A DNA stretch of 64,000 bases from Candidatus Poriferihabitaceae bacterium. Lineage in GTDB: Bacteria > Pseudomonadota > Gammaproteobacteria > Arenicellales > Poriferihabitantaceae. This document shows positions 1 to 64,000 of this stretch, piece after piece; position 1 is the stretch's first letter; each line of letters opens with the position of its first letter. Both the position numbers and the translations under genes were made by a program. The stretch spans positions 580,236 through 644,235 of the forward strand of contig CBDBQH010000001.1 of NCBI GenBank assembly GCA_965208975.1, written 5' to 3'. The notes beneath the pieces are model-generated. The model searched no databases. It was not told where the DNA came from and was given only the letters and a program-made list of their open reading frames with translations.

Positions 1-108
1 GAATTTCGCTTCACCCTCTGCCGACAGTATATGAACATGCCTGCGAGTTTCCTCTCTTGAAAAAAAGAAAAATCGATAGCCATCTGCTTTGAAAATTGTG
101 GGACTCAT
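1..108 (-). CDS. DUF4160-family small protein, N-terminal part (gene runs off the left edge of the window)
   Basis: The reverse complement of 1-108 starts with ATG (108-106) and reads MSPTIFKADGYRFFFFSREETRRHVHILSAEGEAKF with no stop. The G-Y-R-F-F-F-x-S-x-E ... H-V-H pattern is what I recall for DUF4160 proteins. It lies on the same strand as cas9, 21 nt after the cas9 stop. It is absent from the ORF track because the window edge truncates it. Confidence 0.55.
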   Translation of the reverse strand, partial: MSPTIFKADGYRFFFFSREETRRHVHILSAEGEAKF

Positions 109-129
109 GAAATACGTCTCGTTGTATGG

Positions 130-3100
130 CTAGCCTACCAGCCAGTCCTTTACTCTGCGGGATTTACTTACTGTGAATGTAATTACCTTACCATCCGAGT
201 TGGTTTCAATTGATACTTCCCGACGGTCATTGGGTAGAGCAAGAGGAGTATCAAACCATTTGTATTGCGAAGACAAGCAATGGTAGTTGTCATTTTTATC
301 CTGGTCTTGTGCATTTTCCAGTTCATCTTCATTTTCATGGCAGATGACCTTCCCTTGCCAGAAAGGCTTATCTTGTGGAAGCGACAAATTCTCTATGCAG
401 GAAGCTGTGAGACTTACCACACACCTGCCCGCATCCTTGTTCATAACTTTGGCATCTTTTATCTCAACCTTTGTCAGATTATCAGGCAGTTTGATTTCTT
501 CTACAGGAACTTCCTTCCATTCAAGAGGTTCCAAATCCCAACTATCAGGAATACCGGTGTAGTGCTTTATTGGTACTGAGTTCTTACTTATTATAGTGTG
601 CGGTCTATCCTTCCCAGCATAACCGTATTTTCCCAGACTCTCCTCAGCAACTACTTGGACAATTGATGTTTTATCCCAGGACTCTCTTTGTAGACGAATG
701 CTTCCAATGGTTGATTTAACGGGCAAAGAGAAGACTTTTCTTACTTTGTTATGACTATTTTCAGATTGGTTGTTTTTAAACAGCGAACAGTTTTTAGCAA
801 AATCGTGGAAATCTTTTTCTTTGTGTACTTCTAAAAGACACTGATGAAACTTTAACCACTCATAATAAGCAGGCAATAAAACCCCATCTTTCTTGTAATC
901 TTCTTCTTTGATACATTTTGTCCAACGCTCAAGGGCTTCCCCAACTGTTTTTGGAGGTTTATTCTTTTGAGTAAGTACCTTCTCCAACGGCTTTTTGATG
1001 GTTTGATAGGTTAGCTTATGTATAATTTTCGCGATTTTGATTTCTTGCTCACTTGCGCCTACTGCACCTATTTCAATCAAAAACTGTTGACAGTTTCTTT
1101 TCAGGATATTCCAGGTTTTGTAGCACTCGTTTCTCGATGTTTGATGGATGAAATTGTTTTCCAGCAGTAACAAAAACTGATTGGTATTAAAATCTACACA
1201 GTTGGAGTGGTTGAACCCCTTCTTGAATGTTCCGTCTTTGAATTCCAGAATAGGGAAGAAGTTTTCTTTAAAAATACTGTCACGATGGATTTGATAATTG
1301 ATAGAGGGTTTTTTGTGTTTAGCAATCATTTTCCGGTGGTGCGTTTCAACAGTATAGGCTTTTCTTCTTTTTAGTTCCTCCAGAGGTTTCATTTCGCCCG
1401 GTTTAATTTCAACCGAACCGAAGATAGTCTTCTGAAATATCTCGCCCGTACCTTTGTCTAGCGGCCAGAGGCGGTGTTCATGGGCGGCAAGTTTCAGACT
1501 GCCTTCATTCTTGTGTGCATCGGCCATCATACAGAAAGCTAGCTGAGCGTCAATCAGGTGGGAATAAGGGAGTTGTTTCTGCCCCTCTTTCTTGGAGTAT
1601 TTTTCGTCTAACAAACCAGCTTTTTCATGCGCTGTGCGTAGATCTTTGATGCCGTCACCCCTTGTGTTCGGTTGTGCTTCCACGCCAAAAAAGTCAAAAG
1701 ACAGTAAACTCTGTCTGCCGATAGTTCGGGCTTTTTTATGGAGGTTGTTCGCAATTATTTCGGCGAAATAGCGTTGTGTGCCGTTGACCAGCGTTCGAGT
1801 GCGGTGGTCAATGGCGTTGATGACTTTTTCACGCAAGGGATGTCCTATCAAAAACAAGGCATGGCGGAAGGCTATTTGCTGGCATTCGGTCAGATTGATG
1901 AAGCTTCGGTATCGTCCGAACTTGAAACTTTCTCCTTCTTCATTGCCGATTTGATCGATGATCCAGTTTTTTATTTCATCATCACTCTTTCCGGGGAACT
2001 GTTTCTGCTTGTAAGCAGAATTGAGGTCTGCCAGTGAAAATTCATTATCTTTCTTAACGTTTTTGTTGCCCTCCTCACTTGCCCAGATGAGATTCGCTTC
2101 GTCATTCAAAGTGCCCCACCCGGAGGAACGGGGAATAATGTGATCTTTATCACCGTCCTTTCCTAAAGATTTGCCGGTATACGGACATATACCGAAACTA
2201 CCTCTAATACGATTATCCTTGTCATCAGCAAGTTGTCTCTGTCCTTCATCCCTGCTTTTGCTCTCATTACCTTTTACGGGTTTACCCTTTATTTCTTTCA
2301 GGCTTGGTTCAAATTCAAATCGGTTCGATTCGGTGATGATAGGTATACGAACACGCATCCCTGCTTCCAACTCACATTTAATCTTTTTCCATTTATCTTC
2401 CGCTATGGCGCCACCGACAATTCGAGCCATGCGCATGACGGCGCCATCAATCAGACGAGTGGGGATAGCAGGTAATCGCTGGGATTTTGCAGAGTGCTCA
2501 ATTGGGCCATTACCTTTGGAGATTTCAACGGATTGCATGCGATAAGCGTTATCTGTGCTGCATACTGCACAGGTATTGGAGTTGCCACTACGATCTTTGA
2601 AAACAATGTTGTTGATTTGAGCGAATGCGAAGGGAGATCGGAATTTTCCGATTTTTTGAGTGAGAACTTCTTCCTCAACTTCGCCAAACAAAGCCTTACC
2701 TACTTCTTCTGAGATTTTTTCTAGGGACTTATTCAGCTTACCGAGTGGGGCATTCTTTTCGGCGGCATCCATGCGTGTCTTTAGTGCACCCCTATGCTCT
2801 TTTTGAGCCTTAGCAGATTCTCTGCATAAAGTGGGTAATCCATGGAATCTCTTAAGCCATTTCGCCAGACGATCGTCCAAATCAGCATCGCTCTGGCCTC
2901 CGATAATTTGTTGTAAGTGTGCAGGTGAGACTTGTAAAACGCCTGCAATATCATAAAAAGATTGATATTTTTTCTGTCTCGGCTTGTGGTTGCAGTAAGT
3001 CAGCAAGCAATTTTTGTCATCAAAGCGTCCGGTGTTCACATAACCCTGGTTTTTGACATAGCGGTATTCCGGTTGGATAAATAATCTGCCAGCTTTGGCG

Positions 3101-5088
3101 CGTTGTCTTTGTTTGTAGTATTTGCAAACCAGATGCAGGAACGTTCCTTCCTTAAATAACCCTTCGTCACTGTAATCTCTGTCTGTTTTTAACTCATTCT
3201 GCAGGCAGGATTTTCCAATCGCTTCATCCAGATTGTTTTTAGCCGATTGCCTTTCTTGCTCTGTCGATTGCTCTTGTCGCCACTTCAGTTGGCGCCACTT
3301 TTTAGCATGGCTGTAAATTTCATTCAGGTTGAGCGGGTCATCCGCTTTTACCCGGTCGAAAATGAATTGCAGGGTCCGGGCATCCAATGCTTCAAGGATA
3401 CGTCTTTCCTGATTACTTGCTTTTAACTCTTGTCGGCTCTTTTTCTTTCCTCTTTTCGTTACCTCTTTAGCTTCCTTATCTGAGAAATATGGGTTTCTTT
3501 TACCGCTTTTCAGGTCTTTGAGTTGGTCCTCAAAATCATCCAGATACCCCGCAACGGCTTCCAGGCTTTTAAGTTCTGCCAGCCAGTTTTGCCAATCAGG
3601 GTATTGCTTATCCAGAAATTTCGGATTCAGTATCAGACTTTGGCACTTGGGTGGACGGCGATTGTTATTGTCTTGATAGGGTGGGATGGTGAGGAGAGGG
3701 TCAGTCTCCAGCCAGAAATCAACGACTGTATTCGGATTCGCTTTTTTATGACTGTTCCAGTCTTGCTTTAGTTTTTCGTAATCGCCTGGGTTGCCGGTAG
3801 CTTTGTCCTTGTCTTTGTCCAGGTTTACCCTCCATTCCCGCAAAATCCAGCGATTAAAAATTTTGTTTAGATGTGTTTCGCACCAGTAATCGGACTTTTG
3901 GTGTTTTTTGTCGTTGAAGTATTTACGTAATGGCTTGAGTTCCAGATTGCTGAGATGGCTGATTAAACGGCTGAGTTTTTCTTCACCCATCCTCTGGTGA
4001 TGACCTGATTTCAGTTTCGTACAAAATCGGTCTATATAGTCATCCCCAATCCGTGTTCCGTCTTTCTTTCTGCCTTTTGTCCTTTCGTTCCGCAAAACTT
4101 TCCTTACCTCGTCAAAGTACTTGCGACGATGGCGGCCACCTGATTCCAGTTCATTGAGCGTTTTATGTAAGGCATAAGCCAGATGTTGGAGGTGGAGCCT
4201 GGTATCAATGTTTGTTGAATCTAATAGTTTCTCCCCGTTTTTTTCAAAATCAAAATTCCCGATTGGATTAAAGAGCCATTCTTTTTGTTCTTGTGGAAGC
4301 GTCTCTTTAATTTCTACAGCAACTTGCGCAGGATTATTATTAATAAATGACAGGATATTAAATGTTCCACCTTTGTTGTATGTGGCGGTTATTTCCTCAT
4401 TTTGATCGTTGTGGAATGTATATTCCTCGGACTCCATTCTGTTTTTGAGATATGGTAATCCGTAGAATATTTTTTCAAAAATATCTTTAGGAGTTTCACC
4501 TAGCTTTACAGAGTTGATACCTTCTTTGATGATGTCTTCGTCAGTTTCCTTCTCCAGGCAAACTTTGCGAATTTTTTCGTAGTAAGCCGTCAATAAGATT
4601 GCGTCAAAGTATTTCCGTACCTTTCCTTCGCCCTCGTTAGCCCATTCAGTCAAGGCGTTGGCAAAGTCGCGTTCACCATTTTTGTTCTCATTTTTCAGTT
4701 CGTCTGGCAATAGCTCATACGCTTCTCTCGGAAACTGACTCAATGCTTCTTTATCGTATTCTTCCGTTAAAAAGGTGAACCCCCGACGATTGAGCAGGAA
4801 ACTGGTGGTCTGCTGGACATCTTGATCCCACTCCAGCTTGAAATGTTTTTCCCATATCAGTTTGAACAGACGTTTGACCATCTGGCGACGGTCATAGCCT
4901 CGTCGCTGGTGGCGCGCCGCGGTTCTATTCTCCATTAACAGCGTATATTTGTCTTTCTCAAGAATATAAACCTTGCCTTCCTTCTCAATATTCTCAATCG
5001 AACTGCCTTCTTCATAGTGAGCAAAATAAACTCCGGTGTTTTTGGCACCAAGATCAATGGAGATGGGACTAATGGATTTGTTTGACAT
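130..5088 (-). CDS. cas9: Cas9 endonuclease, type II-B (Francisella novicida Cas9-like), 1652 aa
   Basis: N-terminal RuvC-I motif ISIDLGAKNTGV (D12) is followed by an Arg-rich bridge helix RTAARHQRRGYDRRQMVKRLFKLIW. RuvC-II is IPIITESNRFEFEP (E920). HNH is DKDHIIPRS..GTLNDEANLI..EGNKNVKK (H983, N1008; the His codon is nt 2140-2142). RuvC-III is YSHLIDAQLAF (H1177, D1180). Long collinear blocks match FnCas9 as I remember it: NLELKPLRKYFNDK, TIPPYQDNNNRRPPKCQSLILNPKFLD, GTFLHLVCKYYKQRQRA, LLTYCNHKPRQK, NTCAVCS, AKSQRLPAIPTRLIDGAV, VNGTQRYFAE. The gene is visibly more AT-rich than the neighbouring housekeeping genes. Confidence 0.93.
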   Translation of the reverse strand: MSNKSISPISIDLGAKNTGVYFAHYEEGSSIENIEKEGKVYILEKDKYTLLMENRTAARHQRRGYDRRQMVKRLFKLIWEKHFKLEWDQDVQQTTSFLLNRRGFTFLTEEYDKEALSQFPREAYELLPDELKNENKNGERDFANALTEWANEGEGKVRKYFDAILLTAYYEKIRKVCLEKETDEDIIKEGINSVKLGETPKDIFEKIFYGLPYLKNRMESEEYTFHNDQNEEITATYNKGGTFNILSFINNNPAQVAVEIKETLPQEQKEWLFNPIGNFDFEKNGEKLLDSTNIDTRLHLQHLAYALHKTLNELESGGRHRRKYFDEVRKVLRNERTKGRKKDGTRIGDDYIDRFCTKLKSGHHQRMGEEKLSRLISHLSNLELKPLRKYFNDKKHQKSDYWCETHLNKIFNRWILREWRVNLDKDKDKATGNPGDYEKLKQDWNSHKKANPNTVVDFWLETDPLLTIPPYQDNNNRRPPKCQSLILNPKFLDKQYPDWQNWLAELKSLEAVAGYLDDFEDQLKDLKSGKRNPYFSDKEAKEVTKRGKKKSRQELKASNQERRILEALDARTLQFIFDRVKADDPLNLNEIYSHAKKWRQLKWRQEQSTEQERQSAKNNLDEAIGKSCLQNELKTDRDYSDEGLFKEGTFLHLVCKYYKQRQRAKAGRLFIQPEYRYVKNQGYVNTGRFDDKNCLLTYCNHKPRQKKYQSFYDIAGVLQVSPAHLQQIIGGQSDADLDDRLAKWLKRFHGLPTLCRESAKAQKEHRGALKTRMDAAEKNAPLGKLNKSLEKISEEVGKALFGEVEEEVLTQKIGKFRSPFAFAQINNIVFKDRSGNSNTCAVCSTDNAYRMQSVEISKGNGPIEHSAKSQRLPAIPTRLIDGAVMRMARIVGGAIAEDKWKKIKCELEAGMRVRIPIITESNRFEFEPSLKEIKGKPVKGNESKSRDEGQRQLADDKDNRIRGSFGICPYTGKSLGKDGDKDHIIPRSSGWGTLNDEANLIWASEEGNKNVKKDNEFSLADLNSAYKQKQFPGKSDDEIKNWIIDQIGNEEGESFKFGRYRSFINLTECQQIAFRHALFLIGHPLREKVINAIDHRTRTLVNGTQRYFAEIIANNLHKKARTIGRQSLLSFDFFGVEAQPNTRGDGIKDLRTAHEKAGLLDEKYSKKEGQKQLPYSHLIDAQLAFCMMADAHKNEGSLKLAAHEHRLWPLDKGTGEIFQKTIFGSVEIKPGEMKPLEELKRRKAYTVETHHRKMIAKHKKPSINYQIHRDSIFKENFFPILEFKDGTFKKGFNHSNCVDFNTNQFLLLLENNFIHQTSRNECYKTWNILKRNCQQFLIEIGAVGASEQEIKIAKIIHKLTYQTIKKPLEKVLTQKNKPPKTVGEALERWTKCIKEEDYKKDGVLLPAYYEWLKFHQCLLEVHKEKDFHDFAKNCSLFKNNQSENSHNKVRKVFSLPVKSTIGSIRLQRESWDKTSIVQVVAEESLGKYGYAGKDRPHTIISKNSVPIKHYTGIPDSWDLEPLEWKEVPVEEIKLPDNLTKVEIKDAKVMNKDAGRCVVSLTASCIENLSLPQDKPFWQGKVICHENEDELENAQDQDKNDNYHCLSSQYKWFDTPLALPNDRREVSIETNSDGKVITFTVSKSRRVKDWLVG

Positions 5089-5174
5089 AAGATTTGTTGT
5101 GTCGGGTTTGGATTCGGGGAAGGGGGTTATTCAGTTTTCCGCATAGTATAGATATTCGCAACGAGTAACAAGAT

Positions 5175-5203
5175 ATTGTCATTTTCGATACTGTCATTTT
5201 CAA
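5175..5203 (-). promoter_or_regulatory. Candidate sigma70 promoter for cas9 (TTGAAA-17 nt-GACAAT), overlapped by two GAAAATGACA direct repeats
   Basis: On the minus strand, TTGAAA is the reverse complement of 5198-5203 and GACAAT is the reverse complement of 5175-5180, with a 17-nt spacer. The 10-mer TGTCATTTTC (plus strand) occurs twice, at 5177-5186 and 5192-5201. One copy sits on each promoter hexamer. This is a pattern match only. Confidence 0.3.
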
Positions 5204-5282
5204 CAGCGAATAACTCTGGAACGGTTCGGTGAGCGTCTGTCCGTGGTTTATAGCCTATAGCCGGGCTGACCGCTCTTTCCAT

Positions 5283-5492
5283 TCAGGTTTGGGGTGAGGA
5301 ATGTTCCTGCACAAAAGACATCAGGCTCGGAATGCCGGGCTCGTAGTCATATCCTCTGATTTGCCAGACATAACCGAGATGGGAGAGTTGCTCGAATTGA
5401 AAATACTCCTGTTCGCGCTGGCGGCCGGCCAGGTAAAGGGGCATTCCGCCACCCCCGGGCGTGAACAGGTATTCCATATCTATATCGCTCAT
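5283..5492 (-). pseudogene. 69-aa ORF; possible 5' remnant of an orphan ATP-binding (AAA-like) protein gene
   Basis: The N-terminus MEYLFTPGGGGMPLYLAGRQREQEYF resembles the F-x-P-G..P..L-A-G-R-x-x-E opening of stand-alone ATPase families. No P-loop follows, and the ORF ends after 69 aa. It lies exactly at the AT-rich/GC-rich junction. Confidence 0.25.
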
Positions 5493-5584
5493 TTTCGCTC
5501 TCCCTCAGATTGCGCCATCCTGCCTGAATCAAGGGGCATTGTCAAAAATGAGTAAGCAGTCCTATACTGTAAGTCCTATACTAT

Positions 5585-6968
5585 CTAAAGTCTCCCCATT
5601 TTTTATTTGATAGTTATATAAGCGTTTGAAAAGGTTGTAGAAAGGTTGGATATTGGATGGAATCAGAGTTCTGCTTCTGGTACAATGGTTTTGTCGTAAA
5701 CTACTGATACCAAAAGAGAACTCTGATGACTGATGATAGCCGGGAACGCAACAAATGGAAAGTGCGAATTGTGGATTGTGTGAATCAATCGAGTGAAGTG
5801 ATCAGTCAGCCGGTAGCCAAGCTGATGGCGGAGGTTGTGACGGGTATATTAGGCAGTGGGAGCTTGCAGTTATCGAGGATTGGGCGGAGTTTGAAAGAGC
5901 CGACCCGTCTGCATCACACGGTCAAGAGATTATCCCGGATGTTGGGGAAACATGGAGAGATTGCATGGGAAGCGGAAGAACGTTTACTGGAGCAGATGTC
6001 GGGGCGGGTGACGGACGAGATGGTGGTCGCGATAGACCCGGGAGATTTGAACCGGGAAGGCAGTAGCGCCAGTGAAGGGTTATGCCGGGTACGGGATGGA
6101 GACCGAGGAGATATTGTGAATGGTTATCCGTTATTGAGTGTGGTGGCTCGCTGTTTGGATAGTGGCCAGACATTGCCGTTGCTGACTCGATTGTTGTCGA
6201 GTGTTCGAGGTTCTTACAAGAGCGAGAATCGGGATATTGTGAATGTCATGGAGCGGGTACAGGGGAGTTTGGAGAGTCGTCCTTTATGGGTGATAGACCG
6301 GGGCGGAGACCGGGGTGTTTTATGGGATTACTGGTTACGGGGAGATTGGAGGATTGTGGTACGGGCGGCCAATCTTCGTCACTGGTTATGGAGAGGGTCA
6401 AAGAGAACGGCGCAACAGATTGCGTGTCAGTTGCCGTTGAAGCATCGGGGTTCGTTGAAGAAGGAGCGTAAGGAATCGGTACGTTTTGGCATGACCACGG
6501 TATTTTTGAAAGATCATCCGGATACGCCGTTGTCGATGGTTGTGGTGCGTCATGGCAAACAACAACCGATGGTACTGGTCAGTACCGAGCGGATACGGGG
6601 TCGTTTGCAAGGGGAGCGATTGATTCAATCGTATATGGGTCGTTGGGCCTGTAAGGTTCAAGCCCGGAAACTGGCGACCTTGCAGAATCTGGTTGCACTG
6701 TCGACGTTAGCCTGGGGATTGCTGGCCTGTCACCAGAATCAGGGGCAGAAACTCATCTACAAGGCGAAACGGCAAAAGAGTCACAAACCCCTGGTTTTCC
6801 CGTTCTATACGCTGTTATCGGGCTGGCAGGCGTTATTTGCGGATGCCAAAACCCTTTTCTATGACTGGTGGAGAAAACCCAAACGCCCTCCGCCCAGACA
6901 GGCTGACCTGTTCATCAATAACGGGCGGCTTGTGCCCAGCCTCTCATGAAAAAATGGGGAGACCCTAG
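5585..6968 (+). mobile_element. IS4/IS701-like insertion sequence, 1384 bp, single transposase ORF
   Basis: Terminal inverted repeats are CTAAAGTCTCCCCATTTTTT (5585-5604) and AAAAAATGGGGAGACCCTAG (6949-6968), matching 18/20. Flanking direct repeats are CTATACTAT (5576-5584) and CTATACTGT (6969-6977), consistent with a 9-bp target duplication (8/9). Confidence 0.75.
5726..6949 (+). CDS. DDE transposase (IS4/IS701-like)
   Basis: The 407-aa ORF lies between the IS inverted repeats. Acidic motifs VAIDPGD and WVIDRGGD fit DDE residues D1 and D2. The YMGRWAC motif is present, but the Glu expected just after it (Y-x2-R-x3-E-x6-K signature) is not seen; the sequence reads KVQARK. Activity is therefore uncertain. 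Confidence 0.8.
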   Translation: MTDDSRERNKWKVRIVDCVNQSSEVISQPVAKLMAEVVTGILGSGSLQLSRIGRSLKEPTRLHHTVKRLSRMLGKHGEIAWEAEERLLEQMSGRVTDEMVVAIDPGDLNREGSSASEGLCRVRDGDRGDIVNGYPLLSVVARCLDSGQTLPLLTRLLSSVRGSYKSENRDIVNVMERVQGSLESRPLWVIDRGGDRGVLWDYWLRGDWRIVVRAANLRHWLWRGSKRTAQQIACQLPLKHRGSLKKERKESVRFGMTTVFLKDHPDTPLSMVVVRHGKQQPMVLVSTERIRGRLQGERLIQSYMGRWACKVQARKLATLQNLVALSTLAWGLLACHQNQGQKLIYKAKRQKSHKPLVFPFYTLLSGWQALFADAKTLFYDWWRKPKRPPPRQADLFINNGRLVPSLS

Positions 6969-6980
6969 CTATACTGTAAC

Positions 6981-7009
6981 TTGACCTGATGAGAGGTTTC
7001 AAAGATAAT
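6981..7009 (+). promoter_or_regulatory. Candidate recA sigma70 promoter TTGACC-17 nt-GATAAT
   Basis: TTGACC is at 6981-6986 and GATAAT at 7004-7009, with an exact 17-nt spacer, about 100 nt upstream of the recA ATG. The -35 starts 12 nt after the IS right end. Confidence 0.4.
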
Positions 7010-7111
7010 CGCGCAATCGCTCCCGGACTGGATTCCATCTTCTACGGTGATCTTTTATCTACACCCGTACAATCGGGTCAACCTGCACTTAAACCCTTAC
7101 AGGAAATACAA

Positions 7112-8152
7112 ATGGATGATAATAAACGCAAGGCGCTGGAAGCCGCGCTGGGTCAGATAGACCGACAGTTCGGTAAAGGATCGGTCATGCGCCTGGGTGA
7201 TTCCGGCGTCGCCCAGGATATCCAGTCTTATTCCACAGGTTCGCTGGGGCTGGATATTGCCTTGGGGATTGGCGGGTTGCCGAGAGGCCGGGTCATTGAG
7301 GTTTACGGCCCCGAATCCTCCGGCAAAACGACACTGACTCTTTCGGTCATTGCCCAGGCGCAGAAACTCGGAGGTACTGCGGCCTTTATTGACGCCGAAC
7401 ATGCGCTGGACCCGGGTTATGCGGAGAAGCTCGGTGTCAATATCGACGATCTGCTGGTTTCCCAGCCGGACACCGGCGAACAGGCGCTGGAAATTGCCGA
7501 TATGCTGGTTCGTTCTGCGGCGGTTGACGTGGTCGTCGTTGACTCGGTCGCCGCGCTGACGCCCAAAGCTGAAATAGAAGGCGAAATGGGAGATCATCAT
7601 GTCGGATTGCAGGCCCGCTTGATGTCCCAGGCGTTGCGCAAGCTGACCGCCAATATCAAGCGTTCCAATACCATGGTTATTTTCATTAACCAGATCCGGA
7701 TGAAAATTGGCGTAATGTTCGGTAACCCGGAAACCACGACAGGCGGTAACGCATTGAAGTTCTACGCTTCGGTCAGACTGGATATCCGCCGCATCGGCGC
7801 CATCAAGAAGGGTGATGAAGTGCTTGGCAACCAGACCCGCGTAAAAGTGGTTAAAAACAAGGTCGCCCCACCGTTCAAACAGACTGAATTCGACATTCTG
7901 TATAACGAGGGAATCTCTAAACACGGTGAGTTGATTGATCTGGGAGTAGAGGTGGGCGCGATTGAAAAGTCTGGCGCCTGGTACAGCTACGGAGCGGAGC
8001 GAATCGGGCAGGGGAGAGATAATGTGCGCTTATACCTGAAGGAAAACCCGGATATTGCCGACCAGATAGAGAGCGCCGTGAAGGAGAAAAAAGGTCTCAA
8101 TCCCAACGGCATCGCTGAAAATGATTCAAAATCCACTCCGAAGCCAAAGTGA
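7112..8152 (+). CDS. recA: Recombinase RecA
   Basis: [30 protein letters not shown], Walker [11 protein letters not shown], and [38 protein letters not shown]. The start is set at ATG 7112 (AGGAAA RBS), not at the upstream ORF-track start 6989. Confidence 0.97.
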
Positions 8153-8607
8153 GCATTCAATTATTTTGTGAAGAAACATTGATCAAAGCGTTGACTGATC
8201 GTGCACTGGAGTACTTGACCAGACGCGAACACAGCGCCTGGGAGCTGGGCAGAAAACTTGAAAGTCATGGGTCGTCCGATGCTATCGAGCGAGTCATTGA
8301 TCGGCTACAGAGTCGTGGTGAACAGTCCGACACCCGATTTGCTGAAATGTTATGCCGGTCGCGCTTCAACGGCGGTAAAGGCCCGGCCCGATTGCTGCAC
8401 GAACTGCGGGAACACCGGATTGATGACGAAATAATTTCTGCCGCGATGCGAGAATACGAGGAGCGCTGGACCGAGCTTGCGGCTCAGGTAAGGTCAAAAA
8501 AATTCGGTGAGGCGGCGCCGGCGAGCCTGCGGGAGTGGAGCCGGCAGGCGCGATTCCTGCGACAACGCGGGTTTTCGGCCAGCCACTTCGGACGCTATGA
8601 AGAATAG
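8149..8607 (+). CDS. recX: RecA regulator RecX
   Basis: 152-aa helical-repeat protein immediately after recA, with a GTGA start/stop overlap. This is the classic recA-recX arrangement. The sequence ([18 protein letters not shown]...) is RecX-like. Confidence 0.88.
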
Positions 8608-8624
8608 CGAATAAATTCTGAACC

Positions 8625-11246
8625 ATGAAGACAACCGAAATCCGCCAAAGGTTTATCCGCTATTTCAAGAATCAGGGTCACCGGGAAGTGCCTAGTAGTT
8701 CACTGGTTCCGGGTAACGACCCTACATTGCTGTTTACCAACTCCGGGATGGTTCAGTTCAAGGATTTGTTTCTTGGCGAGGAAACCAGAAATTACCAACG
8801 GGCGGTCACTTCCCAGCGTTGCGTCCGGGCCGGCGGCAAGCATAATGATCTTGAGAATGTCGGTTATACAGCGAGACATCATACTTTCTTTGAGATGCTC
8901 GGAAATTTCAGCTTTGGCGACTATTTCAAGGAAGACGCGATCCGCTACGCCTGGGAGTTATTGACTGTTGAATTCGGTCTGCCTCCTGAGCGACTCTGGG
9001 TGACGATATTTGAGGACGATGATGAATCGGAATCAATCTGGATCAACCATATCGGCGTACCGAAGGAGCGCGTTACCCGAATCGGGGCAAAGGACAACTT
9101 CTGGCAAATGGGAGATACTGGCCCATGCGGCCCCTGTTCGGAGATTTTCTACGACCATGGGCCGGAAGTAGACGGCGGCCCGCCAGGCTCCCCTTTAGCT
9201 GATGGCGATCGCTACGTTGAAATCTGGAATCTGGTATTCATGCAATTCAACCGCAGCGCCGATGGACAGATGACGCCACTGCCGAAGCCGTCGGTGGATA
9301 CCGGAATGGGGCTGGAGCGAATGGCGACCGTTCTGCAAGGGGTGCACAGCAATTATGAAACGGACCTGTTCAAAAACCTGATCCATGCCACTGCCCGTAT
9401 TCTGGATGTCAAGGAGCGGGATAATCAATCATTGCGTGTGATCGCCGACCATATTCGCTCCACCGCGTTTTTGATTGTTGATGGCGTGACTCCCTCCAAT
9501 GAAGGCCGGGGTTATGTCCTGCGCCGGATTATTCGACGAGCTATCCGGCACGGCTACCAGTTGGGGCACAGGTCCGCATTCATGCACTTGCTGGTTGAGC
9601 CGCTGATTCTGGAAATGGGGGATGTCTTTCCAGAGCTTGTCGAGGCCCGTGAGCGGGTCGCGCGGGCGTTGCTAAAGGAGAATGAGAAATTCAATGAAAC
9701 CCTGGAGCAGGGCTTGAAAATTCTCGATCAGGAGATTGCCGGCCTTGGTGGCTCTGTAATTGCCGGGGAAAGTGTTTTCAAACTTTACGATACCTATGGT
9801 TTTCCGGCGGATTTGACAGCCGATATTGCCAGAGAACGCGGCCTGACCATCGACGGCGAAGGGTTTGATGTCGAAATGGAAGCCCAGCGCAACCGCGCCC
9901 GTTCTGCAAACCGATTTGTGGACAGCGCCCGGGTGCGGATTGAGGGGATGGAAAAGACACCCTTTACAGGGTATCAGAATCTCGAACAGCCAATACGGAT
10001 ACTGGCCGTTGTGGAGGGTGAACAGCCGGTCGAACAATTGCGGCAGGGGCAGGCGGGTGTGGTGGTTCTTTCCAGATCTCCGTTTTATGCCGAGAGTGGA
10101 GGGCAAACCGGAGATAAAGGGCAAATTCTCCTGGCTCAGGGAGCGTTTGCCGTTGCCGATACTCAATATCTGGCCAACCAGGTGATTGGACTCTTCGGTA
10201 CGGTTGTGTCCGGCAGAGTTAAAGTGGGGGACCAGGGTATTGCGCGGGTTGAAGCGGATTCCCGTTATAACAGCGCAAACAATCACTCTGCGACCCACTT
10301 GCTGCATGCGGCCTTGAAAACCGTACTGGGAAAGCATATTGAACAGAAAGGTTCGCTGGTTGAACCTGCCCGATTACGATTCGATTTCTCCCATTTCGAG
10401 CCACTCACCGATGAGCAATCAAGGGAGGTGGAGTCTCTGGTGAATCTGAAAATCCGGGCCAATTATCCGGTGCGGGTTGATGTCATGAATCTGGAAGAAG
10501 CCAAATCCGGGGGGGCGGTCGCATTATTTGGCGAAAAGTATGAAGACCCTGTGCGGGTGATTCGGATGGGGGATTTCTCCTGCGAGTTGTGCGGTGGCGC
10601 TCATGTATCGCGTACCGGCGATATCGGTTTGTTCAGGATTCTCTCTGAAACCGGCATTGCGGCCGGAGTCAGGCGAATCGAAGCGGTAACCGCAGGCGCC
10701 GCTGAGCAATACATCAGTAACCGGCTGTCACTTCTGGAGCAATTGGTATCTTCGCTGAAAACATCACCGGAGCAGGCGCTCGAACGAGTCAGCGGGATGC
10801 TGGAAATCCAGAAGCGCCAGCAAAGACAGATACAATCCTTGCGGACAAGATTGGCCACTGGCTCTGGCAATCAGGAAAATCTCAAGGAAATCAATGGTGT
10901 CAAGGTCATTGCTATCCGCCAGGACGGTGCCGATGTGCAATCCATGCGTATGGTTGTGGACCAATGGCGCAACCGGCTTCAGAGCGGAGTCGTGCTGGTC
11001 GCAGCGGCAAGCGATGACAAAGTGGTGTTCATCGCCGGGGTGAGCCAGGATTTGACCGGGCAGCTCCAGGCCAACCAGTTGATTCAGTCTATTTCCCCGA
11101 TTGTGGATGGCCGGGGGGGCGGACGTCCTGATCTGGCCCAGGGGGGCGGGGCGAACATTACAAATATCGAACCGGCGATTGAGGCCGCTTTCAAATGGGT
11201 GGAGTCCAATACGACTGACCCGAACCAGAACAACTCATATCAGTAA
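8625..11246 (+). CDS. alaS: Alanine--tRNA ligase
   Basis: 873 aa. MKTTEIRQRFIRYFKNQGHREVPSSSLVP, FTNSGMVQFKD, CVRAGGKHNDLENVG, and the C-terminal editing motif HSATHLLHAAL. Confidence 0.97.
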   Translation: MKTTEIRQRFIRYFKNQGHREVPSSSLVPGNDPTLLFTNSGMVQFKDLFLGEETRNYQRAVTSQRCVRAGGKHNDLENVGYTARHHTFFEMLGNFSFGDYFKEDAIRYAWELLTVEFGLPPERLWVTIFEDDDESESIWINHIGVPKERVTRIGAKDNFWQMGDTGPCGPCSEIFYDHGPEVDGGPPGSPLADGDRYVEIWNLVFMQFNRSADGQMTPLPKPSVDTGMGLERMATVLQGVHSNYETDLFKNLIHATARILDVKERDNQSLRVIADHIRSTAFLIVDGVTPSNEGRGYVLRRIIRRAIRHGYQLGHRSAFMHLLVEPLILEMGDVFPELVEARERVARALLKENEKFNETLEQGLKILDQEIAGLGGSVIAGESVFKLYDTYGFPADLTADIARERGLTIDGEGFDVEMEAQRNRARSANRFVDSARVRIEGMEKTPFTGYQNLEQPIRILAVVEGEQPVEQLRQGQAGVVVLSRSPFYAESGGQTGDKGQILLAQGAFAVADTQYLANQVIGLFGTVVSGRVKVGDQGIARVEADSRYNSANNHSATHLLHAALKTVLGKHIEQKGSLVEPARLRFDFSHFEPLTDEQSREVESLVNLKIRANYPVRVDVMNLEEAKSGGAVALFGEKYEDPVRVIRMGDFSCELCGGAHVSRTGDIGLFRILSETGIAAGVRRIEAVTAGAAEQYISNRLSLLEQLVSSLKTSPEQALERVSGMLEIQKRQQRQIQSLRTRLATGSGNQENLKEINGVKVIAIRQDGADVQSMRMVVDQWRNRLQSGVVLVAAASDDKVVFIAGVSQDLTGQLQANQLIQSISPIVDGRGGGRPDLAQGGGANITNIEPAIEAAFKWVESNTTDPNQNNSYQ

Positions 11247-11247
11247 A

Positions 11248-12471
11248 TTGGCGCTCATCGTTGAAAAATACGGCGGCACGTCGGTCGGGTCTGTGGAACG
11301 GATCCAGGCGGTAGCCGAAAGCATCCTGAAAAGCGTGGAAAACGGCGATCAGCTGGTCGTGGTGGTATCCGCGATGAGTGGGGAGACCAATCGTCTGATT
11401 ATGTTAGCCAACCAGATTTCCGCTAACCCGTCTTCCCGGGAAATGGATACCCTGGTGACTACCGGAGAACAGGTGACCATCGCATTATTGTCGATGTCGT
11501 TGCAGGAACTCGGGGCGCCGGCCTGTTCCTATACCGGATTCCAGATCCCGATTCTGACCGACGGTTTTCACGGCAAGGCAAGAATAGAAAATATTGACAC
11601 GAGAAAAGTACTCCGCGACCTGGAGCAGGGGCGGGTTGTCGTCGTGGCCGGCTTCCAGGGGATCAGTGATACCAACCATATCACCACCCTGGGCAGGGGC
11701 GGTTCCGATACCACGGCCGTTGCCATGGCGGCGGCATTGCAAGCCGATGAATGCAGGATATTCACCGACGTGGACGGCGTTTACACCGCCGACCCGCGGG
11801 TGGTGGAAGACGCGCACAGGCTGGAGCGGATTACCTTTGAGGAAATGCTGGAATTGTCAGGCTCGGGGGCAAAAGTCATGCAGATTCGCTCAGTCGAATT
11901 TGCCAGCAAATACAATGTGCCGTTGCGCGTACTTTCTTCCTTCGAGCCCGGGCCGGGAACATTGATTAGTTGTGAGGACAATAAGATGGAAAAACCTTTG
12001 ATTTCGGGCATTACTTCGGTTGACAATGAAGCCAAGATCACCATTCGCGGTGTGCCGGACAAGCCGGGGATTGCCTACAATCTGTTGGGTCCCATATCCG
12101 ATGCCCGGATCATCGTGGATATGATCGTCCAGAATATCGGACTGGACGGCTTGACAGATTTTACGTTTACCATTAACCGGGATGATCTGCAAAGAAGTAT
12201 TGATCTGTTAGACCCGATTGTGAAATCACTGGGCGCGGAGACTCTGGCCGGCGACACCAATCTTGCGAAAATTTCAGTGGTGGGGGTGGGTATGCGCTCC
12301 CATGCAGGCATTGCAACCCGGATGTTTCAGGCTTTGTCGGAGAAAGGAATCAATATTCAGATGATTTCCACATCAGAAATCAAGATTTCTGTTACTATTG
12401 ACCGAGAGTATGCTGAATTAGCGGTTCGAGCATTGCATAATGTGTTTGAACTTGATCAAATCTACAAATAA
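11248..12471 (+). CDS. lysC: Aspartate kinase
   Basis: The TTG start at 11248 gives (M)[14 protein letters not shown], the canonical aspartokinase N-terminus, followed by C-terminal ACT domains. The ORF-track start 11101 overlaps alaS and is rejected. Confidence 0.9.
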
Positions 12472-12597
12472 GATGTTGTAGAATATAGCTTGAGTACAGA
12501 TTTTGTGTGGGAACTGGTATCAGGGTGTCAAAGGCAGACCAGGGTTTGACGAATATGAATATCAGTTGAACTGTAATTTAACCGGGAGCATGACAAA

Positions 12598-12855
12598 ATG
12601 TTGATCCTTACCCGCCGAATTGGCGAATCCGTGTATATTGGTGATGATGTTCGTTTAACCGTTCTGGGTGTGCGTGGAACACAAGTCCGGATTGGAATTA
12701 ATGCGCCAAAAGAAGTTCCTGTCCATCGGGAAGAAATTTATTACCGTATCAAACATGAGCAAGACGAAGACGGTATTGAGGACATGGATGATGACGGCCA
12801 TTACCATCATCAGGAGTACGATGATGATGGTGACGGTGACCCGCACAACGTCTGA
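12598..12855 (+). CDS. csrA: Carbon storage regulator CsrA with an acidic/His-rich C-terminal extension
   Basis: [48 protein letters not shown] is the canonical CsrA fold sequence. An extra tail follows: [32 protein letters not shown]. Confidence 0.9.
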
Positions 12856-12927
12856 CCGATTTCAAGCGGCAACCTGACTGCGTGGCCGAACAAAAGGCCA
12901 TGCGGAATGGTTGTGTCCGTGCATGAC

Positions 12928-13018
12928 GGAGAGATGGCCGAGCGGCTGAAGGCGCTCCCCTGCTAAGGGAGTATACGTTAATAGCGTATCGAGGGTTCGA
13001 ATCCCTCTCTCTCCGCCA
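12928..13018 (+). tRNA. tRNA-Ser (anticodon GCU), CCA encoded
   Basis: GGAGAGATGGCCGAGCGG...CTCCC-CTGCTAA-GGGAG..., a long variable arm, T-arm GGTTCGAATCC, acceptor 3' end CTCTCTCCGCCA. Cloverleaf folded by eye. Confidence 0.9.
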
Positions 13019-13070
13019 AACCCTGCAAATCAATATGGGCAAATGTCTGTGCGCCGGACTTCAACTTTTT

Positions 13071-13817
13071 ATGAATGCTGACTACCTGACTGCAAAAAAG
13101 GAGCGCCTGGACGGATTTCGCCCATTACCGGATGCTCTTGTCCGTAATCTGGATGACTGGTTTCGGGTGGAATTGACCTATACCAGCAATGCGATTGAAG
13201 GCAATACCCTCACCCGGAGTGAAACAGCGCTGGTGGTTGAGAAGGGCTTGACAGTCGGTGGCAAGTCATTGGTCGAACATCTGGAAGCGACCAACCACGC
13301 CCGTGCGCTGGATTGGGTCAAGGAACAGGTCAAGAGCAGACCGGCCAGCCTGACAGAGGAGAAGATTCTGCATATTCATGACATGATTTTAAGCGGTATT
13401 GATTATGCAAATGCCGGGCGTTACCGCTCAATACCGGTTCGGATTTCCGGCTCGACAGTGGTGTTGCCCAATCCACGCAAGGTTCCTGAACTGATGGCTG
13501 AATTTGTCGAATGGCTTGAGCAGGAACACCGCTTCCACCCGGTAGAACTGGCGGCGGAGGCGCATTACCGGCTGGTTACCATTCATCCCTTTATTGATGG
13601 CAATGGTCGTACAGCCCGTTTGCTGATGAATCTGATCCTCCTGATGAGCGGATATCCGGCTGCGATTATCCGCAAGCGGGACCGTCTGGCTTATATAGAA
13701 TCGCTGGAAAAAGCCCAGACCAGCGGTTTAAGAGATGACTATTTCAGGATTATCGAAGAAGCCGTGGAGCGTTCGCTGGACATCTATCTCAAAGCGGTTG
13801 CGGGCGATCAGGGATAA
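13071..13817 (+). CDS. Fic/DOC family protein (putative AMPylase) with an N-terminal inhibitory-helix motif
   Basis: Fic active-site motif HPFIDGNGRTARLL. The upstream TSNAIEGN fits the (S/T)xxxE(G/N) auto-inhibition motif. The start is chosen at ATG 13071, because ORF-track start 13035 is only 17 nt after the tRNA. Confidence 0.85.
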   Translation: MNADYLTAKKERLDGFRPLPDALVRNLDDWFRVELTYTSNAIEGNTLTRSETALVVEKGLTVGGKSLVEHLEATNHARALDWVKEQVKSRPASLTEEKILHIHDMILSGIDYANAGRYRSIPVRISGSTVVLPNPRKVPELMAEFVEWLEQEHRFHPVELAAEAHYRLVTIHPFIDGNGRTARLLMNLILLMSGYPAAIIRKRDRLAYIESLEKAQTSGLRDDYFRIIEEAVERSLDIYLKAVAGDQG

Positions 13818-13845
13818 ATGATAAGAGGACTGAAACACATATTTT

Positions 13846-15015
13846 TCACAACCCGTCCAAAGCCTGTTTCAGGTCGATGATCAGATCATCAACCGATTCA
13901 AGGCCGGCGGAGAGCCGCACCAGGCCATCGGTGATCCCGGCCGCCATGCGTTCTTCTCTTGGCATGTCGGCGTGAGTCATGGTTACCGAGTGGGTGACCA
14001 GCGATTCGACTGAGCCGAGATTCTCGGCCAGACTCCACAGTTGCAATGTGTCCATCAGCTTTTTGCCGGCCGCCACCCCGCCTTTCACCTCGAACCAGAG
14101 CATGGAGCCGTGGCCGCTCGCCTGTCTGTCCGCCAACTCTTTTTGCGGGAAGGAATCCAGGCCAGGGTAGGCGACGCGCTCGACCATCGGATGGGTTTCA
14201 AGGAATGTGGCAATTGCAAGCGCGTTGGCGGATTGCGCTTCGAGCCGTGTACTCATGGTTTTACAGCCTTGCAGGGTATAGAACGCAACCATCGGGGACA
14301 TGTTCGATCCGAGACAGTTGCGGACGAACTTGATGTCCTCCAGATGCGCTTCGCTTTGTGCGGTAATGGAGCCGCCGACACTGATATTGTGTCCTTCCAT
14401 GAATTTGGTTGTGCTATGGAGCGTAATATCGGCGCCGAGTTCCAGCGGACGCTGATAGTAGGGAGTCAGGAATGTGTTATCGACCACGTGGGGGATTCCA
14501 TTCGCCTTGGCAATCTCGGAAATGGCGGCGATGTCAGTCAGCTTCAGGGTCGGGTTGGCCGGAGTTTCGGTAAAAATCAACCGGGTATTGCCACGGATTG
14601 CTTCCTTGACATTGCCGGGTTGTGAGGTATCGACGAAGCTGGCTTGCAGGTTGAATCGGTTGAGCACTTTGGTTGTTACCCGGTGAGTGCCACCATAAAC
14701 CACATCGGATAATATGACATGATCCCCGGCATTCAGGAGTCCCATCAAGGTACAGCTGGTCGCCGCCATGCCGGTGGCGAAACAGGCGCTGCCAAAACCG
14801 CCTTCCAGGGCGGTTATGCGGTTTTCCAGGGCGGCCACTGTCGGATTACCGGATCGACTGTACGAGTAACCCTTTGCCATATACGTGTCGACCGATTCCT
14901 GCACATAGGTGGTTGACTGGTAGATCGGTGTCAGGATGGCTCCGGTCACCGGGTCCGGACTTACACCGGCGCGCACTTCTCTGGTTTTGAAATCGGGTTG
15001 TCTGTCGTCGCTCAT
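13846..15015 (-). CDS. Cys/Met-metabolism PLP-dependent enzyme (cystathionine gamma-synthase/beta-lyase/methionine gamma-lyase family)
   Basis: YSRSGNPT, DNTFLTPY, and the PLP-lysine motif HSTTKFMEGH. The start is set at ATG 15015 (MSDDRQPDF), preceded by an AAGGAAA RBS. Confidence 0.85.
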   Translation of the reverse strand: MSDDRQPDFKTREVRAGVSPDPVTGAILTPIYQSTTYVQESVDTYMAKGYSYSRSGNPTVAALENRITALEGGFGSACFATGMAATSCTLMGLLNAGDHVILSDVVYGGTHRVTTKVLNRFNLQASFVDTSQPGNVKEAIRGNTRLIFTETPANPTLKLTDIAAISEIAKANGIPHVVDNTFLTPYYQRPLELGADITLHSTTKFMEGHNISVGGSITAQSEAHLEDIKFVRNCLGSNMSPMVAFYTLQGCKTMSTRLEAQSANALAIATFLETHPMVERVAYPGLDSFPQKELADRQASGHGSMLWFEVKGGVAAGKKLMDTLQLWSLAENLGSVESLVTHSVTMTHADMPREERMAAGITDGLVRLSAGLESVDDLIIDLKQALDGL

Positions 15016-15158
15016 GATGTTTCCTTTAATGAAGGGGTGATCGCGTTGGTAAAGCGGCGATTCTATCACTTGATTCCCGAACTGTGCATCTTGCTCAGGG
15101 GATATTTAACCGGAGATATGTTGCGGATGAGGGGATTTATCCAGAGACAGCGGAGAGA

Positions 15159-16733
15159 TTAATCCCGGCTTTGGCGGTAGAAATAATCTTTGAGGAAGGC
15201 GTCGAAAGACAGCGTATCACTCTGCTCTATTTTCTGGCGAGTGATATGCGATTGCTGTGCCAGCGCAACATATTTCTGATTGGTCTCATCAGACAGTGGT
15301 TCCTTCTTGAACTTGCTTTCGGATATTTCAGACGCCTGCATCGAAAATTCATAAAAGCTTAAACCCTGATCGAATATCCGGTTGATAATTCTCGCCGAAG
15401 GGGTGGCATTAGAGTCAGCCACCTTGGCAAATTGTTTTTCGATAGTGGTAGAGTAATCATTGTGTCCGTTTACCTGATCCAGCAAGCGGGCAATCGGGGA
15501 AATTTTGTTCAGCAAGGTATTCATTTGTTCCCGGGCGTTTACACTGTGATCGGGCCGTTTGATGGTGGATTGTCTGTCGCGGCCATACATGACCATGGTT
15601 TGCTGGTTTTCCCGGACTCTGGAAAACTCTTCCGGGGTCATCGGTGGACTGTCTTCAAACAGGCAATACAACAGGAACAGGTCAAAAAACCGGACACAAT
15701 CCGCATGAATTCCGATCGGTTCAAACGGATTCAGGTCAATACTGCGGACTTCAACATATTGCACTCCCCGGTTTTTCAATATTGCGGATGGGCTTTGCCC
15801 GGAAGGAGTGACCCGCTTGGGGCGAATGGAAGAATAGAATTCATTCTCGATCTGCAAAAGATTCGCGTTCAACTGCTGGTAACCCTCTACGGTCTTCACA
15901 CCGATCTTCTGGTATCCGGGATGAGGGGTCAGGATGGCATGGCGTAACGATTTCACAAAATCGTGGACGCTGTTATAACTGATTTGAATGTCGGCCTGGG
16001 CTTCGTTGCTGTATCCGAGTCCACTCAATCGCAATGAGGTTGCGGCGGGCGCGTAAAAACTGTGTCCGTCCATCTCCTTGAGCGGGTGCTCCCGACCTCT
16101 TAAAAAGGATCTGCATACGGCGGGAGAAGCGCCGAACAGATAGGTCGCAATCCAGGAGTTCCTGTGAAAATTCCGAATCAGGTCAAAATATTTTGCCGAC
16201 GTGGCATCCTGCAACTGCTGTCCATCATCCAGCTCGAGATAATCCTGCCAGAACCGATCAGGCATGGAGAAATTGAAGTGGATTCCGGAAACGGTCTGCA
16301 TCAACGAGCCGTACCGATGGCTCAACCCCTGTCGGTAGACTTCCTTCATTTTCGCGATATTGGAACGGCCGTATCGGGCAATCGGAATTTTTTCCTCACT
16401 CTGTACGATGCAGGGCATACTGTTGACCCACAGCTTTTCGTCACCGATATGCTGATAAGTGAAATGGTGAATGTCGTAGAGTTCTTGCAGGAGGGCGCCA
16501 ATGTTGTCGTGGACACCGGTGACAAATTCCAGCAGGGATTCAGAATAATCTGTCGTAATGGAGGGATGAGTCAGGCTGGAGCCAATGGCTTCGGGGTGAG
16601 GGGTTTGCGCCAGTGTCCCGTCCACAGCCACACGCAGGCTCTCCTTCTCCAGCCCTCTTTGCAGATGTTTCAAATGTTGGTCAATGGAGCGGGATACCAG
16701 AAAATCCAGCGTCTTTTCTATTGTTGTGGTCAC
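15159..16733 (-). CDS. gshA: Glutamate--cysteine ligase (type 1)
   Basis: 524 aa. LRGLEKESLRV, TTDYSESLLEFVT, GIHFNFS and YVEVRSIDLNPF are typical of proteobacterial GshA. Confidence 0.92.
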   Translation of the reverse strand: MTTTIEKTLDFLVSRSIDQHLKHLQRGLEKESLRVAVDGTLAQTPHPEAIGSSLTHPSITTDYSESLLEFVTGVHDNIGALLQELYDIHHFTYQHIGDEKLWVNSMPCIVQSEEKIPIARYGRSNIAKMKEVYRQGLSHRYGSLMQTVSGIHFNFSMPDRFWQDYLELDDGQQLQDATSAKYFDLIRNFHRNSWIATYLFGASPAVCRSFLRGREHPLKEMDGHSFYAPAATSLRLSGLGYSNEAQADIQISYNSVHDFVKSLRHAILTPHPGYQKIGVKTVEGYQQLNANLLQIENEFYSSIRPKRVTPSGQSPSAILKNRGVQYVEVRSIDLNPFEPIGIHADCVRFFDLFLLYCLFEDSPPMTPEEFSRVRENQQTMVMYGRDRQSTIKRPDHSVNAREQMNTLLNKISPIARLLDQVNGHNDYSTTIEKQFAKVADSNATPSARIINRIFDQGLSFYEFSMQASEISESKFKKEPLSDETNQKYVALAQQSHITRQKIEQSDTLSFDAFLKDYFYRQSRD

Positions 16734-16835
16734 TTGGGCATTGATCCTGATGGTTAATGGTAATATGTTGAGACTACAATGTTGAGACTACACAGTGTTT
16801 GAATCAGATGACAGCATGGTAAAATCGGCAGTACC

Positions 16836-17891
16836 ATGATTTCATCCCCTTTACGCAAATCTTTCGCGGTGGCGCCGATGCTTGACATAACGGATCGGCG
16901 CTGTCGCTCATTCTTGCGGCTGTTTTCACGGAATTTCAGATTGTATACAGAAATGAAAGTGGCTGGTTCGATTATTTATGGCGACCGCGAGCAAATTCTC
17001 GGATTTGACAGCGCAGAGCGCCCTCTGGCGCTACAGGTTGGGGGGTGCGAACCGGATGAACTCGCTTTTTGTTCCGGGCTGGCCGAGCAGTGGGGTTATG
17101 ATGAGGTCAATCTCAATGTGGGGTGCCCGAGTGATCGGGTGCAAAATGCACAATTCGGAGCCTGTTTGATGGCAAAGCCTGAACGGGTCGCAAAATGTGT
17201 CGAAGCCATGGTGAACGCCGTATCGATCCCGATCTCGGTGAAAACCCGGATCGGAATTGATCACATGGATGGTTATCGAAATCTGTCGGATTTTATCGGT
17301 CAGGTAGCCGCTGGCGGGTGCGAAACCTTTATTATTCATGCTCGCAAAGCCTGGCTGAAAGGATTGAGCCCGAAAGAAAACCGGACTGTCCCGCCGCTGG
17401 ATTATGATGTAGTGTACAGGCTCAAGAGAGAATACCCGGAACTGAATATCATCATCAACGGTGGCATCTGCAACGTGGAGCAGATTGCCACCCATTTGCG
17501 CTACACGGATGGTGTCATGATGGGCCGGGAGGCTTACCGGAACCCCTGGATATTGAGAGAGATTGATCGGTATTTCTTGCGCGATCAAGGCGCCCCTGTC
17601 TCACAACAGGACGAATGCCTGCTGCGCGGCGACCTGATTCGCGCATTCTTTCCCTACATTGAAAACCAGCTGGCCAAAGGCGCGCGGTTGTCACAGATTA
17701 CCCGGCATATACTGGGGCTTTATCATGGTCAACCCGGCGCCGGGGTCTGGCGGCGAACCCTGTCCACATACGGCCCCAGGGGAAATGCCGGTCTTGAAGT
17801 GATTGAGCAGGCGTTGAAACGGGTGGAGGATGCAGTACAAATCAAGCCGGTGTTTGACCAGCGCCACGCGGAGTGGGTGGCTTATGCCTGA
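16836..17891 (+). CDS. dusA: tRNA-dihydrouridine(20/20a) synthase DusA
   Basis: FAVAPMLDITDRRCRSFLRL, NLNVGCPSDRVQ, IHARKAWLKGLSPKENR. Confidence 0.9.
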   Translation: MISSPLRKSFAVAPMLDITDRRCRSFLRLFSRNFRLYTEMKVAGSIIYGDREQILGFDSAERPLALQVGGCEPDELAFCSGLAEQWGYDEVNLNVGCPSDRVQNAQFGACLMAKPERVAKCVEAMVNAVSIPISVKTRIGIDHMDGYRNLSDFIGQVAAGGCETFIIHARKAWLKGLSPKENRTVPPLDYDVVYRLKREYPELNIIINGGICNVEQIATHLRYTDGVMMGREAYRNPWILREIDRYFLRDQGAPVSQQDECLLRGDLIRAFFPYIENQLAKGARLSQITRHILGLYHGQPGAGVWRRTLSTYGPRGNAGLEVIEQALKRVEDAVQIKPVFDQRHAEWVAYA

Positions 17892-18684
17892 TTATCCGGA
17901 TTTCGAGACTCTGTTGCGATTGGTTCCTTTTGTCGTGATTCTGGCTCTGCTGGTTGTCTGGGAGTTGATCTTCCCCAGAAGGGCAGGGGGAGGCAGGCGT
18001 CTGCTGAGATGGCCGTCAAATTTCGGGGTTTTCCTGATCGATGTGGTTATGCTGGTTGCGTTGCCGGTCTCCGCGGTGTCCGCCGCCCTGATTTCGATAG
18101 AGTATAAAGTCGGTCTGTTTTTCTGGATTGAGGCGGCGTTCTGGCCGAAAGTCATTTTCTGCCTGATTGCGCTGGATCTACTGGTTTACTGGCAACATCG
18201 ACTGTTTCACCGATTTCACATATTGTGGCGGGTCCATCGTATGCACCATACCGATACCGCCTTTGATGTCACTACCGCTCTGCGCTTTCACCCAATAGAG
18301 ATATTCCTGTCCGTATTCCTGAAAGCGGGCGTGATCATTGCGCTCGGCGCCCCCGTACTGGCCGTCATTCTCTTTGAAATCATATTAAACGGCGCCGCCA
18401 TGTTCAATCACAGCAACATCCGTATACCGTACTGGCTGGATCAGCTTATCCGTTGGCTGATCGTCACTCCCGATATGCACCGGGTACACCACTCCATTCA
18501 TAAAAAGGAATATAATCATAATTTCGGCTTTTGCCTGTCTGTCTGGGATCGGCTTTTCCGTAGCTATACTCCCCAGCCTGAAGACGGGCACCGGAACATG
18601 GTCATCGGACTGGAGGAGTTTAACGCCCCTGAAGAGGCGAGGCTTGATCAATTGCTCACCCAGCCATTCAGGAACCACGAATAA
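17884..18684 (+). CDS. Sterol desaturase / fatty-acid hydroxylase family membrane protein
   Basis: Three His boxes (HRLFH, HRMHH, HRVHH) in a polytopic hydrophobic protein. The start is set at ATG 17884 (MPDYPDF), overlapping the dusA stop by 8 nt. Confidence 0.8.
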   Translation: MPDYPDFETLLRLVPFVVILALLVVWELIFPRRAGGGRRLLRWPSNFGVFLIDVVMLVALPVSAVSAALISIEYKVGLFFWIEAAFWPKVIFCLIALDLLVYWQHRLFHRFHILWRVHRMHHTDTAFDVTTALRFHPIEIFLSVFLKAGVIIALGAPVLAVILFEIILNGAAMFNHSNIRIPYWLDQLIRWLIVTPDMHRVHHSIHKKEYNHNFGFCLSVWDRLFRSYTPQPEDGHRNMVIGLEEFNAPEEARLDQLLTQPFRNHE

Positions 18685-18693
18685 CGTCAGGAA

Positions 18694-18957
18694 ATGCCAA
18701 TTCATCCGGAATTGCTGCAAGCGCTGGTCTGCCCGGTTAGCAGATTGCCTGTTGCCATGCTGGATTCGACCAGGCTGGAAAAGCTGAATGGCTTGATCAA
18801 CGATGGTTCAGTCGAAACCCTGGCCGGTCATGCCGTTACCCAACCGCTGACAGAAGCGCTGATCACCAGGAACAATAAAACCATCTACCGCATTGAGCGG
18901 GGCATCCCTGTCATGCTGGAAGATCAGGCCATTGCCGCCGACCAGATTGCGGGGTAG
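18694..18957 (+). CDS. Trm112/YcaR (UPF0434) family small protein
   Basis: 87 aa. LLQALVCPVS ... YRIERGIPVMLEDQA matches the Trm112-like pattern. Confidence 0.7.
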   Translation: MPIHPELLQALVCPVSRLPVAMLDSTRLEKLNGLINDGSVETLAGHAVTQPLTEALITRNNKTIYRIERGIPVMLEDQAIAADQIAG

Positions 18958-19044
18958 TGGGATAGTGGGGAAGTGGGGTAGTTGCCAAATCCTGTAATTA
19001 TTCGTAAAGTAAAATCGGAACCATACAAAAACAAGAGTTGAACC

Positions 19045-20979
19045 ATGTCTGAAGATAAAGTCTATGAGGTCAATCGTGATATTGCCGCCAAAGCCCATTT
19101 GACAAACGCGCAATATCTGGAGATGTATCAGAAATCCATCGACGACCCGGAGAATTTCTGGGCGGAACAGGCGGAAACTTTTGTCGACTGGTTCAGCCCC
19201 TGGGAGCGTGTGATGTCGGTGGATTATCACTCGGCAGACATTCAATGGTTCACCGGCGCGAAGCTCAACGCCTGTTATAACTGTGTGGACCGGCACTTGC
19301 CGACTCGTGGAGACCAGGTTGCCATCATCTGGGAAGGAGATGACCCAAGTGTTGATCTGTCAATTACTTATAATGAATTATTCGACCTGGTTTGCAGGTT
19401 TTCCAACGTCCTGAAATCCCGGGGTGTGCGCAAGGGAGATCGGGTATCCATCTATATGCCAATGATTCCGGAGGCCGCGGTGGCGATGCTGGCCTGCGCC
19501 AGAATCGGCGCCGTCCACTCGATTGTTTTCGGTGGCTTCTCGCCGGACGCGCTGCGCGACCGCATCCTGGATTCAGATTGCCGGGTGGTCATTACCGCGG
19601 ACGAAGGACCGCGTGGCGGGAAAAATGTACCGCTCAAGGAAAATGTTGAAAAGGCGCTGGAAGGCTGTCCGAATGTACACACGACGATTGTCGTTCGGCG
19701 AACCGGCCATCCGGTCACTGCCAGCCCAAAGAGGGATGTGTGGTATCACGAAGCCATGAATGACGCTTCCGGCGAGTGTCCGCCGGAGCGCATGGACGCG
19801 GAAGAGCCGCTATTCATCCTGTACACCTCGGGTTCTACCGGCAAACCGAAGGGAGTGTTACATACCACGGGTGGCTATCAGCTGTATGCCGCCATGACCC
19901 ACAAATATGTATTTGACTACCAGGACGGGGAGGTCTACTGGTGTACCGCCGATGTCGGTTGGGTAACCGGACACAGCTATATTGTTTATGGTCCCCTGGC
20001 CAATGGCGCCATCACGATGATGTTCGAGGGAGTGCCGGTTTATCCCGATGCCGGACGATTCTGGCAGATCGTCGACAAACACAAGGTCAATATTTTCTAT
20101 ACCGCGCCCACTGCCTTAAGAGCCCTGATGGCACAGGGAGATAGTTGGGTCAAGCGTTCGAGCCGCCGCAGCCTGCGGATATTGGGTACGGTCGGCGAGC
20201 CGATCAATCCCGAGGCATGGGAGTGGTATTATCACGTGGTCGGGGAAGGGCGGTGTCCGATTGCCGATACCTGGTGGCAAACGGAAACCGGGGGCATCTT
20301 GATCGCCCCATTGCCTGGCGCGACACGCCTGAAACCCGGTTCGGCTACCCGTCCCTTTTTCGGTATCCAGCCGGCCCTGATGGGTGCGGATGGCGCTGAG
20401 CTGGAAGGAGCCGCTTCCGGAGACCTGGTCATCAAGCAATCCTGGCCGGGGCAAATGCGCACGGTATACGGTGATCATCAGCGTTTCATCGACACTTATT
20501 TCAAAACCTGGCCCGGCAGCTATTTCACCGGAGACGGGGCGCGTCGCGATGAAGACGGCTATTGGTGGATTACCGGACGGGTGGACGATGTGATCAACGT
20601 ATCGGGGCATCGAATGGGGACTGCCGAAGTCGAGAGCGCCCTGGTACTGCATGAAGAAGTGGCTGAAGCCGCAGTCGTCGGATACCCCCATGATATCAAG
20701 GGGCAGGGTATCTATGCCTATGTGACCCTGATGGTGGGAACGGAGCCTTCGGATGAACTGCGGGCCGGGTTGTTGGCGCTGGTCAACAAAGAGATCGGGC
20801 CGATTGCAAAGCCCGATGTCATTCAATGGGCGCCCGGCCTGCCGAAAACACGGTCTGGCAAGATCATGCGCCGCATCCTGAGGAAAATCGCCGCCAGGGA
20901 ATTTGACGACCTGGGCGACACCAGCACCCTGGCCGATCCTGGGGTGGTGAATGACCTGATCGCAAACAGGGCAGGGTAA
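19045..20979 (+). CDS. acs: Acetyl-CoA synthetase
   Basis: 644 aa. [27 protein letters not shown], the [29 protein letters not shown] hinge, and [17 protein letters not shown]. Confidence 0.95.
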
Positions 20980-21066
20980 TCCGCTTTAATATCTCTGCTA
21001 TAATCACCGACATCCAACACCAATCCTTACATGAAAAAATGGGGAGCCCCCCAAATCCTGTAAGGC

Positions 21067-21095
21067 TTGTATAGAGCCGGTGAAATGTCTATAAT
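21067..21095 (+). promoter_or_regulatory. Candidate promoter TTGTAT-17 nt-TATAAT giving a leaderless or near-leaderless DUF1640 mRNA
   Basis: TTGTAT is at 21067-21072 and a perfect TATAAT at 21090-21095, with a 17-nt spacer. Only 6 nt (CAGCCC) separate the -10 from ATG 21102, and there is no Shine-Dalgarno sequence. Confidence 0.35.
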
Positions 21096-21101
21096 CAGCC
21101 C

Positions 21102-21668
21102 ATGCCCCAAGCCCAAGCCATCACATTTGATACTCACCGCTTTGTCAAGCATTTGACGGGAAGTGGATTCACAGAGAAACAGGCCGAGACCCTGGCCGAG
21201 GAACAGGTCGCCCTGCTCAACACCAATCTTGCGACCAAAGCCGATATCGAAGCCCTGCGACTTGCAACGAAATCCGATATCGAGACCCTGCGACAGGAAA
21301 CCAAAGCCGGTATTGAGTCTTTGCGCCAGGAAACCAAAGCCGATATCGAAGCGGTCAAGGCGGATATCGAAGCCCTGCGACTTGCAACGAAATCCGATAT
21401 CGAGACCCTGCGACAGGAAACCAAAGCCGGTATTGAGTCTTTGCGCCAGGAAACCAAAGCGGATATTGCGCGACTCGAAGCCGGTATCGAAACCCTGCGA
21501 TTGGAAACCCGGACGGATATTGAAGCGGTCAAAGCCGGTATCGAAGCCCTGCGATTGGAAACCCGGGCGGATATTGCGTCCCTCAAGACTGATTTGTTAA
21601 AATGGATGTTTGGAGCGCTGATTGCCCAGGGGGGATTTCTCATCGCTCTGGCCAGCTTCCTGGATTGA
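21102..21668 (+). CDS. DUF1640-like coiled-coil protein with a C-terminal membrane anchor and an expanded 11-residue repeat array
   Basis: The N-terminus ITFDTHRFVKHLTGSGFTEKQAETLAEE and the C-terminus DLLKWMFGALIAQGGFLIALASFL fit DUF1640. The centre is about 12 copies of an xDIExLRxETK hendecad. Confidence 0.75.
   Translation: MPQAQAITFDTHRFVKHLTGSGFTEKQAETLAEEQVALLNTNLATKADIEALRLATKSDIETLRQETKAGIESLRQETKADIEAVKADIEALRLATKSDIETLRQETKAGIESLRQETKADIARLEAGIETLRLETRTDIEAVKAGIEALRLETRADIASLKTDLLKWMFGALIAQGGFLIALASFLD
21241..21480 (+). repeat. Tandem 120-bp duplication inside the DUF1640 gene
   Basis: 21243-21340 is identical to 21363-21460 (98 bp, read directly from the sequence). The copies diverge only at the unit ends. 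Confidence 0.9.
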
Positions 21669-21699
21669 CGGGTAAATACATCAAAATCACTCAATCGGG

Positions 21700-21896
21700 C
21701 AAATCACTCCCCCCTTGAGGGGGAGTCCAATCCGCTACACGGATTGGGTGGGGGGTATTCCCGCAAAGGGGGAATCCAACAGAAACAACACGAACCTGAT
21801 CACGAATATGATAAAAGCAAATCAGATATGCCCACCTACGATTCGTAGAGCCTGCCCCCGGCTTGATCGGGGGGGCGGGTCACTGTGCCCGCCCGC
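21700..21896. repeat. Cluster of REP-type palindromic elements
   Basis: Hairpins ACTCCCCC-cttga-GGGGGAGT, CCAATCCG-ctaca-CGGATTGG, ATTCCCgcaaaggGGGAAT, and GGGCGGGtcactgtgCCCGCCC. The same modules recur at 22290-22510 and, inverted, at 28401-28980. Confidence 0.7.
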
Positions 21897-21933
21897 TCAG
21901 ATGCCGGATCATGCACAAAAGTTAAATTTCTGC

Positions 21934-21965
21934 TTGACAGCTGAATGGCAAGATGCTGCTACAAT
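21934..21965 (+). promoter_or_regulatory. Promoter-like element TTGACA ... TGcTACAAT (extended -10) abutting the CCAAG tract
   Basis: TTGACA is at 21934-21939 and TGC-TACAAT at 21957-21965. The spacer is 20 nt, which is too long for a canonical promoter, so the call rests mainly on the extended -10. The CCAAG tract begins 6 nt downstream. Confidence 0.3.
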
Positions 21966-21970
21966 GATTG

Positions 21971-22163
21971 CCAAGCCAAGCCAAGCCAAGCCAAGCCAAG
22001 CCAAGCCAAGCCAAGCCAAGCCAAGCCAAGCCAAGCCAAGCCAAGCCAAGCCAAGCCAAGCCAAGCCAAGCCAAGCCAAGCCAAGCCAAGCCAAGCCAAG
22101 CCAAGCCAAGCCAAGCCAAGCCAAGCCAAGCCAAGCCAAGCCAAGCCAAGCCAAGCCAAGCCA
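21971..22163 (+). repeat. Perfect pentanucleotide microsatellite (CCAAG)38
   Basis: Counted directly: 190 nt of uninterrupted CCAAG units (21971-22160) plus a partial CCA. Confidence 0.98.
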
Positions 22164-22199
22164 GCCCGGTCCGGGCTTCGGGCATGATGGCTTCCGCAT

Positions 22200-22510
22200 G
22201 GCGGCTCCGTTCCCGCCCGGCAAATCCCCGACTATCTGATTCTTCCCGCCCGGCAACTTCTGGTCCGCCTGATTCTCCATCCGTCATTCCCGCGAAGGCG
22301 GGAATCCACAACCCTGCGGGACGGCACAGAGACCGTCCCCTACGATCCAGCCATATCATTCCCCCCTTGAGGGGGAATCACATCGCGCGAAGCGGGTGTG
22401 ATGGGGGGACATTCCCGCCAAAGGCGGGAATCCACAACCGGCGACCGACTGATTCTCCCGACCTGCCGCCGTCAACCGGCGTCATCAGATGGATTCCCGC
22501 TTTCGCGGGA
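22200..22510. repeat. REP mosaic between the microsatellite and the adhesin start
   Basis: TTCCCGCCCGGCAA x2, ATTCCCgcgaaggcGGGAAT (22287-22306), GGGACGGcacagagaCCGTCCCCTACG, the CCCCCCTTGAGGGGG / TCACATCGCGCGAAGCGGGTGTGA module (22361-22408), ATTCCCgccaaaggcGGGAAT, and ATTCCCgctttcgcGGGAAT (22493-22512). Confidence 0.7.
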
Positions 22511-25500
22511 ATGACGAGGTTTTGGGTCCGTTTCGCGGGCACCCGGTTTCTTCTTCCCCACCTCCTCTCCACCCTGCTCCTGCTGCCGCTCCTGGCCGGC
22601 TTCACCGCCGAAGCCTCTGCCCAGATCACTGCCTTTCCTCAAAAGGTCACCGGCGCCGTGACCGAAGGCGAGGATGCACAGTTTACAATACATATCTCCG
22701 ATCCGGCTCCGACCGGGGGGCTGGTAGTCAACCTGAGTGTGACTGAATTACTGGCTGACCACGTCGCGTCGACAGAGGAAGGATCCAAGATGATCACCAT
22801 CCCGGAAGGTGAAACCAGCGCCATCTACACCGTCCCCACAGTGAACGACGAGATCGATGAGAGTCCCAGCAACGTCCGGCTTCAAGTAGTGAACGGTTCG
22901 GGCTATACCCCGTCGTCCGGTATCCCCGCTGATGACATCATCGTCGCCGACAACGACCCCGCCACCCTGTCAATCTCCGCCCCCGCCGATGCCGTCGAGG
23001 GCAACAGTTCGTATACCGACCGCAACTTCACGGTCACCCTGTCCGAAACCCGCAGCGCATCTGTCGGCTTCCAGGTCTGTTTTAACGATGGCGCCAACGG
23101 CACCGCCACGCGGGGTTCCAGCGGAGACTACCGATTGGTGATCGGCGGCAACGCGGACAATAGCACGTGCCGGGCCACTTCTCTTTCCTCCGGACAAACC
23201 AGCGAAAACATCACCATCCGCGTAGTGGGCGACACCGACATCGAAGCCGATGAAACCGTCATCGCCACCCTGGAACTGGTCGGCAGCCCGACGGGTGTGG
23301 TCCTCGGCACAGCCACCGCCACCCACACCATCGAAACCGATGACACCCACGAAGTCACTATAGATGTCACCAACAGTTCAAACAACAAGATTTCGGGCGC
23401 AACCGAAGGGGACAGCGGTCATAATGACTATACCGTCAACCTGCGCATAGATCCCGTATACACTTCCCAATCCATACAGGTTAAATTCTGTCTGGGGGGT
23501 ACGGCCGTCCGCGCCACCGATTATGACTTGTTGACCCCGTCCGGGACGGCCATCATCCATGGCTTCGACGCCCAGAACTGCCTGGTTTCACCCGCTCAGC
23601 TCACGATGAACAGCGCCCTCGCCGAGTACACGCTGCGCGTCCAGGGCGATGTGACCATTGAACCGAACGAGACCATCACCTTTCAGGCCTCCGCCCAGTC
23701 CGGCGTCACCCCGGGAGACGTGTCCTTTGGACCCGCCCACACCTTCACCATCCTGACCAATGACACCGTCCCGCTGAGCCTGACTTCAGTGGGCGCGAAC
23801 CCCTTTGTAGAAGAAACAGGCAATCTGGCCAGCCGCGCCGAGGTCCGTCTGGGGACGGCGCGCAACAGTGATACCCACTACCGCATCTGCTTTGTCTCCT
23901 CCCTGGCGCCAACAGCTTCGGTGCCGAGCTATGACTGGACCCAGAATACCAATAATGTTCTGGACGCAACGCGCTGTCACGATGGCGTCATCGCCAGTGG
24001 GCAGACCTCCCACTCAGTCAACAATGCTTACATTCGCACCAACAACAAGGGATCAGGCCGAGACAGTTCAATTTTCAATGCCGACAATCCCGATGAGACC
24101 ATTACCATCACCCTGTCGCAAGACCCCGACAATCCGCTGCCTTCCGATGTATCCCTGTCCAGTACCGGCAATCCCATCCGCATGGTCAGCCAGGACGATG
24201 ATCTGACCCGGGTACGACTCGACCGCCAGGGTTCCGGCAATCTGACCGAAGGCGGTTCCGCCAAAGCCGAGTTCAGGCTGACCCTGGACAACCGGCTCGA
24301 CCACCGGGCGCTGGTAGCCGGTGAACGGGTCGATGTGCCACTGGTCATCTCCGGTACGGATATTACCGCCGGCGACTACACCTTAACGACCAAGAGTGGG
24401 ACCGATCTGAATACCGGCGTATCGATCACCGGCGCCAATACCCTGACCCCGGTCGTGATATTACAAGGCGCTGGCGCCCGGATAGCCACGCTGGAACTGA
24501 CGCCGACCGATGATACAGACATCGAAAGTACCGAAACCCTGCGCGTGGAACTGGGACCGGACGGTACGGGCGCCAATGGCTTCGGTCATTCGAGCCGCGG
24601 CACCACGGTGCGCGGCGGCGCGGCGCGCAGCGACCGCACACTCACCCATCACTTTGAGGTAGATATTGCTGATAATGACCAGGCATCGGTGATTACCATT
24701 GCCCGCGCTTCCGCCGCCTCGCTGACCGAGGGCAACCAGGCCAGCTTCACGCTCAGCGCCGACCCGCCCCCGGCTTCCTCCCTGACCGTCCGTCTGAACA
24801 TTACGGACGCCGGCAACGCCGACTTTCTGGCTTCAACGGTTCAGGGCGCCCGTACCGTATCCATTCCGACTTCCGGTTCCACTCCTTATCCACTCTCGAC
24901 GGTGGCTGACGCCATTGATGAACCCGGCGGCCCGGTCACGATCACGATTGCCGCGGACACCGCCAATCCGGCCAGATACACCATCAGCGATCCCGCTCCT
25001 TTCGCACAAGTCACCGTCCATGACAACGACGCCACTACGGTCACCCTGACCACGCCGGATACCGACGCGACCGAAGGCAGCAGTACCGCCACGGCGCAGA
25101 TCGTCCTGACCCTGGGACGCGCCTTGCGCGCCGGAGAGATTCTGGCGATTCCGTTACAGTTCAGTGGCGGCGTATTGAACACCGATTTCGGTCTGTATCT
25201 TCCGACTTCAAACGCCATCTCCCTGACCGGCCATACCGTCACCTTCACCGGCAGCGCCGGCGGTTCAGCGACCGTAGCCACTCTCTCTGTACTTGCCACA
25301 GAAGACGCGGACGCAGACCCTGATTCCATCACCGTCTCCATCCCCGCCACATCGACCGGCAATGCCGCGAAACTGACCGCCACCGGAATGGGGGTCAATA
25401 CCAACACCGCTCCCGCCGCCACCGGCTCGGTCACCGCCAACCACGGCACAATCACCGTCACCGACAACGACACCCGCGGACTGACCCTCACCTCCCCGGC

Positions 25501-28396
25501 CGTCACCGAAGGCGGCAGTGGCACGTATACCGTCGTCCTGGATACCCAACCCGGCGCATCGGTCACCGTCACCATTACCGCCAACAGTACCGAAGTCACC
25601 ATCGACGGCACAGACGCCGATACGACCTTTACCAATAGCGAAGACCTGATCTTCACCACTACCAACTGGAATCAGCCACAGACCGTCACCATCCGCGCGG
25701 CCGAAGATGACGATACCGAGGATGACCGCGTCACCCTGACGCATGCTGTATCCGGTGGAGGATACGGTGCAACAGAAAATGAAACCCCGGAAATCACCAT
25801 TACCGACAACGACAGTCCGGGACTGGTCCTGCCGGCGACGCTAACCGTGAATGAAGGCGCCACCGGCAACTACACCGTTCGCCTGTCTACCCAACCCGGT
25901 GGCGCGGTGACCGTGACCATTGGCGGTCACGCCAGTACCGACCTGACCATTGACACCGATTCCGGTACGAACGGGAATCAGGATACCCTGACCTTCCGCC
26001 CGACCGGAGCGAATCTGTGGAGTACCGAACAGACCGTCACCGTCACCGCGGCCTCCGATAACGACCGCGCCAATGACGCCGTGACCCTGGCGCATACCGC
26101 CATCGGCGGAGGATACAATATCACCGGCAATGTCGCGGTCACCATCACCGACACCACCCCGGCTCCGCCTCCCCCTCCGCCTCCGCCATCCACCGAACCG
26201 GGGACTTTGCCGGAACCTACCCCGACTACACCGGGAGAAACCCCCACAGAGCCGCAACCACCCGAACCGCAACCCGTGATTCCGCTTCTTTCCATTCAGG
26301 CGCAATCCGGCGCCCTGACCGAAGGCTCCGTAGCGACTTTCACGATCACCGCCGAACCGGCGCCGGTTGAACCGATTACCGTTCCACTCACCATTGCCGC
26401 ACAGGGCGACTTCACCACCCCGGAGTCCATCGGAGCGAAGCCCCGCATCATTGACCGCGCCATCACTTCCCTGATGATTCCCACCCTCCAGGACTTCATC
26501 GACGAAGCAGATGGCTCGGTCACCATCACCCTGCAAGCGGCGGACGGCTATAGCCTGTCCCCGAACCCTTTGGCGACGATAGAGATTCACGACGATGATA
26601 CCGCCGGCATTGCATTGTCCACCCAGGGACTACGCATTGACCAGATCGGAGAAACCGGACAATATACCGTGCAACTGACCAGCGAGCCGCAGGCTCCGGT
26701 GCAGGTGACGGTTCTCCCCTCCACTAATGGCTCTTCCTCAACGCCTGGCGCTTCCCCGACTCTCGCCAGCGCCTCTGTCTCCAGCGCTTCTGTCGCGCAG
26801 GCCGCCACGATGGACGTGGTGAGCGCCACGCCCTCTACGCTGACCTTTGTGCCGGACCACTGGAATATCCCGCAAACCGTCACCCTGACCGCGCAGCGGG
26901 AAGGCCGCATGAGCCTGAGGCACCGCGTCACATCACAAGACCCGAACTATCATACGCTCCCGGCCATGGAAGCCACCGCCGGACCACTGGCGGTTCTCGT
27001 CGGCGAAGACCTGACCGCCGTAGCCTTGCCCTGGCAGACACGATTCGCTCGCACTTCAGCCGGACACGTATTAGACAGCATCTCCCAACGCATTCAATCC
27101 ACTCCCACCCCCGGACTGTCCGCCCGACTGGCTGGCTATCGCATGGATACCACCCCGCAAGAAATGCAATCCTGGACACAGCCCCCCAACTCCATCGCCA
27201 GACCGCACAGCCGCGCCATCACCATGTCTGAACTACTGTCTGATTCGTCGATGTCGTGGAGCGCAACAACCGATGGTTCCATCGCTTCCCTTTGGGCGCA
27301 GGGCGCCTTCTCGGAGTTTAATGGCCAGAGTGGAGAAACCACCCTGGATGGAGAAGTCCTCACCACCCTGATTGGAGTCGATCAAACCCATACCCACGGA
27401 CAACGCGGACTGGTTCTGTCGTATAGTCAGGCAGAAGGACAATACCAGACGAAAAACAAAGGAGAGATTGAATCAGAACAGACCCTGTTGACTCCGTGGA
27501 TGTCCCGGCAAGTGAATGACCGCATGACGCTGTGGGGCGCGTTGGGTTATGGTACGGGAGACCTCACCCTCATCAGAAGCGAAAGGCAAGACCTCACTAC
27601 GGATACCCATACCGCCTTTGTGGCCCTGGGCAGTGACGCCATCCTCCGGGAAGAAACCCATCGTACCTTATCGATCGTCACCGATGCGCTGTGGTTGAGA
27701 ACCCGTACCGAGGCGGTCACAGACGGACTGGAACTGAACCATGCCACGGCGCATGCTTCAAGGATGCGGGTGGGAATCAAAGGCAGTGGGCGTATCCCCG
27801 CAATCCCCGGAATCCCCCGATTCACTGCGGCACAGGCGCTGAAGATGAATTGGGAATCCGCATTGCGTCATGATGGCGGAGACGCTGAAAGTGGATTCGG
27901 CGTGGAAGTCGGGGGCGGAGTCCAATGGACCGATTCCCGGCGCGGACTGAACCTTCAAATCAATGGCCGAAGTCTGATTACCCATCATGATTCAGATATA
28001 AAGGATCGGGGACTTTCCCTGTCCATGGGATTTAATCCGTCTCCGGCTGAGCAAGGATTTACCTTCACCCTGAAACAGGATTGGGGTACGGTGTCTTCGG
28101 GCCGGGAGCGATTATTGACCGCGGAATCCCTGGAACCGGCGCAATCGAATACCGCCACCGCGCAACGGTTGTCCGCAGAAGCGGGGTATGGTTTTACCAT
28201 CGGCGATGGACGCTATATCGCCCGTCCACATCTGGGGGTGGGTCTGTACGCCAAAGAGCGAGAAACCACACTCGGCTGGCGGCTGCAATCCACTATCGGC
28301 AGAAGTGAGCGGACATTGGGGTTGAAACTCATCCGGCATGAGAATGACAACCAATCCGAACACCGCATGAAGGTGGAAGCGGGGGTGCGGTGGTAA
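22511..28396 (+). CDS. Giant autotransporter adhesin: signal peptide, many Calx-beta-like repeats, poly-Pro linker, C-terminal beta-barrel
   Basis: ATG 22511 gives MTRFWVRFAGTRFLLPHLLSTLLLLPLLAGFTAEASA-Q, a clear signal peptide. Repeated modules are bounded by (I/V)xDND/DDD and carry an EG...F(T/S)(V/L)xLS pattern. The linker PAPPPPPPPPSTEPGTLPEPTPTTPGETPTEPQPPEPQP lies at about 26150-26280. The C-terminal ~450 aa have alternating beta-strand character and end in ...VEAGVRW, the aromatic terminus typical of autotransporter barrels. The ORF-track start 21968 is rejected. Confidence 0.85.
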   Translation: MTRFWVRFAGTRFLLPHLLSTLLLLPLLAGFTAEASAQITAFPQKVTGAVTEGEDAQFTIHISDPAPTGGLVVNLSVTELLADHVASTEEGSKMITIPEGETSAIYTVPTVNDEIDESPSNVRLQVVNGSGYTPSSGIPADDIIVADNDPATLSISAPADAVEGNSSYTDRNFTVTLSETRSASVGFQVCFNDGANGTATRGSSGDYRLVIGGNADNSTCRATSLSSGQTSENITIRVVGDTDIEADETVIATLELVGSPTGVVLGTATATHTIETDDTHEVTIDVTNSSNNKISGATEGDSGHNDYTVNLRIDPVYTSQSIQVKFCLGGTAVRATDYDLLTPSGTAIIHGFDAQNCLVSPAQLTMNSALAEYTLRVQGDVTIEPNETITFQASAQSGVTPGDVSFGPAHTFTILTNDTVPLSLTSVGANPFVEETGNLASRAEVRLGTARNSDTHYRICFVSSLAPTASVPSYDWTQNTNNVLDATRCHDGVIASGQTSHSVNNAYIRTNNKGSGRDSSIFNADNPDETITITLSQDPDNPLPSDVSLSSTGNPIRMVSQDDDLTRVRLDRQGSGNLTEGGSAKAEFRLTLDNRLDHRALVAGERVDVPLVISGTDITAGDYTLTTKSGTDLNTGVSITGANTLTPVVILQGAGARIATLELTPTDDTDIESTETLRVELGPDGTGANGFGHSSRGTTVRGGAARSDRTLTHHFEVDIADNDQASVITIARASAASLTEGNQASFTLSADPPPASSLTVRLNITDAGNADFLASTVQGARTVSIPTSGSTPYPLSTVADAIDEPGGPVTITIAADTANPARYTISDPAPFAQVTVHDNDATTVTLTTPDTDATEGSSTATAQIVLTLGRALRAGEILAIPLQFSGGVLNTDFGLYLPTSNAISLTGHTVTFTGSAGGSATVATLSVLATEDADADPDSITVSIPATSTGNAAKLTATGMGVNTNTAPAATGSVTANHGTITVTDNDTRGLTLTSPAVTEGGSGTYTVVLDTQPGASVTVTITANSTEVTIDGTDADTTFTNSEDLIFTTTNWNQPQTVTIRAAEDDDTEDDRVTLTHAVSGGGYGATENETPEITITDNDSPGLVLPATLTVNEGATGNYTVRLSTQPGGAVTVTIGGHASTDLTIDTDSGTNGNQDTLTFRPTGANLWSTEQTVTVTAASDNDRANDAVTLAHTAIGGGYNITGNVAVTITDTTPAPPPPPPPPSTEPGTLPEPTPTTPGETPTEPQPPEPQPVIPLLSIQAQSGALTEGSVATFTITAEPAPVEPITVPLTIAAQGDFTTPESIGAKPRIIDRAITSLMIPTLQDFIDEADGSVTITLQAADGYSLSPNPLATIEIHDDDTAGIALSTQGLRIDQIGETGQYTVQLTSEPQAPVQVTVLPSTNGSSSTPGASPTLASASVSSASVAQAATMDVVSATPSTLTFVPDHWNIPQTVTLTAQREGRMSLRHRVTSQDPNYHTLPAMEATAGPLAVLVGEDLTAVALPWQTRFARTSAGHVLDSISQRIQSTPTPGLSARLAGYRMDTTPQEMQSWTQPPNSIARPHSRAITMSELLSDSSMSWSATTDGSIASLWAQGAFSEFNGQSGETTLDGEVLTTLIGVDQTHTHGQRGLVLSYSQAEGQYQTKNKGEIESEQTLLTPWMSRQVNDRMTLWGALGYGTGDLTLIRSERQDLTTDTHTAFVALGSDAILREETHRTLSIVTDALWLRTRTEAVTDGLELNHATAHASRMRVGIKGSGRIPAIPGIPRFTAAQALKMNWESALRHDGGDAESGFGVEVGGGVQWTDSRRGLNLQINGRSLITHHDSDIKDRGLSLSMGFNPSPAEQGFTFTLKQDWGTVSSGRERLLTAESLEPAQSNTATAQRLSAEAGYGFTIGDGRYIARPHLGVGLYAKERETTLGWRLQSTIGRSERTLGLKLIRHENDNQSEHRMKVEAGVRW

Positions 28397-28400
28397 GGGG

Positions 28401-28980
28401 GTGACAGGATTCCCGACCGTCATCGTAGGGGAGGGTCTTGTACCCTCCCGCAACCGTCATCGACCGTATACGGAAATAATGCGGGCACCCACAAGGGCAC
28501 CCCCCCGATCAAGCCGGGGGCAGGCTCTACGCATCGGTAATTACAGATTCCATGAGGTCGTGGATTCCCGTTTTCACGGGAATGACGGGTGGGGCGTTTG
28601 ATTACGGTTGTGCCCCCCATCACATCCGCTTGCGCGGAATGTGATTCCCCCTCAAGGGGGGAATGATTTGCTTGCCCCTGATTTTCTTGCGCCTGCCGTC
28701 ATCGTAGGGGAGGGTCTTGTACCCTCCCGCAACCGTCATCGACTGTATACGGAAATAATGCGGGCACCCACAAGGGGCGCCCCCCCGATCAAGCCGGGGG
28801 CAGGCTCTACGCATCGGTAATACAGATTCCATAAGGTCGTGGATTCCCGTTTTCACGGGAATGACGGGTGGGGCGGTGGTGACAGGATTCCCGCGAAGCG
28901 GGAATACCCCCCATCACATCCGCTTGCGCGGAATGTGATTCCCCGGTCTGCGGGGGGAATGATGGATATCCCGACCGTCA
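28401..28980. repeat. Two tandem copies of a ~280-bp composite REP unit
   Basis: 28417-28596 and 28696-28875 are near-identical 180-bp blocks (a few mismatches or indels by eye). CCCCCCATCACATCCGCTTGCGCGGAATGTGATTCCCC occurs at 28613-28650 and 28906-28943. GTGACAGGATTCCCG occurs at 28401 and 28879. Confidence 0.85.
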
Positions 28981-28981
28981 T

Positions 28982-30985
28982 CTATAACTGAGCGCGGTCA
29001 ATGTGGCAGAATATGGTGTGGTCGTTGACGGTTTGCGCTGGCGGGGGGACTTCATCACAGATTTTCCCGACCTTGCGCTGACATCTGAGCTGGAACGGAC
29101 ACCCCGTGTCGGGCGGGGCGGTTTCGACAATATCACTGATCTCGACATGGGATTGCGCGTCGGGGTCCGGTTCGAGCACGGCTTCCATCAGCGCTTCGGT
29201 ATAAGGATGAAAAGCGGGTTTGTAAACCGCTTCGACCGCACCGATTTCACAAATCCGACCCTGATACAGTACCAGCGCTCGATCAGCGACCGCGCGCACC
29301 GTGGCCAGGTCATGCGAGACGAACAGATAGGCGACCCCGTTTTCCTGTTGCAGCTTCGACAATAGTTCAAGCACTGCGGCCTGAACCGAAACATCCAGCG
29401 CCGAAGTGACTTCGTCACATAACGCCAGTATCGGTTGCGCGGCAAAGGCGCGGGCAATACCCACCCGTTGCTTCTCGCCCCCGGATAACTGGTCCGGAGT
29501 GCGCCCCAGATAGTCTCTGGTCAGGCGGACACTTTCCAATAGTTCGGCTGCTTGGTCAATGGCTGCGGCCTGATCCATGTCAAAGTAGAGTTGCAGCGGG
29601 GCAGACAGGATTTCGGCAATGGTTTTCCTGGGGTTGAGCGATGAGTCCGGATTCTGGAAAATCATCTGGATGTCTTTCTTGCACTGTAATGATCGGGCGT
29701 CTGTCACCCCGTCCAGAGATTCCCCGCCTTGTATCTGCATGGTTCCGTTGCAGGGCGGAATCAGACCCGCGATTGCCCGCAGTATGGTTGATTTTCCGCT
29801 GCCGGATTCCCCGACCACGGCAATGGTTTCTCCTTTGTGAAGGGTGAGGTTCACATTGTCCACGGTCAGCGTCCGGCGCCGGTCTCCACGTTTCATGAGA
29901 CGGCTGAACAGCCGCGGACGGTCGTAGGATATCGCCAGATTGCGAAGTTCGAGCAGGGGGCGGTTCTTGTCGTCTGCGGCTATCGCTTCGGCTTTCCCCT
30001 GAAAATCACTTTGCGGGAAATTGCCGGAATCGAAGTGACAACGCACCATTCGACCGTCTGCCGTTTCGGTCAATGGCGGCGATTCGCTGAGGCAAATCTC
30101 TTGTTGATGCGGGCATCTGGGCGCAAAGGCGCACGCGCTTCGGGTCGCCGACAGCTTCGGCGGATAACCGGGCAGGGCATCCGGAATCCGGCCCGTGTTG
30201 ATTTTCGGGATGGAAGACAACAATCCACGGCTATAGGGGTGGGACGGTTTTTTGAGAATCTCGAGACTGGTTCCCAGTTCCATCAGTTCTCCGGCATACA
30301 GTACCGCGATCCGGTCGCTTATCCGGGCAACCGCTCCCAGGTCATGGCTGACAAACACCATGGCCACGCCAGATGTACGGCAAAGCTCCCTGAGCAGTTC
30401 GAGAATATGCACCTGGGTGGTGACATCCAGGCCGGTGGTCGGCTCATCCAGCAGTAGTACGCGAGGCTGACCAGCCAGCGCCATGGCAATGGCACAGCGT
30501 TGTTGCTGACCACCGGACAACTCATGCGGATGACGCTCCCGGATCAGTTCGGGGGAGGGAAGTCGAACTTTGGCCAGAAGAGACGTTGCCGCCGCTTTGT
30601 GGTCCGCGGCGGCCAGGTCGGTATGAAGCATCAGGGATTCTTCAATCTGTCGGCCAATCGTCATGGTGGGAGTCAGGGATTGCCCGGCGTTTTGCGGAAC
30701 CAGACAGATTTCTCCACCCCTCAATGCCTCAAGTTGATTGCGGGTACTATCGAACATCGGGATGTCGTCAAAAATAGCGGAGCCGCTCAGCAATTCCAGT
30801 CCTGGTTCCAGATATCCCATCATGGACAGCGCCACCGTGCTTTTCCCGGAACCGGACTCTCCGACCAGCCCCAGGACTTCGTTTGGCCGGACATCCAGTG
30901 TAATTCCTCTTAGAACCGGAATCGGAGCCGCGTCTTTGGCTTTGATCCCGACAGACAGGTTATCCAGGTAAATCAGTGGATTCAT
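28982..30985 (-). CDS. ABC transporter ATP-binding protein, fused double ATPase (Dpp/Opp/Nik type)
   Basis: 667 aa with two Walker A motifs (GESGSGKST x2), two signature motifs ([16 protein letters not shown]) and two Walker B motifs ([16 protein letters not shown]). Confidence 0.9.
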
Positions 30986-31822
30986 TCAGATGACTCCCTG
31001 CTCCCGTTCAACCCGCAACGCCTTGCCCAGCGCGTCGGCAAACAGGTTGATGCCGATAATCAGCGTGGACAGGAAGATAGCCGGCCAGACGCCGGCCCAG
31101 GGAGCTACAGTCAGAAATTCCCTGGAATCGGAAATCATCAATCCCCAATCCGGTGTTGGCGGCGTGGCGCCAAAGCCCAGGAAACTTAAGGAACTGAACG
31201 CCAGCATCATCCAGGACCAGCGCATGGCCCATTCCACCAGCAGAATATCTTGCAGGTTCGGCAACATCTCCTGAAAGATAATGTATCGTGAACCATGTCC
31301 GCGCACGCGGGCGGCGGTAATATAGTCCTTGACGGCGATGCCCTGCGCGGCGCCGCGGCCAATGCGAATGACCGAAATACCGTTAAAGAAGGCCAGGGTC
31401 GGAATCAGGGCATAGACTCCGCCGCCGGTAAAACTGACAATCAACAACAGGAACAGCAGTCCGGGGATGGCGAGAAAGGCGTCAACCAGCCGCATGCACA
31501 GTTCGTCAATGCGCCCACCCACAAGTCCGAGCGCAACCCCGACGACGCCCCCCCACAGGGCCGCGATAACGGCGGAGATCAAGGTGATGAACATTGAGAC
31601 CCGGCCGCCGGTAATGGTTCTGCTGAAGACATCCCGGCCCAGACTGTCTGTTCCCATCGGGTGCGCCCACGACGGCGCCTGCAGGATACGGTCTGCGTTT
31701 TGCAGGGCGACATCGTAAGGAGTGATGAATGATGCGCCCACTGCCAGCAGCAGGTGAAATACAACCAGAAACAGGCCGATTGCACCGACTGGCCTTGTCA
31801 TGATGTCACGCAGGACGGTCAT
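30986..31822 (-). CDS. ABC transporter permease (DppC/OppC-like)
   Basis: Polytopic membrane protein in an operon with the ATPase. N-terminal HPMGTDSLGRDVFSR motif typical of DppC-type permeases. The start may instead be the Met at 31801. Confidence 0.88.
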   Translation of the reverse strand: MTVLRDIMTRPVGAIGLFLVVFHLLLAVGASFITPYDVALQNADRILQAPSWAHPMGTDSLGRDVFSRTITGGRVSMFITLISAVIAALWGGVVGVALGLVGGRIDELCMRLVDAFLAIPGLLFLLLIVSFTGGGVYALIPTLAFFNGISVIRIGRGAAQGIAVKDYITAARVRGHGSRYIIFQEMLPNLQDILLVEWAMRWSWMMLAFSSLSFLGFGATPPTPDWGLMISDSREFLTVAPWAGVWPAIFLSTLIIGINLFADALGKALRVEREQGVI

Positions 31823-32771
31823 GCGAAACCTGGGTGCGAAGCCGCGGATTCAACAGGATAACCAGAAAATCCGCGATCAGATTGATCACAATGTACAGGA
31901 TCGCAAACATCAGGGCGATAGCCTGAACCAGCGGCAGGTCGCGGTCGAAGATACTCTGGATGATCAGGGTCCCCAACCCCGGATAGTTGAAAACCTTTTC
32001 GATTACGACCACTCCGCTTAGCAGCCAGGCCATGGTCAGGGCGACGATATTGATGGTCGGCAGCAATGCGCTCGGCAACGCATGGCGAAATACAATGCGC
32101 CTGAATGGCACTCCTTTCAGCGTTGCCATTTTGACAAATTCACTGGACATGGTATCTATTACGCTGGCCCGGGTGATACGCAGGATGTGTGCAGTCATGA
32201 CAAAAGCCAGGGTAATCATCGGTAATATGATATTGGGCAGTATTTCAGCTACCGAAGCCTCGGTGGGTAGTATGGTTACGGCGGGAAACCATTGCAGACT
32301 GATGGCGAAAATGAAGATCAAGCCAGTGGCTATGACGAATTCGGGGATGGTCATGGCCAGCAACGCGATGCCGGACACGACATGGTCTGAAAACCGCTCC
32401 CGGTAAACACCCGCAATCACCCCCAGTATGATGGCCAACGGAATGCCGATCAAGGCGGCGGATGTCCCCAGTATGATTGTGTTGCGGAATCGGGGCGAAA
32501 TGATCTCGCTGATTGGTCGTTTGCGTTTCAGTGAATCTCCGAAGTCACCCTGAAGAGCCTGGGCGGACCAGTCGACAAAGCGCTCGACAGAAGACTTGTC
32601 CAGCCCGAGTCCGGATTGACACCGGGATAACCGTTCGCCCTGGGCGAGCTTGCCGAGATAAGCGGTACAAGCGTCTCCCGGCAGCGCCTCGGTCACACTG
32701 AATACCACAATGGCGACAAATATCAGCGTGAACACCGCCATGACCAGCCGTTGCAGGAGAATTTTCAGCAA
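31806..32771 (-). CDS. ABC transporter permease (DppB/OppB-like)
   Basis: MLKILLQRLVMAVFTLIFVAIVVF... is the typical DppB-type N-terminus, with the EAA-loop region ATLKGVPFRRIVFRHALPSAL. Confidence 0.88.
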   Translation of the reverse strand: MLKILLQRLVMAVFTLIFVAIVVFSVTEALPGDACTAYLGKLAQGERLSRCQSGLGLDKSSVERFVDWSAQALQGDFGDSLKRKRPISEIISPRFRNTIILGTSAALIGIPLAIILGVIAGVYRERFSDHVVSGIALLAMTIPEFVIATGLIFIFAISLQWFPAVTILPTEASVAEILPNIILPMITLAFVMTAHILRITRASVIDTMSSEFVKMATLKGVPFRRIVFRHALPSALLPTINIVALTMAWLLSGVVVIEKVFNYPGLGTLIIQSIFDRDLPLVQAIALMFAILYIVINLIADFLVILLNPRLRTQVSHDRPA

Positions 32772-32780
32772 AATGAGCTC

Positions 32781-34316
32781 CTATCTCGTGGCGAGCCGAT
32801 GCCACTCGACAAACAGCGTTTTTTCGGAAGGCAGGCTTGAAATCCGGGCGCTGAATACGCGGTTTATATTCAGGTAAAATGGAATGATCGCGCCGCCTTC
32901 GTCAAACAGTATTTGCTGGGTTTTGGCGTACATCGAACGGCGCCTGAGCGGGTCGGTTTCCTTACGCGCCATATCCAGGCTGTGATCGAATTCCGGATTA
33001 TTCCAGTAGGTTTCATTCCAGGTAGCCCCTGAACGAAACGCCTCGTTCAGTATCTGGTCCGCCGGGCGTTGATTCCAGCGCGTCGATACGAATGATTCCT
33101 GCATCCAGGTGTCGGTCCAGTAGCCATCGGCTGGAACCTGGTGAATATGCACCCGTATACCGGCTTCAACAGCCTGACTCTGGTAAACCTCGGCCATGGA
33201 GATAAACAGTTTGTCAACTGACGAAGTATATAAATCCACGTCTATTCCGTCACTGTAGCCAGCCTCTTTCAGTAACGCCTTCGCGGTCGGAATATCGCGC
33301 GGGCAGCCCATATCCATATAATACGGGTCGCCTGACCAGACCGGAGTGTCACAGGCGGGTTCGCCGCCGCCGTCACCCAGCGCCAGCCGGATCATGTTGG
33401 GTCGATCAATCACCAGACGCATCGCCTTGCGTACCCGCACATCATCGAACGGCGGTTGATCGGTGCGCATGACCATTCCGGGCCAATGGCCGGTCTTGAT
33501 GGTCTGCACGATGAAATCGGGGTTGTTCTCGAACAGTCTTAACTGTCTTCGGTTGATTGAGGGCAGGTAGTCGATCTGGCCGGACAGCATGGCCTGGATC
33601 TGCGCCACCTGATCCGGAATGGCGACGATCTCGATGCGTTCGACCCGGGGAGGTCCCTGCCAGTATTCCTGATTGGCGACCAGCACGGTGATGCCCTCGG
33701 GATCATTCCTGGATAATTTATACGGCCCGGTGCCATCGCCGGTCTGTTCCAGCGTGGCGGCGCTGCCTTCGGCGATGATGCCACAGCGTGGATCAATCAG
33801 CAGCAGAGGCAAATCGGCATGAGCGGATTTCAGATGAAACCGCACCGTCCGCTCATCCAGCGCTTCAGCCCGGTCTATGACGGCCAGTGTGGACGCGATC
33901 GGAGAGCCTCGCTCAGGGTCCAGCGCATGATGAATCGAGTAGACTACATCGGCAGCCACCAGCGGTTTCCCGCTATGAAACCGGACTCCCGTTCTCAGCT
34001 TGAACGTCCAGGTGCGGGCATCATCAGATACCTCCCAGGAAGTAGCCAGACCCGGCTCGACTCCGCCATTGTGATTCTGGTGAACCAGCCGATCAAACAG
34101 GGTCAGCGTGGTGAAATAAAATCGGGTGGGAGAGTAGGGGTCGAGGGACTCGGCGCCACCGAAACCGGCGTCGTAGGCCAGACGCAGCAGACCGGCCTGG
34201 GTGACGGATGCGGGCAGGGACAGGAACAGGAACAGTAGCGGCAGCGCAATCGCCAGGTTCGGCCGGATTGGCCGAAAATGCCGCGTTCCGGGAATCTTAA
34301 CGGGTTTGGAAGTCAT
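32781..34316 (-). CDS. ABC transporter substrate-binding protein (family 5, peptide/nickel/opine type)
   Basis: 511 aa with a signal peptide (LAIALPLLFLFLSLPASVTQA). The operon position and size fit SBP family 5. Confidence 0.85.
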   Translation of the reverse strand: MTSKPVKIPGTRHFRPIRPNLAIALPLLFLFLSLPASVTQAGLLRLAYDAGFGGAESLDPYSPTRFYFTTLTLFDRLVHQNHNGGVEPGLATSWEVSDDARTWTFKLRTGVRFHSGKPLVAADVVYSIHHALDPERGSPIASTLAVIDRAEALDERTVRFHLKSAHADLPLLLIDPRCGIIAEGSAATLEQTGDGTGPYKLSRNDPEGITVLVANQEYWQGPPRVERIEIVAIPDQVAQIQAMLSGQIDYLPSINRRQLRLFENNPDFIVQTIKTGHWPGMVMRTDQPPFDDVRVRKAMRLVIDRPNMIRLALGDGGGEPACDTPVWSGDPYYMDMGCPRDIPTAKALLKEAGYSDGIDVDLYTSSVDKLFISMAEVYQSQAVEAGIRVHIHQVPADGYWTDTWMQESFVSTRWNQRPADQILNEAFRSGATWNETYWNNPEFDHSLDMARKETDPLRRRSMYAKTQQILFDEGGAIIPFYLNINRVFSARISSLPSEKTLFVEWHRLATR

Positions 34317-35334
34317 CTTGTATCATTGAGGATATTTCTGAGTTTTGTCGACAGGCGAACAGATTGTACCCTTTATTCGGGTTTGTTTTTATGGAGTTGA
34401 CCTCCTGGACATCGGTAATCGGGGTATAGTTCCCGTGTTCGAGGTGAAATACGGAAAATCCACAATCCAGTACATACTGGCTTGTCGCGCTGGTCGGGTC
34501 GGCGCCGTGGTCTTCGTAGATCAGCAGAAACTCACGCTCCAGAGCTTGCTCCGCGCCTTTGAGCGCTTCGATTTCCAGTCCCTCGACATCCAGTTTGATC
34601 ACCACGGGCTGATTCTGTGCGCCAAACCGGGAAACCAGCTGGTCAATGGATAGCGACTCGACCCATTCGCCTTGTGACCGGGCGTGACCGGATTTTACGA
34701 GCGCTGAGGCGGCTTCATTGGCCAGCGAATCCGGGTTGACGTTGATCCGCACCTGTTTGCCGCCCTGTGCGCAAACCGCGCCCCGGATTGCGGTAAATCT
34801 GCAATCATTCAGTTTATTGTTCAGACAAAGATTGTCGAAGTTTGATTGGACCGGCTCGACTGCAATCACCGTTTTGCAAGAACAGGCAGAGGACGAAACC
34901 AGAACACTCCAGTAACCATGGTTGGCGCCGAGGTCCAGAAACAGATAGTCCAGAGACTTGACCGCTTTCAATACCCTTTCAATTTCCGGCTCATAGGAAA
35001 ATCCCCGGCAAACCAGTTTGCTCCAATAAGAATCCGCCAGATAAAAACGGAAGCGGGCATCGGCATTCAACCGAACAATACAGACTGAATCCCGCTCGAC
35101 GAACATTCCAGCCCAGATACCTACCCACGCCAGCCACTTATAGCCGAACGGTCGACTGAGTACGCCATACAGTCTGAGCAGGCAAACCGCGAAAATATTT
35201 GCCGGTTTCCTGTCAAAGATGAGGGCTCGGTTCGGCAATGAAGTCAACTGCTCCGGCCCGGCGCCTGTCGGGTCAGGCCGGTTGTGGTATAAGTTTCTCA
35301 GCCATCCACCTGGCGAAATGATGGGACGGTTCAT
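34297..35334 (-). CDS. FkbM-family methyltransferase (start uncertain)
   Basis: FLDLGANHGYWS ... VIAVEP ... fits the FkbM SAM-binding pattern. The ORF-track start overlaps the Rieske gene by 62 nt, and an internal Met at 35106 is an alternative start. Confidence 0.6.
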   Translation of the reverse strand: MNRPIISPGGWLRNLYHNRPDPTGAGPEQLTSLPNRALIFDRKPANIFAVCLLRLYGVLSRPFGYKWLAWVGIWAGMFVERDSVCIVRLNADARFRFYLADSYWSKLVCRGFSYEPEIERVLKAVKSLDYLFLDLGANHGYWSVLVSSSACSCKTVIAVEPVQSNFDNLCLNNKLNDCRFTAIRGAVCAQGGKQVRINVNPDSLANEAASALVKSGHARSQGEWVESLSIDQLVSRFGAQNQPVVIKLDVEGLEIEALKGAEQALEREFLLIYEDHGADPTSATSQYVLDCGFSVFHLEHGNYTPITDVQEVNSIKTNPNKGYNLFACRQNSEISSMIQDDFQTR

Positions 35335-36436
35335 CCATCAGGGGGGTAAATACTCCGCCCTCAAACGCCGGGGAACGCCTTCCCCGTTGCATGCCTTCAA
35401 TCACTCCGACATCCTCATTAAACACTTTTGTCCAGAATTCCAGGCGAACTTTCCGTTCTTCACGATATTCATCCGATTCGGCGGCATCTCCCAGATAATA
35501 GATTTGCAGATGATCCAGCGTCCGCTCCACCCCGACCGGCTCCAGGACACGAGTCCAGAAGTGGTCGCAATGGAGTCCCAGAAAGACATTGGGATAAAGC
35601 GATGGGTACTCTGCCTCCTGTTGTGACCAGCCGTCGAACAGAGGAAAAGATTTTTCGTTTATCCTGTTGTGGTCATATCGGGCGCTGCCTTGTCCGGCGA
35701 ACTGATCGTCATAGAAATGATAGTGGTCTTCCAGCCTTGAGACCGTGTTCAAATCAGGGTGCACCCACGGCAAATGATAACTTTCCAGATTGTTTTCCAT
35801 GTCCAGCTTCCAGTTGCCGGCAAAATCAATAGTCAGACTGCCATAATCCCGGGCCGGTCTGAGTTGCGCAAATTGCGCCATGTTGCCGAGCCGGTTTATG
35901 CGGCGTTGCAGGGGAGCGATGAATTCTTCAAAAGGGGGGGCCGTCTGCGACAAATTAACGAACACCAGATCCAGCCAGACCGCCGAGCGGACCTCGCGCA
36001 GGCCGTGCGCCGAGCGGTCGAATCCTTCCACATCATTCTTTCCGGGGCCGCCGACATGGGGGGTTGCGAGCAGGTTGCCTTCCAGATTGTATGTCCAGGA
36101 GTGGTAGGGGCATCGAATCAGCTGATCAACGTGGCAGGGCTTCCAGACCAGTTCGTTGCCCCGGTGGCTGCATACGTTATGAAATACCCTGACCTGATTC
36201 TGCCGATTACGCAGCATCAGCAACGGCGCCCCGAGGAATCCGACCGGCTTTAAATCCCCCGGCAGTGGGATATTGCAACCATGACCGACACAGGTCCAGG
36301 TATTGGCGAATACGGCTTCCCGCTCCCACTGGAAAAAATCAGGGCAGGTATAAGCTGGATTCGGAAGTCCGGTGGTGCAGCCGCCGCTGGCTGTAATCGC
36401 TTCAATTTGAGATGCAGTCAGTAAAGGCTTGTTCAT
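35273..36436 (-). CDS. Rieske [2Fe-2S] non-heme iron oxygenase, alpha subunit-like
   Basis: Rieske motif CSHRGNELV...CPYHSWTY, plus a downstream mononuclear-iron region (NNLESYHLPWVHP). Confidence 0.88.
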   Translation of the reverse strand: MNKPLLTASQIEAITASGGCTTGLPNPAYTCPDFFQWEREAVFANTWTCVGHGCNIPLPGDLKPVGFLGAPLLMLRNRQNQVRVFHNVCSHRGNELVWKPCHVDQLIRCPYHSWTYNLEGNLLATPHVGGPGKNDVEGFDRSAHGLREVRSAVWLDLVFVNLSQTAPPFEEFIAPLQRRINRLGNMAQFAQLRPARDYGSLTIDFAGNWKLDMENNLESYHLPWVHPDLNTVSRLEDHYHFYDDQFAGQGSARYDHNRINEKSFPLFDGWSQQEAEYPSLYPNVFLGLHCDHFWTRVLEPVGVERTLDHLQIYYLGDAAESDEYREERKVRLEFWTKVFNEDVGVIEGMQRGRRSPAFEGGVFTPLMDEPSHHFARWMAEKLIPQPA

Positions 36437-36555
36437 TCGATTCCAATTCCTCCATCCGCTTTGACGGGTGAGCGCTTATGCTATATTCCGGCAGATGCTA
36501 TAGCATGAAATGGTTATCAGGCAAGTATTATTTTGCAGTATTATTTTGCATACCG

Positions 36556-36628
36556 ATTATTTCGGATGGCGTGTTATTTCGGATGGCGTGTTATTTCGGA
36601 TGGCGTGTTCGGACACGTGTCGGATGGC
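36556..36628 (+). repeat. Tandem 17-bp repeat TTATTTCGGATGGCGTG x3 plus a fourth partial core (TCGGATGGCG)
   Basis: Exact units lie at 36556-36572, 36573-36589 and 36590-36606, with the core again at 36619-36628. The location is the divergent Rieske/xdhA intergenic region. Confidence 0.9.
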
Positions 36629-36690
36629 GAGCGTTGCGCCGGCGCTGGGGGTTTGATAGAATCCTGGTCAAATAGTCAGATATTTCCAGG

Positions 36691-38155
36691 ATGATTCGGT
36701 TTCTGCTCAACGATCAGGAGATTACGCTTTCGGGCTTTGCCGCGCAGAACACCGTGCTGGACTGGCTTAGAAAGGAACGTGGTCTATGCGGCACTAAGGA
36801 GGGGTGCGCTTCCGGTGACTGTGGCGCCTGTACCGTGGTGGTGGTCGAACTGGCGGGAGAGGGTCTCGTGTACCGCTCGATCAACAGCTGTATTACTTTC
36901 CTCGGCGCCCTCCATGGCCGACAATTGATTGCCGTGGAGCACCTCGCAGACGGTGAATGCCTGCATCCTGTGCAGCAGGCCATGGTGGACCACCATGGCT
37001 CCCAGTGCGGTTTCTGTACGCCGGGATTTGTGATGTCCCTCTTTGCACTCGGCAAGCAGCCTCCTTCCTCCGGCGAGAGGGAGCGTAGGGACGCCATTCA
37101 CGAACATCTCGACGGTAACTTGTGTCGTTGCACCGGATATCGTCCCATTATTGATGCCGCGCTGGCGTCAACCGCGCCCACAGCGCCGGATCGGTTTGAT
37201 CGACAGTCCTGCACAACGCGCGCGACCCTGAAGCGGATTCGGTCTGAAGACGGCGACCGGGCGGGTGGCGGAAATATGACTGGCGCTCCGGGGTTCCTGA
37301 TCCCCCGGGATGTGGCCGAACTCTCCCGGGCGTACCTGGAACACCCGGGTGCGAGGTTGCTCGGTGGAGGTACTGATCTGGCGCTTGAGGTGACACAAGC
37401 CTTAAAGACCCTGGAGCGAATCATTCTCCTTGACCGTGTCACAGAGCTCCAGCAGGTGACACAGAGTGGCGGGTGGTTGACCGTGGGCGCCGCAGTGTCC
37501 TTGAGCCGTTGTCTGGAATTATTCGCCACTGGTTACCCCGCGGTCGCTGCTCTTCTCCGGCGTTTCGGTTCACGTCAGGTCCGTAATGCTGGCACCCTGG
37601 GTGGAAATATCGCCAATGCTTCTCCGGTTGGAGACCTGCCGCCCGTTTTGCTGGCTCTCGGGGCCGGGGTCACCCTGCAGCGCGGTGACGAACAGCGGTC
37701 GTTATCGCTGGATGATTTTTTTCTCGATTACCGCGTGACTGCACTTGAACAGGGGGAATTCGTTCGCAGCGTTTCCCTGCCGTTGCCGGCGCCCGGACAG
37801 TTCTTCCGTGTCTACAAGGTAGCCAAGCGGATCGACGACGACATCTCCGCGGTCTGTCTCGCGGTGAACCTGGCGCTGGAAGGCGAAGGGCAGGATGCCG
37901 TGATCCGCCGCGCGCGAATTGGTGTTGGCGGTATGGCGGCTATGCCCATGCGCGCCCCGGCCTGTGAGACAGCGATGGCCGGAAAACCGTTCAATGAAGC
38001 CACGGCGGCTGCGGCTGCGGATGCCATTGCCGAAGAATTTCATCCCATCGACGATGTCCGGGCCAGCGCCACCTACCGTATAGCGTTAGCGCGGAACCTG
38101 TTCCGCCGTTGCTTACTGGAGTTTCGGGGGGGCGGATTCCCGCTTCAGGTGACAG

Positions 38156-38166
<11 letters not shown>
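36691..38166 (+). CDS. xdhA: Xanthine dehydrogenase small subunit (2Fe-2S + FAD binding)
   Basis: GCASGDCGACTV and CRCTGYRPI iron-sulfur motifs, followed by an FAD-binding domain (GGGTDLALEV). Confidence 0.9.
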
Positions 38167-40461
<2,295 letters not shown>

Positions 40462-40465
<4 letters not shown>

Positions 40466-41247
40466 ACTGGCTTGAGGCGGCTGCGCGGTTGTCCGCCGAC
40501 AACCGCGGGTTCGTGGTGGTCACGGTACTTTCGACTCGCGGCTCCGCTCCGCGGAATCAACAATCCAAGATGGTGGTCACAAAGGATACAAGCCATGATT
40601 CCATCGGCGGTGGCAATCTCGAATTTAACTCCATTGGACACGCCAGGGAGTTACTGTCACAGGGACGCGCTGGCAATGAACGCCGGGATTACACCCTGGG
40701 CAAAGACCATTCACAGTGCTGCGGGGGACAGGTAGAACTGCTCTACGAATGCTTTCCCGCCTGTGATTTTCACATTGCTCTTTTCGGCGCCGGTCATGTC
40801 GGCAAGGCCCTGGCGCGTATTCTGGCGGCTCTGCCCTGTCGGGTCACCTGGCTCGATAGCCGGGAAGATGTACTGTCTGCCGCGATCCTGGAATCCGGAG
40901 CGCCGGGCAATATTATCTCCCGATTTATGGAAAATCCGCATGTTGCGGTGGAGTCCCTGCCGCCGGATACCTGGTATCTGATCATGACCCACAGCCATGA
41001 AATTGACCTCGAACTCGTGGAAGCCATACTGACGCGCAGCGACTTTCCTTACTGCGGCTTGATCGGTTCCCGGTCGAAGGCCGCGAGCTTTCGCAAGAGA
41101 TTGTCGCGCAAGGGGTTTGCCGACGCTGAGCTCGCACAGCTCACATCCCCCATTGGCATGGATCTCGGTGGGGGTAAAATGCCCATGGAAGTAGCGGTGT
41201 CGGTGGTGGCTCAGCTGCTCAGCCAGTACCGGGCCAGCCTGTGTTGA
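40462..41247 (+). CDS. xdhC: Xanthine dehydrogenase accessory protein XdhC
   Basis: ATG 40462 overlaps the xdhB stop (ATGA). MNWLEAAARL...VVVTVLSTRGSAPR and LFGAGHVGKALARIL are XdhC/CoxI-like. The ORF-track start 40342 is rejected. Confidence 0.85.
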
Positions 41248-41264
41248 GGCATCCGCCAATCATA

Positions 41265-41478
41265 GCGGGCGACCACAGAGGGTCGCCCCTACGATAACGA
41301 CCTGTACCACCCGCATTCTGTAGGGGCGGGTCACCGATTCCAGTTTGTCGATTGCGCGGCGCATCCTGTATCCATCCGCGTTTTGTAGGGGCGGGTCACC
41401 AACAGGCCACAGAGGAGTCACCGTATTTCGCCTGTATCCACCCGCATTTTACAGGGGCGGGTCACCGTGCCCGCCCGC
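41265..41478. repeat. REP/BIME-like cluster between convergent xdhC and guaD
   Basis: GCGGGCGACCacagagGGTCGCCCCTACG is followed by three degenerate ~36-nt units ending in (T/C)(G/A)(T/C)AGGGGCGGGTCACC, at 41301-41335, 41365-41400 and 41431-41466. The last completes the hairpin GGGCGGGtcaccgtgCCCGCCC. Confidence 0.75.
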
Positions 41479-41481
41479 TTC

Positions 41482-42780
41482 CTAATCTCGCCGGTATGCA
41501 GTCTCTCCCAGTATTCTGGTCTCCCTGACAGCGCGGTCGTCGCCGAGCATCTGCAGCACGAACAGGCGTTCCATCAGGTTGCGGCAACTTTGGATACGCC
41601 GGTCGATCAGCGGTGTGGCACGGTAGTCAAGCACGATGAAATCAGCTTCCTTTCCGCGCTCGAAATTGCCGATGTACGGGTGAAGATTCAGCATCCGCGC
41701 GCCTCCCAGGGTGGCCAGGTAAAGCGACTGGAAGGGGGACAGATTGTAATTCTGAAGTTGCTGTACTTTATAGGCTTCGTTGATCACCCGCAGCAGGGAG
41801 AAACTGTCCCCGCCGCCGACATCCGTACCGAGCCCGGTATGGACGCGGTGTTCGAGGGCTGTGCGATAGTCGAACAGCCCGCTACCGATGAACAGGTTCG
41901 ACAGCGGGCAGTGGGCGATGCCGGAGCCCGCATCGGCGAGCCGTTGCCATTCACCATTGTGCAGATGGATGCCGTGGGCGAAAACCGAATGCCGGCCGAG
42001 TAGCCCATGCCGGTCATAGACATCCAGGTAGCCGGACGCCTCAGGAAATAACTCCGACACCCAGCGGCATTCATCGGTGTTTTCCGCAAGATGGGTATGC
42101 AGGTGCACCCCGGGATGTTCGGCGAGCAACCGACCCGCCATGTCGAGTTGTCGCGGACTGGAGGTGACTGCGAAACGGGGGGTCACGGCATACCCCAGCC
42201 GGTCCACGTTGTGCCAGCGTTCGATCAACAACTTGCTGTCGCGATATCCCGTCTCTGCCGTATCACAGAGATACTCCGGAGCATGACGGTCCATCATGAC
42301 CTTGCCGCAGATCATGCGCAGGTTGCGCCGCTGGGCCTCCGTGAAGAAAGCCTCAACGGATTGTGGATGCACGGTGCCGAAAACCAGGGCAGTCGTGGTG
42401 CCGTTGCACAGCAGCTGATCGAGGAAGAACGAGGCGGTGTTGCTTGCATGGATGATGTCTCCGAACTTCCGCTCCGCCGGAAAGGTATGGGTTTTCAGCC
42501 AATCCAGCAGCCGGGCGCCGTAAGCTGCGATGACATCGCATTGGGGGTAGTGGATATGGGTATCCACAAATCCCGGTATCAGCAAGGCATGCCGGTGGCG
42601 CTGGATGGTTACGTCCGGGGGGATTTTCTCCCGCAGGCTGTCGAAAGATCCCGCCTCCAACACAAGTCCGTCCTTGACCAGCAACAGGCCATCGGGAAAA
42701 TGGACGATCGCCTTCTGTCCGGCCATGTCGGGATTTTCGAGAAAGTGCAGGATTTCTCCGCGATGGGCGGTGACCGTCAT
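41482..42780 (-). CDS. guaD: Guanine deaminase
   Basis: PGFVDTHIHYPQ, HLAENTDE and GTDVGGG amidohydrolase motifs. The start is set at ATG 42780 (MTVTAHRGEILHF), which removes the overlap with the upstream gene. Confidence 0.9.
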   Translation of the reverse strand: MTVTAHRGEILHFLENPDMAGQKAIVHFPDGLLLVKDGLVLEAGSFDSLREKIPPDVTIQRHRHALLIPGFVDTHIHYPQCDVIAAYGARLLDWLKTHTFPAERKFGDIIHASNTASFFLDQLLCNGTTTALVFGTVHPQSVEAFFTEAQRRNLRMICGKVMMDRHAPEYLCDTAETGYRDSKLLIERWHNVDRLGYAVTPRFAVTSSPRQLDMAGRLLAEHPGVHLHTHLAENTDECRWVSELFPEASGYLDVYDRHGLLGRHSVFAHGIHLHNGEWQRLADAGSGIAHCPLSNLFIGSGLFDYRTALEHRVHTGLGTDVGGGDSFSLLRVINEAYKVQQLQNYNLSPFQSLYLATLGGARMLNLHPYIGNFERGKEADFIVLDYRATPLIDRRIQSCRNLMERLFVLQMLGDDRAVRETRILGETAYRRD

Positions 42781-42796
42781 GGCAGTATTACAGCGC

Positions 42797-43630
42797 CTAC
42801 TCTTTATCCAAAGCCTCCAGAAATTTCTCTTTTTCATTCGGGTGCATGGAAATACCGGTTTCGGCATAAGGAAATTTCTTCTTCGTGACTTCGCTGTGAA
42901 ATTCGCTCAACGCAGCCACTCGTTCCTCATACATTTGCTTGTGAAGTCGAGCCAGATTGCCAAAAGCGTGGGCATGTTTCGGGGGCTTTTCTTCTTCGCT
43001 GTCTTCACCGCAAATATCCGATACAAAAGACATAATCACATCACCGGCCATGCCCGAACCGAGCGAGAAAGTCACAATGGATGTCTTGTCGTTCATCGCT
43101 TCCAGCGCTTCTTCAGCGATACATTCGGCCTCAACCGCGAACACACCCACATCTTCCATTCGCTTCAGTGTGCGATAAATTTCCATCGCTTCGTCCGCAT
43201 TGCGACCCCAGCCGCGCAACCCCCCGCACCAATGACTGAAGGTTGGAATCAAACCGATATGGCTTTGAACCGGAATACCCTCTTTCGACAACATTTCCAT
43301 GACTTCGAAGGAGCGTAACGTGTAATACATATCACCACCCTTACGCATCATGTCGAAAGCATGATCGAGAATCTTTTTGGGGTCTCCAAATTGCGACCAG
43401 GTACTACCGACCCCCATGAAGTGGTGCGGCGCGATTTCCCGGCATTCTTCGATCTGGCTGTCCCAGACCACCATCAGGTCAATGCCGGCGTCCATACAGG
43501 CTTTCAGTTCGACACCATCTTTGGGATTGCTCATGCTGAGCTTTTTATCGGAACCTTTTAGTGACTGCAAATCGGCGACGGTGTAGTTTCGCGCAGACGG
43601 GCTGCGACTGAAGTCATAAATTCTTTTCAT
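42797..43630 (-). CDS. PanB-like (ketopantoate hydroxymethyltransferase family) protein, divergent
   Basis: Collinear with the PanB pattern: LMVVWDS (cf. LVGDS), GIPVQSHIGLIPT (cf. GIPVxGHxGLTPQ), AVEAECI (cf. LVLECVP), SLGSGMAGDV (cf. IGIGAGxxCDGQ). Several catalytic-region positions differ. Confidence 0.6.
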   Translation of the reverse strand: MKRIYDFSRSPSARNYTVADLQSLKGSDKKLSMSNPKDGVELKACMDAGIDLMVVWDSQIEECREIAPHHFMGVGSTWSQFGDPKKILDHAFDMMRKGGDMYYTLRSFEVMEMLSKEGIPVQSHIGLIPTFSHWCGGLRGWGRNADEAMEIYRTLKRMEDVGVFAVEAECIAEEALEAMNDKTSIVTFSLGSGMAGDVIMSFVSDICGEDSEEEKPPKHAHAFGNLARLHKQMYEERVAALSEFHSEVTKKKFPYAETGISMHPNEKEKFLEALDKE

Positions 43631-43709
43631 GATTGCTCTCCCCGGTTTTTGTATTCGAGTAATTTACATCATTCCTGGAAGAACGGAAATAATGAAATGG
43701 TCGAATTGA

Positions 43710-45272
43710 TCAAGCGTTAAACTCTTCATTCGCCTGCATATCTGATTGCGGTAACCGGATATCAAATTTTTCGCGCAAGCTTCGGTCCAGTTCTCCGGTT
43801 AAATGGCCGGGGTAATGCCGCTGCAAAATCTGCCGGGTTCGATCGACGGCAACACTTCGAAAATCCCGGCTTCCATCGGCTGCCCATTCATCAATTGTTC
43901 GGCGGTCACCGAGCTCAGGATAGACGAAATCACTCTGCATACGTTCGAGAGTTTCGGTTCTGCCGAGGAAATGCCCTTCGCCACGAGCGACTTCATGGAT
44001 GGCCTGCAATGCGAGGGTTTCATCATTCACTTCGATTCCAGCTAAAGACTTCATGATCACTCCGAGCATGTCGTTATCGATCACATAACTTTCCAGCGCA
44101 CAGCCCATCAGACTGGCCTGCATCCCGCTGGCCTGGGTGATCAGGTTACTACCGGCCTGTGCCGCCAGTGTCACTGTCAGACTTTTTTCGTAGCCACTTT
44201 GCGCATCGGCAATCTTGCTGTCGGTGGCGCCGGCGATCACAGAATTCGGCAACCGATAATAGTTCGCCATCTGCACACTGGAGGCCGTTGCTATGGCGCC
44301 CTCGGCGCTGCCGCCACTCATTGCGCCAGTACGAAGATCGGTCAACATCGGTCGGGCGCCCAGAATCACTTTGGCTGTCGGATTCAGCGCCCAGGCGAAA
44401 ATCATCCCTGCAAGCGTTTCGGCAATGGTTTGAGCGATGGACCCGGCCAGTGTTACCGGACTCGAGGCGCCCATCTGACCGAAGGTATTGGCATGCAACG
44501 GGATTCCGAAGCGTACTGCCTCGGCAGCTATTTCACAGGATTGGGCATCAAACCGCAGCGGTGGTACTGACATATTGCAATTCAGGGATAAAAAGGGGCG
44601 CGCCAGAAAAGCCTCTCGGGACCCGGCTATCGCATAACACAGGTTAGCGATATCTTCGATATGGGCGGCTTCTGTCGCCGCAACGAAAACATGCTTCTCC
44701 GTCCCTGCCAGACAGACATAGGCGGTATTAATATCCAGCGAGCGGGTATCGGGCATATCCCGGGCGACCATCGAACGACTGAAAAAATGGATGTTATCGA
44801 GAGAATCAACCAGTCGCGCCGCATCGTAGAGATCACGTAACGTAGATTCGCGATAAACCCCGCTATCCAGATCCAGGATAAGCGGCGCCGCGCCACCGGA
44901 ACCGGCATGGACTTTAGCCACATCGAGTTGCATATCATGTTTCGGATTTTGACCACAGAGCGCAAAATTGCGTGGCAAATCATTTAACGCATTTTCGATC
45001 AATTCCAGCGAGAAGCGCAGGCGACCTTCATCATCGAGGCGCCCGCCGGCAGCAGTAACAGGGGCGATAACCATATCAGGGGCTTCCGCCATACCAACAT
45101 CTGACAGAATTGTGCGTACCGCTTTATCGATCTTCGGCAAATCTTCAGAATCCAGAGGTTGATATCGTCCACCGATTGAACCGCTCATTGGCGGGCTCGC
45201 AGATTGCCCCGGATTGGCATCGGCATTGCGATGTCGGCGCCGCCCCTTACTGCGCTTTTCAGAATCTGGCAT
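43710..45272 (-). CDS. MttB-superfamily (trimethylamine methyltransferase-like, non-pyrrolysine) protein
   Basis: 520 aa with no in-frame TAG. The overall pattern (LPRNFALCG, HAGSGGAAP, NMSVPPLRFD, SGMQASLM...LESYVIDNDMLG) is what I associate with COG5598/MttB family members. Confidence 0.72.
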   Translation of the reverse strand: MPDSEKRSKGRRRHRNADANPGQSASPPMSGSIGGRYQPLDSEDLPKIDKAVRTILSDVGMAEAPDMVIAPVTAAGGRLDDEGRLRFSLELIENALNDLPRNFALCGQNPKHDMQLDVAKVHAGSGGAAPLILDLDSGVYRESTLRDLYDAARLVDSLDNIHFFSRSMVARDMPDTRSLDINTAYVCLAGTEKHVFVAATEAAHIEDIANLCYAIAGSREAFLARPFLSLNCNMSVPPLRFDAQSCEIAAEAVRFGIPLHANTFGQMGASSPVTLAGSIAQTIAETLAGMIFAWALNPTAKVILGARPMLTDLRTGAMSGGSAEGAIATASSVQMANYYRLPNSVIAGATDSKIADAQSGYEKSLTVTLAAQAGSNLITQASGMQASLMGCALESYVIDNDMLGVIMKSLAGIEVNDETLALQAIHEVARGEGHFLGRTETLERMQSDFVYPELGDRRTIDEWAADGSRDFRSVAVDRTRQILQRHYPGHLTGELDRSLREKFDIRLPQSDMQANEEFNA

Positions 45273-45340
45273 GGTTTCTAATCTCCGAAAGGATCAGGTT
45301 GCGAAGGTTGGTAGACAACCAGACTGATATCGTGCGCGAA

Positions 45341-48007
45341 CTACATCAGCACATAATCAGACAAATCCCGGTTCTCTGCCACTTCATCATGAGGAATCAA
45401 TACATAGCGCCAGAGTTTTCCGCCATTGTTCTGCAAATGCTGACTCGCATTCTTGCACCACTCTATCGCCGCCTCGGCCTTGGCCCGTACAATAGTATCT
45501 TCCATATCTGAACGCGCCTTGGTCTCTACCATCAGTACATAATCGTCCAATTCAGCAACAAAGTCCGGCTGATATTCCCGGCGTTCCACACCATCCTGAT
45601 AAACAATCTGAAATTGCCCAATAACCGGCTTGAACCACTTGAATGAATCCCGCTCCAGAATAATAGAGAAACGGCGCTCGGTGTCGGAATCAAATTTTTG
45701 CAGGGGGTACAGGCATTTTTCAAAGCCGTTAAAAAGCATCTGCCTGATTTTGCCTGGTTCAGTCACGGTGTCCCGGTAGTGATGAACGGGTTTGTTTGCC
45801 GCCTTAGTCCAAGTCGCCTCTTTTAATGGCGTAAATCCGGCCCGAACCTGCACTTTATATCCTGTTGCCTTTTCCCAATAATGTTCGGTCATTTGTGCGT
45901 GAATGTTGTCCGCCAGGAGCTTCCCATAGCCGAAAAAAACGTTGTGTAGTTCATTTACCGAATACTCTTTCACATCACAAAAATACGCAACTGCTTGCCC
46001 GGCCAGATCATAAATCAAATCCGCATGTTCGTCATAGGCGATGTCATCCTTGTCTACCAGATGCTCAACAATGTAGTCTTCCAGTCTCGTATACTTCCTT
46101 TCCGGCTGGGAAGAAATAGAAATCTGCTGGTTGGTTTGCAGGCTTTGCGAGATCAACTCCCGATTAGAGGGCTGTAAATTGAGATGATCCATGTCCAGGG
46201 TGAACGGGTGGTAACCATAGCTGACTTCGCCCGTTGGCATCACCACGATACGGGGGATATCAATGGTCTGCTCAACCATCCATTCCGTCACCCTGGCTAC
46301 TACCGCCGCTATATCCGTTTTCTCTACCTCAGCGAACAGAGATTGCTGCTCCCTGGTCAGTTGCTTTGACACTTCTTTAGCGATAGTCGCCTGCAATTCA
46401 GGGGACAACAGATTTTTGGAGGTCGGCGCCTGTGCCGGTTTGTGTTGATAGCGCTGGATTACCTCCCATGTGGTTTCTGCCACCTGTTGTTCCCGCTCAC
46501 TGTTGAACATCAGATTTTCACCTTTGGCAGAGTATTCGCCTGATGGCGTTCCACCACCTAAAGCAGTTTCAAGACGGGATTTCACCGATACTGATTCTTT
46601 GGGAGCATCATCGCCCTCACCCTCCAGAATTAATTGCTTCAAGCGCAATGGGTTTTCAGGGTTGTTGGCTTCATCGACGATTTCCTGAAAGCGTTCATGC
46701 GCGACAATACTCAGCCGGTCTACCGCGTCCACGCCAGTACGTTTGCCATAGGGCAGACGCAAACCACGACCGATGGATTGCTCAATCAATGTACGGGCGT
46801 TGGCCGCTCGTAGCGGCACAATGGTGTACAGGTTGGTGACATCCCAGCCTTCCTTGAGCATATTTACATGGATCACAATCTCGGTGGGTTCATCAAAACT
46901 TTCCACTGCTAACAAACGGGTAACCATTTGTTCTTCCGCCGAGCCTCTGCGACTACTGTCTACCTGGATAACCTTGCCGTTATAGCGACTGTTGAATAAT
47001 TGGTTTTCGAGTAAATCCAGTAGTTGCGCCGCGTGTGCGGTATCGCGGGCGATCACCAGCATGAAGGGTTTAACTGGCGCCAAGCCCTGCTGTTTCGCGT
47101 ATGTATGCAATTCCACTTTGGCGCTTTCATGCAGACGAATACCATCTTCCAGCTTGATTCGCTCCAGTTGTTCAGCGCTGTATTGTCTGGCATTAAAGTT
47201 ACGTTGTGTAACCACGGCGGGTTCTTTGACAAAACCATCATCCATAGCGCGAGCCAGAGGGTAATCCACCACCACATTTTTGAATGGCACAGGCCCCCGA
47301 CTGGATTCGGTAAAAGGCGTCGCGGTCAGTTCCAATCCCATCAACGGATTCAGTTCGTTCAGAGAACGCACACCGGCGCTGGCGCGGTAGCGATGGGATT
47401 CATCCATCAACATCACCAGATCGGGCAGGTTGGCCAGGTAATTGAAATAACTGTCGCCGATAGTTTCCCGTAGCCGTTTGATACGAGGCGCTCTACCGCC
47501 GCGCATCTCGGAATTGATTTTGGAAATATTGAAAATATTGATGGAAACCGGCCACAAGGGATCGCCGCCGCCTGCACTTTCATAATTATCTGCGGTCACT
47601 ATTTGCGGAGGATAAGAGGCAAATTCGGCAATCCCCTTAAATACATACTTTGGGGTATTGGGGGTGAAGTCGGCAATCAATTTATCGTAAATGGTCAGAT
47701 TGGGCGCCAGCACAAAAAAGTTCTCTATCCCATACGTCAAATGCAGGTAGCTGATAAAAGCCCCCATGAGGCGGGTTTTGCCGACCCCTGTTGCCAGAGC
47801 AAAACAGAGCGAGGGGAAATCCCGTTCAAAATCCGTCAGAGCGGGAAATTCCGATGAAAGTGTCTTTAGCAAAGCATCGACATTCCGTTTCGGGCGCAGC
47901 ATATCGGGCGCGGCATCCAGGGCAGTGGCTAACGTCCGTAACGACTCTTCTTGCGGCGAGCGTAAACTTAACCGCCCGGTGATGGAATTGATGATTCTGT
48001 TATCCAT
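45341..48007 (-). CDS. res: Type III restriction enzyme, Res subunit (SF2 helicase + PD-(D/E)xK nuclease)
   Basis: Walker A ATGVGKT, DEAH-box variant MLMDESHRY, helicase motif VI QSIGRGLRL, and a C-terminal nuclease motif YQPDFVAE...LMVETKA. Confidence 0.9.
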   Translation of the reverse strand: MDNRIINSITGRLSLRSPQEESLRTLATALDAAPDMLRPKRNVDALLKTLSSEFPALTDFERDFPSLCFALATGVGKTRLMGAFISYLHLTYGIENFFVLAPNLTIYDKLIADFTPNTPKYVFKGIAEFASYPPQIVTADNYESAGGGDPLWPVSINIFNISKINSEMRGGRAPRIKRLRETIGDSYFNYLANLPDLVMLMDESHRYRASAGVRSLNELNPLMGLELTATPFTESSRGPVPFKNVVVDYPLARAMDDGFVKEPAVVTQRNFNARQYSAEQLERIKLEDGIRLHESAKVELHTYAKQQGLAPVKPFMLVIARDTAHAAQLLDLLENQLFNSRYNGKVIQVDSSRRGSAEEQMVTRLLAVESFDEPTEIVIHVNMLKEGWDVTNLYTIVPLRAANARTLIEQSIGRGLRLPYGKRTGVDAVDRLSIVAHERFQEIVDEANNPENPLRLKQLILEGEGDDAPKESVSVKSRLETALGGGTPSGEYSAKGENLMFNSEREQQVAETTWEVIQRYQHKPAQAPTSKNLLSPELQATIAKEVSKQLTREQQSLFAEVEKTDIAAVVARVTEWMVEQTIDIPRIVVMPTGEVSYGYHPFTLDMDHLNLQPSNRELISQSLQTNQQISISSQPERKYTRLEDYIVEHLVDKDDIAYDEHADLIYDLAGQAVAYFCDVKEYSVNELHNVFFGYGKLLADNIHAQMTEHYWEKATGYKVQVRAGFTPLKEATWTKAANKPVHHYRDTVTEPGKIRQMLFNGFEKCLYPLQKFDSDTERRFSIILERDSFKWFKPVIGQFQIVYQDGVERREYQPDFVAELDDYVLMVETKARSDMEDTIVRAKAEAAIEWCKNASQHLQNNGGKLWRYVLIPHDEVAENRDLSDYVLM

Positions 48008-49629
48008 TATTGGGCGCTTTCGTCACCGAATAGTTCTTTGCGTTCTGGCTCTTTTCCAAGTTGTGGCAGGTTGTCTACATTGAGACTGTAATCATTGTGT
48101 CCCCATTCACAACGGCTCAACACCATTTTCGGGATTTTCTTGATGGTCAGATTGGAAAACCGGTCAGCCCTGCAACGGAAAGCGCCGCAACATATCAAAA
48201 GCGTTCGGTCTTCACCCACTTCATCCGATAAAATCTGCAACTGCGCCAGCGACAAGGTTTGCGTAGTGACATAAATAAAATCGGTTTCGGTGGAATAGCC
48301 CTGCTGCCAGAAAACCGTATCAGACGGCTGGTAGGCAAAGCCCTCCAATTTGCAGATCGCTTCGGCCAGCATTTCAGGATTGTATTCCTGGTTGACCACC
48401 CAGCGGCCCCAACGATCCTGTTGCAGTAATGATGGCGCCAGCTTGTAATACCGGAAACCTCCACCACCTTGCCAGTTTACCGCTTTGGAGATACTGCCTT
48501 GATCTTCGCCGTCAATCACTTTTTGAAGGCGGGGGATGATGTGGGTGTGGCAGTGGTCGCCAAGCTCGACCATAATCCAGCGACGGCCCATCTTGTGTGC
48601 GACTGCGCCGGTAGTGCCGGAACCGGCAAAAGAGTCAAGAACCAAGTCGCCGGAGTTGGTTGCCATGTGAATTATTCGTGAGAGTAGTTTTTCTGGCTTT
48701 GGCGTATCAAACACAGAATCCATATTAAGACCTTTTATCTCCTTTTTGGCATCCTGATTATGTCCTGCTTCTTCATGAGTCCATATCGTCATAGATGTGA
48801 TCCCGTCCTTCACTTCGCTCAAGAAGATTTTTATGCGTGGTACATTACCTCCCGACTTGCCAAACCAAATCCGATTATCCGCTGCAAGCTCGTTGAAACG
48901 CCCTTCAGAAGTTGACCAGCATCTACTTTTTGACGGACAAACAACCCGACCTGATGGGGTAGTAATAGGGTAATCATTTGTCTCTAGATAGGTTTTTACT
49001 GAAAAATCCCCGGACATCCAAGGTCCTCGTGGATCATTATCCGGATTTGAGTACCGGGCGTTAGCTCCATCGGTACGGGGCAATGAATTAGGGCGCCAAA
49101 TGCTCTTGATTTTTGCATAAATCAGAATATGGTCATGATTGTCACTTAACCATTTCGCATCATTTTGTGGTGAAAACTTTTTTTGCCAAACAGCGTTGGC
49201 TATGAAGTTATTTCGCCCGAAAACCTCGTCACAAAGAACCTTCAAGTAATGGGCTTCGTTATCATCAATGGTAATCCATAGAGAGCCATCATCTGATAGC
49301 AGGTTACGCAGGATTTCTAAACGGTCCCGCATCAACCCCAGCCAAATTGAATGCTCCAATCCATCTTCATAGTGTTCAAAAGCATTGCCGGTGTTATAAG
49401 GCGGATCAATAAACACGCATTTCACCTTGCCCGTATACTCCTGCTCCAATGCCTTGAGCGCCAGCAGGTTATCGCCAAAAATCAGTTTGTTATCAAAAAT
49501 ATCGTTATCCGTAACTCTGTGTCTGGCATGGTAGGACTTGCCCGGTTCTTCCAGCAAAATACGCGGCTCCAGTTTGGGGCGTTTGCCTTTGCCGATCCAG
49601 GTCAATTCGAGTCTGACTTTTTGTTTCAC
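48007..49629 (-). CDS. mod: Type III R-M DNA methyltransferase, Mod subunit (N6-adenine, beta class)
   Basis: Motif IV FIDPPYNTG precedes motif I VLDSFAGSGTTG (beta-class order). The N-terminal LELTWIGKGKRPKLEPRILLE is typical of Mod proteins. The stop overlaps the res start by 1 nt. Confidence 0.9.
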   Translation of the reverse strand: MKQKVRLELTWIGKGKRPKLEPRILLEEPGKSYHARHRVTDNDIFDNKLIFGDNLLALKALEQEYTGKVKCVFIDPPYNTGNAFEHYEDGLEHSIWLGLMRDRLEILRNLLSDDGSLWITIDDNEAHYLKVLCDEVFGRNNFIANAVWQKKFSPQNDAKWLSDNHDHILIYAKIKSIWRPNSLPRTDGANARYSNPDNDPRGPWMSGDFSVKTYLETNDYPITTPSGRVVCPSKSRCWSTSEGRFNELAADNRIWFGKSGGNVPRIKIFLSEVKDGITSMTIWTHEEAGHNQDAKKEIKGLNMDSVFDTPKPEKLLSRIIHMATNSGDLVLDSFAGSGTTGAVAHKMGRRWIMVELGDHCHTHIIPRLQKVIDGEDQGSISKAVNWQGGGGFRYYKLAPSLLQQDRWGRWVVNQEYNPEMLAEAICKLEGFAYQPSDTVFWQQGYSTETDFIYVTTQTLSLAQLQILSDEVGEDRTLLICCGAFRCRADRFSNLTIKKIPKMVLSRCEWGHNDYSLNVDNLPQLGKEPERKELFGDESAQ

Positions 49630-49668
49630 CGTAAAAGTCGCCTTTCTATCTACTAGTTGTATATTCTT

Positions 49669-50454
49669 TCAATATCCGGTCCATGTTTCAGGCACTGTTA
49701 TATTGAACTGTGGGTGCAGCGAGCCTTCTATCGGCAGAACACGGTTTCCTGAACCCAAATATATGTCGTCCGGACTAAGTTCCCTGTACCAATCGTGCCC
49801 TACCGCACTGGCTAGAGTCAGAAACAGCCTCTTTGCCTTGATTGATCGACAGGCTTGCAATGTGCTTTGCATCAATCCCGGGCGCATGGTCGCCAGTCCT
49901 TCCATTAACTGCAAGGCTTCGTCAAAGTCAGCTTGTTTTGGCAACAACTGACAGTACTCCAGCATGGCTCTTTCAGGGCTACTGATCTTGATTGTTACAC
50001 CCTCTCTTTCCAGCGGGACCAGGCTTGTAAAAACCGGATCAAATAGCTTGCTGCTGTTTACTACAAAAAGGTTTTTGGAGAAATCAAGGTTTTTAAACCA
50101 GGCGGGAAGCTGCCGGTTTGATTCCAAGCTGACCTGAAGTATCGGGAATTCCCCGGACGGTATATAGTGTGCCCGGCCCAGCAGTTCCAGAGCTGTTCTG
50201 GCAGCCGGGTAAACATGGAGGGATATTCGCTGTAAAGCATATATTGCACCCGGCATAGTGGCTCTGGTTCCTGATCTTATCCATGCCCCTTTGCCCAGAG
50301 ATTCAACCCACCCTGTCTCTTTATACTTCTGCATCAATTGCGGGGAAGCGCCTTTCGATTCCAGCCAGGTACTGGTCATCGGTACGCCCGCTGGACAATC
50401 GGCTAGCAAGTCGTTGATTTTGGTTATATCGGACTTTGACTCAAAAGAACGCAT
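49669..50454 (-). CDS. AbiEi-family (type IV toxin-antitoxin antitoxin-like) wHTH regulator, no AbiEii partner
   Basis: The N-terminal STWLESKGASPQLMQKYKETGWVESLGKGAWIR matches the AbiEi wHTH pattern (S..L...G.s..l..Y...GWL..lg.G.Y). It is 261 aa and sits 39 nt upstream of mod on the same strand. Confidence 0.7.
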   Translation of the reverse strand: MRSFESKSDITKINDLLADCPAGVPMTSTWLESKGASPQLMQKYKETGWVESLGKGAWIRSGTRATMPGAIYALQRISLHVYPAARTALELLGRAHYIPSGEFPILQVSLESNRQLPAWFKNLDFSKNLFVVNSSKLFDPVFTSLVPLEREGVTIKISSPERAMLEYCQLLPKQADFDEALQLMEGLATMRPGLMQSTLQACRSIKAKRLFLTLASAVGHDWYRELSPDDIYLGSGNRVLPIEGSLHPQFNITVPETWTGY

Positions 50455-50495
50455 AATTCCTTTGTTTAACCTTTATTTTATGAAGATCGCTGTTA

Positions 50496-50548
50496 TTGTA
50501 AATGATATTAAAAATAAACAAATAGTTTACTTTTAATATCATTTACAA
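50496..50548. promoter_or_regulatory. Perfect 18-bp inverted repeat upstream of abiEi (candidate operator)
   Basis: TTGTAAATGATATTAAAA (50496-50513) and its exact reverse complement TTTTAATATCATTTACAA (50531-50548) are separated by 17 nt. The pair lies 42-94 nt upstream of the abiEi ATG (50454, minus strand) in a very AT-rich spacer. Confidence 0.5.
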
Positions 50549-50804
50549 ATTTTAGAGGTTATGAATATTGAATTCATACAACAAAATATATTTATTGTTT
50601 ATAAATAACATGATTCTTAAACTTCTCAAGCACATCTTTTTAGATTACTCGCCAGCAAATACTAAACAGTGGTTTTTCTTTAACCTCCTGTTTTAACGGG
50701 GGTGTAAATAAAACTGTGTAAGTTGTGTGCGAGGTCGCTGTATTTTCAGGTAGACGGGGGTATGGATAAAATCCATCCTGTTGTGACATAATCGGCGCCG
50801 AAGC

Positions 50805-50895
50805 GGAGAGATGTCTGAGTGGTCGAAAGAGCACGCCTGGAAAGTGTGTATACGTTCATAGCGTATCGAGGGTTCGAATCCCTCTCTCTCCGCCA
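50805..50895 (+). tRNA. tRNA-Ser (anticodon GGA), CCA encoded
   Basis: GGAGAGATGTCTGAGTGG..., anticodon stem-loop CACGC-CTGGAAA-GTGTG, a long variable arm, T-arm GGTTCGAATCC, and 3' end CTCTCTCCGCCA. Confidence 0.9.
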
Positions 50896-50923
50896 TTTGT
50901 AATTGTGATCAATCACCGGCAGG

Positions 50924-51259
50924 ATGAGCGAGACAATAATGCCTACTATAAATTTCAGATTGGCGGATGGCAGTGAACTGGTCGCCGAAGGTCGAACCGG
51001 AACCTCCGTGATGCTGCTCGCCAGACACCATGACCTTTCCGGTATTCTGGCCGAGTGCGGTGGTTCGTGTTGTTGTGCGACTTGCCACGTGCACATCGAC
51101 GCAAGCTGGATTGACCAGCTCGATACGATGGAAAATGACGAGCGCGATATGCTGGAATTCGCGGAAAATGTCGATGAATTCAGCCGTTTGAGTTGCCAGA
51201 TCAAGATTACTGACAAGATAGACGGCCTGATCGTCCATGTGCCTGAGTTCCAGTACTGA
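50924..51259 (+). CDS. [2Fe-2S] ferredoxin (adrenodoxin/putidaredoxin type)
   Basis: Cys cluster ECGGSCCCATCHV plus a distal SRLSCQI. It is about 105-111 aa, and the start may instead be the Met at 50939. Confidence 0.85.
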   Translation: MSETIMPTINFRLADGSELVAEGRTGTSVMLLARHHDLSGILAECGGSCCCATCHVHIDASWIDQLDTMENDERDMLEFAENVDEFSRLSCQIKITDKIDGLIVHVPEFQY

Positions 51260-51262
51260 AAA

Positions 51263-53257
51263 GTGTTGCCGATGGGCATGACAGCGCCTGTTTGGCGACC
51301 TTCCAGTGAAAGAGTCCGGCAAAGTGGCCTTCATGGATTTATCCGGCAGGTAGCGACTACTCATCCACAGGTTGATGGCTATGATTCCCTCTACCGCTGG
51401 AGCATAGAGCATAGCGCCCAGTTCTGGTCGGCCTTGTGGGATTTGTCGGGTGTGGTCAGTAGCCGGAGGTATGAGCGCGTTCTGGACAATCCGACCGCCA
51501 TGCCGGGAGCCGTGTGGTTTGAAGGCGCCCGGCTGAATTTCGCTGAAAACCTGCTGCGTTTTCGGGATGATCGTCCAGCGCTGATATTCCGTAATGAAAC
51601 CGGGGCGAGCCGGGAAATGTCCTATCGACAGCTTTTCGGGGAGGTCGTTCGCTGCTCGGAATTACTGAAAGCGCTTGGAGTCAGGTCGAAAGATCGGGTG
51701 GCCGGTTATATGACCAATAGCCCGGAGACCGTAATCGCGATGCTGGCGACGGCCAGCCTGGGGGCGATATGGTCATCCTGTTCACCGGATTTCGGCGTGA
51801 GTGGGGCGCTGGAGCGCTTTGCCCAGATCCGGCCGAAAATCCTGTTTTGTGTGGATGGATACCATTATAACGGGAAGCGGTACGAGATCATGGGTTCGGT
51901 CCAGTCTGTCGCAACGCGAATTTCCTCTGTGGAAAAAGTGATCATTGTGCCGTACCTGGATTCGACTCCGGATATTCGTGGCCTGGATAATGTCCTGTTG
52001 TTCGGGGATTTCGAGACCACGTCAAAGGACATGGAATTTGTACAGTTGCCGTTCGATCATCCGCTTTACATTCTGTATTCATCCGGCACAACCGGCAGAC
52101 CGAAGTGCATTGTACATGGCGCCGGTGGAACATTGTTGCAACACGTCAAGGAGCATTGGTTGCATACCGACGTAAAGAGAGCGGATCGTCTGTTTTACTT
52201 TACGACTTGCGGCTGGATGATGTGGAACTGGCTGGTTAGCGGTCTGGCCAGTGGATGTACCCTGATTCTGTATGACGGGTCGCCATTTTATCCATCTCAT
52301 AATGCGCTGTGGAAAATGGCGGATTCGTTGAAAATTTCCATTTTTGGAGTCAGCGCCCGTTATATTTGCGCCTGTGCCAAGTCCGGTCTGTCGCCGCGGC
52401 GGGAAAATGATCTTTCAGCTCTGTGCACAATCCTGTCGACCGGGTCGCCGCTGGCGCCGGAAAGCTTTGATTACGTCTATCAGAATATCCAGTCCGATGT
52501 CATGCTTTCCTCCATTTCCGGCGGTACGGATATTGTTTCGTGTTTTGTGCTCGGCAATCCGATGCGCCCGGTATACCGGGGTGAAATTCAGGGCGCTGGC
52601 CTGGGTATGGCTGTGGATGTGTACGAAGGGGGATATGACGACCCGACCCCGCTTAAGGGGAAACGCGCGGAGCTGGTCTGCACCCGGCCCTTTCCCAGTA
52701 TGCCGTTGGGCTTCTGGAATGAAGCGGATGATAAACGCTATCATGACTCTTATTTTTCCCGTTTCCGCAATGTATGGGCGCAGGGGGATTATGCGCAAAT
52801 AACCGCCAATGACGGTTTCATCATACATGGCCGCTGTGATGCGACGCTCAATCCGGGCGGGGTGCGGATCGGCACAGCCGAAATTTATCGCCAGGTCGAA
52901 AAAACAGATGAGGTGCTCGAAAGTCTTTGTATCGCGCAAAAATGGGATGGAGATGTCCGCGTGGCGCTATTTGTGGTGTTGCGTGACGGCGTGACGTTGA
53001 CCGATCGCCTGAAGGACTCGATTCGACGAACAATCCGGGAAAATGCCTCGCCGCGCCACGTGCCGGCGATCATTATCGCCGTGCCGGATCTGCCGCGGAC
53101 GCGGAGTGGCAAGATCGTGGAGCTCGCGGTTCGTGACATGGTTCATGGGGAGCCGATCAAAAACACCGAGGCGTTAGCCAATCCCGAGTCGCTTGAATAC
53201 TTCAGGGATATAGGGGAGCTTCAAACAGATTCAGGGGAGCCGTATGCAAAAGAATGA
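51263..53257 (+). CDS. Acetoacetyl-CoA synthetase (acetoacetate--CoA ligase)
   Basis: PVWRPS N-terminus, the AMP-binding motif YSSGTTGRPKCIVHGAGG, and the C-terminal PRTRSGKIVELAVR. The exact start is uncertain (GTG 51263, ATG 51272 or ATG 51278). Confidence 0.88.
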   Translation: MLPMGMTAPVWRPSSERVRQSGLHGFIRQVATTHPQVDGYDSLYRWSIEHSAQFWSALWDLSGVVSSRRYERVLDNPTAMPGAVWFEGARLNFAENLLRFRDDRPALIFRNETGASREMSYRQLFGEVVRCSELLKALGVRSKDRVAGYMTNSPETVIAMLATASLGAIWSSCSPDFGVSGALERFAQIRPKILFCVDGYHYNGKRYEIMGSVQSVATRISSVEKVIIVPYLDSTPDIRGLDNVLLFGDFETTSKDMEFVQLPFDHPLYILYSSGTTGRPKCIVHGAGGTLLQHVKEHWLHTDVKRADRLFYFTTCGWMMWNWLVSGLASGCTLILYDGSPFYPSHNALWKMADSLKISIFGVSARYICACAKSGLSPRRENDLSALCTILSTGSPLAPESFDYVYQNIQSDVMLSSISGGTDIVSCFVLGNPMRPVYRGEIQGAGLGMAVDVYEGGYDDPTPLKGKRAELVCTRPFPSMPLGFWNEADDKRYHDSYFSRFRNVWAQGDYAQITANDGFIIHGRCDATLNPGGVRIGTAEIYRQVEKTDEVLESLCIAQKWDGDVRVALFVVLRDGVTLTDRLKDSIRRTIRENASPRHVPAIIIAVPDLPRTRSGKIVELAVRDMVHGEPIKNTEALANPESLEYFRDIGELQTDSGEPYAKE

Positions 53258-54431
53258 GGTGGTAATTGTGAGTGGGGCGCGGACAGCGGTCGGCGCTTTC
53301 GGCGGTAGCCTGAAAAATCATTCTCCCGCCGAACTCGGCGCTGCGGTGGTGTCGGAGGCGGTAAAAAGAGCGGGCATTGACGGGCAATCGGTCGGGCATG
53401 TCACAGTCGGCAACGTGATCCATACTGAACCGCATGACGCTTATATATCCAGGGTGGTAGCGCTCAATGGTGGATTGCCGCACAGTACGGTAGCGCTTAC
53501 GGTCAATCGTTTGTGTGGCAGCGGCATGCAGGCCATTGTCACCTCGGCGCAGCAGATTGAGCTGGGATTGTGCGATACGGCGCTAGCCGGAGGCGTCGAA
53601 GTGATGAGTCGGGGCGGCTATCTGGCAACCGGGGTACGCTATGGAAACCGTCTGGGGGATGGTAAATTGCAGGACATGATGCTGGCTGCCCTGCATTGCC
53701 CGATGGAGGGCTGTCACATGGGAGTCACAGCAGAAAACATTGCCGAAAAATGGGGGGTATCCCGTGATGAACAGGATCGGTTCGCGCTGACCAGCCACCG
53801 CCGGGCGCAAAACGCGATTGAGCGGGGGTATTTCAAAGACCAGATTGTGCCGATTGAACTGAAATCCCGAAAAGGGGCGACCTGGTTCTCTCAGGATGAG
53901 CATGTTCGTTTTGATTCCAGAATTGAAGATATGCAAAAGCTGAAGCCTGTGTTCAAGGAAGATGGTACGGTTACCGCCGGCAATGCCTCCGGAATCAATG
54001 ATGGCGCCGCGGCAATGGTTTTAATGAGTCGGCAACAGTGTGAGGCGCGTGGAATAAAGCCACGGGCGCGTCTGGTGAAGTATGCCTTTGCCGGGGTTGA
54101 TCCCGCCTATATGGGAATCGGGCCGGTTCCTGCGGTACGCAATCTTCTTGCGGACACGGACTTTTCTGTCCAGGATATTGATGTGTGGGAGGTCAATGAG
54201 GCCTTTGCCGCCCAGGCTATCGCGGTGGCGCGCGACCTCGACATTCCGGAGCGCAGACTGAACCCCAATGGCAGCGGTATTTCACTGGGTCATCCGATTG
54301 GCGCGACCGGCGTAATCATTGCCGAGAAAGCTGTTTCGGAGTTGGAGCGCGCCGGCGGACAGTATGCGGTAGTGACCATGTGCATTGGCGGCGGTCAGGG
54401 GATTGCCGGTCTTTTCGCCAGAGAGGCTTGA
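53244..54431 (+). CDS. Acetyl-CoA C-acetyltransferase (thiolase II)
   Basis: Active-site [11 protein letters not shown], the C-terminal [17 protein letters not shown] and CIGGGQG. Confidence 0.92.
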
Positions 54432-54526
54432 CGGGCGCATGGTGTGTCGTATCCATGTTGCGTCAGGCATACATATAAATATAATGAATTATGGTATCCT
54501 AACAATCAAATAACCGGAGAATTCGA

Positions 54527-54904
54527 ATGACAGAACAGAGCAGGCAGGGGCAGGACAAGTTGACGATCAGGACGGAGACGGCGACGACCGGCTCGGGTGA
54601 GGCATTTATCGTTCGTCCATGTGGCCGGGTGGACGGCAGCACGGTGAATATTCTGGATGAAGTGACCCGGGAGTGGACGGAAAGCGGGGCCGGGGTACTG
54701 ATCTTTAATTTTGAAGAGATGGAGTATATCAGCAGCGCGGGGTTGCGAATATTGCTGTTGAGCGCTCGCAAGATGCAGTCCGGGGGAGGCCGGGCATTAT
54801 TTTGCGGATTAGCGCCACATATCGTTCAGATATTCGAGATCAGTGGATTCAGCGCGATTCTGGATATACGGGAAAGTCAGGCAGACGCGCTCGCGGCGGT
54901 CTGA
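54527..54904 (+). CDS. STAS-domain protein (anti-sigma-factor antagonist family)
   Basis: 125 aa. The pattern ...EMEYISSAGLRILLLSARKM...QIFEISGF... is typical of SpoIIAA/RsbV-like STAS domains. Confidence 0.72.
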   Translation: MTEQSRQGQDKLTIRTETATTGSGEAFIVRPCGRVDGSTVNILDEVTREWTESGAGVLIFNFEEMEYISSAGLRILLLSARKMQSGGGRALFCGLAPHIVQIFEISGFSAILDIRESQADALAAV

Positions 54905-54923
54905 CCGCGCCGGCGTTGCATAA

Positions 54924-56168
54924 ATGCTGACTGAGGTGACAATAGAGGAACCTGGACACGCTTTGCGCTCAATCAGGCAGAGACGCCGGTCATGTCCGTT
55001 GCGGTTGACGATACTGGCGTTACTGTTGTTGATGACTCCGGCCGTTTTTGCCGAGACTCAACGTGAGCGGCAACAGGAGCGGCAGAAACTCCTTGTTTTT
55101 GGTCAGTCCGCGGCGCTCAGTGGCCCGGCGGCGGCTCTCGGAAGCGGTATGCGCCTGGGGCTTCTGGCGGCATTTGAGGAGGTCAATCGCGCGGGCGGAG
55201 TCAACGGTTACACACTCAGTCTGGAATCACTGGATGACCGCTATGAGCCTGAATCCGCTATCAACAACACCCGCACCCTGATCGATGAGCGCAAGGTGTT
55301 CGCCTTGATCGGCGCAGTCGGGACTCCGACATCCCTCGCCGCCCAGCCGATTTCCACTGAGGCGGGGGTGCCTTACATTGCACCGTATACGGGAGCCGAG
55401 TTCCTGCGTGACGCCCAACGGGCGCCCAACGTGGTCAATTTGCGCGCCTCCTACTATCAGGAGACCGAAGAAATGGTGGCTCGCCTCACTGAGGACCTGG
55501 GCATACAACGAGTCGGTATTTTCTATCAGGATGATTCTTTCGGGCGCGCCGGGTTGAAGGGATTGCGGGCGGCGGTAAAGCGTCGGGGCTGGGGCCTGAC
55601 TGAAGAGGTTGCATATCCCCGCAATACAGAAGCCGTCAAGGTGGCCGTGCTGGACCTGCGCCGCGCAGATGTCGACGCCGTGGTCATTATCGGCGCTTAC
55701 AAGCCAGCCGCCACGATGATACGGTGGGCGAAGCGCCTCGGCTTCGACCCTTACTTTATCAATATCTCGTTTATCGGCAGTTCTGCGCTGGCCGGGGAGC
55801 TCGGCTCTGACGGCGACGGAGTCTATGTCACCCAGGTGGTCCCTTTCCCTTTCAGTTCCGAGCTGCCGGTCATGTCAAAATATCGGGCAGCGCTGGCGCA
55901 GGTTGCCCCTCAGAGCCGACCGAGTTTCGTGTCTCTGGAGGGTTATCTGGCCGGCCGCCTGGCAGCGGAGGGGGTGCGGCTGGCAGGAGAAAACCTGACT
56001 CGACAGGGTTTCCTGCAGGCGCTCAGGGAAGCCGATCTGATTAACCTTGATGATTTTATACTTGATTACGGGGACGGAGACAATCAGGGATCGGATCGGG
56101 TTTACCTGACGCGGCTTGACGCTTTCGGGACTTTCCACCCGGTCAAAAATATGTTGTCGTTGCCATGA
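54924..56168 (+). CDS. Periplasmic substrate-binding protein (type 1 PBP, Leu/Ile/Val-binding-like)
   Basis: Signal peptide LRLTILALLLLMTPAVFA, then FGQSAALSGPAA and IGAVGTP motifs typical of LivK-like or amide/urea-type SBPs. The stop overlaps the kinase start (ATGA). Confidence 0.78.
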   Translation: MLTEVTIEEPGHALRSIRQRRRSCPLRLTILALLLLMTPAVFAETQRERQQERQKLLVFGQSAALSGPAAALGSGMRLGLLAAFEEVNRAGGVNGYTLSLESLDDRYEPESAINNTRTLIDERKVFALIGAVGTPTSLAAQPISTEAGVPYIAPYTGAEFLRDAQRAPNVVNLRASYYQETEEMVARLTEDLGIQRVGIFYQDDSFGRAGLKGLRAAVKRRGWGLTEEVAYPRNTEAVKVAVLDLRRADVDAVVIIGAYKPAATMIRWAKRLGFDPYFINISFIGSSALAGELGSDGDGVYVTQVVPFPFSSELPVMSKYRAALAQVAPQSRPSFVSLEGYLAGRLAAEGVRLAGENLTRQGFLQALREADLINLDDFILDYGDGDNQGSDRVYLTRLDAFGTFHPVKNMLSLP

Positions 56169-58504
56169 ATGATTCGAGCATTGACGCGGCGGACAGGCGA
56201 GTGGCTCAGGTAACCGAAGCGTCGGCCTTCGCTGGAATGCGGCGGGCGCCGGTTCTGGCCAGACAGAAGAAATTACTGGGTGGGGTCGGCGCCCAGATTT
56301 ACCTGATTCTGTTTGTTGGCGTGTTGCTTACTTTAAGCGCCAGCCTGGTGGCCTGGTATTCATTTCGGGAAATCCTGCGCCACGAATCCTACCTGGTGGA
56401 ATACAGCGCTCCGAACCTGCTCAATTCAGTAGAGGTGACGCGGGAGAGTTCAGCGATGGTGGGCGTGGCTTCCCGATTTCTGGTGGCTGATTCTGAGCGC
56501 GCGCATGAGACGGTGGCGTTTTCGATGGCGGAGCAGTGGGAGTTACTGGAGTCAACCATTGAGGAACTGGAGTCGCGTTCGGTGTTTGGTGAGAGCACTC
56601 AGCTGATCAGGAATCATCTGACAGAGTTGGTTGCTCATCTGGAAACGATACGGGATTCCTCCGGGAAGCGTCTGACGATCAGCCGGGTTCTGGTAAAGCA
56701 CAGTGAAGAGCTGGCCGATTTGAGTCGCAGTATTAACCGTATCCTGGTGGAGTCACTGGATAACCAGGGATTTTATCTGGTGGAAGGGATGCGTACTCTG
56801 GACGATATTGCACACCCGATCGAACAACGCGCGTCTGAGGAAGAGTTGACGATCTACCGTAATTTGACGAATTTGAACCATCAGGTCAATCTGGCCGTGT
56901 TGTTGCTTGATGAGATCATGGTGCTTTCTGATCGCCAGTTTTTGCCGCCGTTGCAGGACCGTTTTAATAGCGCTCTGGAAAACAGTCAGAGTGTTTTTGA
57001 GAAGCTGTCGGGGTTCAGTATTGACGATTTGCAAGGGAGTTCTCTTGTGCGGCAGCTCGGCAAAATATTCAGCGCGGAAGAGCAACGGCATTTCTCTCTG
57101 AGCCTGCTGGCCGATAATCTGCGGCGTCTTGGTGAGACTGGCCTGGGGGAGGAAGGTATCATTCCATTGCGGATGGAAGCGCTGCAGCGCCTGGAAAATG
57201 AGCGAAATGCGCTGGAAAAGGCGCAGACTTCGTCAACCATGCTGATCGGAGAGGTTAATAATCTGGTCTCGAAAATAAACCGGGACGCCCTGGGCGCGAG
57301 CGTCGCCTTACGCGCATCGGTGAAAGATGGAATCCTGTGGCTGGTTATCATCAATGTGGCGAGCGCGGGGGTCGCCTTGTTGTTTGCGTGGCTTTTCGTG
57401 TGGCGTTATCTGCTTCGGCGTCTGATCGATCTGGCCGGAGCGATGCATCGGATAGCGGAGGGTGACCTGAAGGTTTCGATCCGGGTCAAGGGTCATGACG
57501 AGCTCGCCGATATGGCTATGGCGCTGGAAGTGTTCAGGCAGAATGCCGAAGAAGTGGAACGACTGAATCTGGTGGAAAAGCTGGCCGAAGAACTGGATGC
57601 CCGCAATGAATCGCTGGAGCAGGCGATAAAAGATCTGCAAAAAGCCCAGGAACAGATTGTTGCTGAACAGAAACTCGCTTCATTGGGACAACTGACTGCG
57701 GGCGTTGCCCATGAAATCAAGAACCCTTTGAACTTTATCGGTAATTTCTCTATTGTCGCTGATGAGCTGGTGGCTGAGATCGAGGAATTGATCGAGGAAG
57801 AAAAAGAGGCAAATCCGGAAGCTTTCAAGGAGAGCGAGCTGACTCAGGAAATCAATTCGGTCATTGATGAAATTAAACTCAGTCTCGGCAAAATCACTGA
57901 ACACAGCAAGCGCGCCAATGGAATTGTACAGAGTATGCTTGAACATTCCCGAAGCGGCGATTCGGAAGAATATCGGCAGGTCGACCTGAACGCGCTACTC
58001 AAGCAATATGTTCAACTCGCTTATCATGCGTTACGCGCCGAAGAGCCCGATTTCAATATGGCGATAGTAGAAGACCTGGACCCGGACGCGGCGATGCTGG
58101 AAGTCGTTCCCCAGGACATATCCCGGGTATTTCTGAATCTGGCCACCAACGCTTGTCAGGCGATCAACGAGAAAACTCTCAATCCTGGAAAGGACTGGCA
58201 ACCGGAACTCAAGCTGAGCTCCCGGCGCATGGATGATCATGTTCGGTTCTGCATCCGTGATAATGGCCCCGGCATTCCGGAAAATCTGAAAAAACAGATT
58301 TTCGAGCCATTTGTGACGACCAAGCCGCCTGGCAAGGGAACCGGTCTGGGTCTTTCGTTGACTACTGATATTATATTGCGTCACGGTGGTTCTATTGATC
58401 TGGATTCCGAAGAAGGCAGTTTTACTGAAATGTGCGTTCTTTTGCCATTGGAGCGACCATCTCCGGGTGTCATTGAGCAGGATATTGCGAGCGATGGGGA
58501 TTGA
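56165..58504 (+). CDS. Sensor histidine kinase (two TM segments, large periplasmic domain, HAMP, HisKA, HATPase_c); no receiver domain
   Basis: HAMP region [36 protein letters not shown]-box [14 protein letters not shown]-box [11 protein letters not shown]1 DNGPGI, G2 GTGLGLS. Confidence 0.88.
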
Positions 58505-58564
58505 TTTGCCTGGGCTACAGGACTTAAAGGTTATTAGTGAATGTTGTAAATACGGGGTTTCCTT

Positions 58565-59908
58565 ATGAATTTGATTGAAGTGGTAGATACTCAGGTTGCG
58601 GTTGGGCAGGATTTGTCATTTATTCTCAACACCTTCTCGTTTTTGATCTGGGGGGCGCTGGTGATGTGGATGTGCGCTGGCTTCACGATGCTGGAGTCAG
58701 GTTCGGTACGCACCAAGAACGCTTCGGTTATCTGCCTGAAAAATATCGGACTGTATTCCATCGCGGGATTGGCCTTCTATTTCATTGGCTACAACCTGAT
58801 GTATGTTGATGTCAATGGATGGGTTGGCAGTTTCACCTGGTTCTACGCTCCATCGGCAGATGAGGTCGCCCTGCTGGGCGGCGCTTCGGAGCGGGCCGCG
58901 GCTGTAGCGGAAAATGGCTATTCGGTCATGTCGGACTGGTTCTTCCAGATGGTGTTCGTTGCCACTGCGGCTTCCATTGTTTCTGGCGCCCTGGCCGAGA
59001 GGGTGAAACTCTGGTCTTTCTTCATGTTTACGTTGATTCTCACCGCATTTATTTATCCTCTGGTGGGGGCCTGGACATGGGGTGGAGGATGGCTCAGCGA
59101 AATGGGATTCCAGGATTTTGCAGGTTCCACCATTGTGCATTCAACGGGCGGCTGGGCAGCTTTGGCGGGCGCTCTGGTAGTCGGTCCGAGAAGAAACAAG
59201 TTCCGCTCTGACGGTAGCGTCAAATCGACCCCTCCCTCCAATGTTCCGGTAGTTACGCTGGGTGTGTTCATTCTCTGGCTCGGCTGGTTTGGCTTTAATG
59301 GCGGGTCGCAACTGGCGCTTGCCGGCGTTACTGACGCTGTAGCGATGAGTGTGGTATTGGTGAACACGAATCTGGCGGCAGCCGGAGGAGTGATTGCCGC
59401 CCTCAGCGTATCCCGTGTAGTGCTTGGCAGGGTGGATCTGATGGCTGTTCTCAATGGCGCCCTGGCCGGTCTGGTTGCAATTACAGCGGGCCCTGACATT
59501 GTCAATCATAACTGGGCGATCGCCATCGGGGTGATTGGCGGGCTTTTATGCACGGCCGGCGTAAAACTGCTGGAGCAACTGAAGATAGATGATGTGGTCG
59601 GCGCAATTCCGGCTCACCTGATTGCGGGAATATGGGGAACCCTGGCGGTATGTATCAACAAACCGGACAGTAGTCTGGTTACCCAGGTCATCGGTATCGT
59701 CACAATCGGCGTTTTTGTATTTGTTTGTTCGTACATTATCTGGGTTGCGCTGGATAAAATCATGGGCGTGAGAATATCCAGAAAAGTGGAGGAACTCGGC
59801 CAGGATGTGGCGGAGCTCGGCATTGAAGCCTATGCCGAATTTCTGATTATTCCCGACCCGGATGATAAAGATGAGGATGAGGATGACGGGTCAAAACGCA
59901 ATGCTTAA
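58565..59908 (+). CDS. amt: Ammonium transporter (Amt family) with an acidic C-terminal tail
   Basis: About 11 TM segments. FAGSTIVHSTGGWAALAGALVVGPR and the conserved twin-His region (AIPAHLIAGIWGTL). The tail is DPDDKDEDEDDGSKRNA. Confidence 0.92.
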   Translation: MNLIEVVDTQVAVGQDLSFILNTFSFLIWGALVMWMCAGFTMLESGSVRTKNASVICLKNIGLYSIAGLAFYFIGYNLMYVDVNGWVGSFTWFYAPSADEVALLGGASERAAAVAENGYSVMSDWFFQMVFVATAASIVSGALAERVKLWSFFMFTLILTAFIYPLVGAWTWGGGWLSEMGFQDFAGSTIVHSTGGWAALAGALVVGPRRNKFRSDGSVKSTPPSNVPVVTLGVFILWLGWFGFNGGSQLALAGVTDAVAMSVVLVNTNLAAAGGVIAALSVSRVVLGRVDLMAVLNGALAGLVAITAGPDIVNHNWAIAIGVIGGLLCTAGVKLLEQLKIDDVVGAIPAHLIAGIWGTLAVCINKPDSSLVTQVIGIVTIGVFVFVCSYIIWVALDKIMGVRISRKVEELGQDVAELGIEAYAEFLIIPDPDDKDEDEDDGSKRNA

Positions 59909-59962
59909 GCGGGGTGCCCGGTACGGTTGATAGCTGTTTGACAGGGGCGGGCACAGTGACGC

Positions 59963-60225
59963 GCCCTTACGCCTTCAATCACCCGGACTGATTCATCGGT
60001 GTCGAGCATATCCGCCATACATTGCAGGTGACTCGCGTAACAACCGATTTCTCCATCACCGATCGGACTACCCTCAAATTGGGGTTGCCATCGCTGCGGG
60101 ATATTGGCGCCCCGAAATGCCGGGAATCGGGTAAATGCAAGATTCTGGTCATTCAGCTGGCGCGTTATGGCATCTAGCCGCTCTTGGTCGTCCTCCAGGT
60201 CAATGACATAAATCGGCGGCTGAGT
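59963..60225 (-). pseudogene. Remnant of a glycosyltransferase family 25 gene (no start codon, C-terminus replaced by a REP element)
   Basis: The minus-strand frame reads TQPPIYVIDLEDDQERLDAITRQLNDQNLAFTRFPAFRGANI...GEIGCYASHLQCMADMLDTDESVRVIEG. This fits the GT25 N-terminal pattern (IxVINL..ER....L......F.R..A..G, then GxxGCxxSH......vlEDD). A TAG sits immediately upstream (60226-60228). Homology ends where the REP palindrome GGGCGCGTCACTGTGCCCGCCCC begins. Confidence 0.45.
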
Positions 60226-60228
60226 CTA

Positions 60229-60257
60229 TTGAAGAGTGGAGGGCTTGCCGGTATACT
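60229..60257 (+). promoter_or_regulatory. Candidate promoter TTGAAG-17 nt-TATACT for the rimP-nusA-infB operon
   Basis: TTGAAG is at 60229-60234 and TATACT at 60252-60257, with a 17-nt spacer, about 95 nt upstream of the rimP start. Confidence 0.3.
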
Positions 60258-60295
60258 TGCGGGGTGGAGTATGAGAGGTTTTTCACATGATTCAG

Positions 60296-60318
60296 ACGGG
60301 TCTTAAAGCCCGTTTTTT
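60296..60318 (+). terminator. Rho-independent terminator-like hairpin plus T6 in the rimP leader (possible attenuator)
   Basis: ACGGG-tcttaaag-CCCGT is followed directly by TTTTTT (the T-run ends at 60318). It lies between the candidate promoter and rimP. The stem is short (5 bp). Confidence 0.4.
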
Positions 60319-60352
60319 GTATGTAACAGGTAAAGACCAGGTGAACTGACCG

Positions 60353-60808
60353 TTGCGCGGCGCGATTGAAAAATTGAGAACGATGCTTGAACCATCGGTG
60401 GAAAACTTGGGATATGAACTGTTGCATATTGAACAGGGCAATCAGGGCAGTCAGAATGTGCTGCGTTTTTATATTGACGCGCCGGGCGGAATCCGGGTGG
60501 ATGACTGCGAAGCTGTGAGTCGGCAGATCGGCGCCATTCTGGATGTCGAAGAGCCACTGGACATGAAGTATCTGCTTGAGGTTTCGTCGCCGGGACTTGA
60601 CCGGCCTTTGACCAAACCGGGGCATTTCAGGAAATGTCTGGGAGATAATGTGAGAATAGTGATGCGGACCCATGTATTGGGCCGAAGACGATTTAGCGGA
60701 CGAATGGTTGAAACGAATGATGTCAACGTGGTCCTTGAAGTGGACGGTGAGAGTTACGAGTTGGTCTATGATGATATGGAAACAGCGAGACTTGAACCGG
60801 CATTTTAA
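60353..60808 (+). CDS. rimP: Ribosome maturation factor RimP
   Basis: LEPSVENLGYELLHIE...LRFYIDAPGGIRVDDCEAVSRQI...LEVSSPGLDRPL is canonical RimP. The position upstream of nusA fits. The start (TTG 60353 or the ATG 10 codons later) is uncertain. Confidence 0.88.
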   Translation: MRGAIEKLRTMLEPSVENLGYELLHIEQGNQGSQNVLRFYIDAPGGIRVDDCEAVSRQIGAILDVEEPLDMKYLLEVSSPGLDRPLTKPGHFRKCLGDNVRIVMRTHVLGRRRFSGRMVETNDVNVVLEVDGESYELVYDDMETARLEPAF

Positions 60809-60828
60809 TTTTTCAGTACCTATTAATC

Positions 60829-62310
60829 ATGGCGATTACAAATAACGAGATATTAATGATGGTAGAGGTGGTTTCCCGAGAAAAGGACCTGGAGAAGGGG
60901 GTCATTTTCAACGCCATCGAAACAGCGCTGGTCACGGCCACCAAGAAATGGCATCCAGGCGATATTGACGCCCGGGTCAGCATTCATCAGGAAACCGGGG
61001 ATTATGATACCTACCGTGTCTGGGAGGTCATTGCTGACGATGTCGAACGGGAGTTCCCCGACCGCCAGATTCCGTTGTCGGAAGCGCGTGAAAACGCCCC
61101 TGAACTGAATGTTGATGATTTGATTGAGGAACCCATGGAGAAAGTGGAGTTCGGTCGAATCGCGGCTCAGGCCGCCAAGCAGGTCATCATGCAGAAGGTC
61201 AAGGAAGCGGAGAGGAATCAGGTCGCCCAGCGATACAAGGACAAATTTGGCGCTCTTATTTCCGGGACCGTGAAAAGACTGGATCATGGCAATGCAATCG
61301 TTGATCTGGGTGACGCTGAGGCGATTTTGCCGAAAAGCGAGATGATCCCGAGAGAAGGCTTGCGTCCGGGGGACCGGATTCGCGCGCTGTTAAAAGAGAT
61401 CGATCAGGAGTCCCGAGGACCGCAATTGATTCTTACCCGGCTTTCCTCTCAATTTCTGATCGAGCTTTTCAAGCTGGAGGTGCCGGAAGCGGGAGAGGGA
61501 ATTATAGAAATTACCGGAGCGGCCAGAGACCCGGGATCGCGGGCCAAGATTTCAGTGCGAACCAATGACGCCAATGTAGACCCGGTAGGCGCCTGCGTGG
61601 GTATTCGCGGGTCGCGGGTGCAAAGTGTTTCCAACGAAATTGCCGGGGAACGGGTGGATATCATTGTCTGGTCTGACAAGATTGATGAGTTCGTCATACA
61701 GGCGCTGGCGCCGGCGGAAGTCGAGTCGATATTTATCGACGAAGAGGTCAAGGCGATGGATGTGGTTGTAACCGAGGAGAATCTTTCTCGCGCGATCGGA
61801 CGGGGAGGGCAGAATGTTCGTCTCGCCTCCGAGTTGACCGGATGGGAGTTGAATCTGATGACCGACAAGGCGGCTCAGGAAAAGCAGGATGCGGAGCAGT
61901 GGGCATTGATTGAGAAATTCAAGTTGCAGTTGTCGATTGATGAGAACACGGCGATTATCCTGGCTCAGGAAGGATTCAATACGCTTGAGGAAATCGCCTA
62001 TGTTCCGCGGCAGGAGTTGATCGAGATCGAAGAGTTTGATGAAGAGCTGGTGGATGAGTTGCGTAACCGGGCACAGGACAATTTGCTGACCAGCGCCATA
62101 GCGAGTCAGGTGGAAAAAGAACCCGCTGAAGACTTGCTTGCGATGGAAGGGATTGACGAAGATACTGCAAAGTCTCTGGCTATGGGCGGAGTGCGTACCC
62201 GGGAAGAGTTGGCGGAGTGTGCGGTCGATGAGGTGCTGGACATTGTCGACATGGGACATCAGAGGGCGAGCGAGTTGATTATGACTGCTCGCGCATCCTG
62301 GTTTGACTAA
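60829..62310 (+). CDS. nusA: Transcription termination/antitermination factor NusA
   Basis: NNEILMMVEVVSREKDLEKGVIFNAIETAL, the S1 domain GTVKRLDHGNAIVDLG, KH domains (GACVGIRGSRVQ, AIGRGGQNVRLA), and C-terminal acidic repeats. Confidence 0.96.
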   Translation: MAITNNEILMMVEVVSREKDLEKGVIFNAIETALVTATKKWHPGDIDARVSIHQETGDYDTYRVWEVIADDVEREFPDRQIPLSEARENAPELNVDDLIEEPMEKVEFGRIAAQAAKQVIMQKVKEAERNQVAQRYKDKFGALISGTVKRLDHGNAIVDLGDAEAILPKSEMIPREGLRPGDRIRALLKEIDQESRGPQLILTRLSSQFLIELFKLEVPEAGEGIIEITGAARDPGSRAKISVRTNDANVDPVGACVGIRGSRVQSVSNEIAGERVDIIVWSDKIDEFVIQALAPAEVESIFIDEEVKAMDVVVTEENLSRAIGRGGQNVRLASELTGWELNLMTDKAAQEKQDAEQWALIEKFKLQLSIDENTAIILAQEGFNTLEEIAYVPRQELIEIEEFDEELVDELRNRAQDNLLTSAIASQVEKEPAEDLLAMEGIDEDTAKSLAMGGVRTREELAECAVDEVLDIVDMGHQRASELIMTARASWFD

Positions 62311-62343
62311 TTTGATGCAGTAACATAAAACCGGAATACGACC

Positions 62344-64000
62344 ATGTCTCAGGCAACTATCGACGCTTTTGCCAGGCAAATCAATATCAGTATTGAAAAG
62401 CTTCTGGATCAGCTGGAACAGGCCGGTATTTCCGGGAAAACCCGAAATGACCTGCTGGAAGATCATGAGAAGCTCCAATTGTTGCAGCACCTGGAACGTC
62501 GCGAGACGAAGGCGCCTTCAAAAGACCGTATATTCCTGAAAAGCAGGCAGACCCGGCAAATCCGGCAGACTTCGAGAACAGGAGCCGCGCGTACCGTCCA
62601 TGTTGAGGTAAAAAAACGCCGGACCTTCGTAAAACGAAGTACGCTGGAGGCGGATCAGGCGCGTCAGGATGAAGAAGACAGAATTGCGCGGGAAGCCCGG
62701 GGACAGACGGAGAAAGAACCGGGCATTGCGGCACAAGAGGCAGAGCCGCAAGACTCGCCACAAGCGCCACAAGCGTCGCAAGAGGAAACTCGTCAGCAAG
62801 AGCCGCCGTCAGAAGACTTGCGGCAGCCTTTCAATGTTGCCGGGGAGGTGGTCGCGCCGGCGGACGGCGCCGCGGCGCCTGAACCGGAAATGGCCGCGGG
62901 GTCTGCTGAATCGCCGGCGCCGGAATCCGTTGCCGCCGTTGCTGTTGAGACTGAACCGAAAACGGTTGACCGTAAGAAATCGGGCAAAGCGAAAAAAGGG
63001 AAGAAAGGCAAGCGCGAACGGGATGACAACGCGAAGACACCGTCAGTCCGGAAAGAGCTGCATGCGGCTAAACGCCGCCGGGATAAAGGTCGGCGTCTGC
63101 TCAGAAAGCCGGGCCGCATCTCTTCATCTACCTCGAATCAGCATGTGTTTGAAAAACCGACCGCGCCGGTGGTTCATGAGATTCAGGTATCTGAGGCGAT
63201 GACGGTCGGTGAGCTTGCACAGGCGATGTCGATCAAGGCGGGTGAAGTGATCAAGGCGATGATGGATATGGGCTCCATGGTGACCATTAACCAGATTCTG
63301 GATCAGGATACGGCGATGTTGCTGATTGAGGAAATGGGACATGTGGCCAGACCCGCCGATAAGGAAGACCCTGAATCCATATTGTCCGACCCCGATGAAC
63401 TGAGCCAGCAGGTTCCCCGTCCGCCCGTGGTTACCGTGATGGGTCATGTCGATCATGGCAAGACTTCCTTGCTGGATTATCTGCGAAATACCAAGGTGGT
63501 TGACGCGGAGGCCGGAGGAATCACCCAGCATATCGGAGCTTACCGGGTTAATCTGAATGACCATGAGATTTGTTTCCTGGATACGCCGGGTCATGAAGCC
63601 TTTTCCGCGATGCGGGCCAGGGGAGCGAAGGCGACCGATATTATCATTCTGGTAGTCGCTGCGGATGACGGGGTGAAACCGCAAACTGTTGAAGCGATCA
63701 ATCACGCCAAGGCGGCTGACGTTCCGATCGTGGTTGCGTTGAACAAAATTGATCGCGAGCAGGCCGACCCGGAGCGGGTCAAGCAGGAGTTATCCAGTCG
63801 TGGGGTTGTGGCCGAGGGGTGGGGCGGTGATACGTTGATGAATGAAGTGTCGGCGATTACCGGCCAGGGCGTCGAGAGTCTGCTTGAGTCGGTATTGTTG
63901 CAGGCTGAAGTGGCTGATTTGAAAGCGCGTCCTGCCGGCAACGCCACTGGCCTGGTGGTTGAGGCTCGCCTGGACAAGGGGCGTGGCCCGGTCGCCACTG
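62344..64000 (+). CDS. infB: Translation initiation factor IF-2 (5' part; continues beyond the window)
   Basis: ATG 62344 gives [29 protein letters not shown]. The frame stays open to the window end and contains the G-domain [20 protein letters not shown]...DTPGHEAF...NKIDR. It is absent from the ORF track because no stop lies in the window. Confidence 0.93.

What the first reader, a model, noticed from the sequence alone, without database searches (positions are those of the whole stretch)
21934..22515. Perfect (CCAAG)38 microsatellite between a promoter-like element and a giant adhesin gene: candidate contingency locus
Seen: 190 bp of uninterrupted CCAAG starts 6 nt after a TGcTACAAT extended -10. 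The unit length is not a multiple of 3. All three forward frames encode the same (PSQAK)n peptide. Only one frame, the adhesin frame, stays open. It runs from the first codon after a TGA (21965-21967), through the tract and the 350-bp REP region, into ATG 22511. The other two frames stop at 22187 and 22239. By arithmetic, 37 or 40 units would put ATG 21945 in the adhesin frame, and 36 or 39 units would do the same for ATG 21964. Established: non-triplet repeats in promoters, leaders or 5' coding regions of surface-protein genes drive slipped-strand phase variation in Neisseria, Haemophilus, Moraxella and others. Inference: adhesin expression is likely switched or tuned by repeat number. The mechanism could be leader length or structure, or upstream ORFs reading into and masking the signal-peptide start.
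Basis: partly seen in the sequence, partly recalled or inferred. Interest (0 to 1): 0.7.

Follow-up and report, generated by a model that had tools for sequence, protein, structure and literature searches.

The report
Repeat-tract switch before giant surface protein
A perfect run of 38 copies of CCAAG sits directly after a promoter and before a 2,000-residue secreted surface-protein gene; related bacteria have the same layout with other repeat units and different copy numbers, so it is very probably a mutation-prone expression dial of a known kind, here in an uncultured marine bacterium.

Summary
(CCAAG)38 lies at 21971-22160 with no mismatch and is the only simple repeat in the 64 kb. It starts 6 nt after TGcTACAAT, and TTGACA lies 20 nt upstream of that box. 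The downstream gene (22511-28396) is a type Va autotransporter with Calx-beta-like repeats. The contingency-locus reading is supported by comparison, not by data on this locus. Homologous giant-protein genes show the same layout. L125 and L126 have the orthologous upstream gene, TTGACA-N20-TATAAT and a perfect octamer repeat, 19 units against 10, with flanks about 96% identical. L100 has at least 26 CCAAG units before a true homolog. L122 and L123 have poly(C) of 25-26 just before the ribosome site. In other phyla, CCAAG tracts precede methyltransferase and giant surface-protein genes. The tract lies downstream of the -10 box, so it is most likely transcribed as the 5' end of the mRNA and tunes expression by its length. 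A reading-frame switch from ATG 21945 or 21964 is unlikely. An in-frame ATG at 22184, 20 nt after the tract, matches the start position in relatives. The annotated ATG 22511 lies inside an inserted palindromic element. The class is known (UspA1, UspA2, HMW1), so this is a new member. The effect on expression is untested.

The parts
21102..21668 (+). CCDC90-like (DUF1640) gene, a conserved upstream neighbour of the repeat and giant-protein gene. It contains its own 33/120-bp tandem repeats.
   Evidence: Pfam PF07798, E = 2.6e-19. Orthologous to the gene upstream of the repeat in L125 (BLASTP 8e-40) and L126. Internal tandem repeats.
21700..21880 (.). Palindromic REP-like elements between the upstream gene and the promoter-like element.
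   Evidence: Inverted repeats I3, I6, I7 and I11; pattern match at 21758.
21934..21939 (+). TTGACA, a perfect -35-like hexamer 20 nt upstream of the -10-like box.
   Evidence: Sequence. L125 and L126 have the same 20-nt spacing. A perfect TTGACA lies within 50 nt upstream of 8 of 232 CCAAG tract sides in other genomes, against 0.56% of control positions, p = 6e-5.
21957..21965 (+). TGcTACAAT, an extended -10-like box. The predicted transcription start falls in the first repeat unit, at about 21972.
   Evidence: Sequence. Homologous loci have TATAAT immediately before their repeat (L125, L126). L136 has TGtTATAAT before its repeat. The transcription start is inferred, not mapped.
21971..22160 (+). 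(CCAAG)38, a perfect pentanucleotide repeat (periodic over 21970-22163). It is the hypermutable element.
   Evidence: It is the only simple repeat in the window. As RNA it is nearly unstructured, -0.12 kcal/mol per nt.
22184..22189 (+). ATGATG in the autotransporter frame, 20 nt after the tract. This is the candidate ancestral start codon.
   Evidence: The first in-frame ATG lies 3 nt after the repeat in L125 and L126 and 22 nt after it in L114. In L126 it is the only canonical start before the signal-peptide core.
22196..22239 (+). A conserved GCATGG motif, read Ala-Trp in the main frame. A 13-codon proline-rich upstream ORF (MAAPFPPGKSPTI*) starts at its ATG (22198) and ends at TGA 22237-22239.
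   Evidence: GCATGG follows the repeat in the window, L125, L126, L100 and L114. A 12-13-codon ORF ending in TGA is present in the window, L125, L126 and L100. Its role is unexplained.
22282..22308 (+). A REP copy that can pair over 26 bp with the REP copy holding ATG 22511.
   Evidence: RNA folds; duplex -54 kcal/mol.
22358..22431 (+). Two further REP palindromes (22358-22378 and 22411-22431) in the leader.
22490..22516 (+). REP copy TGGATTCCCGCTTTCGCGGGAATGACG, which contains the annotated start codon ATG 22511-22513.
   Evidence: The same 27-mer recurs at 28561 and 28840, 93% identical (family D12). The ATG pairs with 22285-22287 in the predicted fold.
22511..28396 (+). Gene for a 1961-aa type Va autotransporter with a Calx-beta-like repeat passenger, as annotated. 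The frame is open back to 21968.
   Evidence: An identical 1961-aa protein is in the database (P0001). PF03797 scores 30.6 bits against a cut-off of 26 on the C-terminal 498 aa. Homologs carry PF03160. Three mosaic relatives at about 93% identity.
28397..28982 (.). Downstream REP cluster with a 279-bp duplication. Together with the upstream REPs it brackets the gene.

Best explanation
The tract is a slippage-prone simple repeat placed at the start of the transcript of a giant autotransporter gene.

Proposed steps:
1. Transcription starts from the conserved TTGACA-N20-TGcTACAAT element, at about 21972, inside the first repeat unit.
2. The 190-nt repeat therefore forms the 5' end of the mRNA. 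It ends 20 nt before the first in-frame ATG (22184).
3. Gain or loss of units by replication slippage changes the leader length but not the reading frame.
4. Changing leader length raises or lowers production of the surface protein in a graded, heritable and reversible way across the population.

My preferred molecular route is an effect on the RNA. A long, C-rich, U-free, unstructured and untranslated 5' leader would change the loading of ribosomes or of termination factor Rho, and the lifetime of the mRNA. Downstream, the REP hairpins sequester the annotated ATG 22511.

What is shown: the tract, the conserved layout, and copy-number polymorphism at homologous loci. What is inferred: the transcription start, the dependence of expression on length, and the Rho or ribosome route.
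For: 1. The tract is perfect, 38 units long and the only simple repeat in 64 kb. Such perfection implies ongoing slippage.
2. The same module occurs at homologous loci. L125 and L126 have the orthologous CCDC90-like gene, then TTGACA-N20-TATAAT, then a perfect (AGCCGCCG)n, then ATG 3 nt later and a 2455 or 2504-aa Calx-beta protein.
3. L125 has 19 units and L126 has 10. The flanks are about 96% identical (alignment A1). This is direct length polymorphism at the equivalent position.
4. L100 carries at least 26 CCAAG units 127 nt before a true homolog of the window protein (BLASTP 6e-46; Calx-beta 6.8e-23). L114 has TTGACA, then (CCAAG)15, then ATG 22 nt later for a secreted protein of at least 925 aa.
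5. L122 and L123 are homologous giant proteins, and L122's is an autotransporter by Pfam. They have poly(C)26 and poly(C)25 directly before the Shine-Dalgarno sequence and ATG.
6. In unrelated bacteria, CCAAG tracts sit 5' of or inside DNA methyltransferase genes (L044, L062, L093). They also sit 5' of 1500-2100-aa surface proteins in four loci, three of which are Lachnospiraceae MAGs (L054, L091, L115, L118). These are the two classic classes of phase-variable genes.
7. A perfect -35 hexamer is enriched 22-30 nt before tract starts (8 of 232 sides against 0.56% of controls, p = 6e-5). This places such tracts at transcription starts.
8. The protein family is multi-copy and mosaic at its N-terminal tip (P0002, P0121, P0122), as expected for variable surface antigens.
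9. Precedents: UspA1 G(n) and UspA2 AGAT(n) upstream repeats tune mRNA level (PMC7302503, PMC4679880). The HMW1 ATCTTTC(n) repeat is transcribed in the 5' UTR (PMC12721329).
Against: - There is no read-level or between-strain copy-number data for this locus. The three closest relatives (P0002, P0121, P0122) could not be retrieved as DNA.
- The transcription start is only predicted. The 20-nt spacer is poor for sigma-70, and the tool's own scan finds no promoter.
- The tract is 350 nt from the annotated start codon.
- The repeat units at homologous loci share no RNA property. (AGCCGCCG)19 is predicted to be fairly structured at -0.44 kcal/mol per nt, and (ATCGCGGC)n contains U. A single RNA-level mechanism such as Rho loading is therefore not supported across the family.
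- Most CCDC90-like genes in metagenomes have no repeat after them.
- L124, another homolog, has no repeat upstream of its gene.
Confidence: 0.58

Rival explanations
1. The tract is a neutral microsatellite. It expanded by slippage in a junk-rich intergenic region full of REP elements, and its length has no effect on the neighbouring gene.
For: There are no expression data. The tract is 350 nt from the annotated ATG, and the region is crowded with inserted REP palindromes. Most CCDC90-like loci in metagenomes lack a repeat.
Against: The repeat occupies the same position, directly after the same promoter-like element, in homologous loci that use unrelated repeat units. The same unit sits before a 27%-identical homolog in a MAG assigned to another class. 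It is the only simple repeat in 64 kb. Elsewhere such tracts are associated with classic contingency gene classes and with -35 hexamers.
Confidence: 0.2
2. The tract is an on/off switch acting through the reading frame. Translation starts upstream of or at the tract (ATG 21945, ATG 21964 or TTG 21968), reads through (PSQAK)n, and joins the autotransporter frame only at certain unit numbers.
For: The unit is not a multiple of 3. The adhesin frame is open from TTG 21968 through the tract into the gene. 37 or 40 units would bring ATG 21945 into frame. L100 has no canonical in-frame start between its tract and the signal-peptide core. A CCAAG tract does lie inside the 5' coding region of a methyltransferase gene in L093.
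Against: ATG 21945 lies in the promoter spacer, ATG 21964 overlaps the -10 box, and TTG 21968 is 2 nt after the box. None has a Shine-Dalgarno sequence, and all lie upstream of the predicted transcription start. The product would carry 109-181 extra residues ahead of its signal peptide. In L125, L126 and L114 an in-frame ATG follows the repeat by 3-22 nt. The missing start in L100 is explained by a deletion relative to L114. L125 and L126 differ by 72 nt, which is frame-neutral.
Confidence: 0.07
3. The tract acts at the DNA level. It works as a variable spacer or as an array of binding sites between the promoter and a downstream control element. A regulator or nucleoid protein would then read the repeat number and set the level of transcription.
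For: The conserved but poor 20-nt -35/-10 spacing suggests that the promoter needs help from a factor. In Neisseria nadA, a repeat near the promoter changes regulator binding (my own knowledge).
Against: The repeat units at homologous loci are unrelated in sequence: CCAAG, AGCCGCCG, ATCGCGGC and poly(C). A sequence-specific binder is therefore unlikely. No conserved operator-like palindrome was seen next to the tract, and the promoter spacers are not palindromic.
Confidence: 0.1
4. The tract, or its length, is an assembly artefact.
For: Long perfect repeats are hard to assemble. Several short-read contigs in the comparison set begin or end inside CCAAG tracts (L003, L025, L044, L054, L100). 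The stated 38 units may be a consensus over a mixed population.
Against: The tract is embedded in unique sequence on both sides within an 821-kb contig. Equivalent repeats appear in independent assemblies from other samples.
Confidence: 0.03

Closest known systems
Moraxella catarrhalis uspA2 AGAT(n) and uspA1 G(n) repeats (PMC7302503; PMC4679880, which cites Attia & Hansen 2006 and Lafontaine 2001)
   Same: A simple repeat lies between the promoter and the start codon of an autotransporter-type surface protein. Its length gives graded changes in mRNA level, not on/off frameshifting. The proteins also show mosaic antigenic variation.
   Different: The units and lengths differ: 6-23 AGAT units or 6-12 G (ranges reported across those papers), against 38 CCAAG here. 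UspA1 and UspA2 are trimeric autotransporters of a human pathogen. This gene is a classical type Va autotransporter with a Calx-beta-like passenger in an uncultured marine gammaproteobacterium. Here the repeat appears to begin at the transcription start itself. An effect on expression is shown there but not here.
Haemophilus influenzae hmw1A/hmw2A (ATCTTTC)n (PMC12721329)
   Same: The repeat is upstream of a large adhesin gene and is transcribed as part of the 5' UTR. Expression scales with repeat number. The leader is highly structured.
   Different: In hmw the repeats themselves form one arm of a long hairpin that RNase III cuts. Here the tract is predicted to be unstructured, and the long helix is formed by two REP copies downstream. 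HMW is a two-partner-secretion adhesin, not an autotransporter.
Repeats inside the coding region of phase-variable genes (Neisseria opa CTCTT; type III mod genes, PMC5909438; H. influenzae lav GCAA, PMC9022572)
   Same: A non-triplet repeat at the 5' end of a surface-protein or methyltransferase gene, with slippage as the mutational engine. A CCAAG tract is used in exactly this way in the methyltransferase gene of L093.
   Different: In the window no credible start codon lies upstream of the tract. An in-frame stop abuts the tract, so frameshift switching is not the likely mode.
TAACTGA heptamer repeats upstream of start codons in marine Beggiatoaceae (PMC4679880)
   Same: Intergenic direct repeats in the forward orientation, just upstream of start codons that lack Shine-Dalgarno sequences, in environmental Gammaproteobacteria. 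A post-transcriptional role has been proposed.
   Different: Those arrays have 2-6 copies, are spread over about 170 genes of all functions, and share one unit, which suggests a binding site. Here there is a single very long array at one gene family, and the unit differs between homologous loci.

Membership tests
Simple-repeat contingency locus (phase-variable gene) | A perfect simple repeat long enough for frequent slippage | tested here: met
   38 perfect units over 190 bp. This is at or above the tract lengths tabulated for known phase-variable loci, for example ModM CAAC with 18-35 units (PMC7302503).
Simple-repeat contingency locus (phase-variable gene) | The repeat lies in the promoter, leader or 5' coding part of a gene, typically for a surface protein or a restriction-modification enzyme | tested here: met
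   The tract lies between a promoter-like element and an autotransporter gene. No minus-strand gene is nearby.
Simple-repeat contingency locus (phase-variable gene) | Copy number varies between strains or within a population at this locus | not testable with these tools
   DNA of the closest relatives (P0002, P0121, P0122) could not be retrieved. No reads are available.
Simple-repeat contingency locus (phase-variable gene) | Copy number varies at homologous loci | tested here: met
   L125 has 19 units and L126 has 10 units of AGCCGCCG, with flanks about 96% identical. (CCAAG)n before a homologous or similar giant secreted-protein gene: 38 units (window), at least 26 (L100) and 15 (L114). L090 has 14 units behind a similar promoter, but its contig ends before any gene.
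Simple-repeat contingency locus (phase-variable gene) | Expression changes with repeat number | not testable with these tools
   This needs reporter fusions or transcript and protein measurements.
5' UTR repeat 'rheostat' (uspA2 / hmw type) | The repeat lies between the transcription start and the start codon | tested here: inconclusive
   The tract starts 6 nt after an extended -10-like box that is conserved in position at homologous loci. The transcription start is not mapped, and the -35/-10 spacer is 20 nt.
5' UTR repeat 'rheostat' (uspA2 / hmw type) | hmw subtype: the repeats form one arm of a long RNA hairpin cut by RNase III | tested here: not met
   The tract is unpaired in the centroid fold and scores -0.12 kcal/mol per nt when folded alone. 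The 26-bp helix is formed by two REP copies, not by the repeat.
Frameshift on/off switch (repeat inside the ORF) | A start codon with a ribosome-binding site upstream of the repeat, and a product that works when in frame | tested here: not met
   TGA 21965-21967 abuts the tract in the gene's frame. ATG 21945, ATG 21964 and TTG 21968 lie within or 2 nt after the promoter-like element and have no Shine-Dalgarno sequence. The signal peptide would be buried 109-181 residues in.
Promoter-spacer switch (repeat between -35 and -10) | The repeat lies between the two promoter hexamers | tested here: not met
   The spacer 21940-21959 holds no repeat. The tract is downstream of the -10-like box.
Type Va (classical) autotransporter | C-terminal autotransporter beta-barrel domain | tested here: met
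   PF03797, E = 3.7e-7, 30.6 bits against a cut-off of 26, on the C-terminal 498 residues. The whole protein gave no Pfam hit at 1e-3.
Type Va (classical) autotransporter | N-terminal signal peptide | not tested
   MTRFWVRFAGTRF-LLPHLLSTLLLLPLLAGF-TAEASA|Q looks like a Sec signal peptide by eye. No predictor was available.
Adhesin | Demonstrated binding function, or clear homology to characterised adhesins | tested here: inconclusive
   The passenger gives only weak Calx-beta and LapA-like matches. Homologs carry Calx-beta. The C-terminal 498 residues find no solved-structure relative by sequence. A surface location is likely; adhesion is assumed.

The most novel reading that the evidence does not exclude
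A group of marine, probably sponge-associated, bacteria spanning several classes may share a portable control module. It consists of an atypical promoter (TTGACA-N20-TAnAAT), then a long simple repeat that starts at the first transcribed base and forms almost the whole 5' UTR, then the start codon of a giant Calx-beta surface protein. The repeat unit is free to change (CCAAG, AGCCGCCG, ATCGCGGC, poly-C). What matters is a hypermutable leader length, read out through Rho or ribosome loading. A conserved 12-13-codon proline-rich upstream ORF may also take part. This would be a general 'repeat as 5' UTR' rheostat used by symbionts to vary their surface.
Probability: 0.3. Interest if true: 0.65.

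Novelty: new member of a known kind. Interest (0 to 1): 0.5.

Why it matters
Repeat-driven phase variation has been worked out almost entirely in human pathogens and commensals. This locus and its relatives suggest that uncultured marine Gammaproteobacteria use the same strategy for their largest surface proteins. Their nearest named relative is the sponge symbiont Candidatus Spongiihabitans. If so, symbiont populations inside a host would be mixtures of surface variants, which bears on how hosts and phages select among them.

It also matters for genome work. Such tracts break short-read assemblies, and a single 'consensus' copy number is not a fixed property of the strain.

The comparison set gives a natural experiment: the same promoter and gene family with four unrelated repeat units. 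That can separate the effect of leader length from the effect of leader sequence.

Tried and rejected
1. Exact look-ups of window proteins, and of P0001, P0002, P0121 and P0122, to fetch related DNA all failed. The closest relatives' tract lengths therefore remain unknown.
A longer probe would have been a better choice. It still gave the cross-phylum context.
3. A metagenome scan with the adhesin protein found nothing.
4. I checked whether gene callers had called spurious ORFs across the tract, which might have revealed other alleles. None of ten candidates is in the protein collection.
5. L121, the syntenic region of a relative whose acs protein is 93% identical, has a different 960-aa autotransporter at this place. 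It has no repeat and no REPs, so it is not informative.
6. I considered whether the open frame through the REP region is significant. It is not on its own (p about 0.06).
7. I considered a shared 'C-rich, U-free, unstructured leader' rule for all repeat types. I rejected it as general because ATCGCGGC contains U and (AGCCGCCG)19 is predicted to be structured.
8. A 'TTGACA-n-AAATG' motif is shared by several CCAAG promoters but is absent from L125 and L126, so I left it as a possible chance match.
9. I looked for sigma-54, MerR-type or other readings of the 20-nt spacer by eye. No match or palindrome was found.
10. Protein-level similarity of the post-repeat peptide between the window and L125 is not significant (E = 14). 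Only the short GCATGG motif and the position of the ATG are conserved.
11. The main text of two published surveys of phase-variable methyltransferases does not mention CCAAG or its rotations.
Full report
**What is there.**
The window holds a perfect (CCAAG)38 at 21971-22160. Tandem Repeats Finder reports 21970-22163, period 5, 38.8 copies and 100% matches, and a script confirms the exact string. A three-unit probe matches only inside this tract and never in 100 shuffles. No other mono- to nonanucleotide repeat in the 64 kb passes modest thresholds.

Six nucleotides before the tract ends TGcTACAAT (21957-21965). A perfect TTGACA lies at 21934-21939, 20 nt upstream of the -10-like hexamer. Because of that spacing, the tool's 16-18-nt sigma-70 scan reports nothing.

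- The gene's frame is open from the codon after TGA 21965-21967 to the stop at 28394-28396.
- The other two frames stop at 22185-22187 and 22237-22239.
- ATG 21945 and ATG 21964 are in those two frames.

**The gene.**
The annotated product (22511-28396, 1961 aa) is identical to a database protein with the same start (P0001). Its C-terminal 498 residues pass the Pfam cut-off for the autotransporter beta-domain (PF03797, 30.6 bits against 26). The passenger gives only weak Calx-beta and LapA-like signals, but homologs carry Calx-beta. It is a type Va autotransporter. 'Adhesin' is a reasonable guess, not a result.

Three database proteins that cluster at 90% identity or more (the representative is 93% identical to the window protein) are mosaics. 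They differ mainly in the first 250 residues or so, and one has a different N-terminus. The family is therefore multi-copy or multi-allelic and variable at its tip.

**The surroundings.**
- Upstream are dus, a fatty-acid hydroxylase gene, acs and a CCDC90-like (DUF1640) gene at 21102-21668. Downstream is an opp/dpp-type ABC transporter operon on the other strand.
- The window also holds recA, alaS, gshA, xdhAB, restriction-modification genes and a type II-B cas9.
- By acs the organism is a gammaproteobacterium. The nearest named relative, at 82% identity, is the sponge symbiont Candidatus Spongiihabitans. A host-associated lifestyle is an inference.
- Seven palindromes of the form TTCCCSC-N-GSGGGAA occur in the window, and all flank this one gene.
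- The annotated ATG 22511 lies inside one such element. That 27-mer recurs twice downstream of the gene (family D12).
- In RNA folds the tract is unpaired. REP copies at 22282-22308 and 22490-22516 form a 26-bp helix of -54 kcal/mol that buries the ATG.

**Comparative evidence.**
This is the part that decides the matter.

1. *L125 and L126.* These are two contigs from one ENA sample. Each carries an orthologous CCDC90-like gene (BLASTP 8e-40), then GGGGTTGACA-N20-TATAAT, then immediately a perfect octamer repeat (AGCCGCCG)n. An ATG follows 3 nt later and opens a 2455 or 2504-aa Calx-beta protein. The -35/-10 spacer is 20 nt, as in the window. L125 has 19 units and L126 has 10. The flanks are about 96% identical. 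That is direct copy-number polymorphism at the equivalent position.
2. *L100.* This is a short-read MAG contig that begins inside the tract. It has at least 26 CCAAG units, and 127 nt further on an ORF of at least 1432 aa with a Calx-beta domain. That ORF aligns to the window protein through the beta-domain region (E = 6e-46).
3. *L114.* It has TTGACA, then (CCAAG)15, then an ATG 22 nt later for a secreted protein of at least 925 aa.
4. *L122 and L123.* These are more distant homologs in 2.5-Mb genomes, and L122's protein is an autotransporter by Pfam. They have poly(C)26 and poly(C)25 directly upstream of the Shine-Dalgarno sequence and ATG.
5. *L136.* This metagenome contig shares the window's REP family. 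It has TGtTATAAT followed at once by (ATCGCGGC)10.
6. *Exceptions.* One homolog (L124) has no repeat upstream of its gene. Most metagenomic CCDC90-like genes have none after them, although many of those short contigs end within a few hundred bases of the gene.

**CCAAG tracts in other bacteria.**
Among the longer tracts found:
- Some lie just upstream of N6-methyltransferase genes (L044, L062).
- One lies in frame inside the 5' end of a type III-like methyltransferase gene (L093).
- Four lie upstream of 1500-2100-aa surface proteins with LRR or Listeria-Bacteroides repeats (L054, L091, L115, L118); three of these loci are Lachnospiraceae MAGs.

These are the two classic classes of phase-variable genes. 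A perfect TTGACA lies within 50 nt upstream of 8 of 232 tract sides, against 0.56% of control positions (p = 6e-5). The tract starts 22-30 nt after that hexamer, which is about where transcription would start. Several of the loci are homologous to one another, so the count overstates independence.

**Where translation starts.**
In the window the first ATGs after the tract (22184 and 22187) are in the gene's frame. L125 and L126 have an in-frame ATG 3 nt after their repeat, and L114 has one 22 nt after. In L126 that ATG is the only canonical in-frame start before the hydrophobic core of the signal peptide.

A short GCATGG motif, read Ala-Trp in the main frame, follows the repeat in all five loci. 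In L114 it is plainly part of the N-terminal region of the signal peptide. L100 lacks the ATG because of a small deletion relative to L114.

I infer that the ancestral start codon sits just after the repeat, so the repeat is almost the whole 5' UTR. In the window's lineage, REP elements were inserted between that start and the signal-peptide core, and the frame stayed open. One REP supplied the ATG that annotators now use. Which start is used today is open.

A 12-13-codon proline-rich ORF runs from the ATG of GCATGG to a TGA in the window, L125, L126 and L100. I cannot explain it.

**How it most likely works.**
The tract lies downstream of the -10-like box and upstream of every credible start codon. 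Slippage therefore changes neither the promoter spacing nor the reading frame. It changes the length of the 5' leader.

The closest studied cases behave as graded dials:
- UspA1 G(n) and UspA2 AGAT(n) in Moraxella alter mRNA level (PMC7302503, PMC4679880).
- The HMW1 heptamer in Haemophilus is transcribed in the 5' UTR and acts through RNA structure and RNase III (PMC12721329).

I propose the same logic here. For this unit, the 190-nt leader is 40% C, 20% G and 0% U and is unstructured. It is a plausible loading site for Rho or a standby site for ribosomes. The REP helix over ATG 22511 adds a structural block. These last steps are inference. The repeat units at homologous loci do not share these RNA properties, so leader length may matter more than leader sequence.

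**Rivals.**
- *Frameshift switch from ATG 21945, ATG 21964 or TTG 21968.* This is unlikely. Those codons lie within, or 2 nt after, the promoter-like element and have no ribosome-binding site. The product would bury its signal peptide.
- *Neutral microsatellite.* This cannot be excluded without expression data. It fits poorly with the conserved position across loci that use different units, and with the same unit before a 27%-identical homolog.
- *Sequence-specific DNA-binding array.* This is unlikely because the units are unrelated.
- *Assembly artefact.* This is unlikely for the tract's existence, but the number 38 may be a population consensus.

**Verdict.**
The contingency-locus interpretation is supported in its core by comparison and corrected in its mechanism. 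This is a new member of a known kind, in an unusual setting and with an unusually long tract. The wider pattern deserves a proper survey: a portable module of promoter, repeat and giant-protein gene, with interchangeable repeat units, in marine bacteria that are probably host-associated.

Noticed in passing
window 130-5088 (- strand): A 1652-aa type II-B Cas9/Csx12 gene (TIGR03031, E = 1e-193) lies in a region of 40-44% G+C, against 52-62% elsewhere. An IS4-like transposase ORF follows at 5726-6949. The region was probably acquired horizontally. No CRISPR array is seen in the window.
   Followed up: no
window 21198-21586: The CCDC90-like gene contains 33-bp and 120-bp tandem repeats. These expand its coiled-coil region to 188 aa, against 112 aa in the L125 ortholog. 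This gene precedes the repeat and giant-protein gene in the window, L125 and L126, and precedes a giant ORF without a repeat in L147.
   Followed up: partly
window 21700-21880, 22282-22516, 28397-28982: All seven REP-type palindromes (ATTCCCGC-N4-GCGGGAAT and variants) in the 64 kb flank this one gene. The annotated start codon lies inside one copy. Two copies can form a 26-bp RNA helix over the start codon. A 279-bp block is duplicated downstream of the gene.
   Followed up: partly
window 22198-22239; L125 4018-4056; L126 4018-4056; L100 148-186: A conserved 12-13-codon proline-rich upstream ORF follows the repeat: MAAPFPPGKSPTI*, MAAPGPVAILPA*, MAAPGPVAVLPD* and MVPPPKSIRLPA*. It ends in TGA and lies in the +2 frame relative to the giant gene. 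It could be a stalling leader peptide or a by-product of conserved DNA.
   Followed up: partly
window 36524-36609: A perfect 17-bp x 3.1 tandem repeat (TTATTTCGGATGGCGTG) and a 13-bp x 2.1 repeat lie in the divergent intergenic region upstream of xdhA (36691). They may be regulator binding sites.
   Followed up: no
L122 3953-3978; L123 3963-3987: Poly(C)26 and poly(C)25 lie directly upstream of the Shine-Dalgarno sequence and ATG of homologous giant proteins. In L122 the end of the tract (CCUCC) is complementary to the ribosome-binding site (GGAGG) four bases away, which suggests that it could mask the site.
   Followed up: partly
L054, L091, L115 (also L003, L052): In these loci (mostly Lachnospiraceae MAGs; L003 is labelled Clostridiales) the (CCAAG)n tract lies between a near-consensus promoter (seen in L003, L052, L115) and a conserved leader ending in a terminator-like hairpin (AGCCG.TATCT.CAC ... 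GTG.AGATA.CGGCTTTTT; seen in L052, L054, L091, L115). In L054, L091 and L115 a 1500-2100-aa surface-protein gene follows. The leader looks like an attenuator or a small RNA.
   Followed up: no
L093 3727-3831; L044 4-123; L062 4562-4611: CCAAG tracts lie at DNA methyltransferase genes. One is in frame inside the 5' coding region (L093, 21 units) and two are 44-46 nt upstream (L044, L062). These are candidate phase-variable methyltransferases with a repeat unit that the main text of two published surveys does not mention.
   Followed up: partly
L136 241-327: TGtTATAAT is followed at once by (ATCGCGGC)10 in a sponge-type metagenome contig that shares the window's REP family. The next gene is convergent, so the target of this promoter and repeat is unclear. 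The contig ends are redundant, so misassembly is possible.
   Followed up: partly
proteins P0002, P0121, P0122: Three 1954-1962-aa proteins that cluster at 90% identity or more (the representative is 93% identical to the window protein) are each recorded on a contig of the same length, 2.10 Mb. They are mosaics that differ in blocks, mostly in the first 250 residues or so. This suggests gene conversion among paralogs. Their DNA could not be fetched.
   Followed up: partly
L049 5870-6034: In Mycetohabitans sp. B46 the (CCAAG)15 tract directly abuts a second long pentanucleotide repeat, (CCGTG)n, forming a compound microsatellite.
   Followed up: no
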